DNA from: Candidatus Caldarchaeales archaeon
GTDB lineage: Archaea; Thermoproteota; Nitrososphaeria_A; Caldarchaeales; Wolframiiraptoraceae
DNA length: 64,000 nt
Direction: 5' to 3'
NCBI GenBank assembly: GCA_039630055.1
Contig: JBCNVN010000001.1
Coordinates: 75,410-139,409 of the forward strand
The notes under the pieces are model-generated. The model saw only the letters and a program-made list of their open reading frames with translations. It was not told where the DNA came from and ran no database searches. Within the stretch, counting starts at the first letter, position 1. Each line of letters begins with the position of its first letter. Made by a program: the position numbers and the translations under genes. Positions 1 through 64,000 of this stretch are shown piece after piece.

Positions 1-19
1 AGCTCAACATAAGAGAGAA

Positions 20-577
20 TTGATGAAGATTCTAAATGTCTCCCACCTGCTCATCATTGGCGAACTATCTCGAGAAATGGAAGATATCTGTAGTGAGAGC
101 TCAATAGTGGTGAGAAGACTGCCCCCACCAACCTTCGTAAGAAAGAGAAGCCCTGAAGCACGGAAGAAGTTGAGAGAGATGATGTATGAAAAGTTCTTGA
201 GAAAGTCTCTACTCAGGACAATCCCACTTTCCTGGATAGATGTAAGATATATATCAGGAGAAGGCGGAGTCCAGAAGATAACGTCGATCATCAATAGACT
301 TATTATGTTATTCTCTGAAGATAGGAAAATCATAATAGAGAATGGTCTAGATGAACTGGGTAAGGTGTATAAATCTGGGATACTTTCATACGTATACGAC
401 TTGGATTATAGATTTTCTGGAATAGGATTGGTAACCGCATTCGATCCTAGAAGAAATCTGATAAAAGTATACACTCCTTTCCGTTCTCAGATTAAAAAGA
501 TAGTTTTAACAAGTCTCATAGTCTCAGTAGATGGTTCCGAGCTCTATTCTACTCGCCCTCAATCTCTGGAGTCATGA
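20..577 (+). CDS. hypothetical protein (no recognisable motifs)
   Basis: 185-aa ORF from the supplied track. No motif recognised. Its 3' end overlaps the 3' end of the gins-like gene on the opposite strand. Confidence 0.25.
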   Translation: MMKILNVSHLLIIGELSREMEDICSESSIVVRRLPPPTFVRKRSPEARKKLREMMYEKFLRKSLLRTIPLSWIDVRYISGEGGVQKITSIINRLIMLFSEDRKIIIENGLDELGKVYKSGILSYVYDLDYRFSGIGLVTAFDPRRNLIKVYTPFRSQIKKIVLTSLIVSVDGSELYSTRPQSLES

Positions 578-1130
578 TAATCAACTTGTATGCTATGCCT
601 TTGACGATGAGAGTCTGAGCATTGGACTTGGGTAAGACAGCTATATCTCCCATTTTGAAGGGTCCATAAGTTCTCAAGTCTTCTCCAACTATCTGGGGAA
701 AATCCTGCTGGAAACAAACAACATCATAGTTCGACTCAATTATCTTCCACCTGTTGTATGCGGCGGCCATCATGATCGATTCTACATGTTTTTTATGGTC
801 ATTTAAGATTCTATGTAGAGATATATACGTGTTTTTCTCAAATCCGTACATGTTCTCAGGATAGGTTCCAGATTCAAGAGCTCTAAGGATCTTCCCTAAT
901 CTAATCTCAAATAAAGATTGGATTATCTTAGCGATAGAATCTATCTCAGCCTCTTTCAAGCTAGTGGATAGCATCTTCTTATCGGCAACTCTAAGATAAC
1001 CTCTAGTTTTAGAGAAATATTCTCTAAGCTTATCTTCGAATCCTTCCGGCAACTTGGCCAACTCTCTTGTAGAATTCTCTATCTTCCAATACTCGTAGAC
1101 GAGTTCATATAAAGATACCTCACTCGACAT
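549..1130 (-). CDS. GINS subunit-like protein (Gins15/Gins51 family candidate)
   Basis: 193-aa alpha-helical protein immediately downstream of, and co-directional with, priS. A gins15-priS operon is known in Sulfolobales. Assignment rests on size and position; no diagnostic motif was checked. Confidence 0.4.
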   Translation of the reverse strand: MSSEVSLYELVYEYWKIENSTRELAKLPEGFEDKLREYFSKTRGYLRVADKKMLSTSLKEAEIDSIAKIIQSLFEIRLGKILRALESGTYPENMYGFEKNTYISLHRILNDHKKHVESIMMAAAYNRWKIIESNYDVVCFQQDFPQIVGEDLRTYGPFKMGDIAVLPKSNAQTLIVKGIAYKLIIMTPEIEGE

Positions 1131-1179
1131 CTACAATAAGCTATGTAGAAGGCAGATAATAAAATTGATGTAAAAAGAT

Positions 1180-2430
1180 CTAGGAAGAATAGTCCGAAGA
1201 TCTTGAAATTGTCGCGGCACTCTTCGCCACTAGCAGTACGGCCGCTGGGAGGGGAAGAACCACTCTCGAGTTCTCGTATGGTCCAAATTCTCTACCATCT
1301 AAAGTAAACTTAGGAGCTTTTAAAACTAGTACTTCAACTTCTTCATCTCCATGAAATGGTACAGCATGAGAGAATGGGTCGAAGTTGTCAAGATCTTCTA
1401 AGTTGATCGTTTTTGCAAGTAGACCCGATTTACCATTAAGAGTATTCCCAAGTCTAATCAGTCTATGGATATCAGATGTAACTACAACGTCTATTTTTGC
1501 CGAGGCATGTGCGACAGCCGCCTTTCCCAAGATCTTAGCAAGACCACTTGGTAGAATATTCCATGAAGGAATCTCTCCCTCTTCTGAATACTTTTTCAAC
1601 AGTTCAGAATGCTTTCTAACTAGCCGAGGCTCACCCGATAGCTCACATAATTCTTCCAAATCAGCTCTCAATGCTAGAAAAATTGCTGATCTTGCTATTC
1701 TCTTCCTCCAACCTTTCTCTGTAACCTCAGGTCCACTTTCTCTCACCATCCTATCTCTTCTAAGATCTTCAACGAGATTAATCGAACTAAGAGATATTCC
1801 AGTTCCAGTTATGTAGTCTACTATCTCTTTCCTCTCCTGTTGGTCTAACTCGATTACATTTTCATCCATAACAATAGCATGGTAGCCTCTATTTCCCGAG
1901 AAAGACAGTCTAATCTTCTTGAATCCTAGGTCTTCCTCCAGGAAGTTCAAGAGCTTCTCCACTTCTAGTTTAGCTTCTTCTAGACAGATGTTGCAGATCC
2001 ACTCTACATCTATTAGTGGCCCATGGCATACATTGCATTCACCCATATTCTTGGGATAGGCTAAGAAGCATCTTGAACATACCTTGAAGTCATGGGTTTT
2101 TCCACATGACGTCCTGAGATGATCTGCATCGATATCGAATATTAGCTCTGCACCTATCCACCCCTTCTCCTCCATAGGTGCACTAGGATACTTATAGAAA
2201 GCGGCTGAATGATATATATGTAAAGGAACATTCTTTTTTAAGAATTCTCTAAGGTTTTTCGCAGACTCTACATGGATATGCCTTATCATCGTCTTTTCTT
2301 CGAAGGAGAAGTAGCCAAATTCTCTCTCATTAATCCTTTCTGGAATGAAGACGTCTTCAACATTCTCACGGTAATATCTTCTAAACACTGATTCTACGAA
2401 TCTTGAATCAGCTGAAGTAAGAAAGACCAT
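1180..2430 (-). CDS. priS: DNA primase small (catalytic) subunit PriS
   Basis: 416 aa. Catalytic acidic motif 'LIFDIDADH' typical of archaeo-eukaryotic primase. Zn-binding Cys cluster 'CSRCF...CNVCHG'. Confidence 0.85.
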   Translation of the reverse strand: MVFLTSADSRFVESVFRRYYRENVEDVFIPERINEREFGYFSFEEKTMIRHIHVESAKNLREFLKKNVPLHIYHSAAFYKYPSAPMEEKGWIGAELIFDIDADHLRTSCGKTHDFKVCSRCFLAYPKNMGECNVCHGPLIDVEWICNICLEEAKLEVEKLLNFLEEDLGFKKIRLSFSGNRGYHAIVMDENVIELDQQERKEIVDYITGTGISLSSINLVEDLRRDRMVRESGPEVTEKGWRKRIARSAIFLALRADLEELCELSGEPRLVRKHSELLKKYSEEGEIPSWNILPSGLAKILGKAAVAHASAKIDVVVTSDIHRLIRLGNTLNGKSGLLAKTINLEDLDNFDPFSHAVPFHGDEEVEVLVLKAPKFTLDGREFGPYENSRVVLPLPAAVLLVAKSAATISRSSDYSS

Positions 2431-2897
2431 CTCTACACTATGAAGATATCGATATCAAGTAAAACTTATTCTTTTGTAAGTTCCTTATACATGATATACC
2501 CTATTATTAGGAGAAGGGTAAGTAGGGATAGCCAGAATAGAGAGTTATAAAGTAAATCTATGAAGCTTTCCACCGTCATCTATACTTCAAGCCTCAACAC
2601 TTAAATGAACAGGTTTATTTTTAAGTTTATTCTCTTGAGCTCTTTGAAGATGGTGTTTGGCCAGACTCCGAATACGATATAGTTATTGAAGATGCTGCTG
2701 AGGCAATGTTTTTCTAATTAAGATTTCAAATCCTATTATGGGCGGTAGAAGATATATTCACTCTCTAGAAATGCTCTGAGCCCTTCTATATCGATACATC
2801 CGATCTTGTCACTTATTTATAATCTTACCACATTTCCAACCAACTAGCCAAATAGATTGAATTCTGCTATAAAGTGACCTGATCTACCAGTAGAAAG

Positions 2898-2907
2898 AAT
2901 TTTATGA
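2898..2907 (+). promoter_or_regulatory. putative TATA box for herA-like gene
   Basis: 'AATTTTATGA' about 28 nt upstream of the ATG at 2932, in the 500-bp divergent priS/herA intergenic region. Confidence 0.25.
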
Positions 2908-2931
2908 AGGTCTGATAAGAATAATCTTGAG

Positions 2932-4383
2932 ATGCCTATACCTATCGGTATTATAGGTAGTGGTGCAACTGAATCTAATGCAGTAGTCATACTTTATGAA
3001 GAGATGGAGAAGAAGGTTGAGAATGAGAGCCTAGTCATAATAAAGAACAAGAATGGTGGAAGGGTTTTAGCGGTTTGTAGAGGTGGTAAGGGGATGAATG
3101 ATAGTTTAAGGGCAGGAGCATTTACTCCAGGATTAGCATATGCAAAAAGTAGGAGGGTACCTAGCAGCGTGAAAGAATACTTTTTATTCAACCTTCAAGT
3201 CATCGGAGAGATCACCGATGAAGGAACAATCTCTCAGAACAGGATGATAATTGCTCCAACATCTCAAGTTGAGATGTTTGATGAAGATGATAACCCTATG
3301 CGATATCTTGGAAAGAGCGAGTTGACGATAGGACATTATTGGGGGAAGCCCGGCTGGAAAGTTCCCGCCCTAAAGGAATACGTAAACTATCATATAGGGG
3401 TCTTCGGCGTAACAGGCTCAGGCAAAAGCTATCTAACAAGATATGAGATAATACCGCTACTTAGAAGAGCTGGATATGATGTAATAATAATGGATTGGAA
3501 GGGTAGCGATTACTCACCATACTTTGAGTCAACCATAACCCTTGACAAGATAAAAATAGACAATCAGACTGTCGTAAAATATTTCGGATCTATAACGAGA
3601 AATTTTGGATACTATGAGAGAGAAGAGAACCCTGTAGCCGCTGCGGTCGAGACAGCTTTAAGACAAGTAGATTGGAGAGGGAAGGATCCGTATACGAGTC
3701 GAAACCAAGTATATCAGAGAGCTAGAGCGATACTTATGTCGACTCCCGGTGTGAGAGAAGATACTAGAAACTTACAGTTAAACAGGCTTGATGCATCGTT
3801 TGAGCAGATAACAGAAGAAGAGTTTGAGAGATTTCTAGGGATTGTTGAGCCTTGGGAGATAGTTGGTATGGTGAGAGAGAAGGGTATAATAGTAATAGAT
3901 ATGAGTAGAGGGATGAAAGAACAGAAGCTTGCAGTTTTTACAGCTGTATCAAAACATTTGAAGAAGCTTATGGAGAGAAAACAAGTACTGAATATTGCTT
4001 TAGTGATAGATGAGGGTCCTCAATATGCTCCATGGCAGCCTAGAGGCATGGAGAGAGATACAACCGACATCATCATAGATTTATGCGCACTTGGAAGAAG
4101 CTATGGACTATCTATAGTTATACTATCTCAAGGAATGGCTGGAGAGATAGGTTTAAACTCTGCAGTAAGAAGGAATCTGAATACACAGTTCATAGGAAGG
4201 ATACATCCATTGGATATTGAAGAAGCACAGAAGCTTGCAGCCTCATATTACATCTCACCTGAAACCCTTTTAACATTACCTGAAGGACACTTCTACTTCT
4301 TAGGAAGGATGAATCCATCTCCAATACCAATACTGATCAGCTTCCAGATAAGTTCCAAAGAAAAGAATCCAGCTGAAATATGA
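2932..4383 (+). CDS. herA: HerA-like (DUF87/FtsK-HerA superfamily) hexameric ATPase
   Basis: 483 aa. N-terminal beta-rich (HAS-barrel-like) region, Walker A 'GVFGVTGSGKSY' and Walker B-like 'LVIDEGPQY'. Size matches archaeal HerA. Confidence 0.65.
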   Translation: MPIPIGIIGSGATESNAVVILYEEMEKKVENESLVIIKNKNGGRVLAVCRGGKGMNDSLRAGAFTPGLAYAKSRRVPSSVKEYFLFNLQVIGEITDEGTISQNRMIIAPTSQVEMFDEDDNPMRYLGKSELTIGHYWGKPGWKVPALKEYVNYHIGVFGVTGSGKSYLTRYEIIPLLRRAGYDVIIMDWKGSDYSPYFESTITLDKIKIDNQTVVKYFGSITRNFGYYEREENPVAAAVETALRQVDWRGKDPYTSRNQVYQRARAILMSTPGVREDTRNLQLNRLDASFEQITEEEFERFLGIVEPWEIVGMVREKGIIVIDMSRGMKEQKLAVFTAVSKHLKKLMERKQVLNIALVIDEGPQYAPWQPRGMERDTTDIIIDLCALGRSYGLSIVILSQGMAGEIGLNSAVRRNLNTQFIGRIHPLDIEEAQKLAASYYISPETLLTLPEGHFYFLGRMNPSPIPILISFQISSKEKNPAEI

Positions 4384-4560
4384 ATCATCATCCTAATCTA
4401 TAAAATTTTATAGATTAGGTATCTTGGTCGAATATGGAGAGATTTGAATAAGATATATGAAACATTTATTGATAAGAAGATATTTTCAAGATGGAAAGCG
4501 TGAATCTGATTTTGATTGACATGCATACTTAAATGAGGGCATATCCACGATATCTTCGGG

Positions 4561-5853
4561 TTGGTAGAGATATTCGAGGAGGAGAAACGTTCATCACTTA
4601 GCAGGCTTCCACCTAAACTTCAAGAAGACTTCTTCGAGTATGCCGCAGAAGCAGCTAATAAGACTATCAGAGAGGTTATCTTAGAGAGAGATAGAATACT
4701 TAAGATTAAGAGCATGTTTAAGTTTAGAGATATCGCCGAGATCTTGGGGAAAGACCTTAGGGTAGCAGCTGTAGACGGCTCATCATCACCCGCATTTAGT
4801 GACAGGCTAGGCTATAGGATAGGAGTGTACGCTGCATGTTACATGGTTTTCGATGGTGGAGAGATAATCTCGGATAAAGATGGTGAGAACATGGAGTGTG
4901 GATACATAATGGTCAACCAGGTGGGCAGCATCTTACAGACTAAGAAGATCTTATCACTTTTAATGACGGCCAAGGAGAGGGAGATGGCATTGAGATGTCT
5001 GGAAAAGTATAATGTAGATCTACTGCTAGTAGATGGATCTTTCTATGGTTTTAGAACGAGATGTAGTGAGGTTAAGAAGATTAGTCTTACGGATATGGGG
5101 TTGAAAGGCTACAGGACAGGATGGGACCTGATAAGACATGTATTAGAGCTTACAAGAGAACTCATCAAGACCGGTAAGGCTGTCGGGGTAATAAAGAGGC
5201 TGAGAACTTGTGCTATAGATGGATGGCTATTATCTAGAAGATGGAGGTTGGAGGATATGTTAAATAGGAATGATAGGTCTGTTCTATGCACGCTTCTACC
5301 TTATAGGAAATACTTTGACTATAGAGACTTAATAGGAGATAAATGGAGTTATCTACATTATAATAGTCTAGTTACATGGTATAGTGAAATGATAAGTAGA
5401 AGAAAGATAAAAGTAGACAGTGGTTTAAAAGATAATCTCTCAGAGGCAATGGAGTATGTTGAAAAGAAGCTGAAGACACAGATTAGGACAGACCTATCTC
5501 CACCCGATCTAGATAGTAATACATCCGATAGGCTCGGTAAAGAACTGCTTGAAGAGATAACTAGTCGACCTAGACTATATGCTAGGTTATCTCAGTATGC
5601 TGCACCCATCTGTCTAGAATTAGGGGAAGGATTAGATGTTGATACTGTTTTAGCCTATGCTCTTACCTCTGCTAACAAGGTGACTGGAATACCCTTCCCT
5701 ATAGATCTAGTCGATGAAATGATATCTATCGAGAAGGATACAGCGAGAGAGTTTGCAGAAGAGATTGAAGCAAGATTACTGCTAGATCCAAGAATATCTT
5801 CAGAAGAAGTTGAAGCTAGACTGGAGCCTTTGAACCCTCAGAAGGAAGGTTAG
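4561..5853 (+). CDS. nurA: NurA-family 5'-3' nuclease
   Basis: 430 aa. N-terminal 'RVAAVDGSS' (catalytic Asp of the NurA RNase H-like fold) and 'LLLVDGSFYG' motif. Lies directly downstream of the herA-like gene. Confidence 0.6.
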   Translation: MVEIFEEEKRSSLSRLPPKLQEDFFEYAAEAANKTIREVILERDRILKIKSMFKFRDIAEILGKDLRVAAVDGSSSPAFSDRLGYRIGVYAACYMVFDGGEIISDKDGENMECGYIMVNQVGSILQTKKILSLLMTAKEREMALRCLEKYNVDLLLVDGSFYGFRTRCSEVKKISLTDMGLKGYRTGWDLIRHVLELTRELIKTGKAVGVIKRLRTCAIDGWLLSRRWRLEDMLNRNDRSVLCTLLPYRKYFDYRDLIGDKWSYLHYNSLVTWYSEMISRRKIKVDSGLKDNLSEAMEYVEKKLKTQIRTDLSPPDLDSNTSDRLGKELLEEITSRPRLYARLSQYAAPICLELGEGLDVDTVLAYALTSANKVTGIPFPIDLVDEMISIEKDTAREFAEEIEARLLLDPRISSEEVEARLEPLNPQKEG

Positions 5854-6008
5854 ATTACTCCAATAGAATTCCATATTTTGAAACTAGTTAGATCTCCTCT
5901 AAGAGGGATTAGAATCATCATAAAGAGTAGTATGAATGTTTTACCACACATCCATCGAGACGTAAAAAGATATATCATGCTACTAGCTATCTTCTAGCTA
6001 GAGTTAAT

Positions 6009-6848
6009 ATGCTATTAGGAGCACACGTCTCCATATCTGGAACGATCGATAAGGCTGTAGAAAGAGCCCACGAGTTAAAATGTACTACATTCCAGATATT
6101 TACTAGAAATCCTAGAGGATGGAAAGCGAAGAAGTTACAAGATGAAGAGATTGAAGAATTTAAGAGAAAGATGAAAGAATATAACTACTCTATGGCGGTC
6201 TCACATATGCCATATCTTCCAAACATCTCATCACCTCTCCAACAGACATACAAGAAATCTCTATCTTCTCTCATAGAAGAATTGGAGAGAACAGGTGAAC
6301 TTGGGCTCAAGTATCTGGTCGTTCATATCGGCAGCCATCTGGGGAAAGGTCTCGATTCAGGTATTAGGAAGGCGGCTGAATCCGTCAATATAGCTCTGGG
6401 TAAAGTAGATAATGATGTGATGGTACTATTAGAGAATATGGCTGGACAGAAGAATAGTGTAGGATCCAGATTTGAAGATATAAAGAGAATACTCAACTTG
6501 ATAGAATATCCAGACAGGGTTGGAGTATGCATCGATACATGTCACGCATATGCTGCTGGATACGATTTAAGGACTAGAGAAGCTATAGAGAATACTCTGA
6601 GAGATTTCGATGAGATAATAGGTTTAGAACTATTGAAGGTATTGCATATAAATGATTCTAAAGGAGATCTTGGAAGCCATCTAGATAGACATGAACATAT
6701 AGGTTTGGGAAAGATTGGAGAACAAGGTTTTAGAGAACTCTTCCACAACAAGCATATTAGAGAACTTCCACTGATCCTTGAGACACCCGTAGACTCTAGA
6801 GGAAATTTTGCATCAAACCTTGCTAAATGTAGAGAACTCTATCTATAA
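6009..6848 (+). CDS. nfo: endonuclease IV (AP endonuclease family 2)
   Basis: 279 aa. 'LLGAHVSISG' N-terminus, 'LVVHIGSH', 'LENMAG' and 'CIDTCHAYAAGYD' metal-binding motifs of the Nfo/xylose-isomerase-like TIM barrel. Confidence 0.85.
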   Translation: MLLGAHVSISGTIDKAVERAHELKCTTFQIFTRNPRGWKAKKLQDEEIEEFKRKMKEYNYSMAVSHMPYLPNISSPLQQTYKKSLSSLIEELERTGELGLKYLVVHIGSHLGKGLDSGIRKAAESVNIALGKVDNDVMVLLENMAGQKNSVGSRFEDIKRILNLIEYPDRVGVCIDTCHAYAAGYDLRTREAIENTLRDFDEIIGLELLKVLHINDSKGDLGSHLDRHEHIGLGKIGEQGFRELFHNKHIRELPLILETPVDSRGNFASNLAKCRELYL

Positions 6849-6862
6849 TCGATGTGTAAGAG

Positions 6863-7297
6863 ATGAAGAATCCTAACAAATTATTTATCAAGATATGGAA
6901 GAAGCTTTTCTCACCAGAGTTCTTAAAGTTTAATATAGTTGGAGGGGTCGGGATAGCTGTAAATATGTTCTCATATGTACTGCTGAACGATCTTCTACAC
7001 ATACACTACATGCTCTCTGGAGCCTTATCGACAGAGATCGCAATAATCAATAATTTTGTATTGAATGATTTATGGACTTTCAGAAATAGGAATAAAAGGA
7101 TGAATCTTTGGGTTAGAGCCGGGTTATTCCATGCTTCACGTCTTATCGGTATGTTTGCAACCCTCAGCATATTCTTCATATTAGTAGATATATTTAAAAT
7201 GAATGATGTCTTAGCATACTTTTTCGCTATAGGAGTAGGAGTATTGGTAAATTTTTACACTAGTGATGTTTATGTATGGTCAGAGCGGAAACTTTAG
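6863..7297 (+). CDS. GtrA-family small membrane protein
   Basis: 144 aa with four predicted TM segments. 'FNIVGGVGIAVNM...NNFVLNDLWTFRNR' is typical of the GtrA family. Confidence 0.55.
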   Translation: MKNPNKLFIKIWKKLFSPEFLKFNIVGGVGIAVNMFSYVLLNDLLHIHYMLSGALSTEIAIINNFVLNDLWTFRNRNKRMNLWVRAGLFHASRLIGMFATLSIFFILVDIFKMNDVLAYFFAIGVGVLVNFYTSDVYVWSERKL

Positions 7298-7865
7298 AAG
7301 GTAGATGTACCTTCTCGATAGAAACGCTCAAAGTAGCCATTACTCCAAGCTTATCTAACGTTAACGCTATGATATAGCCTATTACCGAGCCTGGTATTGA
7401 GCTAGCAGCCCAACCAGCCCAGAAGACTGGTAGAAGATTTAGGACGCCCTCCCTCTCCATCAATCCAAGAAGTCTTACATCTCCTATCAATGGAGCTAAG
7501 ATTAGTAATGAGAAGGTTCCACCTATCAAGACCGTTCCAACAGGTTCTAAGAATGCTGCAGAATATTTTACAAATCTATTTCTCGACTTTCTCGTAAAGA
7601 GATATCCAAGTCCCACGAGTATTCCACCCGGTATCCCTCCTGGAAAAGCGTATAGCGTTCCTATCCCTAGCATATTTCTTATAGAGCCGATGAATATTGC
7701 TGCCATGGCAGCCCACCATGGCCCGATAGTTATACCGCTCATCACATTTATAAAATGCTGTGTTGGATAAGCTTTAGTCGTAATAAATTGGAACCAGAAG
7801 AATGGTGCTAATGAGACGCCGAGAGCTGTGAAGACAGCTAATAAAGCAATCTTCTTAGTCTGCAC
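7260..7865 (-). CDS. ECF-transporter S-component-like membrane protein (ThiW/BioY-type candidate)
   Basis: 201-aa polytopic membrane protein rich in Gly and aromatics. Resembles vitamin-specific ECF S components. Several thiamine-pathway genes are nearby. Confidence 0.3.
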   Translation of the reverse strand: MQTKKIALLAVFTALGVSLAPFFWFQFITTKAYPTQHFINVMSGITIGPWWAAMAAIFIGSIRNMLGIGTLYAFPGGIPGGILVGLGYLFTRKSRNRFVKYSAAFLEPVGTVLIGGTFSLLILAPLIGDVRLLGLMEREGVLNLLPVFWAGWAASSIPGSVIGYIIALTLDKLGVMATLSVSIEKVHLPSKVSALTIHKHH

Positions 7866-8078
7866 TTAAACCACTAATTCTATTCTAACTCTTAAAGATC
7901 TTTATAAATGATAGTATAAGCATCTTATATTTCTATTAAAAGTATGTTAAGAAAATGGGAGACTATAGTTCGTGATAATTGAAGATTCTAAGATACATCA
8001 TCCATGCTAGAGTACCGATGAAATCTTCGATACACATCGCAATATTCTTACATTGGTGAAAGAATTATTATTGATGGT

Positions 8079-9404
8079 ATGGCTAAGAAGAAAGTAATAA
8101 TCATGGGTGCAGCTGGGAGAGATTTCCATAACTTCAACATGTATTTTAAGGATAATCAAGATTATGAGGTCATCGCATTCACATTCTCCCAGATACCTGG
8201 GCTGAGTTATAGATCTTATCCACCTGAGCTGGCTGGTCCAAACTATCCTGAAGGCATACCCATATACCCTGAAGAAATGTTGGTAGAATTGATCAAAAAA
8301 TACAATATTGATCTAGTGGTCTTATCATATAGCGATCTAACCCATGAAGATGTTATGCATAAAGCTTCTCAAGTAATAGCTGCAGGAGCAGATTTCATGC
8401 TTCTAGGTCCGAAGAATACTATGCTAGAGCCCACCCTACCAACCATCGCGGTTACGGCCGTCCGAACTGGTGCTGGAAAAAGCACGGTTGTAAGAAAGAT
8501 CGCCTCTATATTGAAGAAGTGGAATATTAGATTTAACATAGTTAGACATCCGATGCCTTATAGTAGGATACTCAGACATCGTGTACAGAGATTTAGCTCG
8601 TTTGAAGACTTAGATAGATACGAGTGTACAATAGAAGAGAGAGAAGAGTATGAACCTCACCTAGAGATGGGAAATACAGTTTATGCAGGGGTAGATTATA
8701 GAGAAGTTTTAAGAGAAGCCTCGATAGGTGTAGACGTCCTGGTCTGGGATGGTGGAAATAACGACTTCCCATTCTTTAGACCTTCTTTAATGATATCGGT
8801 TGCAGATGCTCTTAGACCAGGTCAGGAAGTCTCAGCATATCCAGGAGAAGTAAATATTAGAATGGCCGACGTAGTAGTAATAAATAAAGTGAATGCAGCA
8901 GATCCAGACAGCGTTAAGACTATAGAAGAAAATATAATGAGATTGAATGAGAGAGCGATAATCATAAAAGCATCCTCGAGGCTCTATGTTCCAGATCCTA
9001 AAATTATTGAAGGGAGAAGGGTTCTTGTAGTAGAAGATGGTCCAACCGTTACCCATGGGGGGATGAGCTATTCTATCGGAATGCTCGCCGCCAAAATGTA
9101 TGGTGCTAGAGAAATAATAGATCCGAGAGATTATGCGGTCGGATCAATTAAGGAGGTTTATAGTATATACACTCATATCGGCCCCGTCCTTCCAGCTCTA
9201 GGATATAGTAGAGAACAGATAGAAGAACTCCGAGAGACTATTAGAAGAATCGATTGTGATCTTATCATCCTTGGAACACCGATAAATCTGGGAAGATTAA
9301 TGAATCTTGATAAACCATGTTTGAAAGTAAGATATGAGCTTGAAGAGATATCTAAGCCAGACCTTGAAGATGTATTAAAGAATTCTGGAATATTGAGGGG
9401 TTGA
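8079..9404 (+). CDS. P-loop protein of the cyclic 2,3-diphosphoglycerate synthetase-like (COG2403) family
   Basis: 441 aa. N-terminal Rossmann-like 'KVIIMGAAGRDFHN' and central P-loop 'AVRTGAGKST'. Domain order resembles archaeal cDPG synthetase. Assigned from memory of the family, not from a search. Confidence 0.35.
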   Translation: MAKKKVIIMGAAGRDFHNFNMYFKDNQDYEVIAFTFSQIPGLSYRSYPPELAGPNYPEGIPIYPEEMLVELIKKYNIDLVVLSYSDLTHEDVMHKASQVIAAGADFMLLGPKNTMLEPTLPTIAVTAVRTGAGKSTVVRKIASILKKWNIRFNIVRHPMPYSRILRHRVQRFSSFEDLDRYECTIEEREEYEPHLEMGNTVYAGVDYREVLREASIGVDVLVWDGGNNDFPFFRPSLMISVADALRPGQEVSAYPGEVNIRMADVVVINKVNAADPDSVKTIEENIMRLNERAIIIKASSRLYVPDPKIIEGRRVLVVEDGPTVTHGGMSYSIGMLAAKMYGAREIIDPRDYAVGSIKEVYSIYTHIGPVLPALGYSREQIEELRETIRRIDCDLIILGTPINLGRLMNLDKPCLKVRYELEEISKPDLEDVLKNSGILRG

Positions 9405-9411
9405 AGGATGG

Positions 9412-9951
9412 TTGAGAGAATTCCTAGATAAGAAGACGCTTTTATCTGGAGAAGCTGGGTCAGGAAAGACAAAATTTATAGTAAACTTTCTCAAATTCCT
9501 AGTAGATAATGGTTATGGAAAGGATACTACTGTTATCGATATGGCCCCCTCAAAGATCTATGGGATTGGAGGTTCTATGAGAGAATATACGGACATAGTC
9601 TCGAATACAAGATATCTTAAACCAGAGAATATATGGCCCCCTAGACTACTGGGTAAAGATAGGCTAGAAGTCTTAAAATACTCTGAAGAGAATATGAAAA
9701 GCCTCACCCCTCTTATAGATGAATATCTATCTAATCCAACCAGTATACTTCTTGTAAACGATTTAACCATCTACCTCCATGCAGGAGATATCGAGAAGAT
9801 CTTAAAACTAATAGATGTTCCAAAAACTTTTATGGCTACTGCATACGAGGGGGTTAGATTAGAAGATGATAAAGGTTCAGGGATAACAGAGAGGGAGAGA
9901 AGACTCCTCAACATATTAAAGAAGAAAATGGATAATGTTTTAAAATTCTAA
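9412..9951 (+). CDS. small P-loop NTPase, function unknown
   Basis: 179 aa starting at TTG. Walker A 'GEAGSGKT'. Stop-start junction with the upstream gene suggests co-transcription. Confidence 0.3.
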
Positions 9952-9971
9952 ACCAGCAATATAAGATATTA

Positions 9972-11366
9972 ATGTCTAAATTTATTAAACCGTCTGAGAA
10001 TAAGGTCTTGAGTATGAAGGTTCCAAGAGCATTAACGATCGCCGGCTCCGATTCAGGTGGTGGAGCTGGGATACAGGCCGACCTGAAGACCTTTGCTGCT
10101 CTAGGAGTCCATGGCATGTCAGCGATTACATCTATCACCGCTCAGAATACTAAAACTGTAACAAAGGTACATGACGTACCTGTAGAGATTATCAAGGAGC
10201 AGATAAGAGTGGTGGTTGAAGATATCGGGGTAGATGCGGTAAAAACGGGAATGCTCCACACATCGGAGATAATCTCTGCGGTCGCTGAGGAGCTTGAGAA
10301 TATCGATGCTCCTATCGTAGTTGATCCTGTCATGATTGCGAAGAGTGGTGCGAGGCTACTGAGAGAAGATGCTGTAGAGAATCTGATCAAGAAAATCTTG
10401 CCTATCGCTACCGTAACTACTCCGAATGCTAGAGAAGCTGAAGTGTTGAGCGGTCTCAAGATAAATAGTATTGAAGATCAGAGGATGGCGGCTGAGAGGA
10501 TATCGAGGCTAGGTCCAAAAGCAGTAGTTGTAAAGGGAGGACATATAGATGGTGAAGAAGTAATTGATATTCTATATTATCAGGGAGAGTTTAGAGAGTA
10601 TAGTAGAACTAGGGTCGATACTAGGAACACTCATGGGACAGGATGTACATTTGCATCAGCGATAGCAGGGTATCTAGCGAAAGGCTACGAGATCGTGGAA
10701 GCCGTAAAGGCTGCAAAAGAATTTGTAACAAATGCAATCCTATATGGGTTGGATATTGGAGGCGGTCACGGCCCTGTGAACCCGACTGGAAAACTAGTGA
10801 GAGACTCGGAAAGATACAGGGTACTAGAGAAGATTAGAGAAGCCTTGAAAACTATTGAGGAGTCTAGCTGGATGGCGGATCTTATCCCAGAATCTCAGAG
10901 CAATCTAGTAATGGCTGTAGAGGATGCGGAGACATTAGATGATGTAGTAGGTGTACCCGGTAGGATTGTTAGAGTTGGTGAGAGGGTAAAGATCTCTTCT
11001 TGCCCATGGTTCCAATCTTCTAGACACGTGGCCAGTGCTGTACTCACCATCATGAAGTATTTTCCTCAGATTAGATCTGCCATAAATATCAAGTATAGTG
11101 AAGAATTGGTGAAGGCTGCCGGCGAGCTCGGATTCTCGATAAGTAGTTATGATAGGAGAGAGGAGCCCATAGAGGTAAAGAGGACTGAGGGTGGTACGAT
11201 TCCCTGGGGTATAAAGACCGCTCTAGAGAAAACGGGATGGAGACCTGTAGACTTAATCTATCATCTAGGAGACTGGGGTAAGGAGCCCATGATCCTCATA
11301 TTCGGTGTGGATGCTCTAGATGTTGTAAGTAAGCTGGAGAAGATTGCTTTTAAATTGAGAAGATAG
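9972..11366 (+). CDS. thiDN: bifunctional hydroxymethylpyrimidine/phosphomethylpyrimidine kinase with C-terminal ThiN domain (ThiDN)
   Basis: 464 aa. ThiD N-terminus '[40 protein letters not shown]', anion hole 'HGTGCTF', plus a C-terminal domain of about 200 aa typical of archaeal ThiN fusions. Confidence 0.8.
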
Positions 11367-11459
11367 AATCCTATGAAGAGTTTCTCAAACCTCTTCTAAC
11401 CTTAAGATCGACCCCATACCTCTTCAAAAACGATGAAATTCCCCTATCAGTATGCTGTC

Positions 11460-12995
11460 TTATCTTGGATATGCTTCTAATCTTACTTCAAGTTTTCTAG
11501 CCATCTTCAAGAGCTTGTTCTGACATTTCTTAAGATAGATCCTATAAAATCTATCAGGTATATAGATTCTGATCGTGTCTTCATGTTCCTCTACCTCGTA
11601 CTCTGGTATATATTTACCGAGTAAACTACTAATCTGTTTGACAGGGTGACTTGAGTCTTCTCTACTTCCACCTACAGGGACTACGAAGTTTCTCTCACCA
11701 AATACGTAAAGCTCATATTTTGGCTCACCAGTTAGAAAGTCTTTTACTATGACGGTCGGCCTTGCTAGATCTGCTTTTTTAAGACCGGTTGGAACCTTTA
11801 CAACCATCTCTAAAGTATAGATCTCTGTAATCATACCTTTATCCATGAATATTACTGTATCTATTATCGATGGAAGAGTTCCTACATCTACTTTATTCGC
11901 TATACGCTGGATTGCATCTATAGGAGAGGTCGCATGTATCACTCCAACCATACCTATACCTGCATACCTCAAATCGATGAATAGGCTGAAATCTTCCGAT
12001 CCCCTAATCTCATCGAATATGGTATAGTCTGGTCTGCTAAGTAGAAGGACATCATGAAGCTCGTTATCTTTAGATGTAGATTTAGAGTATTGGGTTATCT
12101 CAGGTGAGACATGCAGATCTCTCGGACTCTCAATAGTTTTAACGATCTTGTTCATCTGTCTATAGTGTTCTGCTAAAGCCTGGGCAAAGGTTGATTTACC
12201 CATTCCTGGAGGACCAGCTATAAGAATTCCCTCAGCATGGCCTTCAAGCCTATCGACTACCTCTCTCGGCAGATTGTAATCTCGTAAGCTTTTCTTTAGG
12301 ATCGGTCTAACAACCGTTACCTCGAACCCATCTGAGAATGGAGGTCTAGTAACAACTATCCTATAATCTCTTAACTGGAATATCTTAACATCTGACCTAT
12401 CCACCTCTAGAAAAGAATCGACACCAAAAGAAGAATATGCTTCTCTCATTAAATGAGCTATAAGCAGCTCTAACCCTTCACGATTAACAGGCTTATCTGA
12501 GACCTCTTCTAACTTCCACTTGCCTGGAATACCTCTTTTAACTCTAGGTGGAAGTCCCTCTTTTAGATGTAGGCTCATAACATCTTCAGTGAATAATGTT
12601 TCCATGTTGAACGGTGGTGGAGGTAGATCATATAGTACCTCGACACCTACTGCTTGAGCTAATTTAGCGGTTATAGGATCACATGTGATTAATGTTGCTT
12701 TTAGTTTTCTAGCTTCTTCTATGAGTTTGAGCCTATTATTTTCAGATCCCTCATCCACCTCTCCAATATAGCTTATTTCTACATTTTTCATCTTACATAT
12801 TCTTTCAAGCTCTTCTAATCCATCCATGGCTAGAGTATCCCCACCGACGGCGTACTTCTCTATCTCTGATAGTAGTAGCCGGTGAATTATCAGTCTACCC
12901 TTGAGTAATCCTTTCCCTACTAGATGGGATACCAACTTGAGCTGTATTGCAGATAGGTCTACTAACGCTAGCTCCACCATGAGCGTTTCTACCAA
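11460..12995 (-). CDS. PIN-domain plus PilT/PhoH-like ATPase (COG1855 family)
   Basis: 511 aa. N-terminal PIN-like domain and C-terminal Walker A 'AGPPGMGKSTFAQ'. Confidence 0.65.
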   Translation of the reverse strand: MVETLMVELALVDLSAIQLKLVSHLVGKGLLKGRLIIHRLLLSEIEKYAVGGDTLAMDGLEELERICKMKNVEISYIGEVDEGSENNRLKLIEEARKLKATLITCDPITAKLAQAVGVEVLYDLPPPPFNMETLFTEDVMSLHLKEGLPPRVKRGIPGKWKLEEVSDKPVNREGLELLIAHLMREAYSSFGVDSFLEVDRSDVKIFQLRDYRIVVTRPPFSDGFEVTVVRPILKKSLRDYNLPREVVDRLEGHAEGILIAGPPGMGKSTFAQALAEHYRQMNKIVKTIESPRDLHVSPEITQYSKSTSKDNELHDVLLLSRPDYTIFDEIRGSEDFSLFIDLRYAGIGMVGVIHATSPIDAIQRIANKVDVGTLPSIIDTVIFMDKGMITEIYTLEMVVKVPTGLKKADLARPTVIVKDFLTGEPKYELYVFGERNFVVPVGGSREDSSHPVKQISSLLGKYIPEYEVEEHEDTIRIYIPDRFYRIYLKKCQNKLLKMARKLEVRLEAYPR

Positions 12996-13091
12996 CTATA
13001 CCTACACTAGAATTCTATGAGCCACCTAATAAGTTAGTATATCTAAATCTAGATTGTAATAGTTATGCTAAATTTACTTGTTTAGTATAAC

Positions 13092-13382
13092 TTACTTCCG
13101 TTCAACCTTCTTCTCCTCAACTCTGTACTTTACCAAGAATTCATCATCTCCCAAGACTTGATAACCTGTTAAATTAACTCTATAATCATCTGTCAATCTC
13201 TCCATCTCGTAAATGAAGTCTTCCAGATAATCTATGAAGCCACATGTATGGCATAGAGATCCAGAGATCTTCAATACAACTTCATCATCCTTTATCTCTA
13301 TCAACTCAGCCTCTGCTACAGATCTTCTATACTTGTTAAATTCTTGGATTGTCTTTACTATGACATCTCTTAGATTCGACAT
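13092..13382 (-). CDS. small hypothetical protein with CxxC motif
   Basis: Internal Met of the 148-aa track ORF was chosen ('MSNLRDVIV...'; 97 aa). The longer N-terminus would overlap the trm5 5' region antisense. Contains 'CHTCG'. Confidence 0.3.
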   Translation of the reverse strand: MSNLRDVIVKTIQEFNKYRRSVAEAELIEIKDDEVVLKISGSLCHTCGFIDYLEDFIYEMERLTDDYRVNLTGYQVLGDDEFLVKYRVEEKKVERK

Positions 13383-13398
13383 CTTTGGGGAACATAGA

Positions 13399-14493
13399 AT
13401 GATGGATACTTTTAAGTTTTCCTCCAGTATGTTTAAAAATGGTTTGGAGGATAAGATAGCCGTCAAGATTGAAAAGTCCAAGGCTGAAGTTCTGAGGAGA
13501 AGATTGAAGGCTCTTAATATAATAGATGAAGATTTCAAACCGAGGTTTATAGATGGATATGTCTATTTCCCAATAAAATCTAGAGAGTTTTTAGACCTCA
13601 TCTCAGATGAATATGTATTCGAAGTCGTTAGAGAGAGGTTTGAGAGACGTGGGAAGAAACCTAGAAGCTTGAGGGAGGCATTGGAGAAGACTCTGCCCAG
13701 AGACCTCCACCATTACATCCCCTCATCTATAGACTTGATAGGACATATTGCATTGATAGATATCCCTGATCCACTAAAGGATTATAGTGGAGAAGTGGGT
13801 AGGGCAGTAATGATGGTCTATCCACATGTAAAGACAGTCTTATCAAAGGAAGGAGGAACTATCGGAGATTATAGGATAAGATCGTTTAATATGATTGCAG
13901 GTTCACCGATAACTGAGACGATCTACAGAGAACATGGATGTATCTATAAGCTAGACTTAGGTAAAGTCTTCTTCAATCCTAGAATGAGTGGAGAGAGGCT
14001 TAGAATAGCATTAGAGGTCAAAGATGGAGAATACGTCCTGGATATGTTTGCCGGGATCGGTCCATTCTCAATCTTGATCGCTAAGAAGAATCCTTCAGCA
14101 AGAGTTGTCGCGGTTGAGCTGAACCCTGAAGCATACAGATACCTAGTAGAGAATATCTATCTGAATAAGGTCTCTGAGAGGGTAGAGGCTGTTAGAGGAG
14201 ATGTAAGAGAAGTTTTGAGAGCTCATGGCGGAGTCTTTGATAGAGTTATAATGGATCTTCCATTTAGAGCCTTAGAGTTCTTAGACTTAGCGTTAAATAA
14301 TGTTAAGAAGTATGGGATAATCCACCTATACCATGTTGAGGAGGGAGAGAATGCTATAGATAAAGCATCTGTAAAGACTGTTAGGATAGCGGAAAAGATG
14401 AATATACGATTAGAGGTGGCTTATTCTCGTCGAGTACTTGAGGTAGCTCCGAGAAGATTCATCATAGCTCTAGACCTTCTTAGAAGAGAGTGA
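13399..14493 (+). CDS. trm5: tRNA (guanine37-N1)-methyltransferase Trm5/Taw22-like class I SAM methyltransferase
   Basis: SAM-binding 'LDMFAGIGPFSILIAKK' and 'VVAVELNPEAY'. Start set at the internal Met-Met at 13399; the upstream part of the track ORF looks like a non-coding extension. Confidence 0.7.
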   Translation: MMDTFKFSSSMFKNGLEDKIAVKIEKSKAEVLRRRLKALNIIDEDFKPRFIDGYVYFPIKSREFLDLISDEYVFEVVRERFERRGKKPRSLREALEKTLPRDLHHYIPSSIDLIGHIALIDIPDPLKDYSGEVGRAVMMVYPHVKTVLSKEGGTIGDYRIRSFNMIAGSPITETIYREHGCIYKLDLGKVFFNPRMSGERLRIALEVKDGEYVLDMFAGIGPFSILIAKKNPSARVVAVELNPEAYRYLVENIYLNKVSERVEAVRGDVREVLRAHGGVFDRVIMDLPFRALEFLDLALNNVKKYGIIHLYHVEEGENAIDKASVKTVRIAEKMNIRLEVAYSRRVLEVAPRRFIIALDLLRRE

Positions 14494-14541
14494 ACCCTTA
14501 TACGTCTCTTGATATAATATATCATCTGGAGATAATGGTCT

Positions 14542-15576
14542 ATGGGTGTAAAACTTGGAGATATAATCCCTGAAAATGTAGTCCAGAAGGTCTCTCTAGA
14601 AGATCTTAGAGGAAAACCTATCGCCTTTGATGCATACAATATGCTCTACCAATTCATAACGATAATAAGAGGTCTAGATGGTAGACCCCTAATGGATAGA
14701 CAGAATAGGATAACAAGCCATCTAAGCGGTTTATTCTTTAGAACTATAAATTTTCTGAAAATAGGAGTTAAACCAATATTCGTATATGATGGAAGACCAC
14801 CGGAACTTAAGCAGCAAACCCTTGAGAAGAGGATGGAGAGGAAGGCTGAGGCCGCCCGACTATATCGTCAAGCTTTAGAAGAAGGAAGAGTTGAAGAAGC
14901 TAGAAAGTATGCACAACAGTCAGCGGTACTAGATGAGTATATAGTTGAGAGTTCTAAGAAGCTGATAAGATTGTTGGGGTTACCTATCATCCAAGCTTTA
15001 AGCGAGGGAGAGGCTCAAGCAGCCTACCTAGCTAGAAGGGGAGATGCATATGCCTCAGCCTCACAAGATATGGATTCACTCCTATTCGGCTCACCACGTC
15101 TAGTAAGGAATCTTTCAATAGTTGGGAGGAGAAAGCTTCCAGGAAGAAAAGAGTATGTAGAAGTCGAGCCAGAGATAATATGTCTAGATACGCTACTCGA
15201 TTCATTGAAGATCTCTAGAGAGCAACTAATCGATGTGGCCATACTTGTTGGGACAGACTATTTCGAAGGGGTTAAAGGTATAGGTCCAAAGAAAGCTCTT
15301 AAACTTATTAGAGAGTATGGATCGATAGAGGGTTCTTTAAGATACTTGAATATAGAACTCGAGGTAGACATTGATAGGATTAGAGAAATATTCTTGAAGC
15401 CGAAGGTTTTAGAATCATATTCATTAGAATGGAAAGATCCAGACTATGAAGGTATTGAGGAGATGTTACATGGAGAACATGATTTTTCTCTATCGAGGAT
15501 TAGGAAAGCATTGGATGAGCTTAGAATTACTGTTGAAGAAGAAAGGAGAAAGACAAGTCTAGATACATGGCTTTAG
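14542..15576 (+). CDS. fen1: flap endonuclease 1
   Basis: 344 aa. 'MGVKLGDIIP...KPIAFDAYNMLYQF' N-domain, 'VYVFDG' and 'GTDYFEGVKGIGPKKA' H3TH motif. Confidence 0.9.
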   Translation: MGVKLGDIIPENVVQKVSLEDLRGKPIAFDAYNMLYQFITIIRGLDGRPLMDRQNRITSHLSGLFFRTINFLKIGVKPIFVYDGRPPELKQQTLEKRMERKAEAARLYRQALEEGRVEEARKYAQQSAVLDEYIVESSKKLIRLLGLPIIQALSEGEAQAAYLARRGDAYASASQDMDSLLFGSPRLVRNLSIVGRRKLPGRKEYVEVEPEIICLDTLLDSLKISREQLIDVAILVGTDYFEGVKGIGPKKALKLIREYGSIEGSLRYLNIELEVDIDRIREIFLKPKVLESYSLEWKDPDYEGIEEMLHGEHDFSLSRIRKALDELRITVEEERRKTSLDTWL

Positions 15577-15748
15577 AATCATTTACCTATAATAAACGGT
15601 CATCAGCCTCTCAAATCATCTTTACTAGACCTGCTAGGTCTCTCCCTGCTTTTCTAGTATAGTTTTGATAAAAGCTTACGATAATTTCCTAATCCTTAAT
15701 TTTAGAGAATAGAGAAGTAATCTTTTGATCTAGATAGAAGTTATACGC

Positions 15749-16000
15749 TCATGATTCTCTCTGTTCTTTCTGGATCAGCTCGATCAGCTTCCTCTCTTCA
15801 TCTAGACTGAAAACTCTTATCTTATCATGTATCTCCAACTTCATCAATATGCTTCTCAAATTTGTCAGAGTAATATCAATCCCTTTCTTCCTTAACTCTT
15901 CTAGAAGGTTCTCTTCTAACGCTTTTCCACCCATTTTTTGAAGTATCTCCATAACCCTTGCATATATCTCGCTCCTAAGAACTATGTGTCTCCGACTCAA
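15749..16000 (-). CDS. small hypothetical alpha-helical protein
   Basis: 83-aa ORF immediately downstream of cdc48 on the same strand. No motif recognised. Confidence 0.3.
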   Translation of the reverse strand: MSRRHIVLRSEIYARVMEILQKMGGKALEENLLEELRKKGIDITLTNLRSILMKLEIHDKIRVFSLDEERKLIELIQKEQRES

Positions 16001-16013
16001 ACGTCTCCAACTC

Positions 16014-18188
16014 TCAACCTATCATTGTCAACTGTTTCTCCGTATACTTTAATACTTCTCTCATCCGTTCATACTCTCTTATCATCTGTGGAGATAAACT
16101 AGGCTTAACAGTTCTCAATGCTTCTTCAAAATCTTCTTTAGAAACATACTCAGCCTCAATATTCTTTCTGAGAGCGCTTAGAGCTGCTTCTCTACATACG
16201 GATTCAAGGTCTGCACCTGAGTATCCTTCTGTTCTAGCAGCCAGCTCTCTCAAGTTTACATCATTGGCCAAGGGCATCCTTCTAGTATATATCTTGAATA
16301 TAGAGAATCTGGCCTTTTCATCTGGTGGCGGGACGTATATTAGCCTATCTAGTCTTCCAGGTCTAAGAACTGCTGGATCTATCAGGTTAGGCCTGTTTGT
16401 CGCTCCTATAACTATTACATCTGCTAGTTCTTCTACTCCATCCATCTCTGATAGAAGCTGGCTTGAGACCCTGTTCGTTACACCTGAAGAATCATCTAAC
16501 AGATCTTTCCTAGGTATAATTGATTCGATCTCATCGAAGAATATTATACATGGAGATGCTTGCTTGGCTTTTCTAAATATCTCTCTCACAGCTTTCTCAG
16601 ATTCTCCTACCCATTTACTGAATATCTCTGGACCTTTAACAGAGATGAAGTTAGCTTCAGACTCTGTGGCCACAGCCTTAGCCAGTAGAGTCTTACCACA
16701 TCCTGGAGGGCCATAGAGTAGTATGCCTCTAGGAGGCTTTATATCAAACTTCTCAAATTTTTCAGGATATTTTAACGGCCACTCAACCGTCTCGACGAGC
16801 CTCTGCTTCAATTCTTCTAATCCACCTATATCCTCCCATCTAACATTTGGAACCTCTATCTCTACCTCCCTCAACGCCGTCGGCGTTATCTCTTTGAATG
16901 CATCTAAGAAATCTCTCATAGTAACCATCAAGCTGTCAAGGATTTCAGGAGATATCCTTTCTTCATTAAAATCTATGCTGGGAAGTATCCTTCTAATAGC
17001 TTTCATAGCAGCTTCTCTACATAGAGCCGCTAGGTCGGCTCCCGTATATCCTCTAGTCATCTCTGCCAGCTTATCTATCCTCACATCCTCAGATAGAGGC
17101 ATACCACGAGTATGTATCTGGAGTATCTCTCTCCTACTATTCTTATCAGGTATACCTATCTCTATCTCTCTATCAAATCTTCCAGGCCTCCTTAATGCCG
17201 GGTCTAGTGCATTAGGCCTATTCGTTGCACCTATAACTATTACTTGTCCTCTAGTCTCGAGCCCGTCCATTAATGTTAGAAGCTGAGAGACAACCCTCTT
17301 CTCAACCTCTCCTGTAACCTCACTCCTCTTAGGAGCGATAGCATCGATCTCATCGATGAAGATGATGCTTGGAGCTTCTTCCTCAGCTTTTCTAAATATC
17401 TCTCTCAGCCTCGCCTCGGTCTCCCCATAATACTTATTCATGATCTCTGGACCATTTATCAAGATGAAGTTTGCCTCCGCCTCTGTTGCAACAGCCTTTG
17501 CTAATAGTGTTTTACCACATCCTGGAGGACCATATAATAGTACCCCTTTAGGTGGCTCGATACCGAGCTTCTGGAATAGTTCAGGATATCTGAGTGGTAG
17601 CTCTATCATTTCTCTTATCCTCTGTATCTGTTCTTGTAGACCACCTATATCCTCATAAGTTACACTCGTTCTGAAGGTCTTCTCTTGGATTACCTTACTA
17701 TGTATTACAAGCTTTGTCTTAGGGGTTATTTTTACAACCCCAGCAGGTCTTGTCTGGATCACGGCGAAGGTGAATAGGTTCCCGAAGAATAGTACTGGAA
17801 CCACATTTTTCTGTACTAGTGGATATTCTATAAGGCGACTCTTGATAAGCCTGGTAAAATTCTCATCGGATTTAATAGTAGTATTTACAGGTGCAAGCAC
17901 TACTAATTGAGCTTCTTTTACATCTGCTTTACGGATAGTGACCCAGTCATTTAATGCTACTCCCGCATTACTCCGAATATATCCATCGATCCTGATAACA
18001 TCTTTCTCATCTTCGAGATAGCCTAGCCAAAGAGTTGCAGCCGCAAGCTTCTTACCTCTAATCTCCACCATATCCCCTGTCTGGAAGCCGGCATTCGAAC
18101 CTACTTCTCTATCTATTCTAGCTATACCATAGCCTACATCTCTCTGTCTAGCTTCAGCGACTCTTAGCCTAAGTTCCCTAGGGCTCAT
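16014..18188 (-). CDS. cdc48: CDC48/VCP-like AAA+ ATPase (two AAA domains)
   Basis: 724 aa. N-domain followed by two Walker A motifs 'GPPGCGKT' and two 'VIGATNRPN' second-region-of-homology motifs. Confidence 0.9.
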
Positions 18189-18279
18189 CCAAGATCTAGA
18201 ACATTAAATCCTCTATTTAAACGAGTGTCTTAAACAAATATGAAGTTTCAATACTCTTTACGGGGATCGTAATTCTATA

Positions 18280-18546
18280 TCATAGTCTGCTAATTCCTGA
18301 TATATCTATCTCTCCCACTTCTTCAAACTTCTTTAGATATTCTTCTAACTTTGAAGGGTATCCTTCTTCATCAGGCATGGTAAACATGGCGTTTATTATT
18401 TTGAGCCCGTAGACGAAAGGCTCCACCCTCACCGATACCATTTCTATCCTCTCAGGAAGGTCTGTTCTTATCCTTGAGATTAAGTCGTCTGTATCTACCT
18501 TCTCATCCACCGGCATTATCTTGACTATTACTGCTACCTTGCCCAT
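18280..18546 (-). CDS. ef1b: translation elongation factor 1-beta (aEF-1beta)
   Basis: 88 aa. Typical archaeal EF-1beta length and the 'VAVIVKIMP...' beta-alpha fold signature. Confidence 0.75.
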   Translation of the reverse strand: MGKVAVIVKIMPVDEKVDTDDLISRIRTDLPERIEMVSVRVEPFVYGLKIINAMFTMPDEEGYPSKLEEYLKKFEEVGEIDISGISRL

Positions 18547-18549
18547 ACC

Positions 18550-18747
18550 TCATGGCCCCTCGAAGCCACATGATGGACATGAATAAGGTCTAGAAAGCTC
18601 TCTACACAGTCTACATCTCCATATCCGGACTCTGCCACAGTTAGGACATGGAAAATTTACTGCAGGCTCACCAGGTGCAACAGGCTTATTACATGAACTG
18701 CAGACTACCGTCTTCTTACTCATAAAGTCTTCTAAATGTTTCCTCAA
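18550..18747 (-). CDS. Zn-ribbon protein conserved next to ef1b
   Basis: 65 aa with four CxxC pairs 'CSSCN...CPNCG...CRLCR...CPSCG'. Zn-ribbon neighbours of ef1b are conserved in archaea. Confidence 0.6.
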
Positions 18748-18812
18748 TATAAAGCCATCCTAATGAGAGAAGTTATTAAGAAGAATCTTAAGATTTTCTT
18801 GTGAGGATCGTC

Positions 18813-18984
18813 TTTGGGCATAAGAGAATTTATTAAGGATTCGCTAACACTCTTTAAACTAGCTAGAAAGCCTGCGAGGAATGAATTTCTCCTCGCCTTA
18901 AGGATAACCCTACTCGGAGTAGGCATCATTGGGGTCATAGCATTTATTATAAGGTTTGTAGCTCTTGCTATCCAAGGAGTTTAG
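18813..18984 (+). pseudogene. secE: preprotein translocase SecE (Sec61-gamma), apparently interrupted by a +1 frameshift in a T-run
   Basis: TTG start at 18813 gives 'MGIREFIKDF' then stop at 18855. A +1 frame from 18841 gives 'SLTLFKLARKPARNEFLLALRITLLGVGIIGVIAFIIRFVALAIQGV*', a typical SecE TM segment. Deleting one T in GATTTCG (18837-18843) fuses the two into a 56-aa SecE. Confidence 0.45.
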
Positions 18985-18994
18985 GGGGATCGAG

Positions 18995-19498
18995 ATGTCT
19001 TCGGGTACTCCAAGATATTTTGCCGTAAAAGTAACGGTAGGGCAAGAAAGAAACGTGGCAAAGATCGTTGAAAGCAAAGTTATCAGAGAGGTTGTGGAGG
19101 ATGGTAAAACCGTCAAGGTTGAGAGGATAGTTGAAGGCATATACTCTATTATTGCATTGCCAAACATTAAAGGCTACATATTCATAGAAGCTGATAGTAG
19201 AGAGAAGGTCTCACTAATAACTCAAGGGATAAGACATGTAAAATCTAGACCCGCTATATTGGTAAAGAAAGAAGAGATAATGCAACATCTTATAGAGAAG
19301 CCGATGATCGAGATGATCTCTATTGGAGATATGGTAGAGATCGTTTCAGGGCCTCTAAGAGGAATATACGGCAAAGTCTTAAGGATCGATAAACCAAAGA
19401 ATGAGGTAACGATAGAGCCTACAGATGCTGCCTTCCCCCTACCTATCTCTATCCCTGCAGACCAAGTAAGGATAGCTCAACAATCGGAAAGGAGGTGA
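18995..19498 (+). CDS. spt5: transcription elongation factor Spt5 (NusG homologue)
   Basis: 'RYFAVKVTVGQERNVA' NGN domain and C-terminal KOW 'GDMVEIVSGPLRGIYGKV'. GGGGG Shine-Dalgarno-like run upstream of the 18995 ATG. Confidence 0.85.
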   Translation: MSSGTPRYFAVKVTVGQERNVAKIVESKVIREVVEDGKTVKVERIVEGIYSIIALPNIKGYIFIEADSREKVSLITQGIRHVKSRPAILVKKEEIMQHLIEKPMIEMISIGDMVEIVSGPLRGIYGKVLRIDKPKNEVTIEPTDAAFPLPISIPADQVRIAQQSERR

Positions 19499-19502
19499 CC
19501 TA

Positions 19503-19982
19503 ATGCCTCAGAAGACTGTTAGATTCATAGTTCAAGGAGGTGAAGCAACAGCAGGCCCACCGATCGGGCCTTCACTCGGTCCACTAGGTGTAAATGTTCT
19601 CCAGATCGTTGAAGAAATAAACCGGGTTACTTCAGAGTTTAAAGGGATGAGGGTTCCAGTAGAGGTAACAGTGGATACAGGTACAAAAGATTTCAAAGTT
19701 ACTGTGGGTATACCTACAACTACAGCCTTGATAGTGAAAGATGCAAAGATAGAGAAAGGTGCTAAGATGCCTGGAAGAGAGACTGTAGGTCAAGTCAGTC
19801 TCGAGCAGGTTATAAAAATAGCTAGGATGAAGATGGATGATATGCGTGCTAAGAGCTTGAAGACTGCTGTAAAGCAAGTTCTAGGAACATGTTTAAGTAT
19901 GGGGATATTGGTAGATGGTAAAAGTCCGAAAGAAGTCTTGAGAGAGATCGACTCCGGTCTTCACGATGAAAGATTGAAGTAG
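19503..19982 (+). CDS. rpl11: 50S ribosomal protein L11
   Basis: 159 aa. 'VQGGEATAGPPIGPSLGPLGVN' L11 signature. Confidence 0.9.
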   Translation: MPQKTVRFIVQGGEATAGPPIGPSLGPLGVNVLQIVEEINRVTSEFKGMRVPVEVTVDTGTKDFKVTVGIPTTTALIVKDAKIEKGAKMPGRETVGQVSLEQVIKIARMKMDDMRAKSLKTAVKQVLGTCLSMGILVDGKSPKEVLREIDSGLHDERLK

Positions 19983-20084
19983 CTTATGCGAAATTGAACC
20001 ATGAGGGATAGATCCGGAATATAGGTTGGAATACTTCAAGGTATGTTTAAATTAATCCTCTAGCCCTCAACCTTTAGAGAGGTT

Positions 20085-20741
20085 ATGCTTAAGAGTTTAG
20101 AAGCAGACTTGGCAACAGCTATCGAAGAAGCTAAGAAGAATGGAAAGCCTAGAAAATTTGAGCAGAGTATAGAGTTGATTATAAATATAAAAGGGTTAGA
20201 TTTGAAGAAGGCTGAGAATAGGTTCGTGGAAGATATAGAGCTTCCGAACAGTCCAATAGGTGGAAGAAAGATCTGTGTAATAGCTGGAGGTGCGCTAGCC
20301 TCTGAATCTAGGAAGATAGGAGAGGTTAGTAGAGTTATAGAGAGAGATGAGCTGGAATCGCTTATCGGTAACAAGAGGATAGCGAAGAAGGTCGCCTCAC
20401 AGTATGATTACTTTCTAGTTGATCCACCTCTGATGGGTTTAACGGCTAAGGCTCTTGGAGCTGCTCTAGGAGGAAGAGGTAAGAAGCCTGTCCCTATACC
20501 TCCAGGATCAAGTATAAGCGAACTCGTTAAGAAGTATAGTCGGATGGTTACGGTAAGTGTTAGGAAGAATCCTCAAGCTATGTGCGCGATAGGTACTGAA
20601 AGTATGGAGACTAGAGCCCTCGTAGAAAATGCTCTAGCGGTAATCTCTAAAGTCTCAGATAGATTAGAGAAGCATTTCAAGAATATAAAATCAATATATG
20701 TTAAGAAGAGTATGGGTAAGCCTATCAAGATAACACTTTAA
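20085..20741 (+). CDS. rpl1: 50S ribosomal protein L1
   Basis: 218 aa. L1 fold motifs 'QSIELIINIKGLDLKK', 'KICVIAGG'. Confidence 0.9.
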   Translation: MLKSLEADLATAIEEAKKNGKPRKFEQSIELIINIKGLDLKKAENRFVEDIELPNSPIGGRKICVIAGGALASESRKIGEVSRVIERDELESLIGNKRIAKKVASQYDYFLVDPPLMGLTAKALGAALGGRGKKPVPIPPGSSISELVKKYSRMVTVSVRKNPQAMCAIGTESMETRALVENALAVISKVSDRLEKHFKNIKSIYVKKSMGKPIKITL

Positions 20742-20812
20742 AGATAAAAATCATCTCTCAGAGTATAGTTAGAGAAAGTTTATCAACTTACATGTTGATG
20801 TAGATCTAGAAC

Positions 20813-21430
20813 TTGAAGCAGAAGTTGGGATTAAAGATCTCAAAGATCTTGATACGTAATAGTGATTGTAGAGTTGTAAGGTGGTTGGAGAGTAAAGGGG
20901 TTGAAGCAGAATTTAAGATTGTTAAGATAAGTGAGAATACTTCTACACATCTATTAAGATTTCCCAAACCGATAGAGTTTGACAAACAGATGGATATCCA
21001 TGGTTCATACATGGTCTTGCCAGGCAACTATCTCTGGATAAATACAGAAAGCTGTACAGCATGTAGAACCTTCTCAAAACTACCTGTAATAATGAGATCT
21101 ATATCATATGCTAAATCCTCAGGCATTATCGTAAGATTAATAGTTCCAGGGAGATTATTTCATAGACAGCTTATAGAGTGCTTAGAGAATTCTGGTCTAG
21201 AAGTAGAATCAATCTCGATCAGAGAATATGAAGATTATGAGTTGACTGAAAGACAGATGGAGGTTCTCATAACGGCCTTAAAGTTAGGATATCTAGGAAG
21301 TAGGAGAAGCGCAAAGCTGAAAGACATAGCATCCTTTATAGGCTCAGATCCCTCTACAGTCTCACGGATTATTAGAGACGGCATCAAAAAGATAATAAAA
21401 AGAACTTTAGATGAAGAACATATTTATTAG
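20813..21430 (+). CDS. HTH_10 (Bat-type) family transcriptional regulator
   Basis: 205 aa. C-terminal 'LTERQMEVLITALKLGYLGSRRSAKLKDIASFIGSDPSTVSRIIRDGIKKI' matches the HTH_10 DNA-binding domain. Inserted between rpl1 and rplP0. Confidence 0.5.
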   Translation: MKQKLGLKISKILIRNSDCRVVRWLESKGVEAEFKIVKISENTSTHLLRFPKPIEFDKQMDIHGSYMVLPGNYLWINTESCTACRTFSKLPVIMRSISYAKSSGIIVRLIVPGRLFHRQLIECLENSGLEVESISIREYEDYELTERQMEVLITALKLGYLGSRRSAKLKDIASFIGSDPSTVSRIIRDGIKKIIKRTLDEEHIY

Positions 21431-21486
21431 TATATCATACAACATTTTGTATGAAAATATTATCTTTAATCATGAATAAACATTAA

Positions 21487-22065
21487 TTGATGGCACCCCA
21501 GATAATTATAGAAGTAGTCTATCTTGTAATAATATCGATAGTCATAGGGTTCATTATAGTCTTCTACATATTGACTCAGAGAGGTAAGAGTAGAGGTCAG
21601 AATTCAAGTGGTGAAGAGCATGGGATAAAGAAGGGTATGGAGAAAGGAGAGAAACGATGGCTGGTCTTCTTATTCATAATAGCTTTGATCGGAAATATGG
21701 TGATGCTGTCTCCACTTCTCCCATCTACGAGATACACTTTATGGTTAGAAGAAAAACCAAAATTAACGATAAAAATAGAAGTGATAAACTATGAATTTAT
21801 ACTTCCTGAAAAGCCTATAACTATCCCAGCAGGTACTCCAGTAGAGTTTATAGTAGTATCTCAAGACCTAGTATATGGTTTCGGGGTATTCAGAAAGGAT
21901 GGGCTCATGGTATTCCAGATGCAGGTGGTTCCTAAACCATATGAAAATCGAATAGTATGGGTATTCGATGAGCCTGGGTACTATGATATAAGGTCTACAG
22001 AATATAGTGGTCCTAAGCATCCCTACATGTATGTTCCCGATGCAATAAAAGTAGTGGGAGGATGA
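21487..22065 (+). CDS. heme-copper oxidase subunit II-like cupredoxin protein lacking CuA ligands
   Basis: 192 aa with N-terminal TM helices then a cupredoxin-like domain. In place of the CuA motif 'H..C.E.C..H..M' it has '...VYGFGV...RSTEYSGPKHPYM': both Cys are Ser and the first His is Tyr, as in quinol-oxidase-type subunit II. Confidence 0.5.
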   Translation: MMAPQIIIEVVYLVIISIVIGFIIVFYILTQRGKSRGQNSSGEEHGIKKGMEKGEKRWLVFLFIIALIGNMVMLSPLLPSTRYTLWLEEKPKLTIKIEVINYEFILPEKPITIPAGTPVEFIVVSQDLVYGFGVFRKDGLMVFQMQVVPKPYENRIVWVFDEPGYYDIRSTEYSGPKHPYMYVPDAIKVVGG

Positions 22066-22071
22066 GAATGT

Positions 22072-23640
22072 ATGAATGAAGAAGAGAGGAAGGTTCTCTC
22101 GATAAGGTTTGTAGTGATCTCATTGATCTTCTTAGCATTAGCTGGGATTGAAGGAATACTGATGAGGTTTAGAATAGTAAATACTCTTGTAGAACTCTTT
22201 GATGAAAAGCATTTCTACTCTATGATGACAGCCCACCCATTTATCGGAGTATATGGATGGGCTTATATGGCTGTTATGGGTGCATTCTACTTTCTCGTAC
22301 CCTATATTCTCAAGAAAGATATCTACAGTAAGAAGGCTGCATACTTGAGTTTCTGGCTGATGATTATAGGTTTGGCAACTGTCTGGACAACTACATTTTT
22401 AACTCATTATGCACCCCTCTACACTCTCTACTGGCCTATACCGGTGGCATACGATATAATTGGATGGAACATATACTCTATACTCTCTTTTGGTTTAGGT
22501 GTCGCATTGATCTTAGGAGGTGTACTCACATTCTTTGGGAACATGTTTGCTACAATATTCCTATCTCAGCGGCAGACAGATGGAGGATCTGCCAGCCCAT
22601 GGTACATAATCAAAGAACTAATTATAACAGCATTCAATCTAGATAAGGTTAGGGCAAATATACTAAGACTACCGCAATATACTTCGAAGGCCTTCAGTTA
22701 TCCAGTCTTTGTTGTAGCCGTTTTTAGAGGATGTGTAGATACGACATTAAACGCGTTTGTTATAGGAGGTGTAGGAGTACTCTTGATAGTGTTTGCTATA
22801 GGAAACGTGATCCCGAATCTTTCTATATCCCATACTATACTAGATCCATTAATATACAAGAATATCTTCTGGTGGGGGCTAGACCTTATAGCTGATGGGA
22901 ACGTCCTCATCTTCACCGCTGGAACATGGTATCTTCTCGTACCACTACTACTCAATAGGACTTTATACGGAGAGAGTGTTGTGAGAACTGTTATCCTTGC
23001 AGACCTTGTAATCTCTCTCTTCGTCTGGAATCACCATATGCTGGCAGATACTCCTCAGCCCTTAGCTCTACAGATACAAGGTCAGATATTCACTTGGGGA
23101 GAGCTGCTGACGATGGGGTTGACAATGTTCGCTGTTCTAGCAACGATATGGTATGCGAGACCTGTAAAATATTCTATGCCCTTGAAGTTTATTCTCGTAT
23201 CTATTGTAGGATATGCTGTAGGTGGTTTAGCTGGAATAATACAAGCGAACTATGCATCAAACAGATTCTTCCATAATACTCAGTGGGTTATAGGGATCCA
23301 TGGACATATACAACTGCTTGTAGGGTTATCTTCAACTCTGTTTGCAGCGGTTTATGCTCTCTTCCCATTACTTACAGGTAAGTCGCTTAGTGAAAGATTG
23401 GGAAATGTTCATTTGATACTCTGGACTGTTGGTGGACTGGTGATGGGATTAAGCATGGGGTTGGCTGGAACACAGGGGATGTTGAGGAGAACTCTCTACC
23501 CGATGGGATTAGGACCTTTCGAACCATATATGAACATAGCGATCATAGGAGCTTTGATGATGGCAACGGCCTTCATAATCTTCCTTGTAAATATCATTAG
23601 AACGGTAAAGCTTGGCAACCTACTAAAGATACTCTTTTAA
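22072..23640 (+). CDS. heme-copper oxidase subunit I-like protein with incomplete binuclear-centre ligand set
   Basis: 522 aa with about 12 TM helices. Conserved 'TAHPF' (helix II His), 'VWNHHML' (His-His), 'IGIHGHI' (helix X His-X-His) are present. The helix VI 'FWFFGHPEVY' region reads 'FWWGLDLIADGNV', so the CuB His and the cross-linked Tyr are absent. Confidence 0.65.
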   Translation: MNEEERKVLSIRFVVISLIFLALAGIEGILMRFRIVNTLVELFDEKHFYSMMTAHPFIGVYGWAYMAVMGAFYFLVPYILKKDIYSKKAAYLSFWLMIIGLATVWTTTFLTHYAPLYTLYWPIPVAYDIIGWNIYSILSFGLGVALILGGVLTFFGNMFATIFLSQRQTDGGSASPWYIIKELIITAFNLDKVRANILRLPQYTSKAFSYPVFVVAVFRGCVDTTLNAFVIGGVGVLLIVFAIGNVIPNLSISHTILDPLIYKNIFWWGLDLIADGNVLIFTAGTWYLLVPLLLNRTLYGESVVRTVILADLVISLFVWNHHMLADTPQPLALQIQGQIFTWGELLTMGLTMFAVLATIWYARPVKYSMPLKFILVSIVGYAVGGLAGIIQANYASNRFFHNTQWVIGIHGHIQLLVGLSSTLFAAVYALFPLLTGKSLSERLGNVHLILWTVGGLVMGLSMGLAGTQGMLRRTLYPMGLGPFEPYMNIAIIGALMMATAFIIFLVNIIRTVKLGNLLKILF

Positions 23641-23828
23641 GATATCTAACCCTCAAACTTCATATTTTTCAGTTATATTTAGACTAGTTACTATAAAGTA
23701 ACTCTGAAAGTTAAGAGATGAATATTTAAGATCTTTAGAGTCCTATCCTACAACACTTTAAGTTTTTTAACTAGGTGAAAGTATAGACAGACTGAGTTAG
23801 TAGAGTTTAAAGGAGTGTTGGTTTAGAC

Positions 23829-24698
23829 TTGAATGGACAGACCGTGATCTCGAGGGTGCAGAGATGGAAGATTGAAGAAGTCGAGGAATTGGCAAGTTTA
23901 ATCGGAAAGCATCGAGTAATCGCTGTCTTTAGTTTATCCGGCTTGAGAACAAACCTAATACATGAGATTCGGAAGAAGCTTAGAGGCTTCTGCACTATAA
24001 GAGTTGCAAAAAAGACCCTCTTTATCAAGGCCGTAGAGCGGGCGGGTAGAAAAGATCTGGCTAAGCTTGTAGAAGATATTAAAGAAAGCGTTGGGTTCAT
24101 ATTCTCAGATCTTAACATATTCAAGCTTAAAATGCTGCTGGATAAGAATAAGGTACTCATGCATGCTAAAGCAGGAGAGAGATCAGATATAGATGTAATA
24201 GTGCCTGAGATGAATACTGGACTTCCTCCGGGACCTATCTTGAGCGATTTCGGAAAGTTAAAGATACCTACGAGGATCGAGGGAGGTCAGATATGGATCG
24301 CTAAAGATACTCTAGTAGCTAAGAAAGGTGATGAAATATCAGCTCCTCTGGCCTCACTTCTATCAAGGCTTGATATAAAAGCGGTGATGAAAGGGATAAC
24401 GATCGATAAAGGCTATGAAGATGGAGTGATATTATCTGGAAAAGACCTTGAATTAGATCTAGAGATGTTCAAGAATAACATTATAGAGGCCAGTAGCACA
24501 GCCATGAAGTTAGCGTTAGAGATAGGATATGTAACAAGAGAGACTATACAGCCTCTAATAATCAAAGCATATAGAGAGGCTAGGTCTCTCGCAATTGAAT
24601 CAGGGTTCCCAGATAAAGAAGTGATAGGAGAGATGATTATCAAGGCTGAAGTAATAGCTAGAAGGCTGGAAGAGTTGATAGAGGCTAAGAGGACCTAA
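23829..24698 (+). CDS. rplP0: 50S ribosomal protein L10 (acidic ribosomal protein P0)
   Basis: 289 aa. 'VFSLSGLRTNLIHEIRKKLRG' P0 N-domain. Ends '...RRLEELIEAKRT' with no acidic C-terminal tail. Confidence 0.8.
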   Translation: MNGQTVISRVQRWKIEEVEELASLIGKHRVIAVFSLSGLRTNLIHEIRKKLRGFCTIRVAKKTLFIKAVERAGRKDLAKLVEDIKESVGFIFSDLNIFKLKMLLDKNKVLMHAKAGERSDIDVIVPEMNTGLPPGPILSDFGKLKIPTRIEGGQIWIAKDTLVAKKGDEISAPLASLLSRLDIKAVMKGITIDKGYEDGVILSGKDLELDLEMFKNNIIEASSTAMKLALEIGYVTRETIQPLIIKAYREARSLAIESGFPDKEVIGEMIIKAEVIARRLEELIEAKRT

Positions 24699-24709
24699 CC
24701 CTCTATTGA

Positions 24710-27475
24710 TCACTTGGCCAATATCTGGATGATTAGATCGTTGACAGTTTTTCTTAAATCTTCTTCATCGACATCTCTTCCCAAGTTTCCCTGACCAAGC
24801 CTAGATTGTCCACCACCCTTTCCACCAAGCTTTGATGATATCGCATCGGCTAGTCGTCCAGCATGAATTCCTAGATCCTGAGCCTCTTCACTAGATACTA
24901 TAAGCAATTTTGGTTTCCCCACATCGAATGCTATCACGACGCATTTCGGACCCTTTTTCTCCATCAATATATCCGAGATCATGAATGCATAATCCCTATC
25001 ACCCTCTACTTCCCTGGCTACAAATACTTCGATCCCCCCGATTATAGACCGTCTATCGAATAATTCTTGAGCTCTATATTTTGCAACCATTCTTTCAAGC
25101 GAGTTGATCTTCCTCCTCAGTTCTTTAACCTGATCCAATTCTTCCTTTAACTTCTCTAAGATATCTACTGGAGATGATTTAAGAAGTATAGATGCCTCAT
25201 TTATTATTCTATCGTTTTCTTGGAGGTATGGTAAAGCTGATGGACCTGCAGCGAAGATGAGTCTTTCCACACCATCTTGTATTCTCTCCGTCTTCAATAT
25301 CTTTATCAATCCTACGTCTTCAGTGTTTTCACAGTGCATTCCACCACATGCTTCTACATCCCAACCTAATATCCCTACAACTCTAATCGTAGCAGAGGGT
25401 ACCTCGCCTCCTTGATATAGGGTGAATCCATAAATCCTCTCCGCCTCATTTCTATCCATCCACTTGATGACGACCGGTATCCTACTCATAACGATCCTAT
25501 TCGCTTCCCTCTCTATCTTCTCAATATCTTCTCTGGTCAACCTCTTATGATGGTATATGTCTAATCTAGCTTTATCTGGTTCCTTCTCTGCACCGGCTTG
25601 CCAAGCATGCTTACCTAAGACCCTTCTCGCAGATCCCAGAATTATATGTGTGGCAGTATGGTGTCTCATCAATGTAAGCCTCCTCTCTCTGTCTAACTCT
25701 GCATCTACTATGGTTCCTACCTCTGGTGTAGGACCCTCGATCTTATGGAGAATTACACCACCACTCAATAGACTGGTCTCGACAACTCTTGCTTGATTAT
25801 TTTGACCCCATCTTATGAAACCTATATCGGTGGCTTGACCTCCTCCAGTAGGATAAAACAATGTCTGATCGAGAATTACATAATTATCTAGAACGCCTAT
25901 GACCTTTGCCCTGAACTTGAACTCAAAAGGTTGCTCATAGTACAGCTTCCTCGTTGGAGGATAGTTTTTCACTCTTTCCTCTAGAATTTTGAGCTCATCA
26001 TGGATTGGAGGTTCAATGGATCTGAGATGTCGTGATGCTACAAGCTCATAGAAGTTCTCGGGGACCGATATTTTTACATCTTCTCTTTCAGCGATCTGTC
26101 TTACAAAATCGGGGGTGAGCCCTCTCTCATCATACATTCTAACCAAGAAATCTACTGGAACCTCTCCATGACTATCCTTCAACCGCTTGATCTCTCTCTC
26201 AACATAAGTAGCTCCACGGAAGATTGTCTCTTTAAACTTCTTTATCTCAGACTCTATTATCTCGAGAGCTTCATCCCTCATCTCTATGAGATGTGGAAAA
26301 TCCTTTCCCCAGAAGTTTAGCTGTAGATCTACCAGCTCGAGCAGTTTATCAGATGAAGATATGGAGTCTATCAGTCTGTATGCCTTCCTAATCAGTAACC
26401 TTGCTAGATAGCCTACCTTTACATTTGATGGTACAACCCCCTCACTTATTATAAATGCTATAGACTTTGTGTAATCAAGTAGTGCATAGACTTTCTCCAG
26501 TGCTGCTATCTCCTCCTCTATAAACCTGAGGGGGATCTCAGATTTTTCTGATATTAGTCTCCTCACTTCAGAGATCGTTTGTCCAGACTTTGGGATGACG
26601 AGAGCCGTATATGGTGAGTATCTCTCGAGAAGCTTTCTATCAGGCTTAGGGAATGGTAGGATCTTCTCAATCCTCGGATAGAGCTCACCATATACTGCAT
26701 CGAAGCAGCTGGGTGTTCCTTGGCTGAACCATGCAAACCTCTCGATGCCATAACCTGTATCTACAGTTCTTATCGGTAGCTCTATCAACTCGCTATCAAG
26801 TGTCTTATACTGCATAAAGACGAGTGTTGCTAACTCTAGTCCATAAGAGATGGTTTCAAAGCATGGTCCAGCATTTCCGCCACCACTCCAAACAGACTCT
26901 TTGTAGACTATCTGATCTTCAGGTATGCCGAATTCCTCCATAACATATTCATGATAATATCTTACTGTATCCTCTTTCCAGTAGATCTCCTTGTCTGGAT
27001 AGTTGAATGCATGGGCTCCACCCATCTCGAATATCGTTAGATGTCTTCCGAAAGTTAATCCAACCTTGTCTATGTCTACCAGTCTTATACATGGCTGACT
27101 AATTACTAGGGGGTTGGCTGGGGGTGGGGCTATTCCAGAAGTCACGAAGGGTTGGAAGTCTACGATGCTAGCATCGGTTAAGAACATGTCGGTCCTCCAT
27201 CTAGCAACGACTGGATATGGCTTTATCACTGTATGACCTCTCTTCTCGAAGAATCTGAGAAAGGTCTCTCTAGAACCTTTAACGTCAACCTTCTTCTTTG
27301 CTAGACTTCTACCGATAAATTTGTATTCTTCACAAGGTGACTCTCCACAGACTTCTCTATCTAGATCGACTGTCCAAAAATATTCTCCACAATACTTACA
27401 TCTTCTTCTGACGTAACCTCTCTCTTTAAAGAATTCTAGACTATAAACTTCTTCGCTGAACCTCATACCATCCAT
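24710..27475 (-). CDS. alaS: alanyl-tRNA synthetase
   Basis: 921 aa. Class II catalytic core, editing-domain 'HTATH' and 'CGGMH' zinc motifs, and a C-terminal DHHA1-like domain. Confidence 0.9.
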   Translation of the reverse strand: MDGMRFSEEVYSLEFFKERGYVRRRCKYCGEYFWTVDLDREVCGESPCEEYKFIGRSLAKKKVDVKGSRETFLRFFEKRGHTVIKPYPVVARWRTDMFLTDASIVDFQPFVTSGIAPPPANPLVISQPCIRLVDIDKVGLTFGRHLTIFEMGGAHAFNYPDKEIYWKEDTVRYYHEYVMEEFGIPEDQIVYKESVWSGGGNAGPCFETISYGLELATLVFMQYKTLDSELIELPIRTVDTGYGIERFAWFSQGTPSCFDAVYGELYPRIEKILPFPKPDRKLLERYSPYTALVIPKSGQTISEVRRLISEKSEIPLRFIEEEIAALEKVYALLDYTKSIAFIISEGVVPSNVKVGYLARLLIRKAYRLIDSISSSDKLLELVDLQLNFWGKDFPHLIEMRDEALEIIESEIKKFKETIFRGATYVEREIKRLKDSHGEVPVDFLVRMYDERGLTPDFVRQIAEREDVKISVPENFYELVASRHLRSIEPPIHDELKILEERVKNYPPTRKLYYEQPFEFKFRAKVIGVLDNYVILDQTLFYPTGGGQATDIGFIRWGQNNQARVVETSLLSGGVILHKIEGPTPEVGTIVDAELDRERRLTLMRHHTATHIILGSARRVLGKHAWQAGAEKEPDKARLDIYHHKRLTREDIEKIEREANRIVMSRIPVVIKWMDRNEAERIYGFTLYQGGEVPSATIRVVGILGWDVEACGGMHCENTEDVGLIKILKTERIQDGVERLIFAAGPSALPYLQENDRIINEASILLKSSPVDILEKLKEELDQVKELRRKINSLERMVAKYRAQELFDRRSIIGGIEVFVAREVEGDRDYAFMISDILMEKKGPKCVVIAFDVGKPKLLIVSSEEAQDLGIHAGRLADAISSKLGGKGGGQSRLGQGNLGRDVDEEDLRKTVNDLIIQILAK

Positions 27476-27509
27476 CTAGTGACAACTACTTATAGATAAA
27501 AATAATCCT

Positions 27510-27857
27510 CTAACCAAAGAGAGCGCTTAATCCTGCTAAAGCCTCTTCTTCTCTCTCTTCTTTCTTCTCTTCTTTCTTTTCAGCTGGTTTTACTTCTGGA
27601 GCAGGAGCCTGGGCCGCAGAGCTCGGACCTGCCGATATTATAGGAGTAGCTGAAGCCGACTTCAAGACTTCTTCAATATTGATCTCTGAAACTGCTGCTA
27701 CTAGAGATTTAATCCTAACTTCATCTGGAGTGATCCCGGCGGCTGATAGGACCCTCTTCACATTCTCTTCATTAATCGGCTTACCAGCCTTGTGGAGAAG
27801 TAAGACTGTATATATGTACTCCATCTCTAGTCTAACATAGTCTAGGTTAGCCTGCAT
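27510..27857 (-). CDS. rpl12: 50S ribosomal protein L12 (P1 stalk protein)
   Basis: 115 aa ending in the hallmark stalk tail '[20 protein letters not shown]'. Confidence 0.85.
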
Positions 27858-27980
27858 TTAAAGATTATCCAGACCACCATTTTATACATCTCTATTTAAT
27901 CGAGAATAGTTAGCCCTCAAATTTTTGTGAATATTGAATAGTAATATCGTATATAAACTGGACCTAGTCTATAGATTGGC

Positions 27981-29414
27981 ATGGATCGGGAAGGCTATAG
28001 GGTTGAGAGAGATTTATTTGGAGAGGTCCTGATACCTGTAGAAGCATACTATGATACTAGCACTGTCAGAGCAATAGAGAATTTTCCAATATCTGGATTG
28101 AGATTTCCTAGAGCTTTCATAAGAGCTTTAGGATTGATAAAGTATTCCGCTGCTAAGGTCAATCTAAAGCTAGGACTATTGGATAGAGATAGAGCTGAAG
28201 CAATAATGAGAGCAGCTCTCGAGGTTGTGGATGGAAGATACGATGATCAGTTTGTCGTTGACATATTCCAAACAGGTTCAGGTACATCGACAAATATGAA
28301 TGCAAACGAGGTTATAGCTAATCGAGCTGCAGAGTTGTTGGGTGGAAAAAAGGGAGATAAGAAGCTAATACATCCAAATGACCATGTAAATATGTGTCAA
28401 TCGACAAACGATGTGTTTCCCACCGCTATCCACATCTCGGTAGCTGAAAGTATTATCAAGATGCTGCTACCCAGCTTGAAGATTTTGGAAGAATCTTTAA
28501 GGATGAAGGCTTCGGAGTTCGAATCGATTGTAAAATGTGGTAGAACCCATCTACAGGATGCTGTCCCGATAACGCTTGGACAAGAGTTCAGTGGTTACGC
28601 ATCTATGATTAGACATGGGATCCAGAGGCTGGAGAGGAATATGGAAGAGATATTAGAGCTACCTATAGGTGGAACAGCGGTTGGAACAGGCTTAAATGCT
28701 CATCCAGATTTTGGAAGAATGGTTGTAGAAGAGATTAGCAATATCACCAACATTATGTTCAAGGTCTCTGAAAATAGATTTGAACAACTCCAGCTTAGAG
28801 ATTCTTGTGTTTCAATAAGTGGATGCTTGAGAACAATAGCTGGAAGCATATTGAAGATTATTAGAGATTTGAGACTTCTCAGCTCTGGACCGAATACCGG
28901 GCTTGGAGAGATAGAAGTACCGGCCACACAGCCAGGCTCATCTATAATGCCTGGAAAAGTTAACCCTGTAATACTTGAGAGTTCTATGCTTGTATGTGTA
29001 AAGATCTTTGGAAGTGATCTGACGATCGCACTCTCGAACCAGCTTGGAGAGCTTGAACTCAATATGGGTATGCCTCTAATCGCATATGAATTGCTCGAAT
29101 CGATCCGACTACTATCTAACATGTCTAAGAATTTAGCTGTCAAGTGTATCAATGGATTGAGGGCAAACGTTGAGAGATGCCGTTACTATGCAGAGGTTAG
29201 CCCAGCTCTAGTAACAGCATTGACTCCTATCATCGGATATGATAGAGGAGCATTGATAGCTAAAAAAATCGTAGATGAGAAGAAGACTATAACACAAGCA
29301 TTGATAGAGGAAGGATATTCAGTCGATGATTTGAAGGATGTAATAGATCCGTTAAGGTTGACTAAGGGTGGGATAATCTCAAAGACCTCTATCAAGAGAG
29401 GGGAAAGCCTTTAA
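27981..29414 (+). CDS. fumC: class II fumarate hydratase / aspartate ammonia-lyase family enzyme
   Basis: 477 aa. Signature 'GSSIMPGKVNP'. 'TNDVFPT' and 'HLQDA' motifs of the fumarase/aspartase superfamily. Confidence 0.8.
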   Translation: MDREGYRVERDLFGEVLIPVEAYYDTSTVRAIENFPISGLRFPRAFIRALGLIKYSAAKVNLKLGLLDRDRAEAIMRAALEVVDGRYDDQFVVDIFQTGSGTSTNMNANEVIANRAAELLGGKKGDKKLIHPNDHVNMCQSTNDVFPTAIHISVAESIIKMLLPSLKILEESLRMKASEFESIVKCGRTHLQDAVPITLGQEFSGYASMIRHGIQRLERNMEEILELPIGGTAVGTGLNAHPDFGRMVVEEISNITNIMFKVSENRFEQLQLRDSCVSISGCLRTIAGSILKIIRDLRLLSSGPNTGLGEIEVPATQPGSSIMPGKVNPVILESSMLVCVKIFGSDLTIALSNQLGELELNMGMPLIAYELLESIRLLSNMSKNLAVKCINGLRANVERCRYYAEVSPALVTALTPIIGYDRGALIAKKIVDEKKTITQALIEEGYSVDDLKDVIDPLRLTKGGIISKTSIKRGESL

Positions 29415-29463
29415 ACCTTCACGAAAAACTCAAATTATGAAATCTTGAAGATACCTTGAATTA

Positions 29464-30648
29464 TTGGATAGAAGATTAGTATATGTATTCATCGCTTTAG
29501 GCATAGTTTCCCTACTGGCAGATATAACATATGAAGGTGCCAGATCGATCTCGGGAGCATACTTAAACTTTTTAGCTGCACCAGCGATAGCAGCGGGATT
29601 ACTGGCCGCTGGAGAGTTCTTAAGCTACTTGATAAGATTTCTCAGTGGACTGATCGCTCAGAAGACTTACTCAGCAAAAACATTCTGGAGCCTCATCTAT
29701 ATCGGTTATGCAGTAAATCTATTCGCTATCCCTCTACTAGCATTCACAAATTATTGGTTCCTAGCATTAATCCTATATTTCGTGGAGAGGATGGGAAAAG
29801 GTCTAAGAACACCTATTAGAGATGTATTAGTTGCAGAGATATCTGAGGGGATAGGCAGAGGTAAGGGATTCGGAATCCATGAAGTAGTAGACCAGGTTGG
29901 AGCCATAGCTGGGCCTGCAATCATAGGACTATCCCTTACATACTTTGGGGATAATGTATCGTTAGGATATAGATACTCATTTATAATACTTGGAGTTCCA
30001 GCAGCGCTTAGCTTGATTACTCTAACATATGTTTACAGTAGATATCCAGTGCCTAGAGCTGTTGATGTTAGAAGATCAGTCGTGGAGGTTAGAGATCTAG
30101 GTAGAGTCTACTGGTTATACCTAGCCGGCTCATCTATAGCTATGGCTGGATTGATTCATTGGGGTTTGGTATCTTATTATCTTGAAGACTTAGCAAGAAC
30201 CGGTGAGATATTCTCATCTGAGATCCCGATCTTCTATCTTATAGCCATGGCCTCGGATGCGATAATTGCTTTACCTTTAGGGATTATCTATGATAGGTAT
30301 AAGTATTTTTCCTTATCCCTCGTACCCATAACCGCAATCCCAATACCAATATTGTTATTTATCTATCCAGATCGGTTGGGACTGTATGCTATGTCTATTA
30401 TTTGGGGAGCCTCTATGGGTGGGGCTGAGACGATTATGAGAGCGGCGGTCGCCGATATAACCAGAGAGTCTTCAAGACTTATAGCATATGGCTTATCCTC
30501 TATGCTACATGGCGCATCGATGTTTCTAAGTGGAATAGTTTTTTCATATCTATACCAGATAAGAGCAATATATTTGATAATCTTTTTAATCATTATCATC
30601 GAAATAATTGCATTAACTCTCTATAGTACTTTGATGATTAAAAGATAA
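29464..30648 (+). CDS. major facilitator superfamily-like transporter
   Basis: 394 aa with about 12 TM helices. Loop motif 'ERMGKGLRTPIRD' resembles the MFS loop 2-3. Confidence 0.5.
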   Translation: MDRRLVYVFIALGIVSLLADITYEGARSISGAYLNFLAAPAIAAGLLAAGEFLSYLIRFLSGLIAQKTYSAKTFWSLIYIGYAVNLFAIPLLAFTNYWFLALILYFVERMGKGLRTPIRDVLVAEISEGIGRGKGFGIHEVVDQVGAIAGPAIIGLSLTYFGDNVSLGYRYSFIILGVPAALSLITLTYVYSRYPVPRAVDVRRSVVEVRDLGRVYWLYLAGSSIAMAGLIHWGLVSYYLEDLARTGEIFSSEIPIFYLIAMASDAIIALPLGIIYDRYKYFSLSLVPITAIPIPILLFIYPDRLGLYAMSIIWGASMGGAETIMRAAVADITRESSRLIAYGLSSMLHGASMFLSGIVFSYLYQIRAIYLIIFLIIIIEIIALTLYSTLMIKR

Positions 30649-30664
30649 GGATTGAATAGTTAAG

Positions 30665-31615
30665 CTATATGCTGATCAGCATCAGCAGATTTACGATGTG
30701 TGAAATAAAGTAAACTATTAGTATTACGAGTGCAGCCGATGTACCGCTCAATCTTCTACCGAAGGCCGTTAGAGCTATGATGAATGGAAGAGATATTGCT
30801 TGAGCTACCGTCATGTATAAATCTCTTATCTGGTAGAATCCCGGTTCACTGGGCTTGGGGATCAAGTTGAGCTGGAAAAATCTATCTAAAGCTAAGATGC
30901 CTGGATAGAATACTAAGGGAAGTACTGCAATAAATAATGACAAGATAAATTTTATTTCATCCTCAAGAGAACTCCATGCAACATCTCTAATCCTATCGAG
31001 AACCTTCCCCTCTCTTAAATGAAACAGTCTACCCGAGAATATTATAGAGATAAACGTTATCAATAAATATAGTATAAGGATGTTGAAGAAATATTTTCCA
31101 GTGATCTCTATAATGTTAGGCTGAGAACTGTACATATGGAGTATTAATGGAGATGTTCTACTATATATCATCAAGGTTAAACTTACTAAGACTGAGAGGG
31201 TTGGAACAACTATTCTCAAACCTGTACTTTGATATATTGGAGAAAATAACCATATAGGAAAGAAAACATCATTGATGATTGTAGTAATCTTGCTAGGAGT
31301 TCTTGGTCTAAAAATATCTGGAGAGATGACCCCTCCCTCTTTCAATATCTTATATACTCTTTCCCCCTCTTCTGTTAAGACATAGTTTCTATCTTGGTCT
31401 TGAGCTACGAAATCTTTAAGTTGCCTGAGATTGTAATAGAGAGATCCTGTACTTATGTTGAGAGCATCTCTTAGAGATGTGGCACTGATCTTTCCAGCGT
31501 TCCCTATGGCCAACAAGATCTTCCTCCTAGTCCTCTGTCTAAGAAGCCAGACTAGTTCATCTTCACTACTAAATCTTATGGTCTCTGAAGGCAAACTAAT
31601 CTCCTCTCTGAACAT
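30665..31615 (-). CDS. membrane-anchored winged-HTH (ArsR-like) regulator
   Basis: 316 aa. N-terminal 'RRKILLAIGNAGKISATSLRDALNISTGSLYYNLRQL' wHTH, followed by about 6 TM helices. Confidence 0.4.
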   Translation of the reverse strand: MFREEISLPSETIRFSSEDELVWLLRQRTRRKILLAIGNAGKISATSLRDALNISTGSLYYNLRQLKDFVAQDQDRNYVLTEEGERVYKILKEGGVISPDIFRPRTPSKITTIINDVFFPIWLFSPIYQSTGLRIVVPTLSVLVSLTLMIYSRTSPLILHMYSSQPNIIEITGKYFFNILILYLLITFISIIFSGRLFHLREGKVLDRIRDVAWSSLEDEIKFILSLFIAVLPLVFYPGILALDRFFQLNLIPKPSEPGFYQIRDLYMTVAQAISLPFIIALTAFGRRLSGTSAALVILIVYFISHIVNLLMLISI

Positions 31616-31733
31616 GAAGATAGACAGTAAATTTTAAACTTGTCTCCTCAATAAACATGACTAGGATTTATTTCTTAAGTTAAATATATCTTTTTCGAGT
31701 AATATTACTAGAGTTTAGAGGTTTCGGAATAGA

Positions 31734-32309
31734 ATGGATTGGGTTGAAGATAGTGTTGTATTTAGAGGGGCTATTAGGAGGAGTGGTAATAGTCTTGTCA
31801 TAACTATTCCAGCAGAACTCTCCCAGAGACTTCTTCTAAGAGAAGGGCAAGACTTCATCATATATGGTATAGGGAGAAGGAGGCCTGATTTCGAGGGAGG
31901 GCTCCAAGTATATCTAGGATACTTTATAGTTAATGAGAAAGTTCCTGTTATGAGATTCAAGATTGACATAAACGGTGGGAGCCTTGAAAAGCTTATCCCA
32001 TTGATAAGAGAGATAAGAGATACTTACTCTCTATCGGACATAAGGTATAGACAGCTGGATAGTAAGACGATAGAGGTTGAACTATTCTTCGGAGCAATAA
32101 GTGAGAAAGGGATTACCAGGTTGAAGACAAGGGAAGAAATAGAAGATGCTGCCTCATCTATAGAGTTTAAATTAAGGCTTGAAGGTTTTAAGATCCTGGA
32201 GAAAGAACTAGTAGACAAGATAATAGAATGGAGGAGTATTGATCCATCTATTATATCGAGAGCACCTTACAAGATTACTGAGATAGTGAGGTGGCGGTGG
32301 GAGATCTAA
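31734..32309 (+). CDS. AbrB/SpoVT-like swapped-hairpin domain protein with unknown C-terminal domain
   Basis: 191 aa. N-terminal 'IRRSGNSLVITIPAELSQRL' looped-hinge helix motif. Confidence 0.35.
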   Translation: MDWVEDSVVFRGAIRRSGNSLVITIPAELSQRLLLREGQDFIIYGIGRRRPDFEGGLQVYLGYFIVNEKVPVMRFKIDINGGSLEKLIPLIREIRDTYSLSDIRYRQLDSKTIEVELFFGAISEKGITRLKTREEIEDAASSIEFKLRLEGFKILEKELVDKIIEWRSIDPSIISRAPYKITEIVRWRWEI

Positions 32310-32351
32310 AATTATCTAAAAGTAACTCCTATCTAATCTTGAAAGATAGAG

Positions 32352-33656
32352 GTGGTAGGTATAGAGTTAATTGCAGATCTACATATCCATAGTAAATATT
32401 CAGGAGCTACCTCTCAGAGGATGAATATTGCTGAGTTGGTAGAGTTTGCCAAGATGAAGGGATTGAATATTCTAGGTACAGGTGATGCACTCCATCCTCA
32501 ATGGGTTAAAGAACTTACAAGAGAGCTAAACTACATCGGTGATGGATTATATTCATCGAATAACGGTAAGGTATACTTTATAGCACAAGTTGAAGTAGCT
32601 ACGATACATAAGTTCAACGGTAAATCAAGGCGGATACATCATGTAATACTGATGCCCAGTTTAGAAGTAGCAATACAGCTGTCAGATGTCTTGAAGAACT
32701 ATGGAGACAATCAGTCTGATGGTCGACCTATCTTAAACATCGAACCAGCTGAACTGGTAGAGAAAGTGATAGAATTGGAGAGGTCAAATATTGTCTTTCC
32801 TGCTCATGCTTGGACCCCATGGTGGAGCATGCTTGGAGCATTCAGTGGTGTAGACAATATTAAAGAATGTTATGGAGATATGGTTAAGTATATTTATGCT
32901 ATAGAGACTGGTCTAAGTAGTGACCCACCTATGAACTGGAGAGTTAGCTGGCTTGATGACTATACTCTATTAAGCTTTAGTGACTCCCACAGTCCTTACC
33001 CATATAGAATCGGGAGAGAAGCAGTAGTATTCAATCTATCTAAACCAAGTTATAGAGAGATATTTGAAGCTATAAAGAATAAAGATCCAGAAAAGATTCT
33101 GATGACTATTGAAGTTCCACCAGAATATGGAAAATATCATTGGAGCGGTCATAGAAACTGTAACTTTGGACCGGTAGAACCTAGAGAAGCTAGGAGACTC
33201 AATTATGTATGTCCCGTATGTAGAAAGAAGCTTACGAAAGGAGTAGATGATCGTGTAGAAGAGCTTGCAGATAGACCTAGAAACCATATGCCGGATAAGC
33301 GTATAAATTATGTACATCTTATACCACTACAAGAGTTGATAGCATTAAGTATGGGTCTAGAAGTGGAAAACGAGTCCAAGCTTAACAGTGTTAAAGTATG
33401 GAGGGAATATGAGAAGTTGGTTAAGATATTCAGAAACGAGTTTAATATATTATTGAAAGTCCCAGAAGAAGAGATAGGAAAGGTTGCTGGTATCAAGCTT
33501 GCCAGAATAATCTCGATTATGAGGGAGAAGAAGGTTAAGATTAAGCCAGGGTATGATGGAGTCTATGGACGGATCATCATAGATGAAGAAGATAGTAAGG
33601 AAGAATATATGAAGATCAAAAGCCTTGAAGACTACATTAAAGATAATGGGGAATAG
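32352..33656 (+). CDS. PHP-domain metal-dependent phosphoesterase with C-terminal Zn ribbon
   Basis: 434 aa. 'ADLHIHSKYSGATS' PHP motif 1 and 'CPVCRKK' ribbon. Resembles the archaeal stand-alone PHP protein family. Confidence 0.55.
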   Translation: MVGIELIADLHIHSKYSGATSQRMNIAELVEFAKMKGLNILGTGDALHPQWVKELTRELNYIGDGLYSSNNGKVYFIAQVEVATIHKFNGKSRRIHHVILMPSLEVAIQLSDVLKNYGDNQSDGRPILNIEPAELVEKVIELERSNIVFPAHAWTPWWSMLGAFSGVDNIKECYGDMVKYIYAIETGLSSDPPMNWRVSWLDDYTLLSFSDSHSPYPYRIGREAVVFNLSKPSYREIFEAIKNKDPEKILMTIEVPPEYGKYHWSGHRNCNFGPVEPREARRLNYVCPVCRKKLTKGVDDRVEELADRPRNHMPDKRINYVHLIPLQELIALSMGLEVENESKLNSVKVWREYEKLVKIFRNEFNILLKVPEEEIGKVAGIKLARIISIMREKKVKIKPGYDGVYGRIIIDEEDSKEEYMKIKSLEDYIKDNGE

Positions 33657-33868
33657 ATAGAATGAATTGTGTTAGTGAAGATCAGAGGATAGTGAGAGAA
33701 ATGGGGAGACAGACCTACAATCTTATCACCATGGTAGGAGACAATGTATCTTAACAAGGCAAGCGATTTTATAACAAGCCTACAAATATCACTATGTACA
33801 GACCAACAAAATGCGAATCTAATTATAATTCTTAAGAATTTTAAGAATTACAGTTTGTAAGAATTTAG

Positions 33869-33956
33869 AGCCCCGGGCGGGATTTGAACCCGCGACCTGC
33901 GGCTTTCTTGACTTGTATTTACAAGGCCGCCGCTCTACCCGCTGAGCTACCGGGGC
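33869..33956 (-). tRNA. tRNA-Thr (anticodon UGU) with 15-nt intron at the canonical 37/38 position
   Basis: Reverse complement GCCCCGG-TA-GCTC-AGCGGGTA-GAGC-G-GCGGC-CUUGUA[intron AUACAAGUCAAGAAA]A-GCCGC-AGGUC-GCGGG-UUCAAAU-CCCGC-CCGGGGC-U. Perfect acceptor, D, anticodon and T stems. No encoded CCA. Confidence 0.85.
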
Positions 33957-34168
33957 CAGCCTTATTTGACACATCCCTTGATATATGTTTTTACTCATTC
34001 TAGTTAACCGTCTATGTTAACCATTAATTATATCGTTATTAGAGATCTGTAAGATTCTTTGGAGTTATCATTTATAGAAGTTGATGAATCGAGTGTAGTG
34101 GTCTCTCATAGTGGGAGTTTCTAGACGACTAAGATAGTTTTATTATGGTTTTTAGGCTTATTCTATAG

Positions 34169-34906
34169 ATGTTTGAGGTCGTAATCGTTATTCCTACATA
34201 TAATGAGGCTGAGAATGTTAAGAAGATTATTCCAAGCTTGGCAGATATTTTGGAGAAGGCTGGATGGAAAGCAATGGTATTGGTTGTCGATGATTCAAGC
34301 CCAGATGGTACCGCTGAGGTTGTTGAAGAGATCTCAAAAAAGATTGAAGGTGTTAAGATCTTGAAGAGGCCTCGAAAGCTTGGTTTAGGCTCTGCCTACA
34401 TAGATGGATTCAAGTATGTTATTGAGAAGATGGATTCTGTAAAGTATGTATGTGAGATGGATGCAGATGGTAGCCACCCCCCTGAGATTATGCCCAGCAT
34501 GCTCGAGATAGCTGAGGAGGGGGGATACGATGTGGTTATAGCCTCTAGATATATTGAGGGTGGAAGATGGGGGGAGGGAACTATTATTAGGAGGTTGATT
34601 AGCAAGGGGGCAAACTTTTTGGGAAGAGTCTCTACAGGTTTGAAGGTTAGAGACATAACATCTGGATACAGAGTGATAAGGTTAAACACATTGAAGAAGG
34701 TTGTTGATAGTCTTACCGAGCTCCACTCAGGATACGTATTCCAAGTAGAGCTACTATACCTACTCCATAAGGTTGAAGCTAAGATAACTGAGTATCCACT
34801 AATATTTAGACCTAGGCTACATGGTAGATCGAAGCTCGGGAAGTCCGAGATCATCTCATTCGCTTCATGGTGTATAAAGAAGCTTTTTGGGAGGATATTT
34901 TCATGA
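34169..34906 (+). CDS. GT2-family glycosyltransferase, dolichyl-phosphate mannose synthase-like
   Basis: 245 aa. 'VVIVIPTYNEAENV', 'VLVVDDSSPDGT', 'MDADGSHPP' (DXD-type) motifs. Confidence 0.75.
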   Translation: MFEVVIVIPTYNEAENVKKIIPSLADILEKAGWKAMVLVVDDSSPDGTAEVVEEISKKIEGVKILKRPRKLGLGSAYIDGFKYVIEKMDSVKYVCEMDADGSHPPEIMPSMLEIAEEGGYDVVIASRYIEGGRWGEGTIIRRLISKGANFLGRVSTGLKVRDITSGYRVIRLNTLKKVVDSLTELHSGYVFQVELLYLLHKVEAKITEYPLIFRPRLHGRSKLGKSEIISFASWCIKKLFGRIFS

Positions 34907-35889
34907 AGAAGCTTAGAGATCTGGGAGAGAGATCATTAATAAAATACATTAACTCGACTCTGAAGAGGTTTCCCGGATCTATTTTACCTGTAGGTGATGA
35001 TGCAGTCGATATGTTAATTCAAGGCAGATTTTTGGTCTCGGTAGATATGATGGTCCAAAGTACGGATATTCCAGAAGGAGTAGGTTGGAGGGTAGTAGGA
35101 TATAGGGCTGTGACAAGCACTACGAGCGATATAGCTGCAAAAGGGGGAAGACCGAAAGCATATCTCATATCTATGGCGCTTCCACCAAATATGGATGAAG
35201 AAGATTTTAAAGATCTTTGGAGTGGAATCTTGGAAGCTGTAGAGCAGTATGGAGGGATCGTGGTTGGAGGAGATACGAATGAAGGAGACCAGGTATTAAT
35301 CGATGTAATCTGTATAGGAGAAGTACCAGGAAAGTTAATTACTAGAAGTGGTGCTAAGCCTGGAGATATAGTTGCGGTGACAGGTCTCTTCGGAGTGGAA
35401 GCTGCAGGATTACATGCTTTGATTAATAAGGTGAAGAATGATGTCTCTAGAAGGGTTGTCGATAAGATGTTGAAACCGGTTGCAAGAGTTAGAGAGGGTG
35501 AGGTTCTATCTAAGTTAGCAACATCCTCGATAGATTCAAGTGATGGTCTCGCTGAATCATTGTTCTTATTAGGTGAATCGAGTAACGTGGGATTTAGAAT
35601 AGATAATCCTCCTATAGATCCGCTTGCTGAAGAGTATTCGAGAGAATGTAGGGTAGACCTACTGGAGTTGGTTTTCTTCGGGGGAGAAGAATACGAGCTA
35701 GTTGTAACTATTAGTCCAGAGAATTGGGATAAAGCATGTAAAGATATTGAAGATCTGGGTGGAAGGCTCATCAAGATAGGCCATGTGATAGATGCTCCAA
35801 ACATCGTAGAGGTCTTATGGAACGATGAATACATTAGACTGCCTAGAAGAGGGTATGCTCATTTTACAGATCGAGCTCTACCAAGATAG
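34903..35889 (+). CDS. thiL: thiamine-monophosphate kinase
   Basis: AIR-synthase-related fold. 'MKKLRDLGERSLIKYI', 'VGDDAV', 'GGDTNEGD'. Start chosen at 34903, which forms an ATGA overlap with the upstream GT2 gene. Confidence 0.7.
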   Translation: MKKLRDLGERSLIKYINSTLKRFPGSILPVGDDAVDMLIQGRFLVSVDMMVQSTDIPEGVGWRVVGYRAVTSTTSDIAAKGGRPKAYLISMALPPNMDEEDFKDLWSGILEAVEQYGGIVVGGDTNEGDQVLIDVICIGEVPGKLITRSGAKPGDIVAVTGLFGVEAAGLHALINKVKNDVSRRVVDKMLKPVARVREGEVLSKLATSSIDSSDGLAESLFLLGESSNVGFRIDNPPIDPLAEEYSRECRVDLLELVFFGGEEYELVVTISPENWDKACKDIEDLGGRLIKIGHVIDAPNIVEVLWNDEYIRLPRRGYAHFTDRALPR

Positions 35890-36398
35890 AGGTATTTATA
35901 GTATAAGAGTGCGAGGAAGGTTTTCCCATCGACCTCCCCACCTCTCACCAACTCTCTAATCGCTTCATCTACATCCATCTCGACTAAAATTATCTCTTCA
36001 TCCTCCTCTAACCTTTGCGACATCTTCACTAGCCCCGATGCTAAATATAGGTGGATATATTCTGTGGAGTATCCAGGGCTTGGAGTCATCGTCAAGATCT
36101 TCTCTAATATTCTTGCTCTGTATCCGGTCTCCTCTTCTAGCTCTCTTAGAGCGCATTCCTCTGGAGATTCATTCTCTTTTAATGTTCCAGCGGGGATCTC
36201 GATGATCCACTTGTCCAAAGGATATCTGTACTGTCTGATAAGAATAACTGTATTGTCTTTTATTATCGGAAGAACCGCGACGGCTCCAGGATGTTCTACA
36301 ACCTCTCTCACCTTCACTACATCGTCCTCAATTATATCAACCCTCAAATTTACCACTCTACCACTATATATCCGTCTACTCTCTTTTACCTCTACCAT
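35859..36398 (-). CDS. NUDIX hydrolase (ADP-ribose pyrophosphatase-like)
   Basis: 179 aa. Nudix box 'GTLKENESPEECALRELEEETGY'. Confidence 0.75.
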   Translation of the reverse strand: MVEVKESRRIYSGRVVNLRVDIIEDDVVKVREVVEHPGAVAVLPIIKDNTVILIRQYRYPLDKWIIEIPAGTLKENESPEECALRELEEETGYRARILEKILTMTPSPGYSTEYIHLYLASGLVKMSQRLEEDEEIILVEMDVDEAIRELVRGGEVDGKTFLALLYYKYLYLGRARSVK

Positions 36399-36456
36399 TT
36401 TGTTGAATAATATTATATGCTATGCCAAAAAGATTAACAGTCGGCTCGTATATGAT

Positions 36457-37557
36457 ATGCTTATGAAGGTTAGGGAATTATTTAGCTATTTTAAACCATA
36501 TGAATGGGAGACACCTGACTGGAAGATAGCTGAAGAGTATAATCTTAAGCTTGACCAGATCATTAGAATGGATCTGAATACTTCTCCATACCTCCCTCAA
36601 AAATGGTTGAAGAATCTAGAATCGAAGATTAAGATGATGAAGATAAATGGTTATCCTGATGCTACCTATCGAGAGCTTGTAAACGAGATATCAAACTATG
36701 TTGGAGTGAGGTCTGATAAGATAATACCTACCAATGGTGCAGATGAAGCTATCGATATAATAGTGAGGACATTTGTGGACTCTGGCTCTGAAGTAATATT
36801 GTCATCTCCAACTTACGACTATTTTAGAGTCTCAGTAGAGCTTCAAGGTGGCAGGATAATAAATATACAGAGAAAGAATGATTTCAAGGATGACGTAGAT
36901 AGAATAATCTCATCGATCACTGATAAGATTAGGGCCATATTCTTATGTAGTCCAAACAATCCAACCGGAAACACCATCGAGTATAATGATATTGTTAGGA
37001 TCCTCGATGAAGTTACAGATACAGCGGTAATAGTTGATGAAGCATACTATGAGTATTCTGGAAGAACCTTTATCGAGCTTACAGATTCCTATGATAACCT
37101 CATAATTATTAGAACCTTATCTAAAGCCTTCGGACTAGCTGGTGCGAGAATCGGATACATAGTCGCATCAAGAGAGACTGCTAAATTGATAAGTAAAGTT
37201 AGACCTCCTAATAGTCTAAGCATCCCATCTATTGAATTGGCGATAATAGCATTAAAAGACTCGGAGACAGTTATAAGAAATGCTAGAAAGATTGTAAAGG
37301 AGAGGGAAAGGGTTAGAGAGCTTCTATCAGCTCTTCCCAAATTGAAGGTCTACCCATCAGAAGCAAACTTCATATTATTCAAGCTGGTTAGAGGTAACCC
37401 GAAAAATCTTCATAGAAGATTGATGGAGAGAGGGATCATCATAAGAGACTTAGATCATGTCCCCGGCCTCCAATCACATTTTAGAGTAACAGTCTCTGTA
37501 CCAGAAAACAATAATAGGTTCTTAAAACTACTTGAGAAATTACTTGAAGAAGTATAG
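36457..37557 (+). CDS. hisC: class I/II PLP aminotransferase, histidinol-phosphate aminotransferase-like
   Basis: About 366 aa from the internal Met. 'PTNGADEAIDII', 'SPNNPTGN', 'RTLSKAFGLAGARIGY' (PLP Lys). The upstream part of the track ORF overlaps the NUDIX gene antisense and was trimmed. Confidence 0.7.
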   Translation: MLMKVRELFSYFKPYEWETPDWKIAEEYNLKLDQIIRMDLNTSPYLPQKWLKNLESKIKMMKINGYPDATYRELVNEISNYVGVRSDKIIPTNGADEAIDIIVRTFVDSGSEVILSSPTYDYFRVSVELQGGRIINIQRKNDFKDDVDRIISSITDKIRAIFLCSPNNPTGNTIEYNDIVRILDEVTDTAVIVDEAYYEYSGRTFIELTDSYDNLIIIRTLSKAFGLAGARIGYIVASRETAKLISKVRPPNSLSIPSIELAIIALKDSETVIRNARKIVKERERVRELLSALPKLKVYPSEANFILFKLVRGNPKNLHRRLMERGIIIRDLDHVPGLQSHFRVTVSVPENNNRFLKLLEKLLEEV

Positions 37558-37712
37558 ATAGATGGATCTGGTAAGATATAGATAGTTTCAACAAATCTTT
37601 AATCTTCATACTGTTTCATAGTGAACCCTGGAAGAGGCGAGTATCAGGAAATCCAGTAATAGTTTCTTCGAAAAATTAGAAATTAGCTTTATGAGTATTA
37701 TGGGATGGATCT

Positions 37713-37730
37713 TCTTCTAGATCTAGAAGA
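37713..37730. repeat. 18-bp perfect palindrome TCTTCTAGATCTAGAAGA
   Basis: Read directly from the sequence. Lies in the 430-bp intergenic region between the aminotransferase gene and the tRNA cluster. Confidence 0.6.
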
Positions 37731-37988
37731 GGGTTGTAACTTTGATTACTTACCAGGTCTCTCTGGTTCGGAGTAGACAATATAGGCTAAAACAGTGAAG
37801 ATTAAATCTACTGAGATAGAATTATATTTTATCTATATCGTGACCCGGCTCAAGTTGAAGACTCCATGTTATATAGAAATAAACTTGATGAAGTAATCTA
37901 TAGATCAACCTCTAAATATTAGGAGCACACACTCCAAGATGTGAGAGAACAATAGGTGATGATAATCTCAAAGATTGATAAATAGAAG

Positions 37989-38086
37989 GGGCCTGTAGCT
38001 CAGCATGGATAGAGCGCCGGATAAGCTTTAACGCTTAGGTGAGCCTGCGGAGCCGAAGGTCGGGGGTTCAAGTCCCCCCAGGCCCA
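37989..38086 (+). tRNA. intron-containing tRNA, isotype unresolved
   Basis: Clear acceptor (GGGCCUG/CAGGCCC-A), D-arm (GCUC/GAGC), variable loop AGGUC and T-arm (GGGGG-UUCAAGU-CCCCC). The 40 nt between the D and T regions cannot be reduced to a 5-7-5 anticodon arm by removing one contiguous intron. Confidence 0.55.
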
Positions 38087-38176
38087 TAATAGAATAATAA
38101 TCTCATGAATAACTATCTTGGAATATTTTTGTTCTATCGAGGCAAGAATTGGTAGAATAGTATTCTTTGAGATTTA

Positions 38177-38269
38177 TGGGGCCGCTGGGATTTGAACCCA
38201 GGACCTCGCGGGTTCCCGTAGATTGTATAGCCCGAGCCGCGTATCATAACCATGCTAGACCACGGCCCC
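38177..38269 (-). tRNA. tRNA-Pro (anticodon CGG) with 18-nt intron after position 37
   Basis: Reverse complement GGGGCCG-UG-GUCU...UGAU-A-CGCGG-CUCGGG[intron CUAUACAAUCUACGGGAA]C-CCGCG-AGGUC-CUGGG-UUCAAAU-CCCAG-CGGCCCC-A. D-stem has only 3 bp including a G-U. Confidence 0.65.
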
Positions 38270-38509
38270 TTCTTAGATTGAGCTCAAGTTAGGTTATAAA
38301 TTTTAATTATCACATGATTAGATTCTCCAATTATAATATGGAGAATAACATTATATTGTAATTATCCTTATATGTGAACGGGGAACTAATTATCTAGAGT
38401 CGGTATGGTCTCACTATATAAAAGATTCATAGAGGCTTGTATCTCTATCTGGAGGCATGGTTCTTAGGAAGGAAAATGAAAACGGCTAAGTCTCTAGTAT
38501 CGTCTCCCA

Positions 38510-38968
38510 CTAATCCTTAGGCATCCGCTTTAATTCATCCAGAGCTATAAGCGATTCTTTAACGTGTTTTCCAGGCATAACCCCTGATATAATCTTTCTT
38601 ATGATCCCATTCTCATCTATGACGAATGTCTTCCGCTGAGATCTTCCTCCAAAACCTAGTGCACCATATTTCTTCGAAACCATGCCATCAGTATCACTGA
38701 GAAGTAGATGGGTTAACCGATACTTATCAGCAAATCGGTTATGGCTATCTATCCCGTCTACGCTAATACCTATAGCAACTGCTCCTCTCTTCTCAAACTC
38801 TTCAATGTTATCTCTTATCAGACAGTTCTCACGAGTACAACCTGGAGTATCATCTTTAGGGTAGAAGAAGAGAACAACTGGTCTCCCTAACATCGATGAC
38901 AGCTTGAAACGATCTCCCTTATGTGATATGAGCTCGAAATCTGGAGCCTTATCACCTTCCTTAACCAT
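38510..38968 (-). CDS. bcp: peroxiredoxin, Bcp (thiol peroxidase) family
   Basis: 152 aa. 'VVLFFYPKDDTPGCTRENC' with peroxidatic and resolving Cys. Confidence 0.85.
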   Translation of the reverse strand: MVKEGDKAPDFELISHKGDRFKLSSMLGRPVVLFFYPKDDTPGCTRENCLIRDNIEEFEKRGAVAIGISVDGIDSHNRFADKYRLTHLLLSDTDGMVSKKYGALGFGGRSQRKTFVIDENGIIRKIISGVMPGKHVKESLIALDELKRMPKD

Positions 38969-39285
38969 ACTATTCCGAGAATCGATGAATAATTTATTTA
39001 TTTCTAGTTTACCAGTATTTTTAGTGGATTACGTCAAATTTTATATTCTATTAATGGTTGTTGAAGCTTCTTTCCCATATCATAATGCAGGTGAAATTAT
39101 GATTTAGCCGCCGATGGTATAGTCTCATACGGATCAGTGGAGTGTATTAACATCTACTTACAATTTCAAGAATAAAATTGCATCAATATATTTAGTTTAA
39201 GTAGCTTGAGCAAATTTTTTAAGAAGATGTTATCTTAAGCTTTAATCTTTAGTATTTATCCTATTTTTTTGATGTTGGAGTATTT

Positions 39286-39294
39286 TCTTTAAAA
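39286..39294 (+). promoter_or_regulatory. putative TATA box for sod
   Basis: 'TCTTTAAAA' about 31 nt upstream of the sod ATG, within the 350-bp bcp/sod divergent intergenic region. Confidence 0.3.
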
Positions 39295-39321
39295 CGGCGT
39301 TATAACATAAAATGAAAAGAT

Positions 39322-39930
39322 ATGGTAAAGAAATATGAGCTTCCACCTCTTCCGTATAGCTATAATGCATTAGAACCAGTAATAATAGAAGAGATAATGA
39401 GGCTTCACCACACAAAGCATCATCAAGCATATGTTACGGGGGCCAACACTGCACTAGAGAGATTGGAAAAAAATAGGAAAGGAGAGAACCCTGAAAATAT
39501 AAGAGGAATACTAAGAGACTTAAGTTTTAATCTAAGTGGACATAAATTGCATACTGTATTCTGGCATAACATGGCTTCTCCTGGAAAGGGTGGTGGGAAA
39601 CCTGGAGGTCGGATAGCCGACCAGATAGAGACAGACTTTGGAGGATTTGATTCATTCAAGAAACAATTCAGTGATGCGGCTAAGAACGTTGAAGCCGTAG
39701 GGTGGGCAGTATTAACATACGACCAAGAGATCGACTCCTTGGTGATATACCAAGTAGAGAAGCAGAACTTTATGCATCCTCCAAACTTGCCACTGATTCT
39801 AACTTTAGATGTATGGGAGCATGCATACTATCTACAGTATAAGAATGATAGAGCAAGCTATGTTGATAGTTGGTGGCAAGTGGTAAACTGGGATGATGTA
39901 GAGAAGAGATTCAACAAAGTAAAAATTTAA
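39322..39930 (+). CDS. sod: Fe/Mn superoxide dismutase
   Basis: 202 aa. 'HHTKHHQAYV', 'FGSGWAW'-type 'VGWAVL', 'DVWEHAYY' metal-ligand motifs. Confidence 0.9.
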   Translation: MVKKYELPPLPYSYNALEPVIIEEIMRLHHTKHHQAYVTGANTALERLEKNRKGENPENIRGILRDLSFNLSGHKLHTVFWHNMASPGKGGGKPGGRIADQIETDFGGFDSFKKQFSDAAKNVEAVGWAVLTYDQEIDSLVIYQVEKQNFMHPPNLPLILTLDVWEHAYYLQYKNDRASYVDSWWQVVNWDDVEKRFNKVKI

Positions 39931-40050
39931 TTGGAAAGTCCGCTGTTGGCTCAGCTCACTTGAAATCCACCAGACTTAAACAATTTTTTATTAAAGTCTT
40001 CCTAAGATTCAATACGTTAAAATTTCTCTCAGATCCGAGATAGATGTTCG

Positions 40051-42099
40051 TCAGCATATAATCTTCTCTAACTCTTCTAGCGTTGTTACAGGCTTCTTAC
40101 ATGAATAGTTCTCACATACATAGACAGTGGGCTTTCCCTCTACCTCAACCTTGCCAGCCACAACTTGTGATAGCTCTTCAAGCTCTTCTCTATTCCAGCT
40201 TCCAATACTGATTATCGTTCTAAAAGGCATATATATCTTGTATATAATGTCGAGGAAGGGTTTTACTTCCATCATCTCTCCCACGATAACGATCTCTCTT
40301 CTTGTTCTAAAGTTAGCGGCCAGGCACTGAAGCATAAATGTATAATCTCCTGGACTCTCAGAGATATCACCATAGAAAGCTTTCAAAGTCTTCTCAAAAA
40401 ATTCCCAGTACTTATCTAATCCAGTAATCTCATATAATCTTAGAAGCGTATGAGCTGCCACTGAGTTTCCCGATGGCATTACTCCATCGTGTGCATCCTT
40501 GATTCTCGATATTCCTCCAACATCCTCAATGCTGAAGAAAAATCCATCTTCCTCCCTATCCCAGAAATTGTCGATCATGGAGTCAGTTATCGTGATAGCT
40601 CTACTAAGCAACTGTGGATCAAAAGTTGACTCGAAAAGGTCTAGTAGCCCAAAGACAAAGTAAGAGTAATCTTCTAGACAGCCTTCTGCTCTAGCTACTC
40701 CACTTCTATAATATCTGTACATGCGTCCCTCTCTCCACAGCTTACTGTAGATAAAGTCAGCTGTTCTCTGAGCAGTCCTAAGATATTTTTCTTCACCGGT
40801 GACTTGGTATCCTAAGCTTAGAGCTGAGATCGCCAGCCCATTCCAAGATGCGATTATCTTATCGTCTACTGTAGGCTTCGGCCTCTTTCTTCTAGCATCC
40901 AACAAGATTCGACTACATAGTTCTAGTTTTTCTTCAATATCCTCGATTTTCATAGAGAAGTATGAGGCTAGACTGGATGTATCCATGCTTATAGTAGGTA
41001 TTGAACGGCCATGCTCGAAATTTCCAACATCACTTATTCCAAAGGCTTTACAGAAGATCTCTCCAAGCTCCCGTCCCAAAATATCTAGAACCTCTTTCTT
41101 TGTCCAGGTATAGAATATTCCCTCACCTTCAGAACTATCTGCATCAACTGCAGAGTAGAATCCTCCTTCAGGACTAAGCATTTCATTTATCATCCAGTCT
41201 AGAGTAGATATAGCAACCCTCTTCATGAAGGGATTGCCGGATATTTGATATGATTGTAGATATACACGGGATAAGAGGGCGTTGTCGTAAAGCATTTTCT
41301 CGAAGTGGGGTATGGTCCAGAATCTATCTGTTGAGTATCGGTGGAAGCCGCCACCCAGCTGTTCTCTTATACCTCCTTTCGCCATATTCTCTAAAGTCAT
41401 CCTAGCCATGTTTAACGCAAGTGAGATATTCTCCAGTTTATAGAACATGTGTAGAAACTCGATGTAGTTTGGCATCGGAAATTTAGGTGCAGTCCCAAAC
41501 CCTCCATAAACCTTGTCAAAATTTGAAACAAGAGATTCGAAACCTCGATAAACTACATCATAAGATATCTCATCCTCAACAGATCCTTTAATATTCATGC
41601 GTTTTAGAATCGATACTATCTGTTCTGCATTTTTCTCAACCTCTTCAGGATTGTTCCTCCAAATCTCTATGATTGACGTCAATATCTCATCTAACCCTAC
41701 CATTCCACCTCTCCTCCTAGGTGGAAAGTATGTGCCTCCGAAAAATGGCTTAAGACTAGGTGTCAAGAAAACGTTTAGTGGCCAGCCTCCAGAACCAGAA
41801 ATCAACATAACTGCTTTCATGTAGATTTCATCTATGTCAGGTCTCTCTTCTCTATCAACCTTAACGGGGACAAAGTATTCGTTAAGTAACTTGGCAATAT
41901 GCTCATCTTCGAATGATTCTTTCTCCATTACATGGCACCAGTGACATGATGCATAGCCTATGCTTAGGAAGATAGGTTTATTCTCTTCTCTCGCCTTCTT
42001 TATTGCCTCTTCACCCCAAGGATACCAGTCGACTGGATTATATGCATGCTGGAGAAGATAAGGGCTGAGCTCTCTAGCTAATCTATTAGGTTTATTCAC
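40051..42099 (-). CDS. DUF255 thioredoxin-domain protein fused to a six-hairpin-glycosidase-like domain (YyaL/SSP411-like)
   Basis: 682 aa. N-terminal '[38 protein letters not shown]' thioredoxin-fold motif. Confidence 0.7.
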
Positions 42100-42447
42100 G
42101 CCCCTCCAAGAACTTAAAGCTGCTAAAGAGGATTCTGCAACTACATATCATTTAGTAGTATGTGTAGGGTTGGTCAACTCTATTAATTATCTAGGATAAG
42201 GTTCTCAGAAGCCTAGAGATGTTTATTATTGATAGGATTCCATGTAAGGCTTAGGTGAGAACTATTTAGAGGCTAAAGATTTCGAAGAAGATGGCAGAGA
42301 TACTCTGATGATAAACCCTACTAAGCTTCTGATTCACTACTGGAATACATGAATAATATTTCCTAAGACTCTAAAAAGATAACAAATATAACTCATAATC
42401 TAACCCATTCTATAGTAATAGGTTATATCCGGCTCTTCCCTAAAAGA

Positions 42448-43512
42448 TTACTGGTATTGGTCTACCCTTTCAGGCATCTCTGGAGTTGTAGGATATTTTG
42501 GAGGCCACTGTACTGAGCGTCGACTATCTAGAAGTCTAAGATTATCTTCTATCCTCTTTCTCTCAGCCTCGAGCCATGGTGGAAGTATTAGTTTCGAGCC
42601 TAAAGATTCAGGCGGCTCATCTATAGTATATCCAGGCTTTTCGGTAGCTACTTCTAGAAGGTTTCCGAACGGGTCTCTAAAATAAAGAGACTTGAACCAG
42701 AACCTATCGATTATCCCCGAATGTATTATGCCCATATTATCAAGAATCTTCATTACCTCTCTCTGCTCTTCCTCATCTACAACCTTTACCGCTATATGAT
42801 GGATGCTTCCCACACCTAAGAATCCTGATGGAGTATTTGACTTAACAATATATCTGAGAAAACCATATTCTTCTAAGCCGAAGCTTAAAATTAAACTTGA
42901 AGGGTCGTGAGGATTTCTCCATCGAGCCAAGAGCTTTAGGCCGAATATCTTAGAGAGAAAACGTTCTAGTAGATTAGGATCGGTGGCGAGAGGAGAGCCA
43001 TGATCTAAGATCTTCAAGTTCATGTCAGACGATATAGACTTGGCTGAGAACCCCTCAGAGAACATCTCAACTAGATACGCTGAGTCAATCCCACTCTCTA
43101 CTTTACATGTTAACTCGAGCAGGACACCATCCGGATCTCTAAAATATATTGAGACCCTATCCTCAAACAAGTATGGTCTAGATACATGTACTCCATGAAC
43201 TTTAAGCCAAGCCGACCACTTCTGTAATGCCTCGATCCGGCTAACAGAGTAAGCCAGATGATGGGGGAATCCTAACCCCACCCTCCCCTCATATAGATGG
43301 GGCCACTCGAAGAAGGTAACCACCGAGCCGCTCGATCCTCTCTCATCACCATAGAAGATATGTCTATGGAAGATGTCATCCTGGTTTACAGATAGTTTGA
43401 CACGCCTAAGACCGAGGACTTCGGTATAGAATCGTCTGTTAATCTGCTCATTATCGGTGACGAGGGTTATATGGTGAAGTCCCTTAACGAGGCCTTCAGA
43501 CATTTCGGCCAT
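42448..43512 (-). CDS. tandem VOC (glyoxalase/extradiol dioxygenase) domain protein
   Basis: 354 aa. Two repeats each starting with 'GLHHITL/GSIHHIAV' metal-binding beta-alpha-beta-beta-beta modules. Confidence 0.55.
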   Translation of the reverse strand: MAEMSEGLVKGLHHITLVTDNEQINRRFYTEVLGLRRVKLSVNQDDIFHRHIFYGDERGSSGSVVTFFEWPHLYEGRVGLGFPHHLAYSVSRIEALQKWSAWLKVHGVHVSRPYLFEDRVSIYFRDPDGVLLELTCKVESGIDSAYLVEMFSEGFSAKSISSDMNLKILDHGSPLATDPNLLERFLSKIFGLKLLARWRNPHDPSSLILSFGLEEYGFLRYIVKSNTPSGFLGVGSIHHIAVKVVDEEEQREVMKILDNMGIIHSGIIDRFWFKSLYFRDPFGNLLEVATEKPGYTIDEPPESLGSKLILPPWLEAERKRIEDNLRLLDSRRSVQWPPKYPTTPEMPERVDQYQ

Positions 43513-43744
43513 CTATCTTTCCAAATACCAATCCTGCCTCTTAAATGTAAGCTAATTTGAAATTCTCATGTAGCTCCGAATAATCCATATATTATCATAT
43601 CCTGAAAGACCTATCTATCCATCAAGTATGTACCCTCTCCATGTGAACATGCACTAATATTAAAGAGCTAAAATAAGATTGATATTCTTTTTCGAGGTAA
43701 ATAATAAGGATAATCTTAAATCTGGCGTAGAAAAGATAAGTGTA

Positions 43745-43834
43745 GCCCCGGTAGCTCAGCGGGTAGAGCGGCGGCCTCGTATCAATCTAAGTCAAGAAAG
43801 CCGCAGGTCGCGGGTTCAAATCCCGCCCGGGGCT
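43745..43834 (+). tRNA. tRNA-Thr (anticodon CGU) with 17-nt intron at the canonical position
   Basis: Exons identical to the tRNA-Thr(UGU) at 33869-33956 except anticodon position 34. Anticodon loop CUCGUA[intron UCAAUCUAAGUCAAGAA]A. Confidence 0.85.
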
Positions 43835-44388
43835 TCAAAGACAGTTAACGCCCCCTCCACATTAATATTAGGAAAATTTCCAGTCTTCACATCTTATAAT
43901 ATTTTATGCCTCTTCTAGATTTCTCTAAATGTTAAGTTGAGGTCTATCAAAGTATGGTCTTCTTAGATATTATTTATTTTATCATAGTCAAAGTTTTAGA
44001 GGTTCGTTTTATTTAACCTGTAATAAGTGTATAGACATGAACTCTCTGTTTATAGATTATGAAGTTGTCTAAAATAAGAACGGACACCACCATCATTATC
44101 CTCCAATCTTCGTTAAAATATACGTGAACATTGTTATAGCTGAGATAGGGTCTGCTAGTACATTTCTCCAAGAAGAATTTTTAGATTAAACCATGCTATA
44201 GTAAAGGAAAGAACTTCAAAATTATGTTTATCATGGAGATCAATGCTGGCATAAACCCTACTTCCTCATTTCAGTCTGCTAAGCTGATCCAAATACATGA
44301 TGTATTAGATAAATATCTGATGTATTCCATTACCCAATTAAAAGAATTAAGAAATGTTAATAATTCCCTCTATCAGATTATCTTCTAG

Positions 44389-44754
44389 ATGAACAGAGTT
44401 TTTAAATATAGGAAAAGCTCGATGTTTAACCTACCAGTAGAAGAGTTTGAATATGTTGAAGATTTTGGGAGGCTTATCCGTGAAGCTAGGGAGAGGATGG
44501 GTTTAACACAGGAAGAATTTGCTAAACAATTAAATGAGAAGGTTACTATTATCAAGAAGATTGAAGCTGGTGAGTTTAATCCATCGATCGAATTATCTAA
44601 GAAGATTGAGAGGTTGCTTAAGATAAAGATACTGGTCCCATCGATCGAAGAAGATCTTGAACAGATCTCAAAATATGTAGAAAAAGGAGAGAAGCAGAAA
44701 AGTGTATCTTTAGGATTATTCTTTAAAAAGATTGATGAAAAATCTAAGAGATAG
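44389..44754 (+). CDS. XRE-family HTH protein (MBF1-like HTH without Zn ribbon)
   Basis: 121 aa. 'LIREARERMGLTQEEFAKQLNEKVTIIKKIEAGEFNPSIELSKKIERLL' cro/C1-type HTH. The true start may be an internal Met at 44422. Confidence 0.45.
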   Translation: MNRVFKYRKSSMFNLPVEEFEYVEDFGRLIREARERMGLTQEEFAKQLNEKVTIIKKIEAGEFNPSIELSKKIERLLKIKILVPSIEEDLEQISKYVEKGEKQKSVSLGLFFKKIDEKSKR

Positions 44755-44819
44755 TATAAATTTATGTAAAGAGTTTTAAAGAAGCTCTAGAATTAGTAGG
44801 GATGGAAGGTACATAGAGA

Positions 44820-46070
44820 GTGAAGGTTGCAATCGTTCATAGAGTTAACCCGGGAGAAAATGATAATCTAGAAGAACTCAGCGAGCTTTGTCATACTGCT
44901 AACTATGAAGTAGTGTATAGGGTACGGCAAGAGAGACCTCCACATCCAGAATATAATATTGGTCCAGGGAAGGTGGAAGAGCTTAAAAAGGCTGTTCAAG
45001 AGCTGGATATAGAGAAGGTAATATTTGAGAACGAGTTGAAGCCTGTTCAAGAATATAATCTTGCTAAGAAGCTAGGCGTACAGGTAATTAGTAGAACTCA
45101 GCTCATCTTAGAGATATTTACTCTACATGCTAACAGTATCGAGGCTAAACTCCAGATAAAACTAGCAGAATTAAAGTATGAGCTATCTAGAGCTAAGGAG
45201 AAAGTTAGACTGGCGAAGAAGGGAGAGCAGCCTGGATTTCACGGTCTAGGAGCCTACGAAGCAGACGTGTATTATGATGAGATCCATAAGAGGATAGTTT
45301 CAATTAATAGAAAGCTTGAATCAATTAAAAAACATATGGATCTGATAAGGTTTGAGAGGAAGAAGCTAGGTATACCTCTAGTCTCACTATCTGGATATAC
45401 CAATGCTGGCAAATCTTCTCTATTCAACCTCTTAGCATCAGAAGATGTTGAAGTAAATTCCCAGCTTTTCACGACTTTAACGCCGACCACGAGGATCGTG
45501 AGATTGGGAGGCAAACCGGTATTCTTATCAGATACTGTAGGATTCATCAGCAATCTTCCAACGCTACTGATAGAGGCATTCTATGCAACTCTTCGAGAGA
45601 TTGCTTTATCAGACTTAATATTATTGATGGTCGATATATCTGAACCTCTACCTATAGTAGAGAAGAAGCTTGGAACATCTATTGATGCGTTAAACAGTAT
45701 CGGTGCCAATGGTGTCCCAGTCTTAGTTGTCTTTAACAAGATAGACTTGGTAGATGAATCTGAATTAAATAAAAAGATTGAGAGGTTGGGTCTACCATAT
45801 CAACATGTAGTGATATCTGCAAAGAATGGCATTAATATCGATAAGCTGGAGAAGACGGCATCAGAGATGTTGAGAGGCTTTATCAAGGTTAAAGCTACAA
45901 TCCCCCATGATAGAAGATATATGAAGATAGTTAAAGAATTGTATAGAAAGTCAAAGGTAATGAGTATCGAATACGATGATAGCCATGTGAAGATAGAGGT
46001 GGAGACTACTGTGGATTTAGCGGAAAAGTTGAAGAGATTATCTATCGAAGGAGGATTTAGAGTTGAATGA
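44820..46070 (+). CDS. hflX: GTPase HflX
   Basis: 416 aa. HflX N-domain and coiled-coil. G1 'GYTNAGKSSLFN', G3 'DTVGF', G4 'NKID'. Confidence 0.8.
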   Translation: MKVAIVHRVNPGENDNLEELSELCHTANYEVVYRVRQERPPHPEYNIGPGKVEELKKAVQELDIEKVIFENELKPVQEYNLAKKLGVQVISRTQLILEIFTLHANSIEAKLQIKLAELKYELSRAKEKVRLAKKGEQPGFHGLGAYEADVYYDEIHKRIVSINRKLESIKKHMDLIRFERKKLGIPLVSLSGYTNAGKSSLFNLLASEDVEVNSQLFTTLTPTTRIVRLGGKPVFLSDTVGFISNLPTLLIEAFYATLREIALSDLILLMVDISEPLPIVEKKLGTSIDALNSIGANGVPVLVVFNKIDLVDESELNKKIERLGLPYQHVVISAKNGINIDKLEKTASEMLRGFIKVKATIPHDRRYMKIVKELYRKSKVMSIEYDDSHVKIEVETTVDLAEKLKRLSIEGGFRVE

Positions 46071-46554
46071 TCAAGATCTTCTAGAAGCTGTTAGACTTAT
46101 AGCCGATTACCAGTTCGGCTTTAGAGTAGGATCAAGACTCTTTCCAAATGAGTCTAAAATCCAAGTATCTAAGAAGACTGGTAGACCTAGATACATCTTA
46201 CTTGGAGATAAACTATTAGCAACTGTAAGGAGTAGTGATGGAATGTTGGCTTTAACATTATATGGTGGTGAGAGACTTTCCCATATAATCGAATGGCCAA
46301 GACGTAGGATCATAGTTAAAGACAGTCATCTAGATAAAGTTTTAGAAATGAAGGTTGTAAAGGCAGACTGGGTATCTTATGTAGATGAGAACCTGGCTCC
46401 AAATGAAGAAGTATTGGTCTACAACTCTTCTAGAAGATTGATAGGTGTTGGGAGAGTAACTACATCTGGTAAAACCATCCTCACTGTTAGCGGTGGGACG
46501 GTCGTAAAGATAAGAGAAGTTGATGAGAAAATAAGACCTGATCCTGTACCCTGA
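46063..46554 (+). CDS. PUA-domain protein (pre-PUA plus PUA)
   Basis: 163 aa. C-terminal 'VLVYNSSRRLIGVGRV...GTVVKIREV' PUA-like beta-barrel. Start overlaps the hflX stop. Confidence 0.45.
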   Translation: MNDQDLLEAVRLIADYQFGFRVGSRLFPNESKIQVSKKTGRPRYILLGDKLLATVRSSDGMLALTLYGGERLSHIIEWPRRRIIVKDSHLDKVLEMKVVKADWVSYVDENLAPNEEVLVYNSSRRLIGVGRVTTSGKTILTVSGGTVVKIREVDEKIRPDPVP

Positions 46555-46677
46555 TATCTTATTCCTTCCATGATATTGAGATAGGCAATATATTATTTTA
46601 TTTAAAAAATATAGGAAAGAATATTATACGACCTAGAACATAAGACTTAACAGAAGCCAAGTATAGGTGTTAAGGGT

Positions 46678-47058
46678 ATGAAAAAGCTCTCCCCTCGGCA
46701 ATTGAGACGGATGCAGGCCCGCATGCTTGGAAACCTTGGATTAGATCTAAAAGAGTTGGGAATAGCTGAAGAAGTGGTTATCAGACTCCAAGACAAGGAG
46801 TTGAAGATTAAGAATCCAACAGTCATGTCCATGAAGATTGAGAATGAGACAGTGTACCAGATCCTAGGAGGAGAGGTTGAAGAAGTCTCACCGACTATTG
46901 GTAGAGAGGTTGAAGAGGCTTACACTCCATCTGAGGAGGATTTGATGCTCGTGGCAGCCCAGGCTGGAGTAAGTGAGGAGGAAGCTAGGGAAGCCTTAGT
47001 AGAGACTCGTGGAGATCTAGCCAAAGCGATACTATTATTAAAGTCTAGGAAAACCTAG
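46678..47058 (+). CDS. nac: nascent polypeptide-associated complex protein (archaeal NAC-alpha)
   Basis: 126 aa. 'RQLRRMQARMLG...EEVVIRLQDKELKIKNPTVM' NAC domain and C-terminal UBA-like 'EEDLMLVAAQAGVSEEEAREAL'. Confidence 0.75.
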   Translation: MKKLSPRQLRRMQARMLGNLGLDLKELGIAEEVVIRLQDKELKIKNPTVMSMKIENETVYQILGGEVEEVSPTIGREVEEAYTPSEEDLMLVAAQAGVSEEEAREALVETRGDLAKAILLLKSRKT

Positions 47059-47064
47059 ACGGGC

Positions 47065-48864
47065 TCAATCTTCAAATCTTATAATGAATGGGTTTCCAGT
47101 CTCTGAAAGATATCTAAAAAGTACTATAGCTTCGTCAAGGATCTTTCTCTTTCTAAGATTTTTAACAATAGAGATATATCCTCCATCGATCTGAGAAGCT
47201 ATCTCAGATTCTAGACTCGCTCTCTCTTCAATATTCTTAAATTTTTCCATAGGTGGATATACTAGGAAACTATAATCACTGATATCTTTAGGCTCCTTTA
47301 ATCCTAGTCTACGATACGTTGATTTAAGCATTCTTCTAGCTGAGGATCTAGCAGTTCGAGAAGATAGGGATATTTTCCCAATTAGACTTGAATCTTTCTT
47401 CAGTGAGTCTTTAAATATTCTTAAAACCTCATTAATAAAATTGTATGATTCTTTTGAAGCTTGTGGCCCAGCTTCATAGACGGTTCTCGCAGCATCGAGG
47501 ACTCCATATAAAGATGAAGTATAGGCGATCTCTCCAAGATATCTTCTACCATATATCTGTTTAAAGAACTTCGTTCTTCTACTTAATGCAGTGAGACCGT
47601 GCATGGTTAACTCTCTAACTCTCCTCATGATGTATTCAATGTCTTTACCTGATACTAGAGCAAGAGATAGTACATTTATAGTAAAGATTGCATGAATATC
47701 TGAAGGGTTTTCTCTAGGTGGAAGCTTGAAGCCAGAGTATAGTATATCAGGTGAATTAGCGACGGCATATTCGTGGTTAAAATTCTTAAAGACTTCGCTG
47801 AGCTTCTGAAGGTCTTGATGCTTTAGATTATCTAAGACTACGGTAAACTTTATCTTATCTTCTGATCCATCGATCCTCTTAACAAAATCGATCATCTTTT
47901 CATAATTTTCCAGTAGATCTTCAATGCTTATAGTTATACTGAAGTATCTCCTCCTTAGTAAACCAGCATGGAACACATGCTTAATCATCTTAAAAGTATT
48001 TTCAAATTCTTCTTTTCCACCAACTCTAATATTTAATTCATGTTTAATATTAATAATATAGCTAGATATATCTGAGATGATCTCTAGAGATTCTTCTACA
48101 TCGCTTGGAGCATGATAGCTTCTAGCTAAGATACAGGTTAGCCAACCCTCTAAAGGATATAGGTCTATCTCTCCTGAAAGATGCATCTCTGCAATATTTC
48201 TTGGGAGTAAGCTTTGTAGACAGTATTCTTTCATAATCGATTCTGAAGATTTTTCAATGAACTCTCTTAGATCTCCTGTATTCGAGATATTTTTTAAAGT
48301 TTTAGAAACATCATATATCGGCATCCCAATCCTTGTTAATCTATGTCTATACTTTTCCAAACCCATATCTAAAAGTATGTTGTTGACAAGCTCTCTTATG
48401 AGAGAAGATGTTAGATACTCTATTTTCAGATCTTTTAACTTCTCTTCAGCTATTGAAGCTATCTCCGAGGCCAATTTTAAACTAATGTTTGCTTCTCTCA
48501 CTAGTGATCGAGCTATCTTAGACTTGTCAAACGGTTCTACGAGATTATCACTTCTCCTTACAATCATTAAATCTCTAGACCCTAAAGCTTTCCTAAGCTC
48601 TTCTAGAATTTCTAGCATCGTCAGACCAATCCTTGACAATTTATATTTACCAGAATCTTTATCAACTTCAATTAAACTCACATTTAGCATCTTCTTTAAA
48701 TGATATGAAAATTTTCCAGCATCTTTATTCTTCTCTAATCCAAGCGAAGCCATCAACTCTGAGTAACCCATCTCTCTCTTAGATAGAAGCCTTAAGATCT
48801 CTGATCTTGTAGGAGATGCGATAGCGTCCAAGATATTATTGACATCGTTTGCAGTCTTATCCAT
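47065..48864 (-). CDS. large wHTH plus ATP-cone domain protein of unknown function
   Basis: 599 aa. N-terminal ArsR-like wHTH 'ASPTRSEILRLLSKREMGYSELMASLGL'. ATP-cone-like 'LMIVRRSDNLVEPFDKSKIARSLVREANISLKLASEIASIAEEKL'. About 400-aa C-terminal region with no recognisable catalytic motif and no glycyl-radical motif. Confidence 0.45.
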   Translation of the reverse strand: MDKTANDVNNILDAIASPTRSEILRLLSKREMGYSELMASLGLEKNKDAGKFSYHLKKMLNVSLIEVDKDSGKYKLSRIGLTMLEILEELRKALGSRDLMIVRRSDNLVEPFDKSKIARSLVREANISLKLASEIASIAEEKLKDLKIEYLTSSLIRELVNNILLDMGLEKYRHRLTRIGMPIYDVSKTLKNISNTGDLREFIEKSSESIMKEYCLQSLLPRNIAEMHLSGEIDLYPLEGWLTCILARSYHAPSDVEESLEIISDISSYIINIKHELNIRVGGKEEFENTFKMIKHVFHAGLLRRRYFSITISIEDLLENYEKMIDFVKRIDGSEDKIKFTVVLDNLKHQDLQKLSEVFKNFNHEYAVANSPDILYSGFKLPPRENPSDIHAIFTINVLSLALVSGKDIEYIMRRVRELTMHGLTALSRRTKFFKQIYGRRYLGEIAYTSSLYGVLDAARTVYEAGPQASKESYNFINEVLRIFKDSLKKDSSLIGKISLSSRTARSSARRMLKSTYRRLGLKEPKDISDYSFLVYPPMEKFKNIEERASLESEIASQIDGGYISIVKNLRKRKILDEAIVLFRYLSETGNPFIIRFED

Positions 48865-49057
48865 ATTTCTCCAAGAATAGAATTAGAGTATTCGCTCTAA
48901 AAAATTTGTACTCATTGTTGTAAAAGATATTATTTCGAGAATCTCAAGATAATTCAAGAATATTCTACCTATGGAAAATTACTAAAGACTACAGGATAGA
49001 TTGTAAGACTATGATACCTTATATATTCTCTATTCTTTATTTACTGAGAGGTCCTAT

Positions 49058-49939
49058 ATGGAAGAATTTTATAGTGGAATTCGAGAGATTGTAAACGATA
49101 AAGTTCATGGTTCAACCCAGATTGCTATAAACTTAATGAGGTTTCTATCAAGAAATTTAGAGAATGTTGATCTATACAAACTTAGAGAGATATTTGACGA
49201 AGTATTGAGTATTGCTGAAACTAGGACTTCCATAATCCTACCGATAAACATGCTACATATACTGAGAGAAGCTGTCGAATCATCTATAAGTAGAGATGTG
49301 AGATCAAATGTGAAGAGATTGATAGACTCTCTCCTTTCATATTATAGTCAAGATCTAGAATGGTCGGCAGAGAATGGGGCGAAGGCTTTAGAGGGTTACA
49401 GAAGAATCTTTACTTTAAGTTATAGCTCACAGGTATTAAAGGTTCTGAGAAAGATTAAAGATATAGAAGTATCTATTGTGGCTGGATGGCCTCTCTTAGA
49501 TGGGTTAAGGGCTTCAAGAGAATTGAGATCAGTCGGTGTTAAAACTTTCCTCTATCCAGACTCCTCCATATATGAGGCCATAAATTCATCAGATGCCATC
49601 TTCCTAGGATGTGACGCTATTCTCATAGATGGTTCAATAATAAATAGATCAGGCTCTAGAATAGCCACATTGATTTCTAACTACGAGTCTATACCCTCGT
49701 ATGTGATCGGTGAGAGTCTAAAGTTAGATATTAGGTCTATATGGAAGCCTGAGGTATGGAAATATGTTTTTGAAGATGTAGAGACGGAGTTTCAAGTATT
49801 CGAAAAGGTTGAGTTTGAACTTATCTCGAAACACATCTCAGAGCTGGGCATAGATACTCCAAGAAATTTTGTAAATAAAGCCTTGAGAAAGATGGAAGAA
49901 TATACTAGAAAACTTTTAGAGAGTGTTCTCAGCAACTAG
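49058..49939 (+). CDS. eIF-2B alpha/beta/delta family protein (aIF-2B or ribose-1,5-bisphosphate isomerase-like)
   Basis: 293 aa. 'SIVAGWPLLDGLRASRELRSVGVKTFLYPDSS...LGCDAILIDGSIINRSGS' Rossmann-like IF-2B fold motifs. Confidence 0.6.
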   Translation: MEEFYSGIREIVNDKVHGSTQIAINLMRFLSRNLENVDLYKLREIFDEVLSIAETRTSIILPINMLHILREAVESSISRDVRSNVKRLIDSLLSYYSQDLEWSAENGAKALEGYRRIFTLSYSSQVLKVLRKIKDIEVSIVAGWPLLDGLRASRELRSVGVKTFLYPDSSIYEAINSSDAIFLGCDAILIDGSIINRSGSRIATLISNYESIPSYVIGESLKLDIRSIWKPEVWKYVFEDVETEFQVFEKVEFELISKHISELGIDTPRNFVNKALRKMEEYTRKLLESVLSN

Positions 49940-49979
49940 GTTAAGTTGTCTGTATACACGTTAGCAAACTAACTATCAT

Positions 49980-50585
49980 TCAATCTTGTATTAAACTATC
50001 CCAGAAATCCAACTCATACCGCTGGATAGTCTTCGCAATAAACCTATATCTATCCCAATCCAGATACCTTTCAGCGATCTTCTCAGCCTTCTCATCTAAC
50101 ACGTTATATGGACCTGAAAACAATTCAAAGATCTTTGTAGATCTTATCGATATCCTCTTGACGTATTCTCCGAGATTCTTGACGTTCTCGCCCCAAACGG
50201 GAAGGTTTACGATTAAAGCTATGGCCACATCCCCTGGAGAACCATTCAATGCTAGCCATGAAAGAAAGTGTGTGTAGGATACTGCTTTGGGAGATACCTT
50301 ACTATAGTCTAATTTGATATTGAGCTCATCTGAGAGCATGTATAGTGCTCTTAGAGCTTCGTAATCACCATCAACTAAGAGTTTGAAGAACTCGAGCTCA
50401 TCCATCCTACTAGCCTTAGAGAGTATATGTGAGAGAGCTTTCAGATCGTGTGGAATTATATATAGCTGATTCTCTACAAATCTTCTAAGTATCTCATTGC
50501 TTGGTTCACGAATAGAAGGATGTTGAAGTATCTTCTTGTTCAGTTCTTCCAACTCTTCTCTCAGCTTATTTATTATGTAACCCAT
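49980..50585 (-). CDS. TenA/heme-oxygenase-like fold protein (TenA paralogue)
   Basis: 201-aa all-helical protein. 'FVENQLYIIPHDLKAL', aromatic-rich. Tandem with tenA, with a 13-nt overlap. Confidence 0.4.
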   Translation of the reverse strand: MGYIINKLREELEELNKKILQHPSIREPSNEILRRFVENQLYIIPHDLKALSHILSKASRMDELEFFKLLVDGDYEALRALYMLSDELNIKLDYSKVSPKAVSYTHFLSWLALNGSPGDVAIALIVNLPVWGENVKNLGEYVKRISIRSTKIFELFSGPYNVLDEKAEKIAERYLDWDRYRFIAKTIQRYELDFWDSLIQD

Positions 50586-51226
50586 TCCTCTTCACCATAT
50601 GCTGCGCTCCAAAATAGGTATTCATATTTTGTAGAGAGCTCGAAATATGGCCACATCTCTTCTATGGATAAGCTGGAAGAGTCGACCTCGCTCTTAAATA
50701 CCTCGACTATCTCCCTATATTCTTTCGTTAGATAGGCTGTTGCCCACTTCTTATAGAGGGCTGATGGATTTGATTCTAGCTTGTCTCTATGCTTTTCCGC
50801 GATCTCTTGATATGTCCAATAGCATGGTAGTAGTGATGCGATAGTAGTCCAATAGTCTTTTGAGTAGCTTGTAGAGATAAGATAATTCATGTAGGCGATA
50901 TTTGTAGGGTTTGGAACCGTGTTTACCGCATCTCTTATTGAGAGCCCCATCTCAGAGAGGAGTTTTTCATAATTCGCCATCTCTCCCTCTACAGTCATAT
51001 ATGCTAACTTTAACGCTATCTTGGAACGGTTGATATCAGGCGCTTTAGCTGAAACTATGCTTAAAACCTTAACGATACTTGTAAGATAGTTGTAGTCTTG
51101 GAGGATATAGTACTTGAACTTAGAGTATGGTAAAACCCCAGAGTAGAGCTCTACAACGAATGGATGTTCAATTATCTTCTCCCATATCTTGGAAGCCCGT
51201 TCCCTCAGTATAGATGATCTACCCAT
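50573..51226 (-). CDS. tenA: thiaminase II / aminopyrimidine aminohydrolase TenA
   Basis: 217 aa. 'HPFVVELYSGVLPYSKFKYYILQDYNYL' TenA N-terminal signature and 'CYWTY' active-site Cys region. Confidence 0.65.
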   Translation of the reverse strand: MGRSSILRERASKIWEKIIEHPFVVELYSGVLPYSKFKYYILQDYNYLTSIVKVLSIVSAKAPDINRSKIALKLAYMTVEGEMANYEKLLSEMGLSIRDAVNTVPNPTNIAYMNYLISTSYSKDYWTTIASLLPCYWTYQEIAEKHRDKLESNPSALYKKWATAYLTKEYREIVEVFKSEVDSSSLSIEEMWPYFELSTKYEYLFWSAAYGEEEWVT

Positions 51227-51268
51227 CTCTCTACACTAGATTTTAACTTTTAGACCATATATCTCTTT

Positions 51269-53125
51269 CTACCTGAAGCTAGGTCTCTTTGAAAGATGCT
51301 TGGGTAAAGTAAGCGGTCTGAATGGTTTTCCCTCCGTATCTTTCTTCAATTTCATAATGAGCTCATCTAGATTCATGTACTCGATTCTTCCAGTCTCCCT
51401 AATCCTTACCGAGAGTTTTCCCATCTCTCTTTCTTTATCACCGAAGACCACTATGTATGGTATCCACTCTACTTCTGCATCTTTAATCTTCTTATCCACA
51501 GTCTCTTCCCTATCATCGATATCTACTCTAATCCTTCCATCTTCCAGAATTTTAAGAATTTTTTGAGAATCTTCTAGATGTCTCTCTGCAACAGGTATTA
51601 TCCTCACCTGTGTAGGCGACAACCATACAGGTAGCATGGGTTTCCCACCACTCTGCATTATCATGTACGATTTTTCAAGTAGTGCATAGATAACTCTTTC
51701 TATCGCACCGCTTGGAGAGCAATGTAAGATTATTGGATACTTCTTAACTCCGTCTTCATCTACGAATGTTATTCCATATTGTTTAGAGTTTTCTATATCT
51801 ATCTGGTCCGTTGATAGGGCGGCAGCCTTCTTCTGGCTATCTATAAAATTGAGCTCCCACTTTAGTATGAAGTAGAAGAATTTCTCCTCCCACATCTCTG
51901 CAAGAACTGGTTTACCGAACTCTCTTACAAGCTCATGTATGAACTCTTTATTTTCATGATAGAATTCTTTTGTAAATCTAATCGCCATCTCCAAGTCATC
52001 TTTAGTTAACCCTATTCCTTCAAGTACTTCCAAGCTTAGTCTAAGCCTCTTCTTCATCTCTACTTTTGCCTGCTCAATATCTTTACAGAATGCATGAACA
52101 TCAGGCATTGTAAAAGCTCTAAGTCTTTTTAGACCTGCAAGCTCTCCACTCTTCTCCCTCCTAAAACTGTATCTAGTCAATTCATATAACCATAATGGTA
52201 GATGACGGTAAGAGATAACCATATCACTAGCCATCAAGAACTGTCCAAAGCAAGCTGCAAACCTTAAGAAGTATTCTTTATCTTCGCTCTTAATAATGTA
52301 CTGTCTTGCGGGGAACCTATTCAGATACCTCTCCAAGCTTGGATGATGCATATCGTACATTATAGGTGTCTCAACCTCTATTCCACCATACTCGACCACT
52401 TTCTCTGTAACATACTGTTCTAGAAGAGATTTTATGAGCCTACCTTTGCCCGGCCAACGCATATTTCCAGGATCGCTACCGCTCTCATAATCTGCTATCT
52501 CTAGCTTTCTCATCAATTGGACATGGGGTGGCTGCTCCAAGACGGCTCTAGACTTAGAGATCTCGTAACGTGCTAGATTCTCCAAGTTTCCATAATTTTT
52601 GAAATCGAATTCTTGGATAGGGATCATTTCACCCTCGGGTTTTATTATGAACCAGTAAGACTTCAGCTTCTCCTCCATTAAGAGGGCTTTCGAGACCGGT
52701 TCCTCCCTCTTAGATGTAAGACCTCCATAGCTTCTAAGCTGTTCAGCGAGAGGATGACCCTTAACCGCTACTACTAGTCGTTTATTCCATCCAAATGGAG
52801 CATTATGAACTTCAAAATTCTTTGATGCTTCTTCTCTAATCTTCTTAATTATCGATAATGCTTTTTGAGGTGATGCTAGATCTGTACTCAGATGTGCATA
52901 GGGATATATTACAAGCTTCTCAATCTTCATCTTATCCATGAATTCGGCAACGTCTCTAACTAATTCTAGAGCTAAGCTTTCTTCATCATCTCTCTCGACG
53001 CTTACAAGAACTAGAAGAGCATCGTGGATCCTGTAAGTTCTCTTCTCTACATCTTCATATATGCTACTCTCTTTCTCTATAGGCTCGTATTCTACATAAT
53101 CGACATGAAGCTGAAGTATCTTCAA
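51269..53125 (-). CDS. thrS: threonyl-tRNA synthetase (archaeal type with N-terminal editing domain)
   Basis: 618 aa. N-terminal archaeal editing-domain-like region, class II motifs ('FRREKSGELAGLKRLRAFTMPDVH'), C-terminal anticodon-binding domain. Confidence 0.9.
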   Translation of the reverse strand: MKILQLHVDYVEYEPIEKESSIYEDVEKRTYRIHDALLVLVSVERDDEESLALELVRDVAEFMDKMKIEKLVIYPYAHLSTDLASPQKALSIIKKIREEASKNFEVHNAPFGWNKRLVVAVKGHPLAEQLRSYGGLTSKREEPVSKALLMEEKLKSYWFIIKPEGEMIPIQEFDFKNYGNLENLARYEISKSRAVLEQPPHVQLMRKLEIADYESGSDPGNMRWPGKGRLIKSLLEQYVTEKVVEYGGIEVETPIMYDMHHPSLERYLNRFPARQYIIKSEDKEYFLRFAACFGQFLMASDMVISYRHLPLWLYELTRYSFRREKSGELAGLKRLRAFTMPDVHAFCKDIEQAKVEMKKRLRLSLEVLEGIGLTKDDLEMAIRFTKEFYHENKEFIHELVREFGKPVLAEMWEEKFFYFILKWELNFIDSQKKAAALSTDQIDIENSKQYGITFVDEDGVKKYPIILHCSPSGAIERVIYALLEKSYMIMQSGGKPMLPVWLSPTQVRIIPVAERHLEDSQKILKILEDGRIRVDIDDREETVDKKIKDAEVEWIPYIVVFGDKEREMGKLSVRIRETGRIEYMNLDELIMKLKKDTEGKPFRPLTLPKHLSKRPSFR

Positions 53126-53351
53126 TTATTAACACCTATCTAGAATCTTATCTTAACATTACTTTAAAAGCTTTCCATCACTCAACATATATCTACGAGA
53201 GCTCTAAGATGAGATACTATTAAATAGTATTCTAGATAATCCGGTGAGACAACAAAAATATCGAGGATTCAACGGTCACATGTATACCCATTGTAGAATA
53301 AGGTTACTCTTAAAAGAATAATAATAAGTGAGCTCGTAAAAGGTTCTATAA

Positions 53352-54926
53352 ATGGTGAGAGATAGGCTTATTCCTCGGACCATGGCCTCTCAACATCCGG
53401 ACAATGCTAGGACACCAAGCTGGAGTCGTAGTGAAGTAATAGCTGGTGAAGAAGAAGTTTACGAAGCATACTATTGTTATTCTGTGCTAGGTTGTCAAGA
53501 AGTAATGTGGGATGCAGAAGGTAAAGATATAGATCCACAGGTTGTGAGAAAACTCTTAACTAATTTCAGCGACTACTTTAGAAAGAAGAAGCTGGGTGAA
53601 GATGTGTTTTTAACGCTAAGATTGCCGAATCCAATGATAGAGACTTCTGAGAAGAAGGTCTTTATAGAGACGCTTGAATCAATACCTAAACATAATGATG
53701 TAGCCGGCGTCTTCTATGGAGAACCCTCAACCGACTACGTATTCGAAGTAATCTTTCCATTTACAGCTAGTCATCATGATCTGATAAGAGTTAAAGAAAC
53801 ATATAGAAAGGCTATTGTAAGACCTTTAGATGAGCAGGTCGATTATCATGGTCTCAAGCTTAAGGAGCTTGTTGGAGAAGTCCATCCAAGAGATATAGAG
53901 GTTATCCCTCTACTAGAAGACATGGCCACGATGATGATATGCGACCAGATAGTATCTAGATACATAGAATTGACCTCACCAAGCTATGTAAGAGTTTTTA
54001 TCGCAAGGTCAGATCCTGCCTTAAACTATGGCATAGTATCCGCTGTACTACTAGCTAAACTATCCCTATCTAAATTATCGAAGATTGAAGAGAGATTCGG
54101 TATACCGATATACCCTATAATAGGAGCAGGATCCCTACCTTTTAGAGGTCATAACTCTCCAGATAACATTGAAGGATTTCTAGAAGAGTATAGAGGGGTC
54201 TGGACGGTTACTATACAGTCGGCTTTTAGATACGATTATCCAGAAGAAAAAGTAGTCGAAGTTATAAGAAGATTTAACAGTTTGCTCCCATACGGAAGAC
54301 CAAGGGATATATCAGAGCTTGAGCCAGAAATATATCGATTGGTCCAGAAGTTCACATCAAGATATCAAGAATCTCTAGAGCTATGTATAGATGCCATAAA
54401 CTATGTGGCGACTTATATTCCAAGCAGGAGAAGCAGGAAGCTTCATATAGGTCTTTACGGATACTCTAGGAGAGCATTCGGTAAGTCTCTTCCAAGAGCA
54501 ATACCATTTACTGGAGCATTCTACTCGTTAGGTATTCCTCCAGAGTTTATAGGTTTAAGAATGTTAAAAGATTTGAGCGAGACGGAGCTAGATATCTTTA
54601 ATGAGATTTATACTAAGTTAAGAGAAGACCTAGAGCTAGCTGGTAGAAGGGTTGTATGGGAATCGATCTCATTATTTTCAGATTATAGAGATGAGCTATC
54701 AAGAAAAATCCCACCAGAATTCTTTAAAAAATTTATCCCATTATACTTGGAAGATCTAGAAACTGCATCTAACATCCTCGGAATAAAAATAGGACCTAGA
54801 ACATTGTCCGATAGAAGATATGCGAATACTATAGAAAACTTTGTAATCTCGCTTATCGAAGGAGAGCATGATAGAGCTAGAGAAGAGATTGTAGAGGCAG
54901 CTAAGATAAGGAGATCTATTGGATAG
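53352..54926 (+). CDS. ppcA: archaeal-type phosphoenolpyruvate carboxylase
   Basis: 524 aa. N-terminal 'IPRTMASQHPDN' hallmark of atPEPC. Length matches the archaeal enzyme of about 510-540 aa. Confidence 0.8.
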   Translation: MVRDRLIPRTMASQHPDNARTPSWSRSEVIAGEEEVYEAYYCYSVLGCQEVMWDAEGKDIDPQVVRKLLTNFSDYFRKKKLGEDVFLTLRLPNPMIETSEKKVFIETLESIPKHNDVAGVFYGEPSTDYVFEVIFPFTASHHDLIRVKETYRKAIVRPLDEQVDYHGLKLKELVGEVHPRDIEVIPLLEDMATMMICDQIVSRYIELTSPSYVRVFIARSDPALNYGIVSAVLLAKLSLSKLSKIEERFGIPIYPIIGAGSLPFRGHNSPDNIEGFLEEYRGVWTVTIQSAFRYDYPEEKVVEVIRRFNSLLPYGRPRDISELEPEIYRLVQKFTSRYQESLELCIDAINYVATYIPSRRSRKLHIGLYGYSRRAFGKSLPRAIPFTGAFYSLGIPPEFIGLRMLKDLSETELDIFNEIYTKLREDLELAGRRVVWESISLFSDYRDELSRKIPPEFFKKFIPLYLEDLETASNILGIKIGPRTLSDRRYANTIENFVISLIEGEHDRAREEIVEAAKIRRSIG

Positions 54927-54957
54927 GATAAGTGCTTGATCTATAAGGCTATCCGAT

Positions 54958-55073
54958 CGCCGGGGGTGGGATTTGAACCCACGAGCCCCGAAGGGGCATC
55001 GGCTTCCCTGTTCATTCTAACCATCTTCCCTAGATCTCGAGGCCGACCCTTTACCTGACTAAGGTACCCCGGC
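54958..55073 (-). tRNA. tRNA-Ser (anticodon CGA), type II, with about 31-nt intron
   Basis: Reverse complement GCCGGGG-UA-CCUU...AAGG-G-UCGGC-CUCGAG[intron]A-GCCGA-long variable hairpin UGCCCCUUCGGGGCUC-GUGGG-UUCAAAU-CCCAC-CCCCGGC-G. Confidence 0.7.
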
Positions 55074-55121
55074 CTATATCACCATGACTCCGACGAGTAT
55101 TTATTCTTAAAGAATAATACA

Positions 55122-55718
55122 CTATATCCTTGATGTAAATCCTTCAAGGTCTGGATAGATTTGTCCAAAAAACTGTATTAGTAGATATTCTATAGTGGCA
55201 GCTAGTAAGAGTAGTAATGCTGTAGCTCCAAGAGATATCAGTATCCATCTAGACTCTCTTCTAACATTTCTCCTAAATATACTATAAGTAAGTAGTATGC
55301 TTTCGGTGAAGGCGGTACCATATGCTAGAAACTCAAGAAGCCCATAGAAGGTTAATATGGTTAGAGAGATCAAGAGGATAGATGGTACTCCAGTAGAATT
55401 AGCCACGACGCCTATCACTCTGCCTGTTACATAGATTATATATCCACCTACTAAAGGTCCAGCAACTGGGATAAACATTATTAGAGAGATTAAGAAGTTG
55501 TTGAGAAATATGTCTAATACAGTGTATCTTCTCTTTAAGATCTCTTCAGCTTCTCTCATTAGAGTTTTCAGCTCCTCGTCAGAGAAGGCGAGTATGGATG
55601 CAAAGTATAGAACTGAGAACAGTATAACAGTAAATATTAAGATTAATGCTATCCTCTTCTTAACCTCTATAACTCCACTCTGGATAATATTACCATGCAT
55701 CAAGCTTCTCGTCAACAC
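55122..55718 (-). CDS. SpoIIM/DUF95-like membrane protein
   Basis: 198 aa with 5-6 TM helices and the 'PVAGPLVGGYIIYVTGRVIG' Gly-rich core typical of stage II sporulation protein M homologues. Confidence 0.4.
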   Translation of the reverse strand: MLTRSLMHGNIIQSGVIEVKKRIALILIFTVILFSVLYFASILAFSDEELKTLMREAEEILKRRYTVLDIFLNNFLISLIMFIPVAGPLVGGYIIYVTGRVIGVVANSTGVPSILLISLTILTFYGLLEFLAYGTAFTESILLTYSIFRRNVRRESRWILISLGATALLLLLAATIEYLLIQFFGQIYPDLEGFTSRI

Positions 55719-56778
55719 TCCTCAAAATCTCTTCATATGCTTTGTTCTCTTGCTTAAGTTTTGGAATCGCCAACAATACCATAGGATCTACATCTCTAAG
55801 GACCGCTAAATAGAGACTTATGTAATCTACAAGGAGCAGCATTGACAATACTTCCTCTATCAGGACGCCTCCATCCAATTTCAGCTCGATATATCTATCT
55901 CCGAGATATCTTGATAATGCTCGGTAGACTCCCTCCACATGATTATCATAATGGGAGATGCGGGGAGCTATCAAGATCGAATCTTCATCGAGTGCTTCAA
56001 TATCATTATGGAGAGCTTCTGGAAGCTCTGATAGATGGGCGAAGATTTTAGAATTTTCATTTAATTGACATTTAAACCTATATGCTATAGGTAGAGTTCT
56101 TCCATAAGCATATATTATAGGGGTCCTGCCATATATTCGGGTAGCAGTATTCTTTGCCAAGTTATCTCTAGTTGGAATATTATAATCTAACTTTTCATGG
56201 AATCTTCTTACATCTCCTATAGAATCATGTAGGTTCTCAACCTTGATATCTAAACTCTCAAGGATGCCAAGTATGGCTCCAAAGGTATGTGGAAAAGAGT
56301 ATCTAGGCGGTATCCCTGGCTCAAGTAATACTATAGGAAGATTCTTCTTCTCAGCAAGCTTCTTCAACCTACCTCCTGATGTAACCACTATTATGTTGGG
56401 ATTACTATCTATGTTTTGTAGAAGAGTTGGAAACACTTCTGCACTATCCCCTGAATAGCTTACAGCGATTATTAATTTATCTGAAGATATTTTTATTGGA
56501 GTGTAATCTCTATGGACATGGATCTTAATCTCCTCGATGATGGATGATGCAACGTCTCCTGCTATAGCTGAACCTCCTATACCTAGATATACTATGCTCG
56601 AAGGTTTAAACATAATATATCTTCTTCCAAGATCTAAACCTAGCTCGACATATCTATTAAAAGAGTCTATGTATCTTCTAGTAATGTTAAATGCTCTCTG
56701 ATACCAGTCTCTAGAATAAGCCTCAGGATCATCTAAGATACCGATATTGTCCACCTCAACCATTGATAATCCCGCCAA
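55690..56778 (-). CDS. pgi: bifunctional phosphoglucose/phosphomannose isomerase (crenarchaeal PGI/PMI, SIS domains)
   Basis: 362 aa. 'VYLGIGGSAIAGD', 'IAVSYSGDSAE' SIS motifs. Domain order matches crenarchaeal PGI/PMI. Confidence 0.7.
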   Translation of the reverse strand: MAGLSMVEVDNIGILDDPEAYSRDWYQRAFNITRRYIDSFNRYVELGLDLGRRYIMFKPSSIVYLGIGGSAIAGDVASSIIEEIKIHVHRDYTPIKISSDKLIIAVSYSGDSAEVFPTLLQNIDSNPNIIVVTSGGRLKKLAEKKNLPIVLLEPGIPPRYSFPHTFGAILGILESLDIKVENLHDSIGDVRRFHEKLDYNIPTRDNLAKNTATRIYGRTPIIYAYGRTLPIAYRFKCQLNENSKIFAHLSELPEALHNDIEALDEDSILIAPRISHYDNHVEGVYRALSRYLGDRYIELKLDGGVLIEEVLSMLLLVDYISLYLAVLRDVDPMVLLAIPKLKQENKAYEEILRSVDEKLDAW

Positions 56779-57061
56779 AATATAATCATATACTTAGTTA
56801 ACTTGTATCATTGAGATTATCTCACTCTACTCTAAGTTAAAGAAGAAAAAATATGGAGTCTCATAAAGGTCTCGGAAAACCTCTGAAGCATTCTATATTA
56901 GACCAATCTCCATGTTCGAGATAAGTTATCGGAAGAGGGTAGTTCAGAGATATTGGTAAAGTATATTTAATCGATGGATTGGATCTATGAATTGAAAAAC
57001 AGATATGCATATATAGCATGAATTCTAGAATATAATCTTATTTTTCTCCCATTATATAAGC

Positions 57062-57556
57062 ATGGTTTTATCTTCAAGCGTCTCTTTAATGGATAAAGCC
57101 TACCAAGTTCATAGTTATCTAGACATGGGCCTTAATCGTCTTGAGAGGACTGTTGAAGAATTGAAACATAGAGTAGAGATGCTTGAATTAGCCCTTGATA
57201 CAATATTGAAAAAGATACCCGAGATAAGGATAGTCTTAGAAGTTCCAAAGGTGATATTAGAGAAGAAACCGGTCTATGTAAAGATAAGAAGTAGCGAGCT
57301 CCATGGAAGAGTTATACTACTCGCACTAGACGGGTTCTTGAATACTTGGAGAACTGCAGGAGATATAACATCAGAACTTGTTAGGAGAGGATGGGCACCC
57401 AAAGACTTTAAAGAGGTTAGACCAATATTGGAACATCTCGTATCTCTCGGGATCATTGAGAGGATCCGGTCGAATAGAAGAAGTAGAGGGAGGAGAGCCA
57501 AATGGTTGTATAAAGCATTTGATAATATTAGAGAGAAGGTGGAGTTGATACATTAA
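57062..57556 (+). CDS. hypothetical protein with coiled-coil and C-terminal wHTH-like region
   Basis: 164-aa ORF. 'ILEHLVSLGIIERIRSNRR' recognition-helix-like segment. Confidence 0.3.
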   Translation: MVLSSSVSLMDKAYQVHSYLDMGLNRLERTVEELKHRVEMLELALDTILKKIPEIRIVLEVPKVILEKKPVYVKIRSSELHGRVILLALDGFLNTWRTAGDITSELVRRGWAPKDFKEVRPILEHLVSLGIIERIRSNRRSRGRRAKWLYKAFDNIREKVELIH

Positions 57557-57668
57557 AGATAGATGTGGAAGAGGTGAGAAGAATAAGACTAATTACAAGA
57601 TGATATTCTCATCGTAATGTAGAAAACGGTAAGTAAATGGTTGATATCTATCTCTATATTTTTCAATC

Positions 57669-58202
57669 TTATATCGTTTCTTGTCCATAATCAGTTTTAG
57701 AGATCTGCCTCATCCTCTCAACCCCATTTATCATCTTAATATACTCTACGACAGAACTTGAAGTATAACTCTTCCAGTCTTCACCCTCGATCATCTTCTT
57801 CCTAATCAATGTTCCCACCAACTCATCTCTTCTATAGAGTTCTATGGACTTAACGGTGTAGCCTTCATCCATGAACAGTTTCTGTACAAGCGGATTATTT
57901 GAGTAGACTACATCGAATCTAGGTGTAAATGTTCTTACTCTTGAAACCCATAGAGAATGCTCACCGATGTCTGGTATCGGTATTAGGATCACCTTCTCCA
58001 AAGGAATGCCCTCCTCTTTAAGCATCAGCCTGATCATCTCTATTCTCTCCCCAGCTGTAAATGGATTCATGAGTGTATAGCTAAACTGTGCACTTCCGAT
58101 AACGATAATGAGCTCATCACATTCTTCAAGTATCTTTTTTATAGCTTTTAGATGACCGATATGTGGTGGCTGAAACCTACCTATAAATAATCCCCGCTTC
58201 AA
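57669..58202 (-). CDS. nadM: nicotinamide-nucleotide adenylyltransferase
   Basis: 177 aa. 'RGLFIGRFQPPHIGHL' (H/T)xGH motif. 'ISGT'-like region near the C-terminus. Confidence 0.8.
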   Translation of the reverse strand: MKRGLFIGRFQPPHIGHLKAIKKILEECDELIIVIGSAQFSYTLMNPFTAGERIEMIRLMLKEEGIPLEKVILIPIPDIGEHSLWVSRVRTFTPRFDVVYSNNPLVQKLFMDEGYTVKSIELYRRDELVGTLIRKKMIEGEDWKSYTSSSVVEYIKMINGVERMRQISKTDYGQETI

Positions 58203-58243
58203 AGATCATCCGCCTAAAAACCATTGCACCGATATTTTAGGTA

Positions 58244-59335
58244 TTAGCCTCTCTTCAAACCAACTCCCTCTATAGTTATCTTGGCAGGCTCACCTTCAGC
58301 ACCATCCACCTTTACATCTTTATTGGTGAATATTCTACATAGTTCGAGACTTGTCAATGTATGTTGAGTTAGATTTGTTACTCTATACTCAGATACACCA
58401 TCTGCCAGACATGCCCAGATAACAAGCTGGTCTCCCAGATGTCTATCTACTGGGGCACTCCTCTCTATCTCTTCTAGCAGTTCTCTGGAAGCTTCTTCAC
58501 CTATCTTCTCTGCAGGCACACCTTTCTCACCTAGTTTATCTACACCTATCACTGGACCATCATTCAATTCAGCGAATAGTACTATTCCGCATCCGGGGTC
58601 GAGAGAGCATTTAGGATCATTCGGTTGTAGAGCTTCCCTTATAATATCTACATCGTATCCCTCGTCTCCGAGGATCGTCTCCACAGTCTTCGCCATCCTC
58701 TCTACAATATGGCCTGGAAGTCTACAGCTGTAGCTGAGCCCTCTTATCTTCTTAACACCTTTAAAATCTACCAATCTTATAGGTTTCAATCTATCTACAG
58801 GCTTAGACTCCACCTTAACTATTCCTCCACCTCTAGGGTAGAAGCCTCTCTTGACTAGGTCTATCTCAAATCTTCCACCAGCCTCTCTTATAACAGGCAG
58901 TAAGACTTGTTGTAAATACTCTACAGGTGGGGCCATTGGATTATTTGTTCCTCCCCTAAGCTCTATAAAGACTGGACCCGAAGTAAAACACATTGTAGGC
59001 ATCAAGCTTTGGAGCATCAGAGTAGTACTTCCAGCCGTTCCTGCATCAAATCTGTGAGTACCTCCCTGGAGTCTCTTCATAGGTTTAAAAGTTATTTCTA
59101 GAGAGCCTACTGATAGGCCTGATACTTCAGCTGAAGCCAACGTAGCTACGGCTTTCACGGCCGTTAGATGCTGAGGTCTAAGACCAGGATTACTCCGTTT
59201 AACTCTAATATTCTTTATCTTTATAGGTTTAAGTAAGACTGCAGATAATGTTACAGCATTTCTCAGTATCTGGCCTCCACCTTCACCCATAGATCCATCG
59301 ATCTCTAACAGCATCTCTAGAGACTGAATCATCAA
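58244..59335 (-). CDS. rtcA: RNA 3'-terminal phosphate cyclase
   Basis: 363 aa. 'IDGSMGEGGGQILRNAVTLSAV' N-terminus and 'RPQHLTAVKA' with the catalytic His. Confidence 0.85.
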   Translation of the reverse strand: MMIQSLEMLLEIDGSMGEGGGQILRNAVTLSAVLLKPIKIKNIRVKRSNPGLRPQHLTAVKAVATLASAEVSGLSVGSLEITFKPMKRLQGGTHRFDAGTAGSTTLMLQSLMPTMCFTSGPVFIELRGGTNNPMAPPVEYLQQVLLPVIREAGGRFEIDLVKRGFYPRGGGIVKVESKPVDRLKPIRLVDFKGVKKIRGLSYSCRLPGHIVERMAKTVETILGDEGYDVDIIREALQPNDPKCSLDPGCGIVLFAELNDGPVIGVDKLGEKGVPAEKIGEEASRELLEEIERSAPVDRHLGDQLVIWACLADGVSEYRVTNLTQHTLTSLELCRIFTNKDVKVDGAEGEPAKITIEGVGLKRG

Positions 59336-59579
59336 GCCTATTTTTAAATTAGACTCTCTTGAAATACTATACCTTATGATCTTTCAGAAAGACAAGTAAA
59401 TAATAAATGACCTAGAACCTTCCTCTACATATACTGAAAAATGCTCTCCACCTTATAGTATCGGTAGAATCTACCTAATATATTCAAGATTTAGTGTAGG
59501 CAGAGAATAGCTTAAGATAAAAAGACTATTTCCAAGTTATAGGTTATATAAGTGATCAGGATCGATATAGTGGAGCTCT

Positions 59580-60386
59580 ATGAGTAATTTAACTCCGATA
59601 ATTGCTTTAATTACAGACTATGGGCTTAAAGATACATACGTGGCCCAGCTTAAAGGGGTAATCCTCTCATATAGAAGAGACGTCATAATAGTAGATGTAA
59701 CCCATGAGGTTGAACCTTTCAACGAGCTTGAAGCAGCATTTCTCCTATTAACCTATGTGAAATATATGCCTCCCGAGACCATCCATCTCTGCATAGTCGA
59801 CCCTAAAGTCGGAGGTGAGAGGAGACCGATAATAATTAAAACCGTTAGGGGAGACTGCTTTATAGGTCCGGATACAGGGATCATGGCCCCAGCCGCAGAG
59901 AGTCTAGGCATCATGAATATCTATGAGATTGATCAGTCTATGCTTCCGAAGAGATTTAGTGAAACCTTTCATGGGAGAGATGTCTTCGCACATGCTGCAG
60001 GTAAGCTTTCTATCGGATTAAGCTTGGATAAGATCGGCAAGCTTATATCAGACTATGAGCGTATAGAGATCCCTAAACCCCTCTTTAGAGAAGACTTTAT
60101 CGAGTCTACAGTATTACATGTGGATAGGTTCGGGAATATAATAACAAACCTCAAGTACAATGAGATAAACGTTGGGTTCGGAGATATAGTTGAGATATAC
60201 ATGCCTGATACTGTCGTAAGATGCCCTCTAGTCCAATATTATAGTAGAGTGGAGGAAGGGTCCCTGCTTACAACTATTGGAGGATCAGGCTACTTAGAGA
60301 TCTCCATCAATAAAGGAAGAGCCTCTGAAAAACTCCGTCTTAGACCTGGAGATAGACTTAAAGTCAAACTAGTTAAAAATATTTAA
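59580..60386 (+). CDS. SAM hydroxide adenosyltransferase (DUF62, chlorinase/fluorinase-like)
   Basis: 268 aa. 'IALITDYGLKDTYVAQLKGVI' N-terminal signature of the DUF62 family. Confidence 0.7.
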   Translation: MSNLTPIIALITDYGLKDTYVAQLKGVILSYRRDVIIVDVTHEVEPFNELEAAFLLLTYVKYMPPETIHLCIVDPKVGGERRPIIIKTVRGDCFIGPDTGIMAPAAESLGIMNIYEIDQSMLPKRFSETFHGRDVFAHAAGKLSIGLSLDKIGKLISDYERIEIPKPLFREDFIESTVLHVDRFGNIITNLKYNEINVGFGDIVEIYMPDTVVRCPLVQYYSRVEEGSLLTTIGGSGYLEISINKGRASEKLRLRPGDRLKVKLVKNI

Positions 60387-60426
60387 GAATTGGAAAGAGT
60401 AGTGATGGATGGAGAAGGGTGGTTGA

Positions 60427-61032
60427 ATGGCATTCCAATACCCATACCCTGGAGCAACCACTATCGGATTAAAAGGTAGAGATGCAATAGTTCTAGCTTC
60501 TGAGAAGAGGCTTACATATGGACATTTTGTAGTAAGTAAGACTGTTAAGAAAGTATTCCAGATTACTCCAAAGATAGGGATAGCATGTGCAGGTTTTGTT
60601 GGAGATATGCAGAATCTAGTAAGGAGTGCTCAAGCCGAGATAAACCTCTACAGATTCTCATATCAGAAAGAGCCTGAGGTAAGGACTGTGGCTAAAGTTT
60701 TATCGAATTATCTATTTAGCAGCAGGTTTTTCCCATACTTGGCTGAGAGTATTGTTGGAGGATTCGATGATACGGGAGGCCACGTGCTGGTACTCGACCC
60801 ACTCGGATCAATACTTGAAGATGATTATGCAGTAGTAGGTTCTGGCGCAGAGATAGCGATTGGGGTCATAGAGCTCTCATATCGACCAGACCTAAATGAG
60901 AATGATCTTAGAGATTTAGCGATCAAAGCCATAAAAGCATCCATATCGAGAGATGCAGCAAGTGGAAATGGGATAGACTTTCTACTAATTACAAATAATG
61001 GTATAAAGATGGCCGAAACAATACAAATCTGA
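60427..61032 (+). CDS. psmB: proteasome subunit beta
   Basis: 201 aa. Propeptide then 'TTIGLKG' active-site Thr. 'GSGAEIAIGV'. Confidence 0.9.
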   Translation: MAFQYPYPGATTIGLKGRDAIVLASEKRLTYGHFVVSKTVKKVFQITPKIGIACAGFVGDMQNLVRSAQAEINLYRFSYQKEPEVRTVAKVLSNYLFSSRFFPYLAESIVGGFDDTGGHVLVLDPLGSILEDDYAVVGSGAEIAIGVIELSYRPDLNENDLRDLAIKAIKASISRDAASGNGIDFLLITNNGIKMAETIQI

Positions 61033-61146
61033 TGGGTTAGACTAAAGTTAACCCCTCCTTTTAAAATTTGAGAACTTGTATAACTATTCTCCTCTATAAA
61101 AACTTTCCTCAATTTATTTTGTACATTAACTAGTAGTTGAAAAATA

Positions 61147-61156
61147 TTTATAAATA
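61147..61156 (+). promoter_or_regulatory. putative TATA box for rbkR
   Basis: 'TTTATAAATA' preceded by an A-rich BRE-like stretch. Centre is about 29 nt upstream of the rbkR ATG, consistent with a short-leader archaeal transcript. Confidence 0.4.
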
Positions 61157-61179
61157 ACTTTAAAGAATATAACACTGTA

Positions 61180-61896
61180 ATGAATCTATTAAATTTAAAG
61201 GAAAAGTTGTTAATATTTTTAGCACAGAGTGGAACATATACTAGAAGTCTAAGTATATCGACTTCAGCGATCGCCCAGAATCTAGGAACATCGCAACAAT
61301 CAGTCTCTAGAATACTTATACAACTAGAGCAAGAAGGATATATTGAGAAGGTAATAGTAGGAAAGACAACTCTGATAAGATTAACTGATAGGGGTCTTGA
61401 TGAATTAAGAAACCTATATATTGTATTGAAGAATATTCTTGAGAAGCCTATGGAGATAGTTTTAGAGGGAAGGGTCTTCTCAGGATTGGGAGAAGGATTC
61501 TACTACATGAGTCTACCACAATATTTTGAACAGATAAAAGAACGTGTAGGATTTACACCTTATCTTGGAACACTGAATATACAGCTACTATCTAAAGATT
61601 CGATAGAAAATCGAATGCTGCTTGAGAAGAATGCAGACATAATTATCGAAGGGTTCAGTAACGGTCAAAGAACTTATGGTGGAGCAAAATGTATAAAAGC
61701 ATTATTTAATGGAGAACAAGAAGCAGCATTAATATTTGCCGAGAGAACTCATTATGGGAGAGATGTCATAGAGGTTATTGCACCAGTATATCTCCGAGGG
61801 AAATATGGTTTAAGAGATGGTGATAAAGTATTCGTAAAAGTAATCCTGAAAACCTCTTCTCAGAATGATAAAGTGATCGCCGCCCAGGCAAAGTGA
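61180..61896 (+). CDS. rbkR: bifunctional wHTH regulator / CTP-dependent riboflavin kinase (RbkR type)
   Basis: 238 aa. N-terminal HTH 'AIAQNLGTSQQSVSRILIQLEQEGYIEK' plus archaeal RibK domain ('GRVFSGLGEGFYYMSLPQY...GTLNIQL'). Confidence 0.7.
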   Translation: MNLLNLKEKLLIFLAQSGTYTRSLSISTSAIAQNLGTSQQSVSRILIQLEQEGYIEKVIVGKTTLIRLTDRGLDELRNLYIVLKNILEKPMEIVLEGRVFSGLGEGFYYMSLPQYFEQIKERVGFTPYLGTLNIQLLSKDSIENRMLLEKNADIIIEGFSNGQRTYGGAKCIKALFNGEQEAALIFAERTHYGRDVIEVIAPVYLRGKYGLRDGDKVFVKVILKTSSQNDKVIAAQAK

Positions 61897-61899
61897 AGT

Positions 61900-62349
61900 C
61901 TAATCTCTCATCATCTTTTTCAACTTCTTTATTATATCACTCGTACTGTTTATGTCTCCAAACTTGTAACGTCTAGCCCTATATATTTTAATCTTTAAAT
62001 TCCTCTCTTTTAAGAACTCCTTAAAATTCTTCATCAAGTTTTCTTGATCGTATCCGAAGACAACGATGTCTGGCTTAACCTTCTTTATCACCTTCTCAAA
62101 TGAGAACTTCTTGTAGCCTACAATAACTTCATCTACAGGTTTAAGATTAGAGATTATAAAGGTTCTAGACTTTTCATCGAATAGTGGTTCCCTCTTCTTC
62201 CTTATCCTTATAGTCCTATCCGTAGCGAGGACAACTACCAGTTTAGAGTTCTTACCACCGATCTTCTTAGCCTCCCAAAGCATCTTGATATGTCCTGGAT
62301 GTATTATATCAAATGCTCCAGATGTTAATACTACTTTCCCTTTCCTCAT
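61900..62349 (-). CDS. ribL: FAD synthase (archaeal FMN adenylyltransferase RibL, cytidylyltransferase fold)
   Basis: 149 aa. 'VVLTSGAFDIIHPGHIKML' HxGH motif. Convergent with rbkR. Confidence 0.75.
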   Translation of the reverse strand: MRKGKVVLTSGAFDIIHPGHIKMLWEAKKIGGKNSKLVVVLATDRTIRIRKKREPLFDEKSRTFIISNLKPVDEVIVGYKKFSFEKVIKKVKPDIVVFGYDQENLMKNFKEFLKERNLKIKIYRARRYKFGDINSTSDIIKKLKKMMRD

Positions 62350-62379
62350 TCTCCAACCACCGTAACTATAAATCGAGAT

Positions 62380-63408
62380 TTAAGGCCATTCAAAATCTAT
62401 CTTTCCAATAATCCTTAGACAATCTAATAATCCTTCCGCATAAGCTATAGATCCTAAAGCATTATATATTTCTCCAGATGACCAGAATCTGCTAGCATCT
62501 TCAAGATAGCTTCTAGCCAGACCGATCACTCTCTTAACATCATCATTCACATCCTCAACTTTTAAACTTTCCAGTACTTGTCTAGTCTTTAAAATATATC
62601 TTAGTGTTCTATCCTTCTCAAATCTTGGAAGCTTATGTTGTTTTATTAATTCTTCTCTTACATTATATAATCTGATCAGTGCTTCGGCCTCCATGAAATG
62701 GAGCTCTCCTGGAAATACTAGCATATGAGGTGGAGGAGGATAATCTGTTTGGATTAGTTCTCTTATAGAGCCTGCTTTTACCATTTCTCCATCCATGCCG
62801 ATTCCTGCTAAAGCTACCGCTAAAGTATCTTCACGTACTACGCCTCTCCCCAAATCTTCCTCAGCATCAAGAAGTTTCTTAAGTGCCTCAATTATAGTTA
62901 GACCACCTTCTGATGTATCTAGGAGTACTAGAGTATGTAGACCTCTCTCAATATTATCTTGGATTATCCTATAAGCCTCTCTAGGATCACCTTCTCGAGA
63001 TAGAGTTGTAGTCTTCCCAAACCTATATGATTGGAGCCCAGTAATACTTGGAGCAGCAGAATGTGCAGAGACGCCATGCACTATCTTGAACTGTACACCT
63101 CTCTTAACAGCTTCTACAATTAGTGATATATGGGTTGTAGCGATTAGAGGGTCTCCTTGGACAAGTATCGCAACCTCTCTATCTCTCGCTCTCTCAACTA
63201 TCTCCTCCAGATTATCTTCAAGATCTCTCCTACTCGCTACTATCAACCTATCGCCTACTAATTTCTTTAATCGTTTCATCAACTCTCTCGAGATAAAGCC
63301 TGTATAGCTATCGAGATATACTTCATCGCATCTCTCTATTTCTTCAACAACAGCAAATGTAAGATATCTTACCGACCCTAATCCTAAACCAAGTAGATAG
63401 AGAGCCAT
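62380..63408 (-). CDS. dph5: diphthine synthase (tetrapyrrole-methylase fold) with C-terminal extension
   Basis: 342 aa. 'MALYLLGLGLG', 'VAILVQGDPLIATTH' class III MTase motifs. Confidence 0.7.
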   Translation of the reverse strand: MALYLLGLGLGSVRYLTFAVVEEIERCDEVYLDSYTGFISRELMKRLKKLVGDRLIVASRRDLEDNLEEIVERARDREVAILVQGDPLIATTHISLIVEAVKRGVQFKIVHGVSAHSAAPSITGLQSYRFGKTTTLSREGDPREAYRIIQDNIERGLHTLVLLDTSEGGLTIIEALKKLLDAEEDLGRGVVREDTLAVALAGIGMDGEMVKAGSIRELIQTDYPPPPHMLVFPGELHFMEAEALIRLYNVREELIKQHKLPRFEKDRTLRYILKTRQVLESLKVEDVNDDVKRVIGLARSYLEDASRFWSSGEIYNALGSIAYAEGLLDCLRIIGKIDFEWP

Positions 63409-63478
63409 CTCTATACCTTCCTATCTAAATCGTCAATAGTTTATAGATTTAAATTCTATATTAGAGAAATGTTCTCAT

Positions 63479-64000
63479 GTGAAAGGAGTTGTCTTTGCTG
63501 CGGGTCTAGGTAAGAGGCTTAAACCTCTAACTCTCTCTAGACCTAAGCATCTTCTACCTATCGCTGGTAAACCTATCTTGAAGAGGGTTCTTGAATCTCT
63601 ATTATCAAATAATATAAGAGAGATAGGTGTCGTAGTATCATATATGAAGGAGTTAATCATGAGCAATGTTTCGAGTTATAACCTGGATATTAAGATAGAT
63701 TGGATTATACAAGAAGAGCCGAGAGGAACTGGGCAAGCTCTACAAGTATGTGAAGAATACTTGAAAGATGAAGACTACTTCATAGTAACCTATGGAGATA
63801 TAACGTTGAACCATAAGGTAGTTAAAGAGATGTTGACCTTTTTTAGTAAGAATAAATGTGATGGAGTGGTTGAGGGTGTTCTGGTAGATGACACTTCGAG
63901 ATTTGGGAGAATAATCTCAAGGAATGGTTTATTGGAGATGATCGAGGAGAAGTCGAGTTCAGGTTCTGGAATGGTAAACTCTGGATTGTACATTCTTCCA
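63479..64000 (+). CDS. sugar-phosphate nucleotidyltransferase (NTP_transferase domain), 3'-truncated by the window edge
   Basis: GTG start. 'VKGVVFAAGLGKRLKPLTLSRPKHLLPIAGKPIL' G1P nucleotidyltransferase signature. Runs open to the window end, so it is absent from the ORF track. Confidence 0.55.
   Translation, partial: MKGVVFAAGLGKRLKPLTLSRPKHLLPIAGKPILKRVLESLLSNNIREIGVVVSYMKELIMSNVSSYNLDIKIDWIIQEEPRGTGQALQVCEEYLKDEDYFIVTYGDITLNHKVVKEMLTFFSKNKCDGVVEGVLVDDTSRFGRIISRNGLLEMIEEKSSSGSGMVNSGLYILP

Follow-up and report, generated by a model that had tools for sequence, protein, structure and literature searches.

The stretch of DNA analysed here (the window, 64,000 nucleotides of GCA_039630055.1) raises two questions: why three non-ribosomal genes stand between the ribosomal protein genes rpl1 and rplP0, and what the enzyme encoded there might do. 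The source genome is a MAG of the Caldarchaeales (Aigarchaeota) near Ca. Geocrenenecus, and not, as an earlier note on this locus had assumed, one of the Thermoprotei.

Layout of the interrupted ribosomal cluster

An ORF listing and Pfam searches confirmed the three-gene cassette that the earlier note had described: an HTH_10 gene, a subunit II-like gene and a COX1-family gene lie between rpl1 and rplP0, all on the plus strand (Table 1). The family assignments for which profile searches had been proposed hold at the superfamily level, as HTH_10, subunit II-like cupredoxin and heme-copper oxidase (HCO) subunit I. The expectation that rpl12 would come next after rplP0 was not borne out; rplP0 is followed by alaS and then rpl12, both on the minus strand. 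This layout of alaS and inverted rpl12 is also found in L001-L005 and in the uninterrupted loci L094/L095, and the inversion is an older rearrangement of the same ribosomal cluster. Further erosion of the cluster was seen in relatives: rpl11-rpl1 is inverted in L092, and L039 carries a 2.4-kb insertion between rpl11 and rpl1 as well as a transposase fragment within the cluster.

Table 1. Features of the locus, with positions counted from the first nucleotide of the window.
Feature	Position	Strand	Basis or remark
secE	18814-18984	+	ORF listing; Pfam SecE
spt5	18965-19498	+	ORF listing; Pfam Spt5-NGN/KOW
rpl11	19503-19982	+	ORF listing; Pfam Ribosomal_L11
rpl1	20085-20741	+	ORF listing; Pfam Ribosomal_L1 8e-43
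Upstream conserved string secE-spt5-rpl11-rpl1	18814-20741	+	Context, outside the cassette
TATA-like box AAAGTTTATCAAC	20775-20787	+	Candidate promoter of the HTH_10 gene, about 31 nt before the regulator start
Movable unit	20779-23640	+	76% nucleotide identity to the Ca. Geocrenenecus dongiae copy (blastn, L013 vs window)
HTH_10 (Bat-family) regulator, 205 aa	20813-21430	+	Pfam HTH_10 6.7e-11
Perfect palindrome ATACAAcattTTGTAT	21437-21452	.	Candidate operator, directly upstream of the putative subunit II promoter
TATA-like box ATATTATCTTTAAT	21457-21470	+	Lies 24-27 nt ahead of the subunit II start; putative promoter driving a leaderless II-I operon
Subunit II-like protein gene	21487-22065	+	NCBIfam CoxB 3e-9, SoxA 1e-5; family alignment
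HCO subunit I, predicted gNOR type, 522 aa	22072-23640	+	Pfam COX1 2.3e-61
T5 run	23665-23669	+	Candidate archaeal terminator, 25 nt past the subunit I stop
Conserved CTTTAAGTTTTTTAACTAG block with T6 run	23756-23774	+	Subunit I-rplP0 spacer; putative terminator or rplP0 upstream region
TTTAAA box	23807-23812	+	Candidate rplP0 promoter; conserved in alignment A2
rplP0 (L10/P0)	23829-24698	+	Downstream flank; Pfam Ribosomal_L10 2.7e-20 and RL10P_insert
alaS	24710-27475	-	Convergent with rplP0
rpl12/P1	27510-27857	-	Opposite strand to rplP0, beyond alaS

The AAAGTTTATCAAC box was found in the window, L001, L003 and L093, and its TTTATC core also in L013, the Ca. G. dongiae locus (alignment A3). 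The TATA-like region before the subunit II gene lies within a conserved block, TTATCTTTAATCAT (alignment A4). The columns of the CTTTAAGTTTTTTAACTAG block are invariant in the five loci of alignment A2, and the block is absent downstream of the G. dongiae cassette. Before rplP0, a GTTTAAA box is also present in the uninterrupted rpl1-rplP0 spacer of L094. No extra small subunit gene was found in the 188-nt spacer between subunit I and rplP0, and an Rfam scan of positions 18000-28500 for leaders and riboswitches returned nothing meaningful. A scan for bacterial-type promoters and terminators, models not applicable to archaea, gave fewer matches than shuffled sequences.

Distribution and history of the three-gene unit

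The cassette occupies the rpl1/rplP0 site in the window and in L001-L005, L012, L014, L015, L039 and L093. These loci come from independent MAGs and read-set assemblies, and the gene order is therefore not an assembly accident. The site is common to at least six related species-level lineages with subunit I identities down to 79%, which indicates that the insertion is old. In a sister Aigarchaeota genus (L094/L095) rpl1 and rplP0 are uninterrupted and 51 nt apart, and other Caldarchaeales carry the II/I pair at unrelated loci. The whole three-gene unit is located elsewhere, adjoining an amidohydrolase gene, in Ca. G. dongiae (L013) and in GCA_038868835.1 (L096). Homology between the window and the G. 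dongiae copy begins at the TATA-like TTTATC box, 34 nt ahead of the regulator start, and stops exactly at the subunit I stop codon. In a neighbour-joining tree, with bootstrap values computed from rooted replicates, L013 and L096 nest (100% bootstrap) in a clade whose other members, like its sister L015, have the ribosomal site. From the shared site, the uninterrupted sister genus and the copies at other loci it follows that the cassette is a lineage-specific insertion of a movable unit, probably relocated once later. The insertion event suggested by the earlier note thus stands. The ancestral arrangement which the note had set against it was found in part: close relatives share the gene order, which is old and fixed in the clade yet not the ancestral state of the family. 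The position of the cassette is a real but fairly ordinary rearrangement.

The deviation in GC or codon usage for which the note had proposed a check was not found, and the composition of the cassette is native. Composition gave no evidence of recent transfer: the three genes fall inside the spread of the 52 window genes in GC, GC3 and codon-usage likelihood (z -1.5 to +1.1, synonymous codon usage included). At the cassette borders, a search for terminal repeats and att-like sites gave short chance-level repeats alone; there were no direct or inverted terminal repeats and no integrase, transposase or tRNA. The features of a mobile element (terminal repeats, a target-site duplication, a recombinase or transposase gene) are absent from the unit. 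Its nearest homologues are in other Caldarchaeales/Nitrososphaerota, at 73-77% identity.

We consider it quite probable that the cassette is an autonomous 2.86-kb module, a regulator plus a gNOR-type enzyme, that was neutrally inserted in an inter-operon gap of the ribosomal cluster. The module would have landed between two transcription units, after rpl1 and before the rplP0 promoter, in the common ancestor of the Geocrenenecus-level Caldarchaeales clade, and its place between ribosomal genes would be the neutral result of insertion in such a gap and not a sign of functional coupling. Were the placement functional, the cassette would be co-transcribed with rpl11-rpl1 and/or rplP0 and expressed in step with ribosome synthesis. 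Its strand is that of the ribosomal genes, the 71 nt from the rpl1 stop to the regulator start hold no T5 run, so that read-through from rpl1 is possible, and the arrangement is kept in at least six species-level lineages. However, the regulator, the II-I pair and rplP0 each have a TATA-like box of their own upstream, subunit I is followed by T5/T6 runs ahead of the rplP0 box, and that box is present in the uninterrupted relative too. In G. dongiae the cassette, its upstream box and operator-like palindrome included, adjoins the amidohydrolase gene, and no ribosomal gene is near; it has the same neighbour in GCA_038868835.1, and the II/I pair has unrelated locations in other Caldarchaeales. 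The co-regulation with the ribosomal stalk genes that had been proposed thus found no support, and we regard a functional placement as improbable. A recently acquired horizontal island, or part of a mobile element, would agree with movement as a block within the genus, with homologues of ~65% identity in Bacteria and with the transposase fragment in L039. Against it stand the GC, GC3 and codon usage within the window range, borders free of terminal repeats, integrase, transposase and tRNA, the age of the event and the closest homologues in Caldarchaeales/Nitrososphaerota, and we give a recent island hardly any credence. The ribosomal position itself carries little weight. It provides a clean synteny marker for the Geocrenenecus-level clade and shows the rpl11-rpl1-rplP0-rpl12 cluster, otherwise very stable, eroding in Wolframiiraptoraceae.

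The subunit II/I pair and its predicted reaction

The Pfam COX1 profile spans residues 10-496 of subunit I, and the AF2 model (pLDDT 82) has the 12-helix core fold of the HCO superfamily, with a Foldseek TM of about 0.8 to solved subunit I chains. The public annotation reads 'cbb3-type cytochrome c oxidase subunit I'. Profile scores favour a kinship with A-type quinol oxidases (1e-27) over one with ba3 (3e-15), and all NCBIfam oxidase models scored the II/I proteins far below their cut-offs. Of the six canonical histidines, five (H55, H321, H322, H410 and H412) are present and invariant (alignment A1 and PDB alignments), and the sixth, the CuB ligand of helix VI, is gone. Both this His and the cross-linked Tyr are replaced within W267-W-G-L-D271-L-I-A-D275-G; the invariant motif WWGLDxxADG takes the place of the helix-VI His in 87/87 loci, as it does in each of the 16 sequences aligned. 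There is no Tyr at the helix-VI position, where D275 or G276 stands, and the family-wide motif has none. In our own ungapped reading the invariant D271 would fall at the position of the replaced His, while the gapped HMMER alignment sets L270 opposite the His and D271 one residue later.

In about 85 related loci the COX1 gene is always preceded by the subunit II-like gene. Its Pfam COX2 match is weak (0.033), and the scores with CoxB and SoxA are better (Table 1). The protein has two N-terminal TM helices and a cupredoxin domain without CuA. It contains no cysteine, and DLVYGF and RSTEYSGPKHPYM replace DxxHxF and CxExCGxxHxxM; the CuA positions are changed H to Y, C to S and C to S throughout the family except in L023. 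No heme c domain was found in the II/I pair. The earlier description of the pair as heme-copper-oxidase-like is accordingly right as to the superfamily, which the profiles support, but not as to an oxidase type, given the missing helix-VI His, Tyr and CuA.

These features match those described for the predicted gNOR family (Hemp & Gennis 2008; Murali et al. 2024). The family is defined by Asp in place of an active-site His, the lack of the catalytic Tyr and a cupredoxin subunit II without CuA, and comprises putative quinol-dependent NORs of Bacteria and Archaea, mostly from sulfidic settings (PMC11214002; Table A4 of PMC8756737). In the published placement it lies near the B family, whereas the profile scores given above lean towards A-type quinol oxidases, and NO reduction is a prediction, no gNOR having been purified or assayed (PMC11214002). 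The pair described here has Asp for one active-site His in the ungapped register, and its subunit II is a cupredoxin without CuA ligands. Homologues were found in Methylomirabilota (64% identity) and in a Campylobacterota MAG (44%). Ca. Methylomirabilis oxyfera has a gNOR (Damo_1118-1119), and Ca. Methylomirabilis makes little N2O (PMC6094997); Ca. M. oxyfera is not among the 80 listed loci of our genome scan, which are mostly Chloroflexota. Judged from its sequence, the II/I pair is most likely a gNOR-type enzyme of the heme-copper superfamily and a putative NO reductase. Within the reach of our literature search, no report was found of a gNOR in Caldarchaeales, of its linkage to HTH_10 or of a location in the ribosomal cluster.

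Electrons would pass from a membrane quinol to a low-spin heme (H55/H412) and from there to the binuclear site; quinol is the presumed donor because subunit II lacks CuA and a heme c domain is missing. The binuclear site would pair a high-spin heme (H410) with a non-heme metal whose ligands are H321, H322 and, in place of the third His, D271, possibly together with D275. The predicted reaction is 2 NO + 2 e- + 2 H+ -> N2O + H2O, with NO detoxification as the most likely role in an anaerobic, fermentative sulfidic-spring organism. Sulfidic springs are home to the Wolframiiraptoraceae, which live by anaerobic fermentation (PMC9246946). The annotated parts of the window hold no N-oxide enzymes (nitrite reductase, nir, nar, nos), and Pfam identified none in the ten downstream genes, where its matches were confined to fumarase, MFS, glycosyltransferase, AIR-synthase-like, aminotransferase, DUF255 and glyoxalase.

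A true O2-reducing terminal oxidase serving micro-aerobic respiration would be consistent with the COX1 match (2.3e-61), five of six canonical histidines, the oxidase-like fold of subunit I and the reading of Aigarchaeota HCOs as markers of aerobiosis (PMC6053391). However, the helix-VI CuB His and the cross-linked Tyr, regarded as needed for O2 reduction in HCOs (PMC11214002), are absent from 87/87 family members. Neither CuA nor a heme c domain is available to take electrons from cytochrome c, the NCBIfam oxidase models fail by a wide margin, and cultivated members of the host family are strict anaerobes. We therefore hold O2 reduction to be very unlikely. A gNOR-family enzyme might instead act on a substrate other than NO, some small oxidant at the Asp/His2 metal site, or have a scavenging and not a respiratory role. 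The lack of any assayed family member, the missing nir, nar and nos genes in the annotated window and the low N2O output of gNOR-bearing Ca. Methylomirabilis all point that way. On the other side, the assayed Tyr-less HCO families are otherwise all NO reductases (PMC11214002), and the linked regulator resembles regulators of N-oxide respiration, though at the family level only; a different substrate appears unlikely. HCOs are routinely used to call Aigarchaeota aerobic, and a gNOR-type enzyme would remove that inference for Geocrenenecus and point to an anaerobe that handles NO. As gNOR is a predicted family without a characterised member, a thermophile cassette with a regulator and a candidate operator offers a practical start for its study.

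The regulator, its candidate operator and known counterparts

The HTH_10 domain of the regulator covers residues 144-196 and matches PF04967 over its full length (1-53/53; 6.7e-11). The N-terminal part comprises two ferredoxin/ACT-like subdomains with C19, H46 and C81-x2-C84; Cys-x61-CxxC (Cys3) is invariant in the regulator family and the His near-invariant. The structural model suggests a ferredoxin/ACT/HMA-like fold with the CxxC at the beta1-alpha1 junction. In several archaeal lineages that diverge widely from one another, the gNOR pair has an HTH_10-family gene beside it, in varying orientation.

Every cassette of the clade, that of G. dongiae included, has the palindrome ATRCAA-N4-TTGYAT in this position, and in most variants a change in one arm is mirrored in the other (ATGCAA..TTGCAT). 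Each clade locus contains a single 16-nt match, the other 88 loci contain none, and the core pattern has 2 matches in the window against 0.21 expected. The palindrome is limited to one closely related clade, and part of its conservation is thus explained by shared ancestry.

The regulator would be dedicated to the module, its Cys3-His site sensing a metal, redox or NO signal, and a dimer would bind ATRCAA-N4-TTGYAT upstream of the II-I BRE/TATA region, probably as an activator. More broadly, and only tentatively, we propose that the ~205-aa Cys3-His HTH_10 proteins flanking Thermoproteota gNOR operons might form an uncharacterised NO/redox-sensing family with a metal or Fe-S site between the subdomains, which could switch on a sulfide-tolerant, quinol-dependent NO reductase through this palindrome. 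If this is true, anaerobic hot-spring archaea have in this cassette a small, portable module for NO defence, and its defined set of regulator, operator and enzyme would allow a gNOR to be tested functionally for the first time. The most interesting lead from this locus is the regulator with its candidate operator.

Compared with the archaeal secE-spt5(nusG)-rpl11-rpl1-rplP0-rpl12 cluster, secE-spt5-rpl11-rpl1 is intact here and rplP0 lies downstream in its usual orientation, whereas 2.86 kb of non-ribosomal genes split rpl1 from rplP0, and rpl12 is inverted together with alaS. The cassette shares with the gNOR family (Murali et al. 2024, PMC11214002; Sulfurimonas/Sulfurovum/Persephonella) a two-gene II-I operon, Asp at or beside the replaced His, the lack of the catalytic Tyr, a CuA-less cupredoxin subunit II, a distribution over Bacteria as well as Archaea, and sulfidic or anoxic surroundings; its membership is drawn from these described features and from 44-64% identity to proteins of gNOR-bearing phyla. 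The best-scoring solved relatives (1e-27) belong to the quinol-oxidising HCOs, a group with B. subtilis aa3-600 (6KOB/6KOC), E. coli bo3, Sulfolobus SoxAB and qNOR. As in bo3 and aa3-600, subunit II has no CuA, and a quinol donor is presumed here. Aa3-600, bo3 and SoxAB reduce O2 with a full set of three CuB histidines and a His-Tyr cross-link, whereas the cassette enzyme lacks the helix-VI His and the Tyr. QNOR is one fused polypeptide with a His3Glu FeB site and is related to the C family, in contrast to the two subunits found here.

Among regulators, the short haloarchaeal Bat-family HTH_10 proteins NarO and DmsR activate anaerobic respiration genes, and the Haloferax nir/nor/nos promoters share a CGAAYATDKTYG semi-palindrome (PMC11218638, PMC10062603). 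The candidate site described here, which precedes a nor-type gene, is likewise an inverted repeat of 4-6 nt around a 4-nt spacer, but its letters differ (RCAA-N4-TTGY here, CGAA-N4-TTCG in Haloferax). By description, NarO (Haloferax volcanii) and DmsR (Halobacterium) also resemble the cassette regulator in their C-terminal HTH_10, the lack of PAS/GAF domains, a length of about 200 aa and linkage to anaerobic respiratory genes. The tandem ferredoxin-like N-terminal domain of the cassette regulator, with its Cys3-His site, is a prediction of the model.

Gene order and host of the cassette

ORF mapping and Pfam/NCBIfam profile scans confirmed the content and plus-strand orientation of the three cassette genes, for which an earlier note from the sequence alone had also made the right superfamily calls. 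That note gave rpl11-rpl1-rplP0-rpl12 as normally contiguous in archaea. Here rpl12 is not next to rplP0, and alaS and rpl12 lie on the minus strand, convergent with rplP0. The same minus-strand pair was found in every Wolframiiraptoraceae-like locus seen (the window, the related loci L001-L005, and L094/L095 from a sister Aigarchaeota lineage). rpl12 was parted from rplP0 in an older rearrangement, also present in the cassette-free L094/L095 locus. Divergent from secE, on the minus strand, are a small zinc-ribbon ribosomal protein gene (18550-18747, aS21-type by Pfam tags on the L001 orthologues) and a small EF-1-beta gene (18280-18546), adjoined by a CDC48-type AAA ATPase gene (16014-18188), in an order kept in all relatives.

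Coordinates of genes and candidate transcription signals at the window locus
Feature	Position	Strand	Basis or placement
secE	18814-18984	+	ORF map and Pfam/NCBIfam scans
spt5	18965-19498	+	ORF map and Pfam/NCBIfam scans
rpl11	19503-19982	+	ORF map and Pfam/NCBIfam scans
rpl1	20085-20741	+	ORF map and Pfam/NCBIfam scans
TATA-like AAAGTTTATCAAC	20775-20787		Spacer alignment; ~31 nt upstream of the conserved TTG start of the regulator gene
HTH_10 protein	20813-21430	+	Pfam 6.7e-11
16-nt palindrome ATACAAcattTTGTAT	21437-21452		Spacer alignment; between regulator stop and subunit II start
TATA-like block	21457-21470		Spacer alignment; after the palindrome, 24-27 nt before the subunit II start codon
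Subunit II-like protein	21487-22065	+	Pfam COX2 only 0.033; TIGR CoxB 3e-9; SoxA 1e-5
COX1-family protein	22072-23640	+	2.3e-61
T5 run	23665-23669		Candidate terminator 3' of subunit I
Conserved T6-containing block	23756-23774		Spacer alignment; subunit I-rplP0 spacer
TTTAAA box	23807-23812		Spacer alignment; before rplP0
rplP0	23829-24698	+	ORF map and Pfam/NCBIfam scans
alaS	24710-27475	-	Convergent with rplP0
rpl12 (P1)	27510-27857	-	Convergent with rplP0

An identical subunit I is already recorded from a "Candidatus Caldarchaeales archaeon" MAG. Among species representatives, Ca. Geocrenenecus dongiae (87%), Aigarchaeota MAG SKYB24 (86%) and Ca. G. huangii (84%) came closest. The "Thermoprotei" host of the earlier note was therefore off. 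The genus Geocrenenecus belongs to the Wolframiiraptoraceae, thermophiles from sulfide-rich springs that live anaerobically by fermentation (PMC9246946).

The subunit pair and the gNOR family

Subunit I keeps five of the six canonical histidines: H55 (helix II), H321-H322 (helix VII) and H410/H412 (helix X). Helix VI reads W267-W-G-L-D271-L-I-A-D275-G, whereas oxidases have W-x-x-G-H-P-E/I-V-Y. The HMMER alignment pairs the CuB histidine with L270, which D271 adjoins, and an ungapped register puts D271 on that histidine and D275 on the cross-linked tyrosine; in both, helix VI has neither histidine nor tyrosine. The motif was invariant in 16 aligned archaeal and bacterial homologues (49-86% identity) and in 87/87 loci from species-representative genomes, which were retrieved by its WWG part and not by LDxxADG. 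Subunit II contains no cysteines and its CuA ligands are altered (H to Y in DLVYGF, C to S twice in RSTEYSGPKHPYM), changes that hold throughout the family alignment except in L023. The AF2 model of subunit I (pLDDT 82) gave a TM of ~0.8 on solved subunit I chains, and profile scores against solved structures ranked A-type quinol oxidases (1e-27) above ba3 (3e-15). Homologue lists included a Methylomirabilota protein (64%) and a Campylobacterota protein (44%).

[quoted passage not shown] 2024, PMC11214002). This biochemically uncharacterised family is a proposed quinol-dependent NO reductase of both domains and mainly sulfidic environments (PMC11214002), recorded in Ca. Methylomirabilis (Damo_1118-1119, PMC6094997) and in Sulfurimonas, Sulfurovum and Persephonella (PMC8756737). 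The window pair shares the missing Tyr, the helix VI Asp and the CuA-less subunit II, and we therefore filed it as gNOR-type, placed by these described features and not by a tree with named references, and with the better A-type profile scores as a caveat. By its sequence the enzyme most likely belongs to the predicted gNOR family and not to the oxidases, and would plausibly be a quinol:NO oxidoreductase that detoxifies NO in an anaerobic host from sulfidic springs. Newness is modest: the pair adds a member, from a new host group and at an unusual genomic location, to a known, predicted family.

The public name "cbb3-type cytochrome c oxidase subunit I" is misleading, since features needed for O2 reduction are missing. 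The NCBI pipeline gives it to homologues of the 22072-23640 product as well, and the NCBIfam scan returned weak ccoN matches in the N-terminal 100 residues. Names of this kind can lead to MAGs being wrongly called aerobic or anaerobic.

In L023 (1713-3815, Thermofilaceae MAG JALURH010000216.1), a gNOR-like subunit II has all CuA ligands (DVTHGF ... RCTEYCGFRHSEM), although its subunit I carries the gNOR motif WWGLDLVADG. It may represent a variant that has CuA and depends on a cytochrome or cupredoxin, or else an intermediate in the evolution of the family.

Probable insertion and relocation

The cassette lies between rpl1 and rplP0 in independent assemblies (L001/L002/L012, L003/L004/L005/L014, L015, L039 and L093) with 79-86% subunit I identity. 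In L094/L095 (L1 65% identical) secE-spt5-rpl11-rpl1-rplP0 is unbroken, with a 51-nt rpl1-rplP0 spacer, and alaS and rpl12 are already inverted. Other Caldarchaeales/Nitrososphaerota carry the subunit pair (73-77% identical) at unrelated loci without this regulator. The whole unit is found at another locus in L013 (Ca. G. dongiae) and in one more MAG, L096, beside amidohydrolase, M28 peptidase and Orn/DAP decarboxylase genes. Nucleotide homology with the dongiae copy (76% identity) covers 20779-23640, from the TATA-like box 34 nt before the regulator start codon to the subunit I stop codon.

Neighbour-joining on subunit I nested the dongiae-type copies with 100% bootstrap in a clade whose other members and sister, L015, are ribosomal-site, and gave 0% support to a ribosomal-site clade excluding them. 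Taking the gene tree as the species tree, parsimony favours a single insertion between rpl1 and rplP0 in the clade ancestor and a single later relocation of the block. The insertion proposed in the earlier note is supported by the uninterrupted site in the sister lineage and by the unrelated places of the subunit pair in other Caldarchaeales, but the arrangement is common to close relatives. The three genes were ordinary for the window in GC, GC3 and codon usage, without the deviation that note had suggested looking for, and no terminal repeats at the borders or recombinase genes in or next to the unit were found, which argues for age. The noted arrangement is genuine; the event behind it is old and became fixed in a clade of genus rank, and the cassette's composition is native.

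In L092 (GCA_038887275.1, L1 73%) rpl11-rpl1 lie as an inverted block between spt5 and rplP0 (5307-8380), the cassette is absent from this locus, and one inversion breakpoint coincides with the cassette's insertion site. In L039 (Nitrososphaerales archaeon KUA_Bin06) another insertion, of 2.4 kb (1620-3987), separates rpl11 from rpl1, with an opposite-strand CPBP-type intramembrane-protease-like gene and a DDE transposase fragment, so the ribosomal cluster of that lineage was hit more than once.

The regulator and its candidate operator

Three spacers were aligned across the clade, and promoter and terminator roles were inferred from sequence. The TTTATC core of AAAGTTTATCAAC is common to G. 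dongiae, and the GTTTAAA box of rplP0 is also present in the uninterrupted L094 spacer. The 24-27 nt before subunit II is the geometry expected of a leaderless archaeal transcript. The palindrome occurs in every cassette of the clade, including the relocated one, and its arms co-vary in most variants (ATGCAA...TTGCAT); the G. dongiae copy departs from this by combining the two arm types (ATGCAA...TTGTAT). The strict 16-nt ATRCAA-N4-TTGYAT had a single match in each of seven loci and none in the other 88; G. huangii-type copies have a GTGCAA variant at this position. The palindrome was absent upstream of gNOR pairs without this regulator. The core had 2 matches in the window against 0.21 expected, and the second, TACAACTGCTTGTA (23309-23322, within the subunit I coding region), is probably chance.

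Co-regulation with the stalk genes, the other reading offered earlier, found no support. The cassette's own boxes, palindrome and T-runs, and its occurrence outside the ribosomal cluster, point to autonomous transcription. No T-run separates rpl1 from the regulator gene, so read-through into the latter is possible.

In the AF2 model of the regulator (pLDDT 81), the HTH_10 helices come after a tandem pair of beta-alpha-beta-beta-alpha-beta subdomains. Exhaustive profile searching gave 77 representative clusters at E<1e-10 and 539 at E<1e-3; among 40 full-length representatives (20-33% identity), C19, C81 and C84 were invariant and H46 was conserved in at least 90%. Family members lie beside the gNOR pair in Scotarchaeum, Geothermarchaeota, Thermofilaceae and other Thermoproteota MAGs, whether upstream, downstream or divergent, a pattern expected of a functional link. 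In L014, the Ca. G. huangii representative, an in-frame stop (5033-5035) splits the HTH_10 gene (4679-5344), which is a sequencing error or makes the gene a pseudogene; three same-type assemblies (L003-L005) have the gene intact.

A signal would be sensed at the putative Cys3-His site, and a regulator dimer may bind the candidate palindrome. The regulator would probably activate the II-I operon, since the palindrome is directly upstream of the BRE/TATA. This candidate regulator-operator pair is the best lead from the cassette. In haloarchaea, the short Bat-family HTH_10 proteins NarO and DmsR activate anaerobic respiration genes, and a CGAAYATDKTYG semi-palindrome is common to the nirK, nor and nos promoters, where mutating it lowers nor and nos promoter activity (PMC11218638, PMC10062603). 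It is to these activators that we liken the window regulator, by analogy.

Follow-up and report, generated by a model that had tools for sequence, protein, structure and literature searches.

A heme-copper oxidase pair with a carboxylate-substituted metal site in a Caldarchaeales archaeon, probably a gNOR-type quinol-driven NO reductase

A 2008 paper by Sievert et al. is reportedly among those credited with the gNOR (norGH) family of the heme-copper oxidase (HCO) superfamily. The oxygen reductases of the A, B and C families are defined by a CuB site with three His ligands and a cross-linked His–Tyr cofactor. In gNOR, an Asp takes the place of an active-site His and the cupredoxin subunit lacks the residues of CuA; candidate residues for quinol binding, a relation to the B family and an occurrence in both Bacteria and Archaea have also been described (PMC11214002). 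The survey of GTDB and IMG by Murali et al. (2024) named gNOR as the only family with a replaced active-site His (PMC11214002), and a table after Hemp & Gennis (2008) in PMC8756737 gives Asp as the gNOR active-site residue at the position of the Tyr. So far none of its members has been purified or biochemically assayed, and the assignment of gNOR as an NO reductase comes from modelling and an engineered-myoglobin mimic (PMC11214002). For GTDB r202, 156 gNOR were reported (PMC11214002; release from 10.1101/2021.10.15.464467). A preprint from the same group ascribes to gNOR a His-to-Glu substitution of a heme ligand (10.1101/592808), which Murali et al. (2024) do not list. In a Methylomirabilis MAG, gNOR was recorded as one PF00115 protein and a partner without a Pfam match (PMC8906906, supplement). 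Putative NO dismutases (NOD) also have one His replaced, in their case by Asn (PMC3413370).

The window analysed in the present study is a stretch of 64,000 nt from an anaerobic thermophilic Caldarchaeales (Aigarchaeota) archaeon, and it contains, within a ribosomal-protein gene cluster, a pair of HCO genes on the + strand. The first (21487–22065; 192 aa from a TTG start, versus 191 aa from the next Met, which is the start chosen by NCBI) encodes subunit II, and the second (22072–23640; 522 aa) encodes a subunit I that shares 100% identity with NCBI MEN2974048.1, a protein of a Candidatus Caldarchaeales MAG. The remaining genes of the window were all housekeeping genes, and further respiratory or denitrification genes were not found in it. 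In the public records, subunit I is labelled 'cbb3-type cytochrome c oxidase subunit I' and subunit II 'hypothetical protein'. The cbb3-type label would wrongly imply aerobic respiration in an anaerobic Aigarchaeon; reading the pair as gNOR shifts the metabolic picture of the host from O2 respiration to NO handling.

Subunit I (22072–23640, + strand) is a 12-helix HCO catalytic subunit that matched Pfam COX1 over its full length (E 2.3e-61), and its AlphaFold (AF2) model (pLDDT 83.4, pTM 0.87) superposed on solved subunit I chains with a TM score of ~0.8 in Foldseek. The low-spin heme ligand His55 of helix II (22234–22236, + strand), which aligns with H102 of aa3-600, was invariant, as were the two kept non-heme metal ligands His321–His322 of helix VII (23032–23037, + strand, in WNHHM at 23026–23040) and the helix X pair of His410, axial to the high-spin heme, and His412, the second low-spin heme ligand (23299–23307, + strand, in IHGHI at 23296–23310). 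The segment IHGHI corresponds in the alignment to H-F-H of aa3-600, and the heme-propionate pair R472/R473 was also invariant. Subunit I has no canonical D- or K-channel residues, and the buried acidic set of its family comprises D271, D275 and E344, all three invariant, and D311, present in 76 of 78 sequences. The invariance of the heme ligands, the metal His, the Arg pair and the new acidic residues extended over 66–78 sequences, down to ~45% identity.

The helix VI active-site segment, translated as YKNIFWWGLDLIADGN (22855–22902, + strand), differs from that of the oxygen reductases in both of their defining features, in that the metal-ligand His has given way to Asp271 (22882–22884), and the cross-linked Tyr to Asp275 (22894–22896). 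This register was taken from a related HCO, P0270, which reads 'WWGLHSYVN' ('WWGLH...N') at the aligned segment. A HMMER gap placement that put Leu270 under the CuB His was rejected in favour of Asp271 because P0270 reads 'WWGLH' and because the invariant W267, D271 and D275 are spaced i/i+4/i+8, just like the canonical W, H and Y. The motif 'YKNxFWWGLD[LM][IV]ADG' did not vary among the 66 aligned phmmer homologues, the most distant at 48% identity, nor among a further 78 from genomes, and a His or Tyr at the canonical helix VI positions was absent from every homologue examined, indicating that the pattern arises neither from sequencing error nor by chance. No migrated Tyr was apparent, the sole invariant helix VI Tyr being Y287, 12 residues past D275. 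The upstream H254 ('SISHTIL') was rejected as a migrated ligand, since it was conserved in three of 78 relatives and was mostly Pro. Among the 150 best matches, no other full-length representative with a His-to-Asp replacement was found. As judged from the sequence register, D271 and D275 would be arranged around the metal site.

A preliminary description of this DNA had reported that the helix II His and the WNHHM and IHGHI pairs are kept and that helix VI lacks the third CuB His and the cross-linked Tyr, and the translation and every homologue agreed with it in these respects. It had allowed that the 'SISHTIL' His might substitute for the missing ligand or that the segment might contain a sequencing error; the distribution of H254 and the family-wide pattern speak against both. 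Two of its statements required correction. The replacement that it had written as H-to-L/D is H-to-D at 271 and not H-to-L, accompanied by Asp275 at the Tyr site, and its assertion that all described O2- or NO-reducing HCO families keep the His is false, as gNOR has Asp in place of an active-site His (PMC11214002) and a His of NOD is replaced by Asn (PMC3413370).

The same description had left open whether the pair is a divergent or a non-catalytic, degenerate HCO. The first part stands, in that the pair is a divergent HCO with an altered binuclear centre, and the second is contradicted by conservation. The loss of two residues essential to oxygen reductases and of all CuA ligands is what would be expected of a non-catalytic or decaying remnant. 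However, the replacement residues, the heme ligands and the propionate Arg were invariant across Archaea and Bacteria to ~45% identity and, in a neighbourhood sample of 80 loci, those nearest the archaeal query and all from MAGs, the subunit II gene lay directly upstream of the subunit I gene in 75 loci and a heme O synthase gene adjoined in nine, which makes a remnant barely credible. With the replacement residues invariant in 66 + 78 homologues, the conserved pair is not, on the evidence of its sequences, a case of decay.

In subunit II (21487–22065, + strand), two membrane helices at the N terminus are combined with a cupredoxin domain that lacks a CuA site. The matches of subunit II to the CoxB, CyoA and SoxA models were weak (TIGR02866 CoxB, E 3.2e-9; SoxA, 9.8e-6), and with Pfam COX2 below threshold it had no Pfam match. 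In the AF2 model the cupredoxin domain nevertheless reached pLDDT >90, and the best PDB matches of the model were subunit II of Thermus ba3 and its CuA domain (E ~1e-8). The degenerate CuA loop, RSTEYSGPKHPYM (21991–22029, + strand, from translation), has Ser in place of both Cys (S170 and S174). Its 'RSTEYSGP' stretch was invariant, and position 178 was His or Asn across the family, so that subunit II does not keep a vestigial set of CuA ligands. Tyr130 (21874–21876, + strand), invariant in 34 family members, occupies what we take, from the canonical subunit II motif, to be the position of the first CuA His ('DLVYGF' for 'DVIHSF'). The earlier view of the partner as quinol-oxidase-like, with both CuA Cys changed to Ser, was thus borne out, no CuA ligands being left.

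In a pairwise alignment with 6KOB chain A, Glu27 of helix I of subunit I (22150–22152, + strand), which was invariant across the family, matched D74 of aa3-600 (= D75 of bo3), the quinol-binding Asp. His47 aligned with H94 of aa3-600 and was 33–70% conserved, and the quinol-site residues Arg70 and Glu97 of aa3-600/bo3 had no counterpart in subunit I in the same alignment. Glu27 may accordingly be read as a putative quinol-binding residue.

The best outgroups of the family profile were B-type proteins ('AKN..GHPVVY', 150–186 bits) and NOR-type proteins with H-x3-N, versus at most 120 bits for the A-type representatives inspected, and a neighbour-joining tree, though crude, placed the family in the non-A part, beside P0270. 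By sequence against solved structures, however, A-family quinol oxidases outscored Thermus ba3, which leaves uncultured B-like sequences and the crude tree as the basis for relating the family to B. On these comparisons, B-type oxidases and the NORs derived from them appear to be the closest kin. An 'AKN' lead-in to helix VI is shared by the nearest sequence relatives, and subunit II of the pair has its closest structural match in subunit II of the B-family ba3 of Thermus thermophilus, whereas the CuB His, the His–Tyr cofactor, CuA and the K-channel analogue of ba3 are all missing from the pair. The quinol oxidases bo3 of Escherichia coli and aa3-600 of Bacillus subtilis, the top solved structures by sequence score, resemble the pair in having a subunit II without CuA and an Asp (Asp75 and Asp74, respectively) at the position of Glu27, but they are proton-pumping A-family O2 reductases with an intact CuB and Tyr and with D and K channels.

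With cNOR and qNOR (NorB, NorZ), the pair shares a heme and a non-heme metal without a Tyr cofactor, several buried acidic residues, a carboxylate (Glu in cNOR, Asp275 in the pair) at i+4 relative to the first metal ligand and the lack of canonical proton channels. The FeB site of cNOR and qNOR differs in having three His and one Glu instead of two His and Asp, and these enzymes have a cytochrome c subunit or a fused N-terminal domain and a relation to the C family, in contrast to the cupredoxin partner and B-family relation of the pair. NOR structures were absent both from the 60 listed sequence matches and from the best 50 structural matches. The NOD of Methylomirabilis oxyfera is likewise an HCO offshoot with one metal-ligand His replaced, but it is a qNOR-like single polypeptide with His-to-Asn and Glu-to-Gln changes, unlike the separate subunits, His-to-Asp change and B-family relation found here. 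NOD and a putative N2O reductase related to cNOR have led to proposals of unusual chemistry for HCO offshoots with altered ligands (PMC11214002, PMC3413370), and the modified centre of the pair might by analogy catalyse other nitrogen-oxide reactions, such as NO dismutation or N2O reduction. Since those families are related to qNOR or cNOR and not to the B family, and since the gene neighbourhood contained neither nos genes nor genes for methane or alkane oxidation, we regard such chemistry as highly improbable.

The features described for gNOR were found in the pair, namely an HCO fold with heme ligands, Asp271, Asp275, a cupredoxin partner without CuA and, by the crude tree, a B-family relation. 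Further likenesses to gNOR are the two-gene unit with subunit II upstream, the anoxic habitats and, as in the Methylomirabilis MAG, a partner without a Pfam match. Of 185,579 GTDB species genomes, at least 585 encode a relative, and these include both Archaea and Bacteria; the prevalence is alike for this family and for the published gNOR, at ~0.3% of GTDB species. The His-to-Glu heme ligand of the preprint was missing, all three heme-ligand His being invariant in the family; we treat this as a discrepancy and do not take the substitution as a defining trait of gNOR. The Caldarchaeales and related hosts and the location in a ribosomal-protein cluster are new details. The pair thus very probably belongs to the published gNOR family, to which it was matched by described features and not by alignment with a named gNOR.

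This manner of matching, along with the absent His-to-Glu ligand, is compatible with a separate HCO family that merely resembles gNOR, the gNOR of Sulfurimonas and Methylomirabilis then forming another clade. Moreover, gNOR is typical of sulfidic habitats and of Campylobacterota and Aquificota hosts (PMC8756737), none of which were among the matches listed. Those matches were only the ones closest to the queries, so the missing Campylobacterota are no sign of absence. A family in at least 585 species genomes would hardly have been overlooked by a survey of GTDB and IMG that names gNOR as the sole His-replaced family (PMC11214002), and every other defining feature of gNOR was found and the prevalence matches; we consider a separate family very unlikely. 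What the window adds is one more member of an already described family, rather than an enzyme of a new kind.

Hosts of the family lay mostly outside the known denitrifiers, with Bathyarchaeia, Anaerolineae, Methanomethylicia and Wolframiiraptoraceae among the matches listed. In the 80 loci, the neighbouring genes encoded hemerythrin (22 loci), Crp/Fnr regulators (13), heme O synthase (nine) and, as NO-related proteins, Hcp, NirS and YgbA_NO (two each); being raw counts from a minority of loci, they give modest support to an NO function. Both of the commonest kinds of neighbour, the hemerythrin-domain proteins and the Crp/Fnr regulators, are responsive not only to NO but also to O2, and most hosts are strict anaerobes with no obvious denitrification pathway, as would suit an O2- or peroxide-scavenging quinol oxidase that protects oxygen-sensitive metabolism through low-rate reduction of O2 or H2O2, NO not being its substrate. 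Characterised NORs, too, have some O2 reductase activity. However, the four-electron reduction of O2 in HCOs requires the cross-linked His–Tyr cofactor (PMC11214002), of which both residues are absent, and the Hcp, NirS and YgbA_NO neighbours indicate NO and not O2, which leaves scavenging unlikely.

We therefore favour the reading of the pair as a two-subunit gNOR-type core that is probably a quinol-driven NO reductase rather than a broken oxidase, and we lean, with somewhat less assurance, towards NO reduction as its physiological activity. The copper site of oxygen reductases is rebuilt in the pair, with H321 and H322 kept, Asp271 in place of the third His and Asp275 at the Tyr site. In the scenario proposed, the resulting carboxylate-rich site of two His and one or two Asp would bind iron instead of copper, like the 3-His/1-Glu FeB of cNOR and qNOR. 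Electrons would enter from membrane quinol, given that neither CuA nor a cytochrome c is present as an entry point and that Glu27 lies at the quinol site of quinol oxidases, and would reach the heme/non-heme-iron centre by way of the low-spin heme; there, two NO may be reduced to N2O. Because canonical D- and K-channel residues are lacking, the reaction is probably uncoupled from proton pumping. The role in the Caldarchaeales host, as in the family's many hosts that ferment or are strict anaerobes, is likely to be NO detoxification and not respiratory denitrification.

It is rather unlikely that the physiological reaction involves something other than NO, such as the reduction of another small oxidant with quinol, or that this family and the published gNOR are two different ones. 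The family is widespread among Archaea and Bacteria that ferment or live strictly anaerobically and lack nitrite reductases. Were the reaction not with NO, the 2-His/2-Asp centre, unique among HCOs, could perform chemistry new to the superfamily. A metal-binding His is exchanged for a carboxylate in no HCO branch but gNOR, so that purification of one of its members would be a test of the re-metallation range of the HCO scaffold and of natural NO chemistry at 2-His/carboxylate sites.

The family also includes thousands of metagenome proteins, and no plasmid-borne relatives were found by tblastn against plasmids. Among the matches listed for a divergent bacterial member, P0243, relatives at least 74% identical came from Actinomycetota, Ignavibacteria, KSB1 and metagenomes. 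One relative, P0051, was labelled Methylomirabilota, and a soil clade within the family was labelled Terriglobales or Methylomirabilota.

Upstream of the pair, at 20813–21430 (+ strand), lies a gene for a transcription regulator of 205 aa of the HTH_10 (bacterio-opsin-activator) type (Pfam HTH_10, E 6.7e-11, residues 144–196), which from its gene position is a candidate dedicated regulator of the pair. Homologous regulators adjoined the pair in approximately 10 archaeal loci among the 80, and in the regulator alignment three Cys, one N-terminal and the others in a CxxC, matched up in nine of 11 sequences.

The gene pair comprises, on the plus strand, subunit II (21487–22065; 192 aa, two membrane helices at the N-terminus followed by a C-terminal domain) and, 7 nt past it, subunit I (22072–23640), a 522-aa membrane protein. 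Subunit I matched Pfam COX1 along its full length (E = 2.3e-61), and its AlphaFold model, built with 66 homologues as input (pLDDT 83.4, pTM 0.87), superposed on solved subunit I chains with a TM of about 0.8. Subunit II matched the CoxB, CyoA, and SoxA models weakly, with Pfam COX2 below threshold; its model contained a cupredoxin domain (pLDDT above 90), and the closest structures in the PDB were Thermus thermophilus ba3 subunit II and that protein's CuA domain on its own. Because the profile matches and the models fit, the genes form a genuine heme–copper oxidase (HCO) subunit II/subunit I pair. The peptide strings quoted in the preliminary description were all found on re-reading the translations, and what it observed is right and not trivial: subunit I lacks the canonical His and Tyr of helix VI, and subunit II lacks the CuA Cys pair, with S170 and S174 invariant.

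Canonical helix VI carries W, H, and Y at i, i+4, and i+8. W267, D271, and D275 of subunit I, all invariant, have this spacing, and P0270, a protein among the nearest outside the family, reads 'LIWWGLHSYVNQ', with a 'WWGL' lead-in, then His, and Asn four residues on. Because of the W/D/D spacing and the P0270 register, the sequences point to Asp271 at the position of the metal-ligand His and Asp275 at that of the oxygen-reductase Tyr, the latter position being Tyr in oxygen reductases, Glu in cNOR and qNOR, and Asn in sNOR and bNOR. Leu270, placed under the CuB His by the HMMER alignment with one gap before and two after, was dropped in favour of Asp271.

Of 2,682 proteins retrieved with a phmmer-based search, 66 were aligned, down to 48% identity; 'YKNxFWWGLD[LM][IV]ADG' was present in all 66. 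One genome per GTDB species (185,579 species) was also scanned with two search patterns; as one of them included the WWGLD motif, it is the phmmer set that attests WWGLD conservation independently. The scan found relatives in at least 585 species, with Aigarchaeota/Caldarchaeales, Bathyarchaeia, Geothermarchaeota, and Methanomethylicia among the archaeal hosts, and many Anaerolineae and other Chloroflexota, Firestonebacteria, Omnitrophica, and Nitrospiria among the bacterial ones. Over 78 full-length subunit I proteins from the scan loci, the heme ligands of helix II (H55) and helix X (H410/H412), the helix VII metal ligands (H321/H322), the heme propionate anchors (R472/R473), H401-N402-T403, and the acidic residues E27, D271, D275, D326, and E344 were invariant, and the acidic D311 was kept in 76. 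In subunit II, 'RSTEYSGP' and Y130 were invariant, and H178 alternated with Asn. The 'SISHTIL' His, earlier considered as a possible migrated metal ligand, was present in just three of the 78 sequences. The replacement residues are invariant, and the changes are a conserved active-site redesign rather than decay; this conservation pattern makes a non-catalytic HCO remnant very unlikely.

A search with the family profile over 1.84 billion cluster representatives (50% identity) retrieved only two full-length clusters, P0242 (790 bits) and P0243 (556 bits), and fragments, followed by a gap to 186 bits. The P0243 cluster is large and bacterial (Actinomycetota, Thermoleophilia, Actinotalea, Ignavibacteria, KSB1, and Bacteroidota). 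Next below the gap were B-type ('LLAKN..GHPVVY') and H-x3-N-type HCOs at 140–186 bits, and the A-type representatives inspected ('WQH..GHPEVY') scored 120 bits or less. In a rough neighbour-joining tree the family fell outside the A part of the superfamily, beside P0270, and no other group among 69 full-length representatives had Asp at the His position. P0273, a 462-aa representative from the profile search, reads 'LIWVALRFYLQGG' in helix VI, with Arg in place of the expected His or Asp, and 'HWQHLL' at the place of the helix VII His pair; it may be a further HCO family with a rebuilt active site. A soil/peat clade (P0026–P0051; loci L008 and L081), 64–67% identical to the archaeal protein, is labelled Terriglobales, Methylomirabilota, and Bathyarchaeia in different MAGs. 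These mixed labels reflect either recent inter-domain transfer or mis-binned contigs, between which the one contig inspected did not distinguish.

Murali et al. (2024; PMC11214002) described gNOR as the one HCO family with an active-site His replaced, by Asp, with a secondary subunit of cupredoxin fold without CuA residues, as in bo3, possible quinol-binding residues, and a relation to the B family, occurring in Bacteria and Archaea, with mostly uncharacterised host taxa and predominantly sulfidic habitats. For the Tyr position, a table based on Hemp & Gennis (2008) in PMC8756737 gives Asp in gNOR. The genes are named norGH, the enzyme being quinone-oxidising and non-electrogenic (PMC8906906), and M. 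oxyfera has one copy, Damo_1118–1119 (PMC6094997). The sequence-level features, namely Asp for His, Asp at the Tyr position, a CuA-less cupredoxin partner, and the B relation, are present in the window pair, and prevalence is alike (156 gNORs in GTDB r202 versus at least 585 of 185,579 species). Because Murali et al. covered the whole superfamily and the present family is too large to overlook, elimination likewise leads to gNOR. The window family is thus very probably the published gNOR, matched by published descriptions rather than to a named gNOR sequence, and there is a small probability that it is a separate family or one with different N-oxide chemistry. One caveat is that an earlier preprint (10.1101/592808) has a heme-ligand His of gNOR changed to Glu; this change is absent from the window family, in which all three heme-ligand His are invariant. 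The earlier statement that the His of helix VI is kept in all described O2- and NO-reducing families is wrong, since gNOR has Asp at this position and putative NO dismutases have Asn (PMC3413370). The pair is a member of an already described, biochemically uncharacterised family; new here are the host lineage, the site within the L11-L1/L10 ribosomal-protein cluster, and the co-located Cys-containing HTH_10 regulator. Subunit I is 100% identical to MEN2974048.1 (Candidatus Caldarchaeales MAG), annotated at NCBI as 'cbb3-type cytochrome c oxidase subunit I', and subunit II as 'hypothetical protein'. These misleading names recur throughout the family, and automated metabolic reconstructions would count the hosts, which are anaerobes, as oxygen respirers.

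Subunit I keeps two heme sites with ligands and propionate anchors intact, and by sequence register its metal site comprises two His with Asp271, and Asp275 one turn off. The Tyr cofactor is absent from subunit I, and subunit II has neither CuA nor a heme c motif. In the alignment, subunit I has Ile or Val at the D-channel Glu position and Thr at the K-channel Lys position. For the reaction, we propose the following scenario. FeB of cNOR is bound by a 3-His/1-Glu site, and by analogy the carboxylate-rich site is predicted to prefer iron. Electrons would be supplied by a quinol, because Glu27, which is invariant, lines up with Asp74/75, the quinol-binding residue of aa3-600 and bo3; His47 lines up partly with His94. 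The reaction would be 2 NO + 2 e- + 2 H+ -> N2O + H2O, without proton pumping.

Subunit II lies directly upstream of subunit I in 75 of 80 related loci. Within 6 kb, hemerythrin-domain genes (22 of the 80 loci), Crp/Fnr regulators (13), and heme O synthase (9) were found, and the nearest two genes to either side included Hcp (2), NirS (2), YgbA_NO (2), and uroporphyrinogen decarboxylase (3). This neighbourhood gives modest backing to an NO role, the raw counts being hints and not enrichment. A protective O2 or peroxide reductase is disfavoured by both the missing His–Tyr cofactor and the NO-specific neighbour genes. As the majority of hosts are not known to denitrify, NO detoxification is more plausible than respiration. 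In six Chloroflexota loci (among them L063:11171–12646, L037:7711–9090, L043:2346–3662, L052:6376–7752, and L033:5336–7027), subunit I is followed, in four cases immediately, by a polytopic membrane protein of ~460–490 aa that matches no Pfam family; absent from the window, this protein may serve as an accessory subunit in the Chloroflexota clade.

The window pair is surrounded by archaeal housekeeping genes (CDC48, Spt5/NusG, ribosomal proteins L11, L1, then L10/P0, and alanyl-tRNA synthetase). The archaeal L11-L1-L10-L12 cluster is normally contiguous. Within 19503–27857, it is interrupted between the L1 (20085–20741) and L10/P0 (23829–24698) genes by an HTH_10 regulator (20813–21430, plus strand) and the gNOR pair; alaS (24710–27475) follows and, beyond it on the opposite strand, L12/P1 (27510–27857). 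Placement within the L11-L1/L10 cluster is shared by the Geocrenenecus-like genomes L001–L004. The order L1, regulator–gNOR, L10, alaS(-) also occurs in the related Aigarchaeota (Geocrenenecus-like) loci L001 and L003, and in the Geocrenenecus-like L004 the L1 and regulator genes likewise lie upstream of the pair. HTH_10 regulators adjoin the pair in other archaeal loci (L001:4741–5346, L010:7578–8198, L011:7619–8218, L039:7508–8194, and L079:979–1599). Their Pfam match is to the HTH only, with none elsewhere in the protein. Three cysteines before the DNA-binding domain, one N-terminal and then CxxC, line up in nine of 11 aligned regulators, which could be metal- or Fe–S-based redox or NO sensors.
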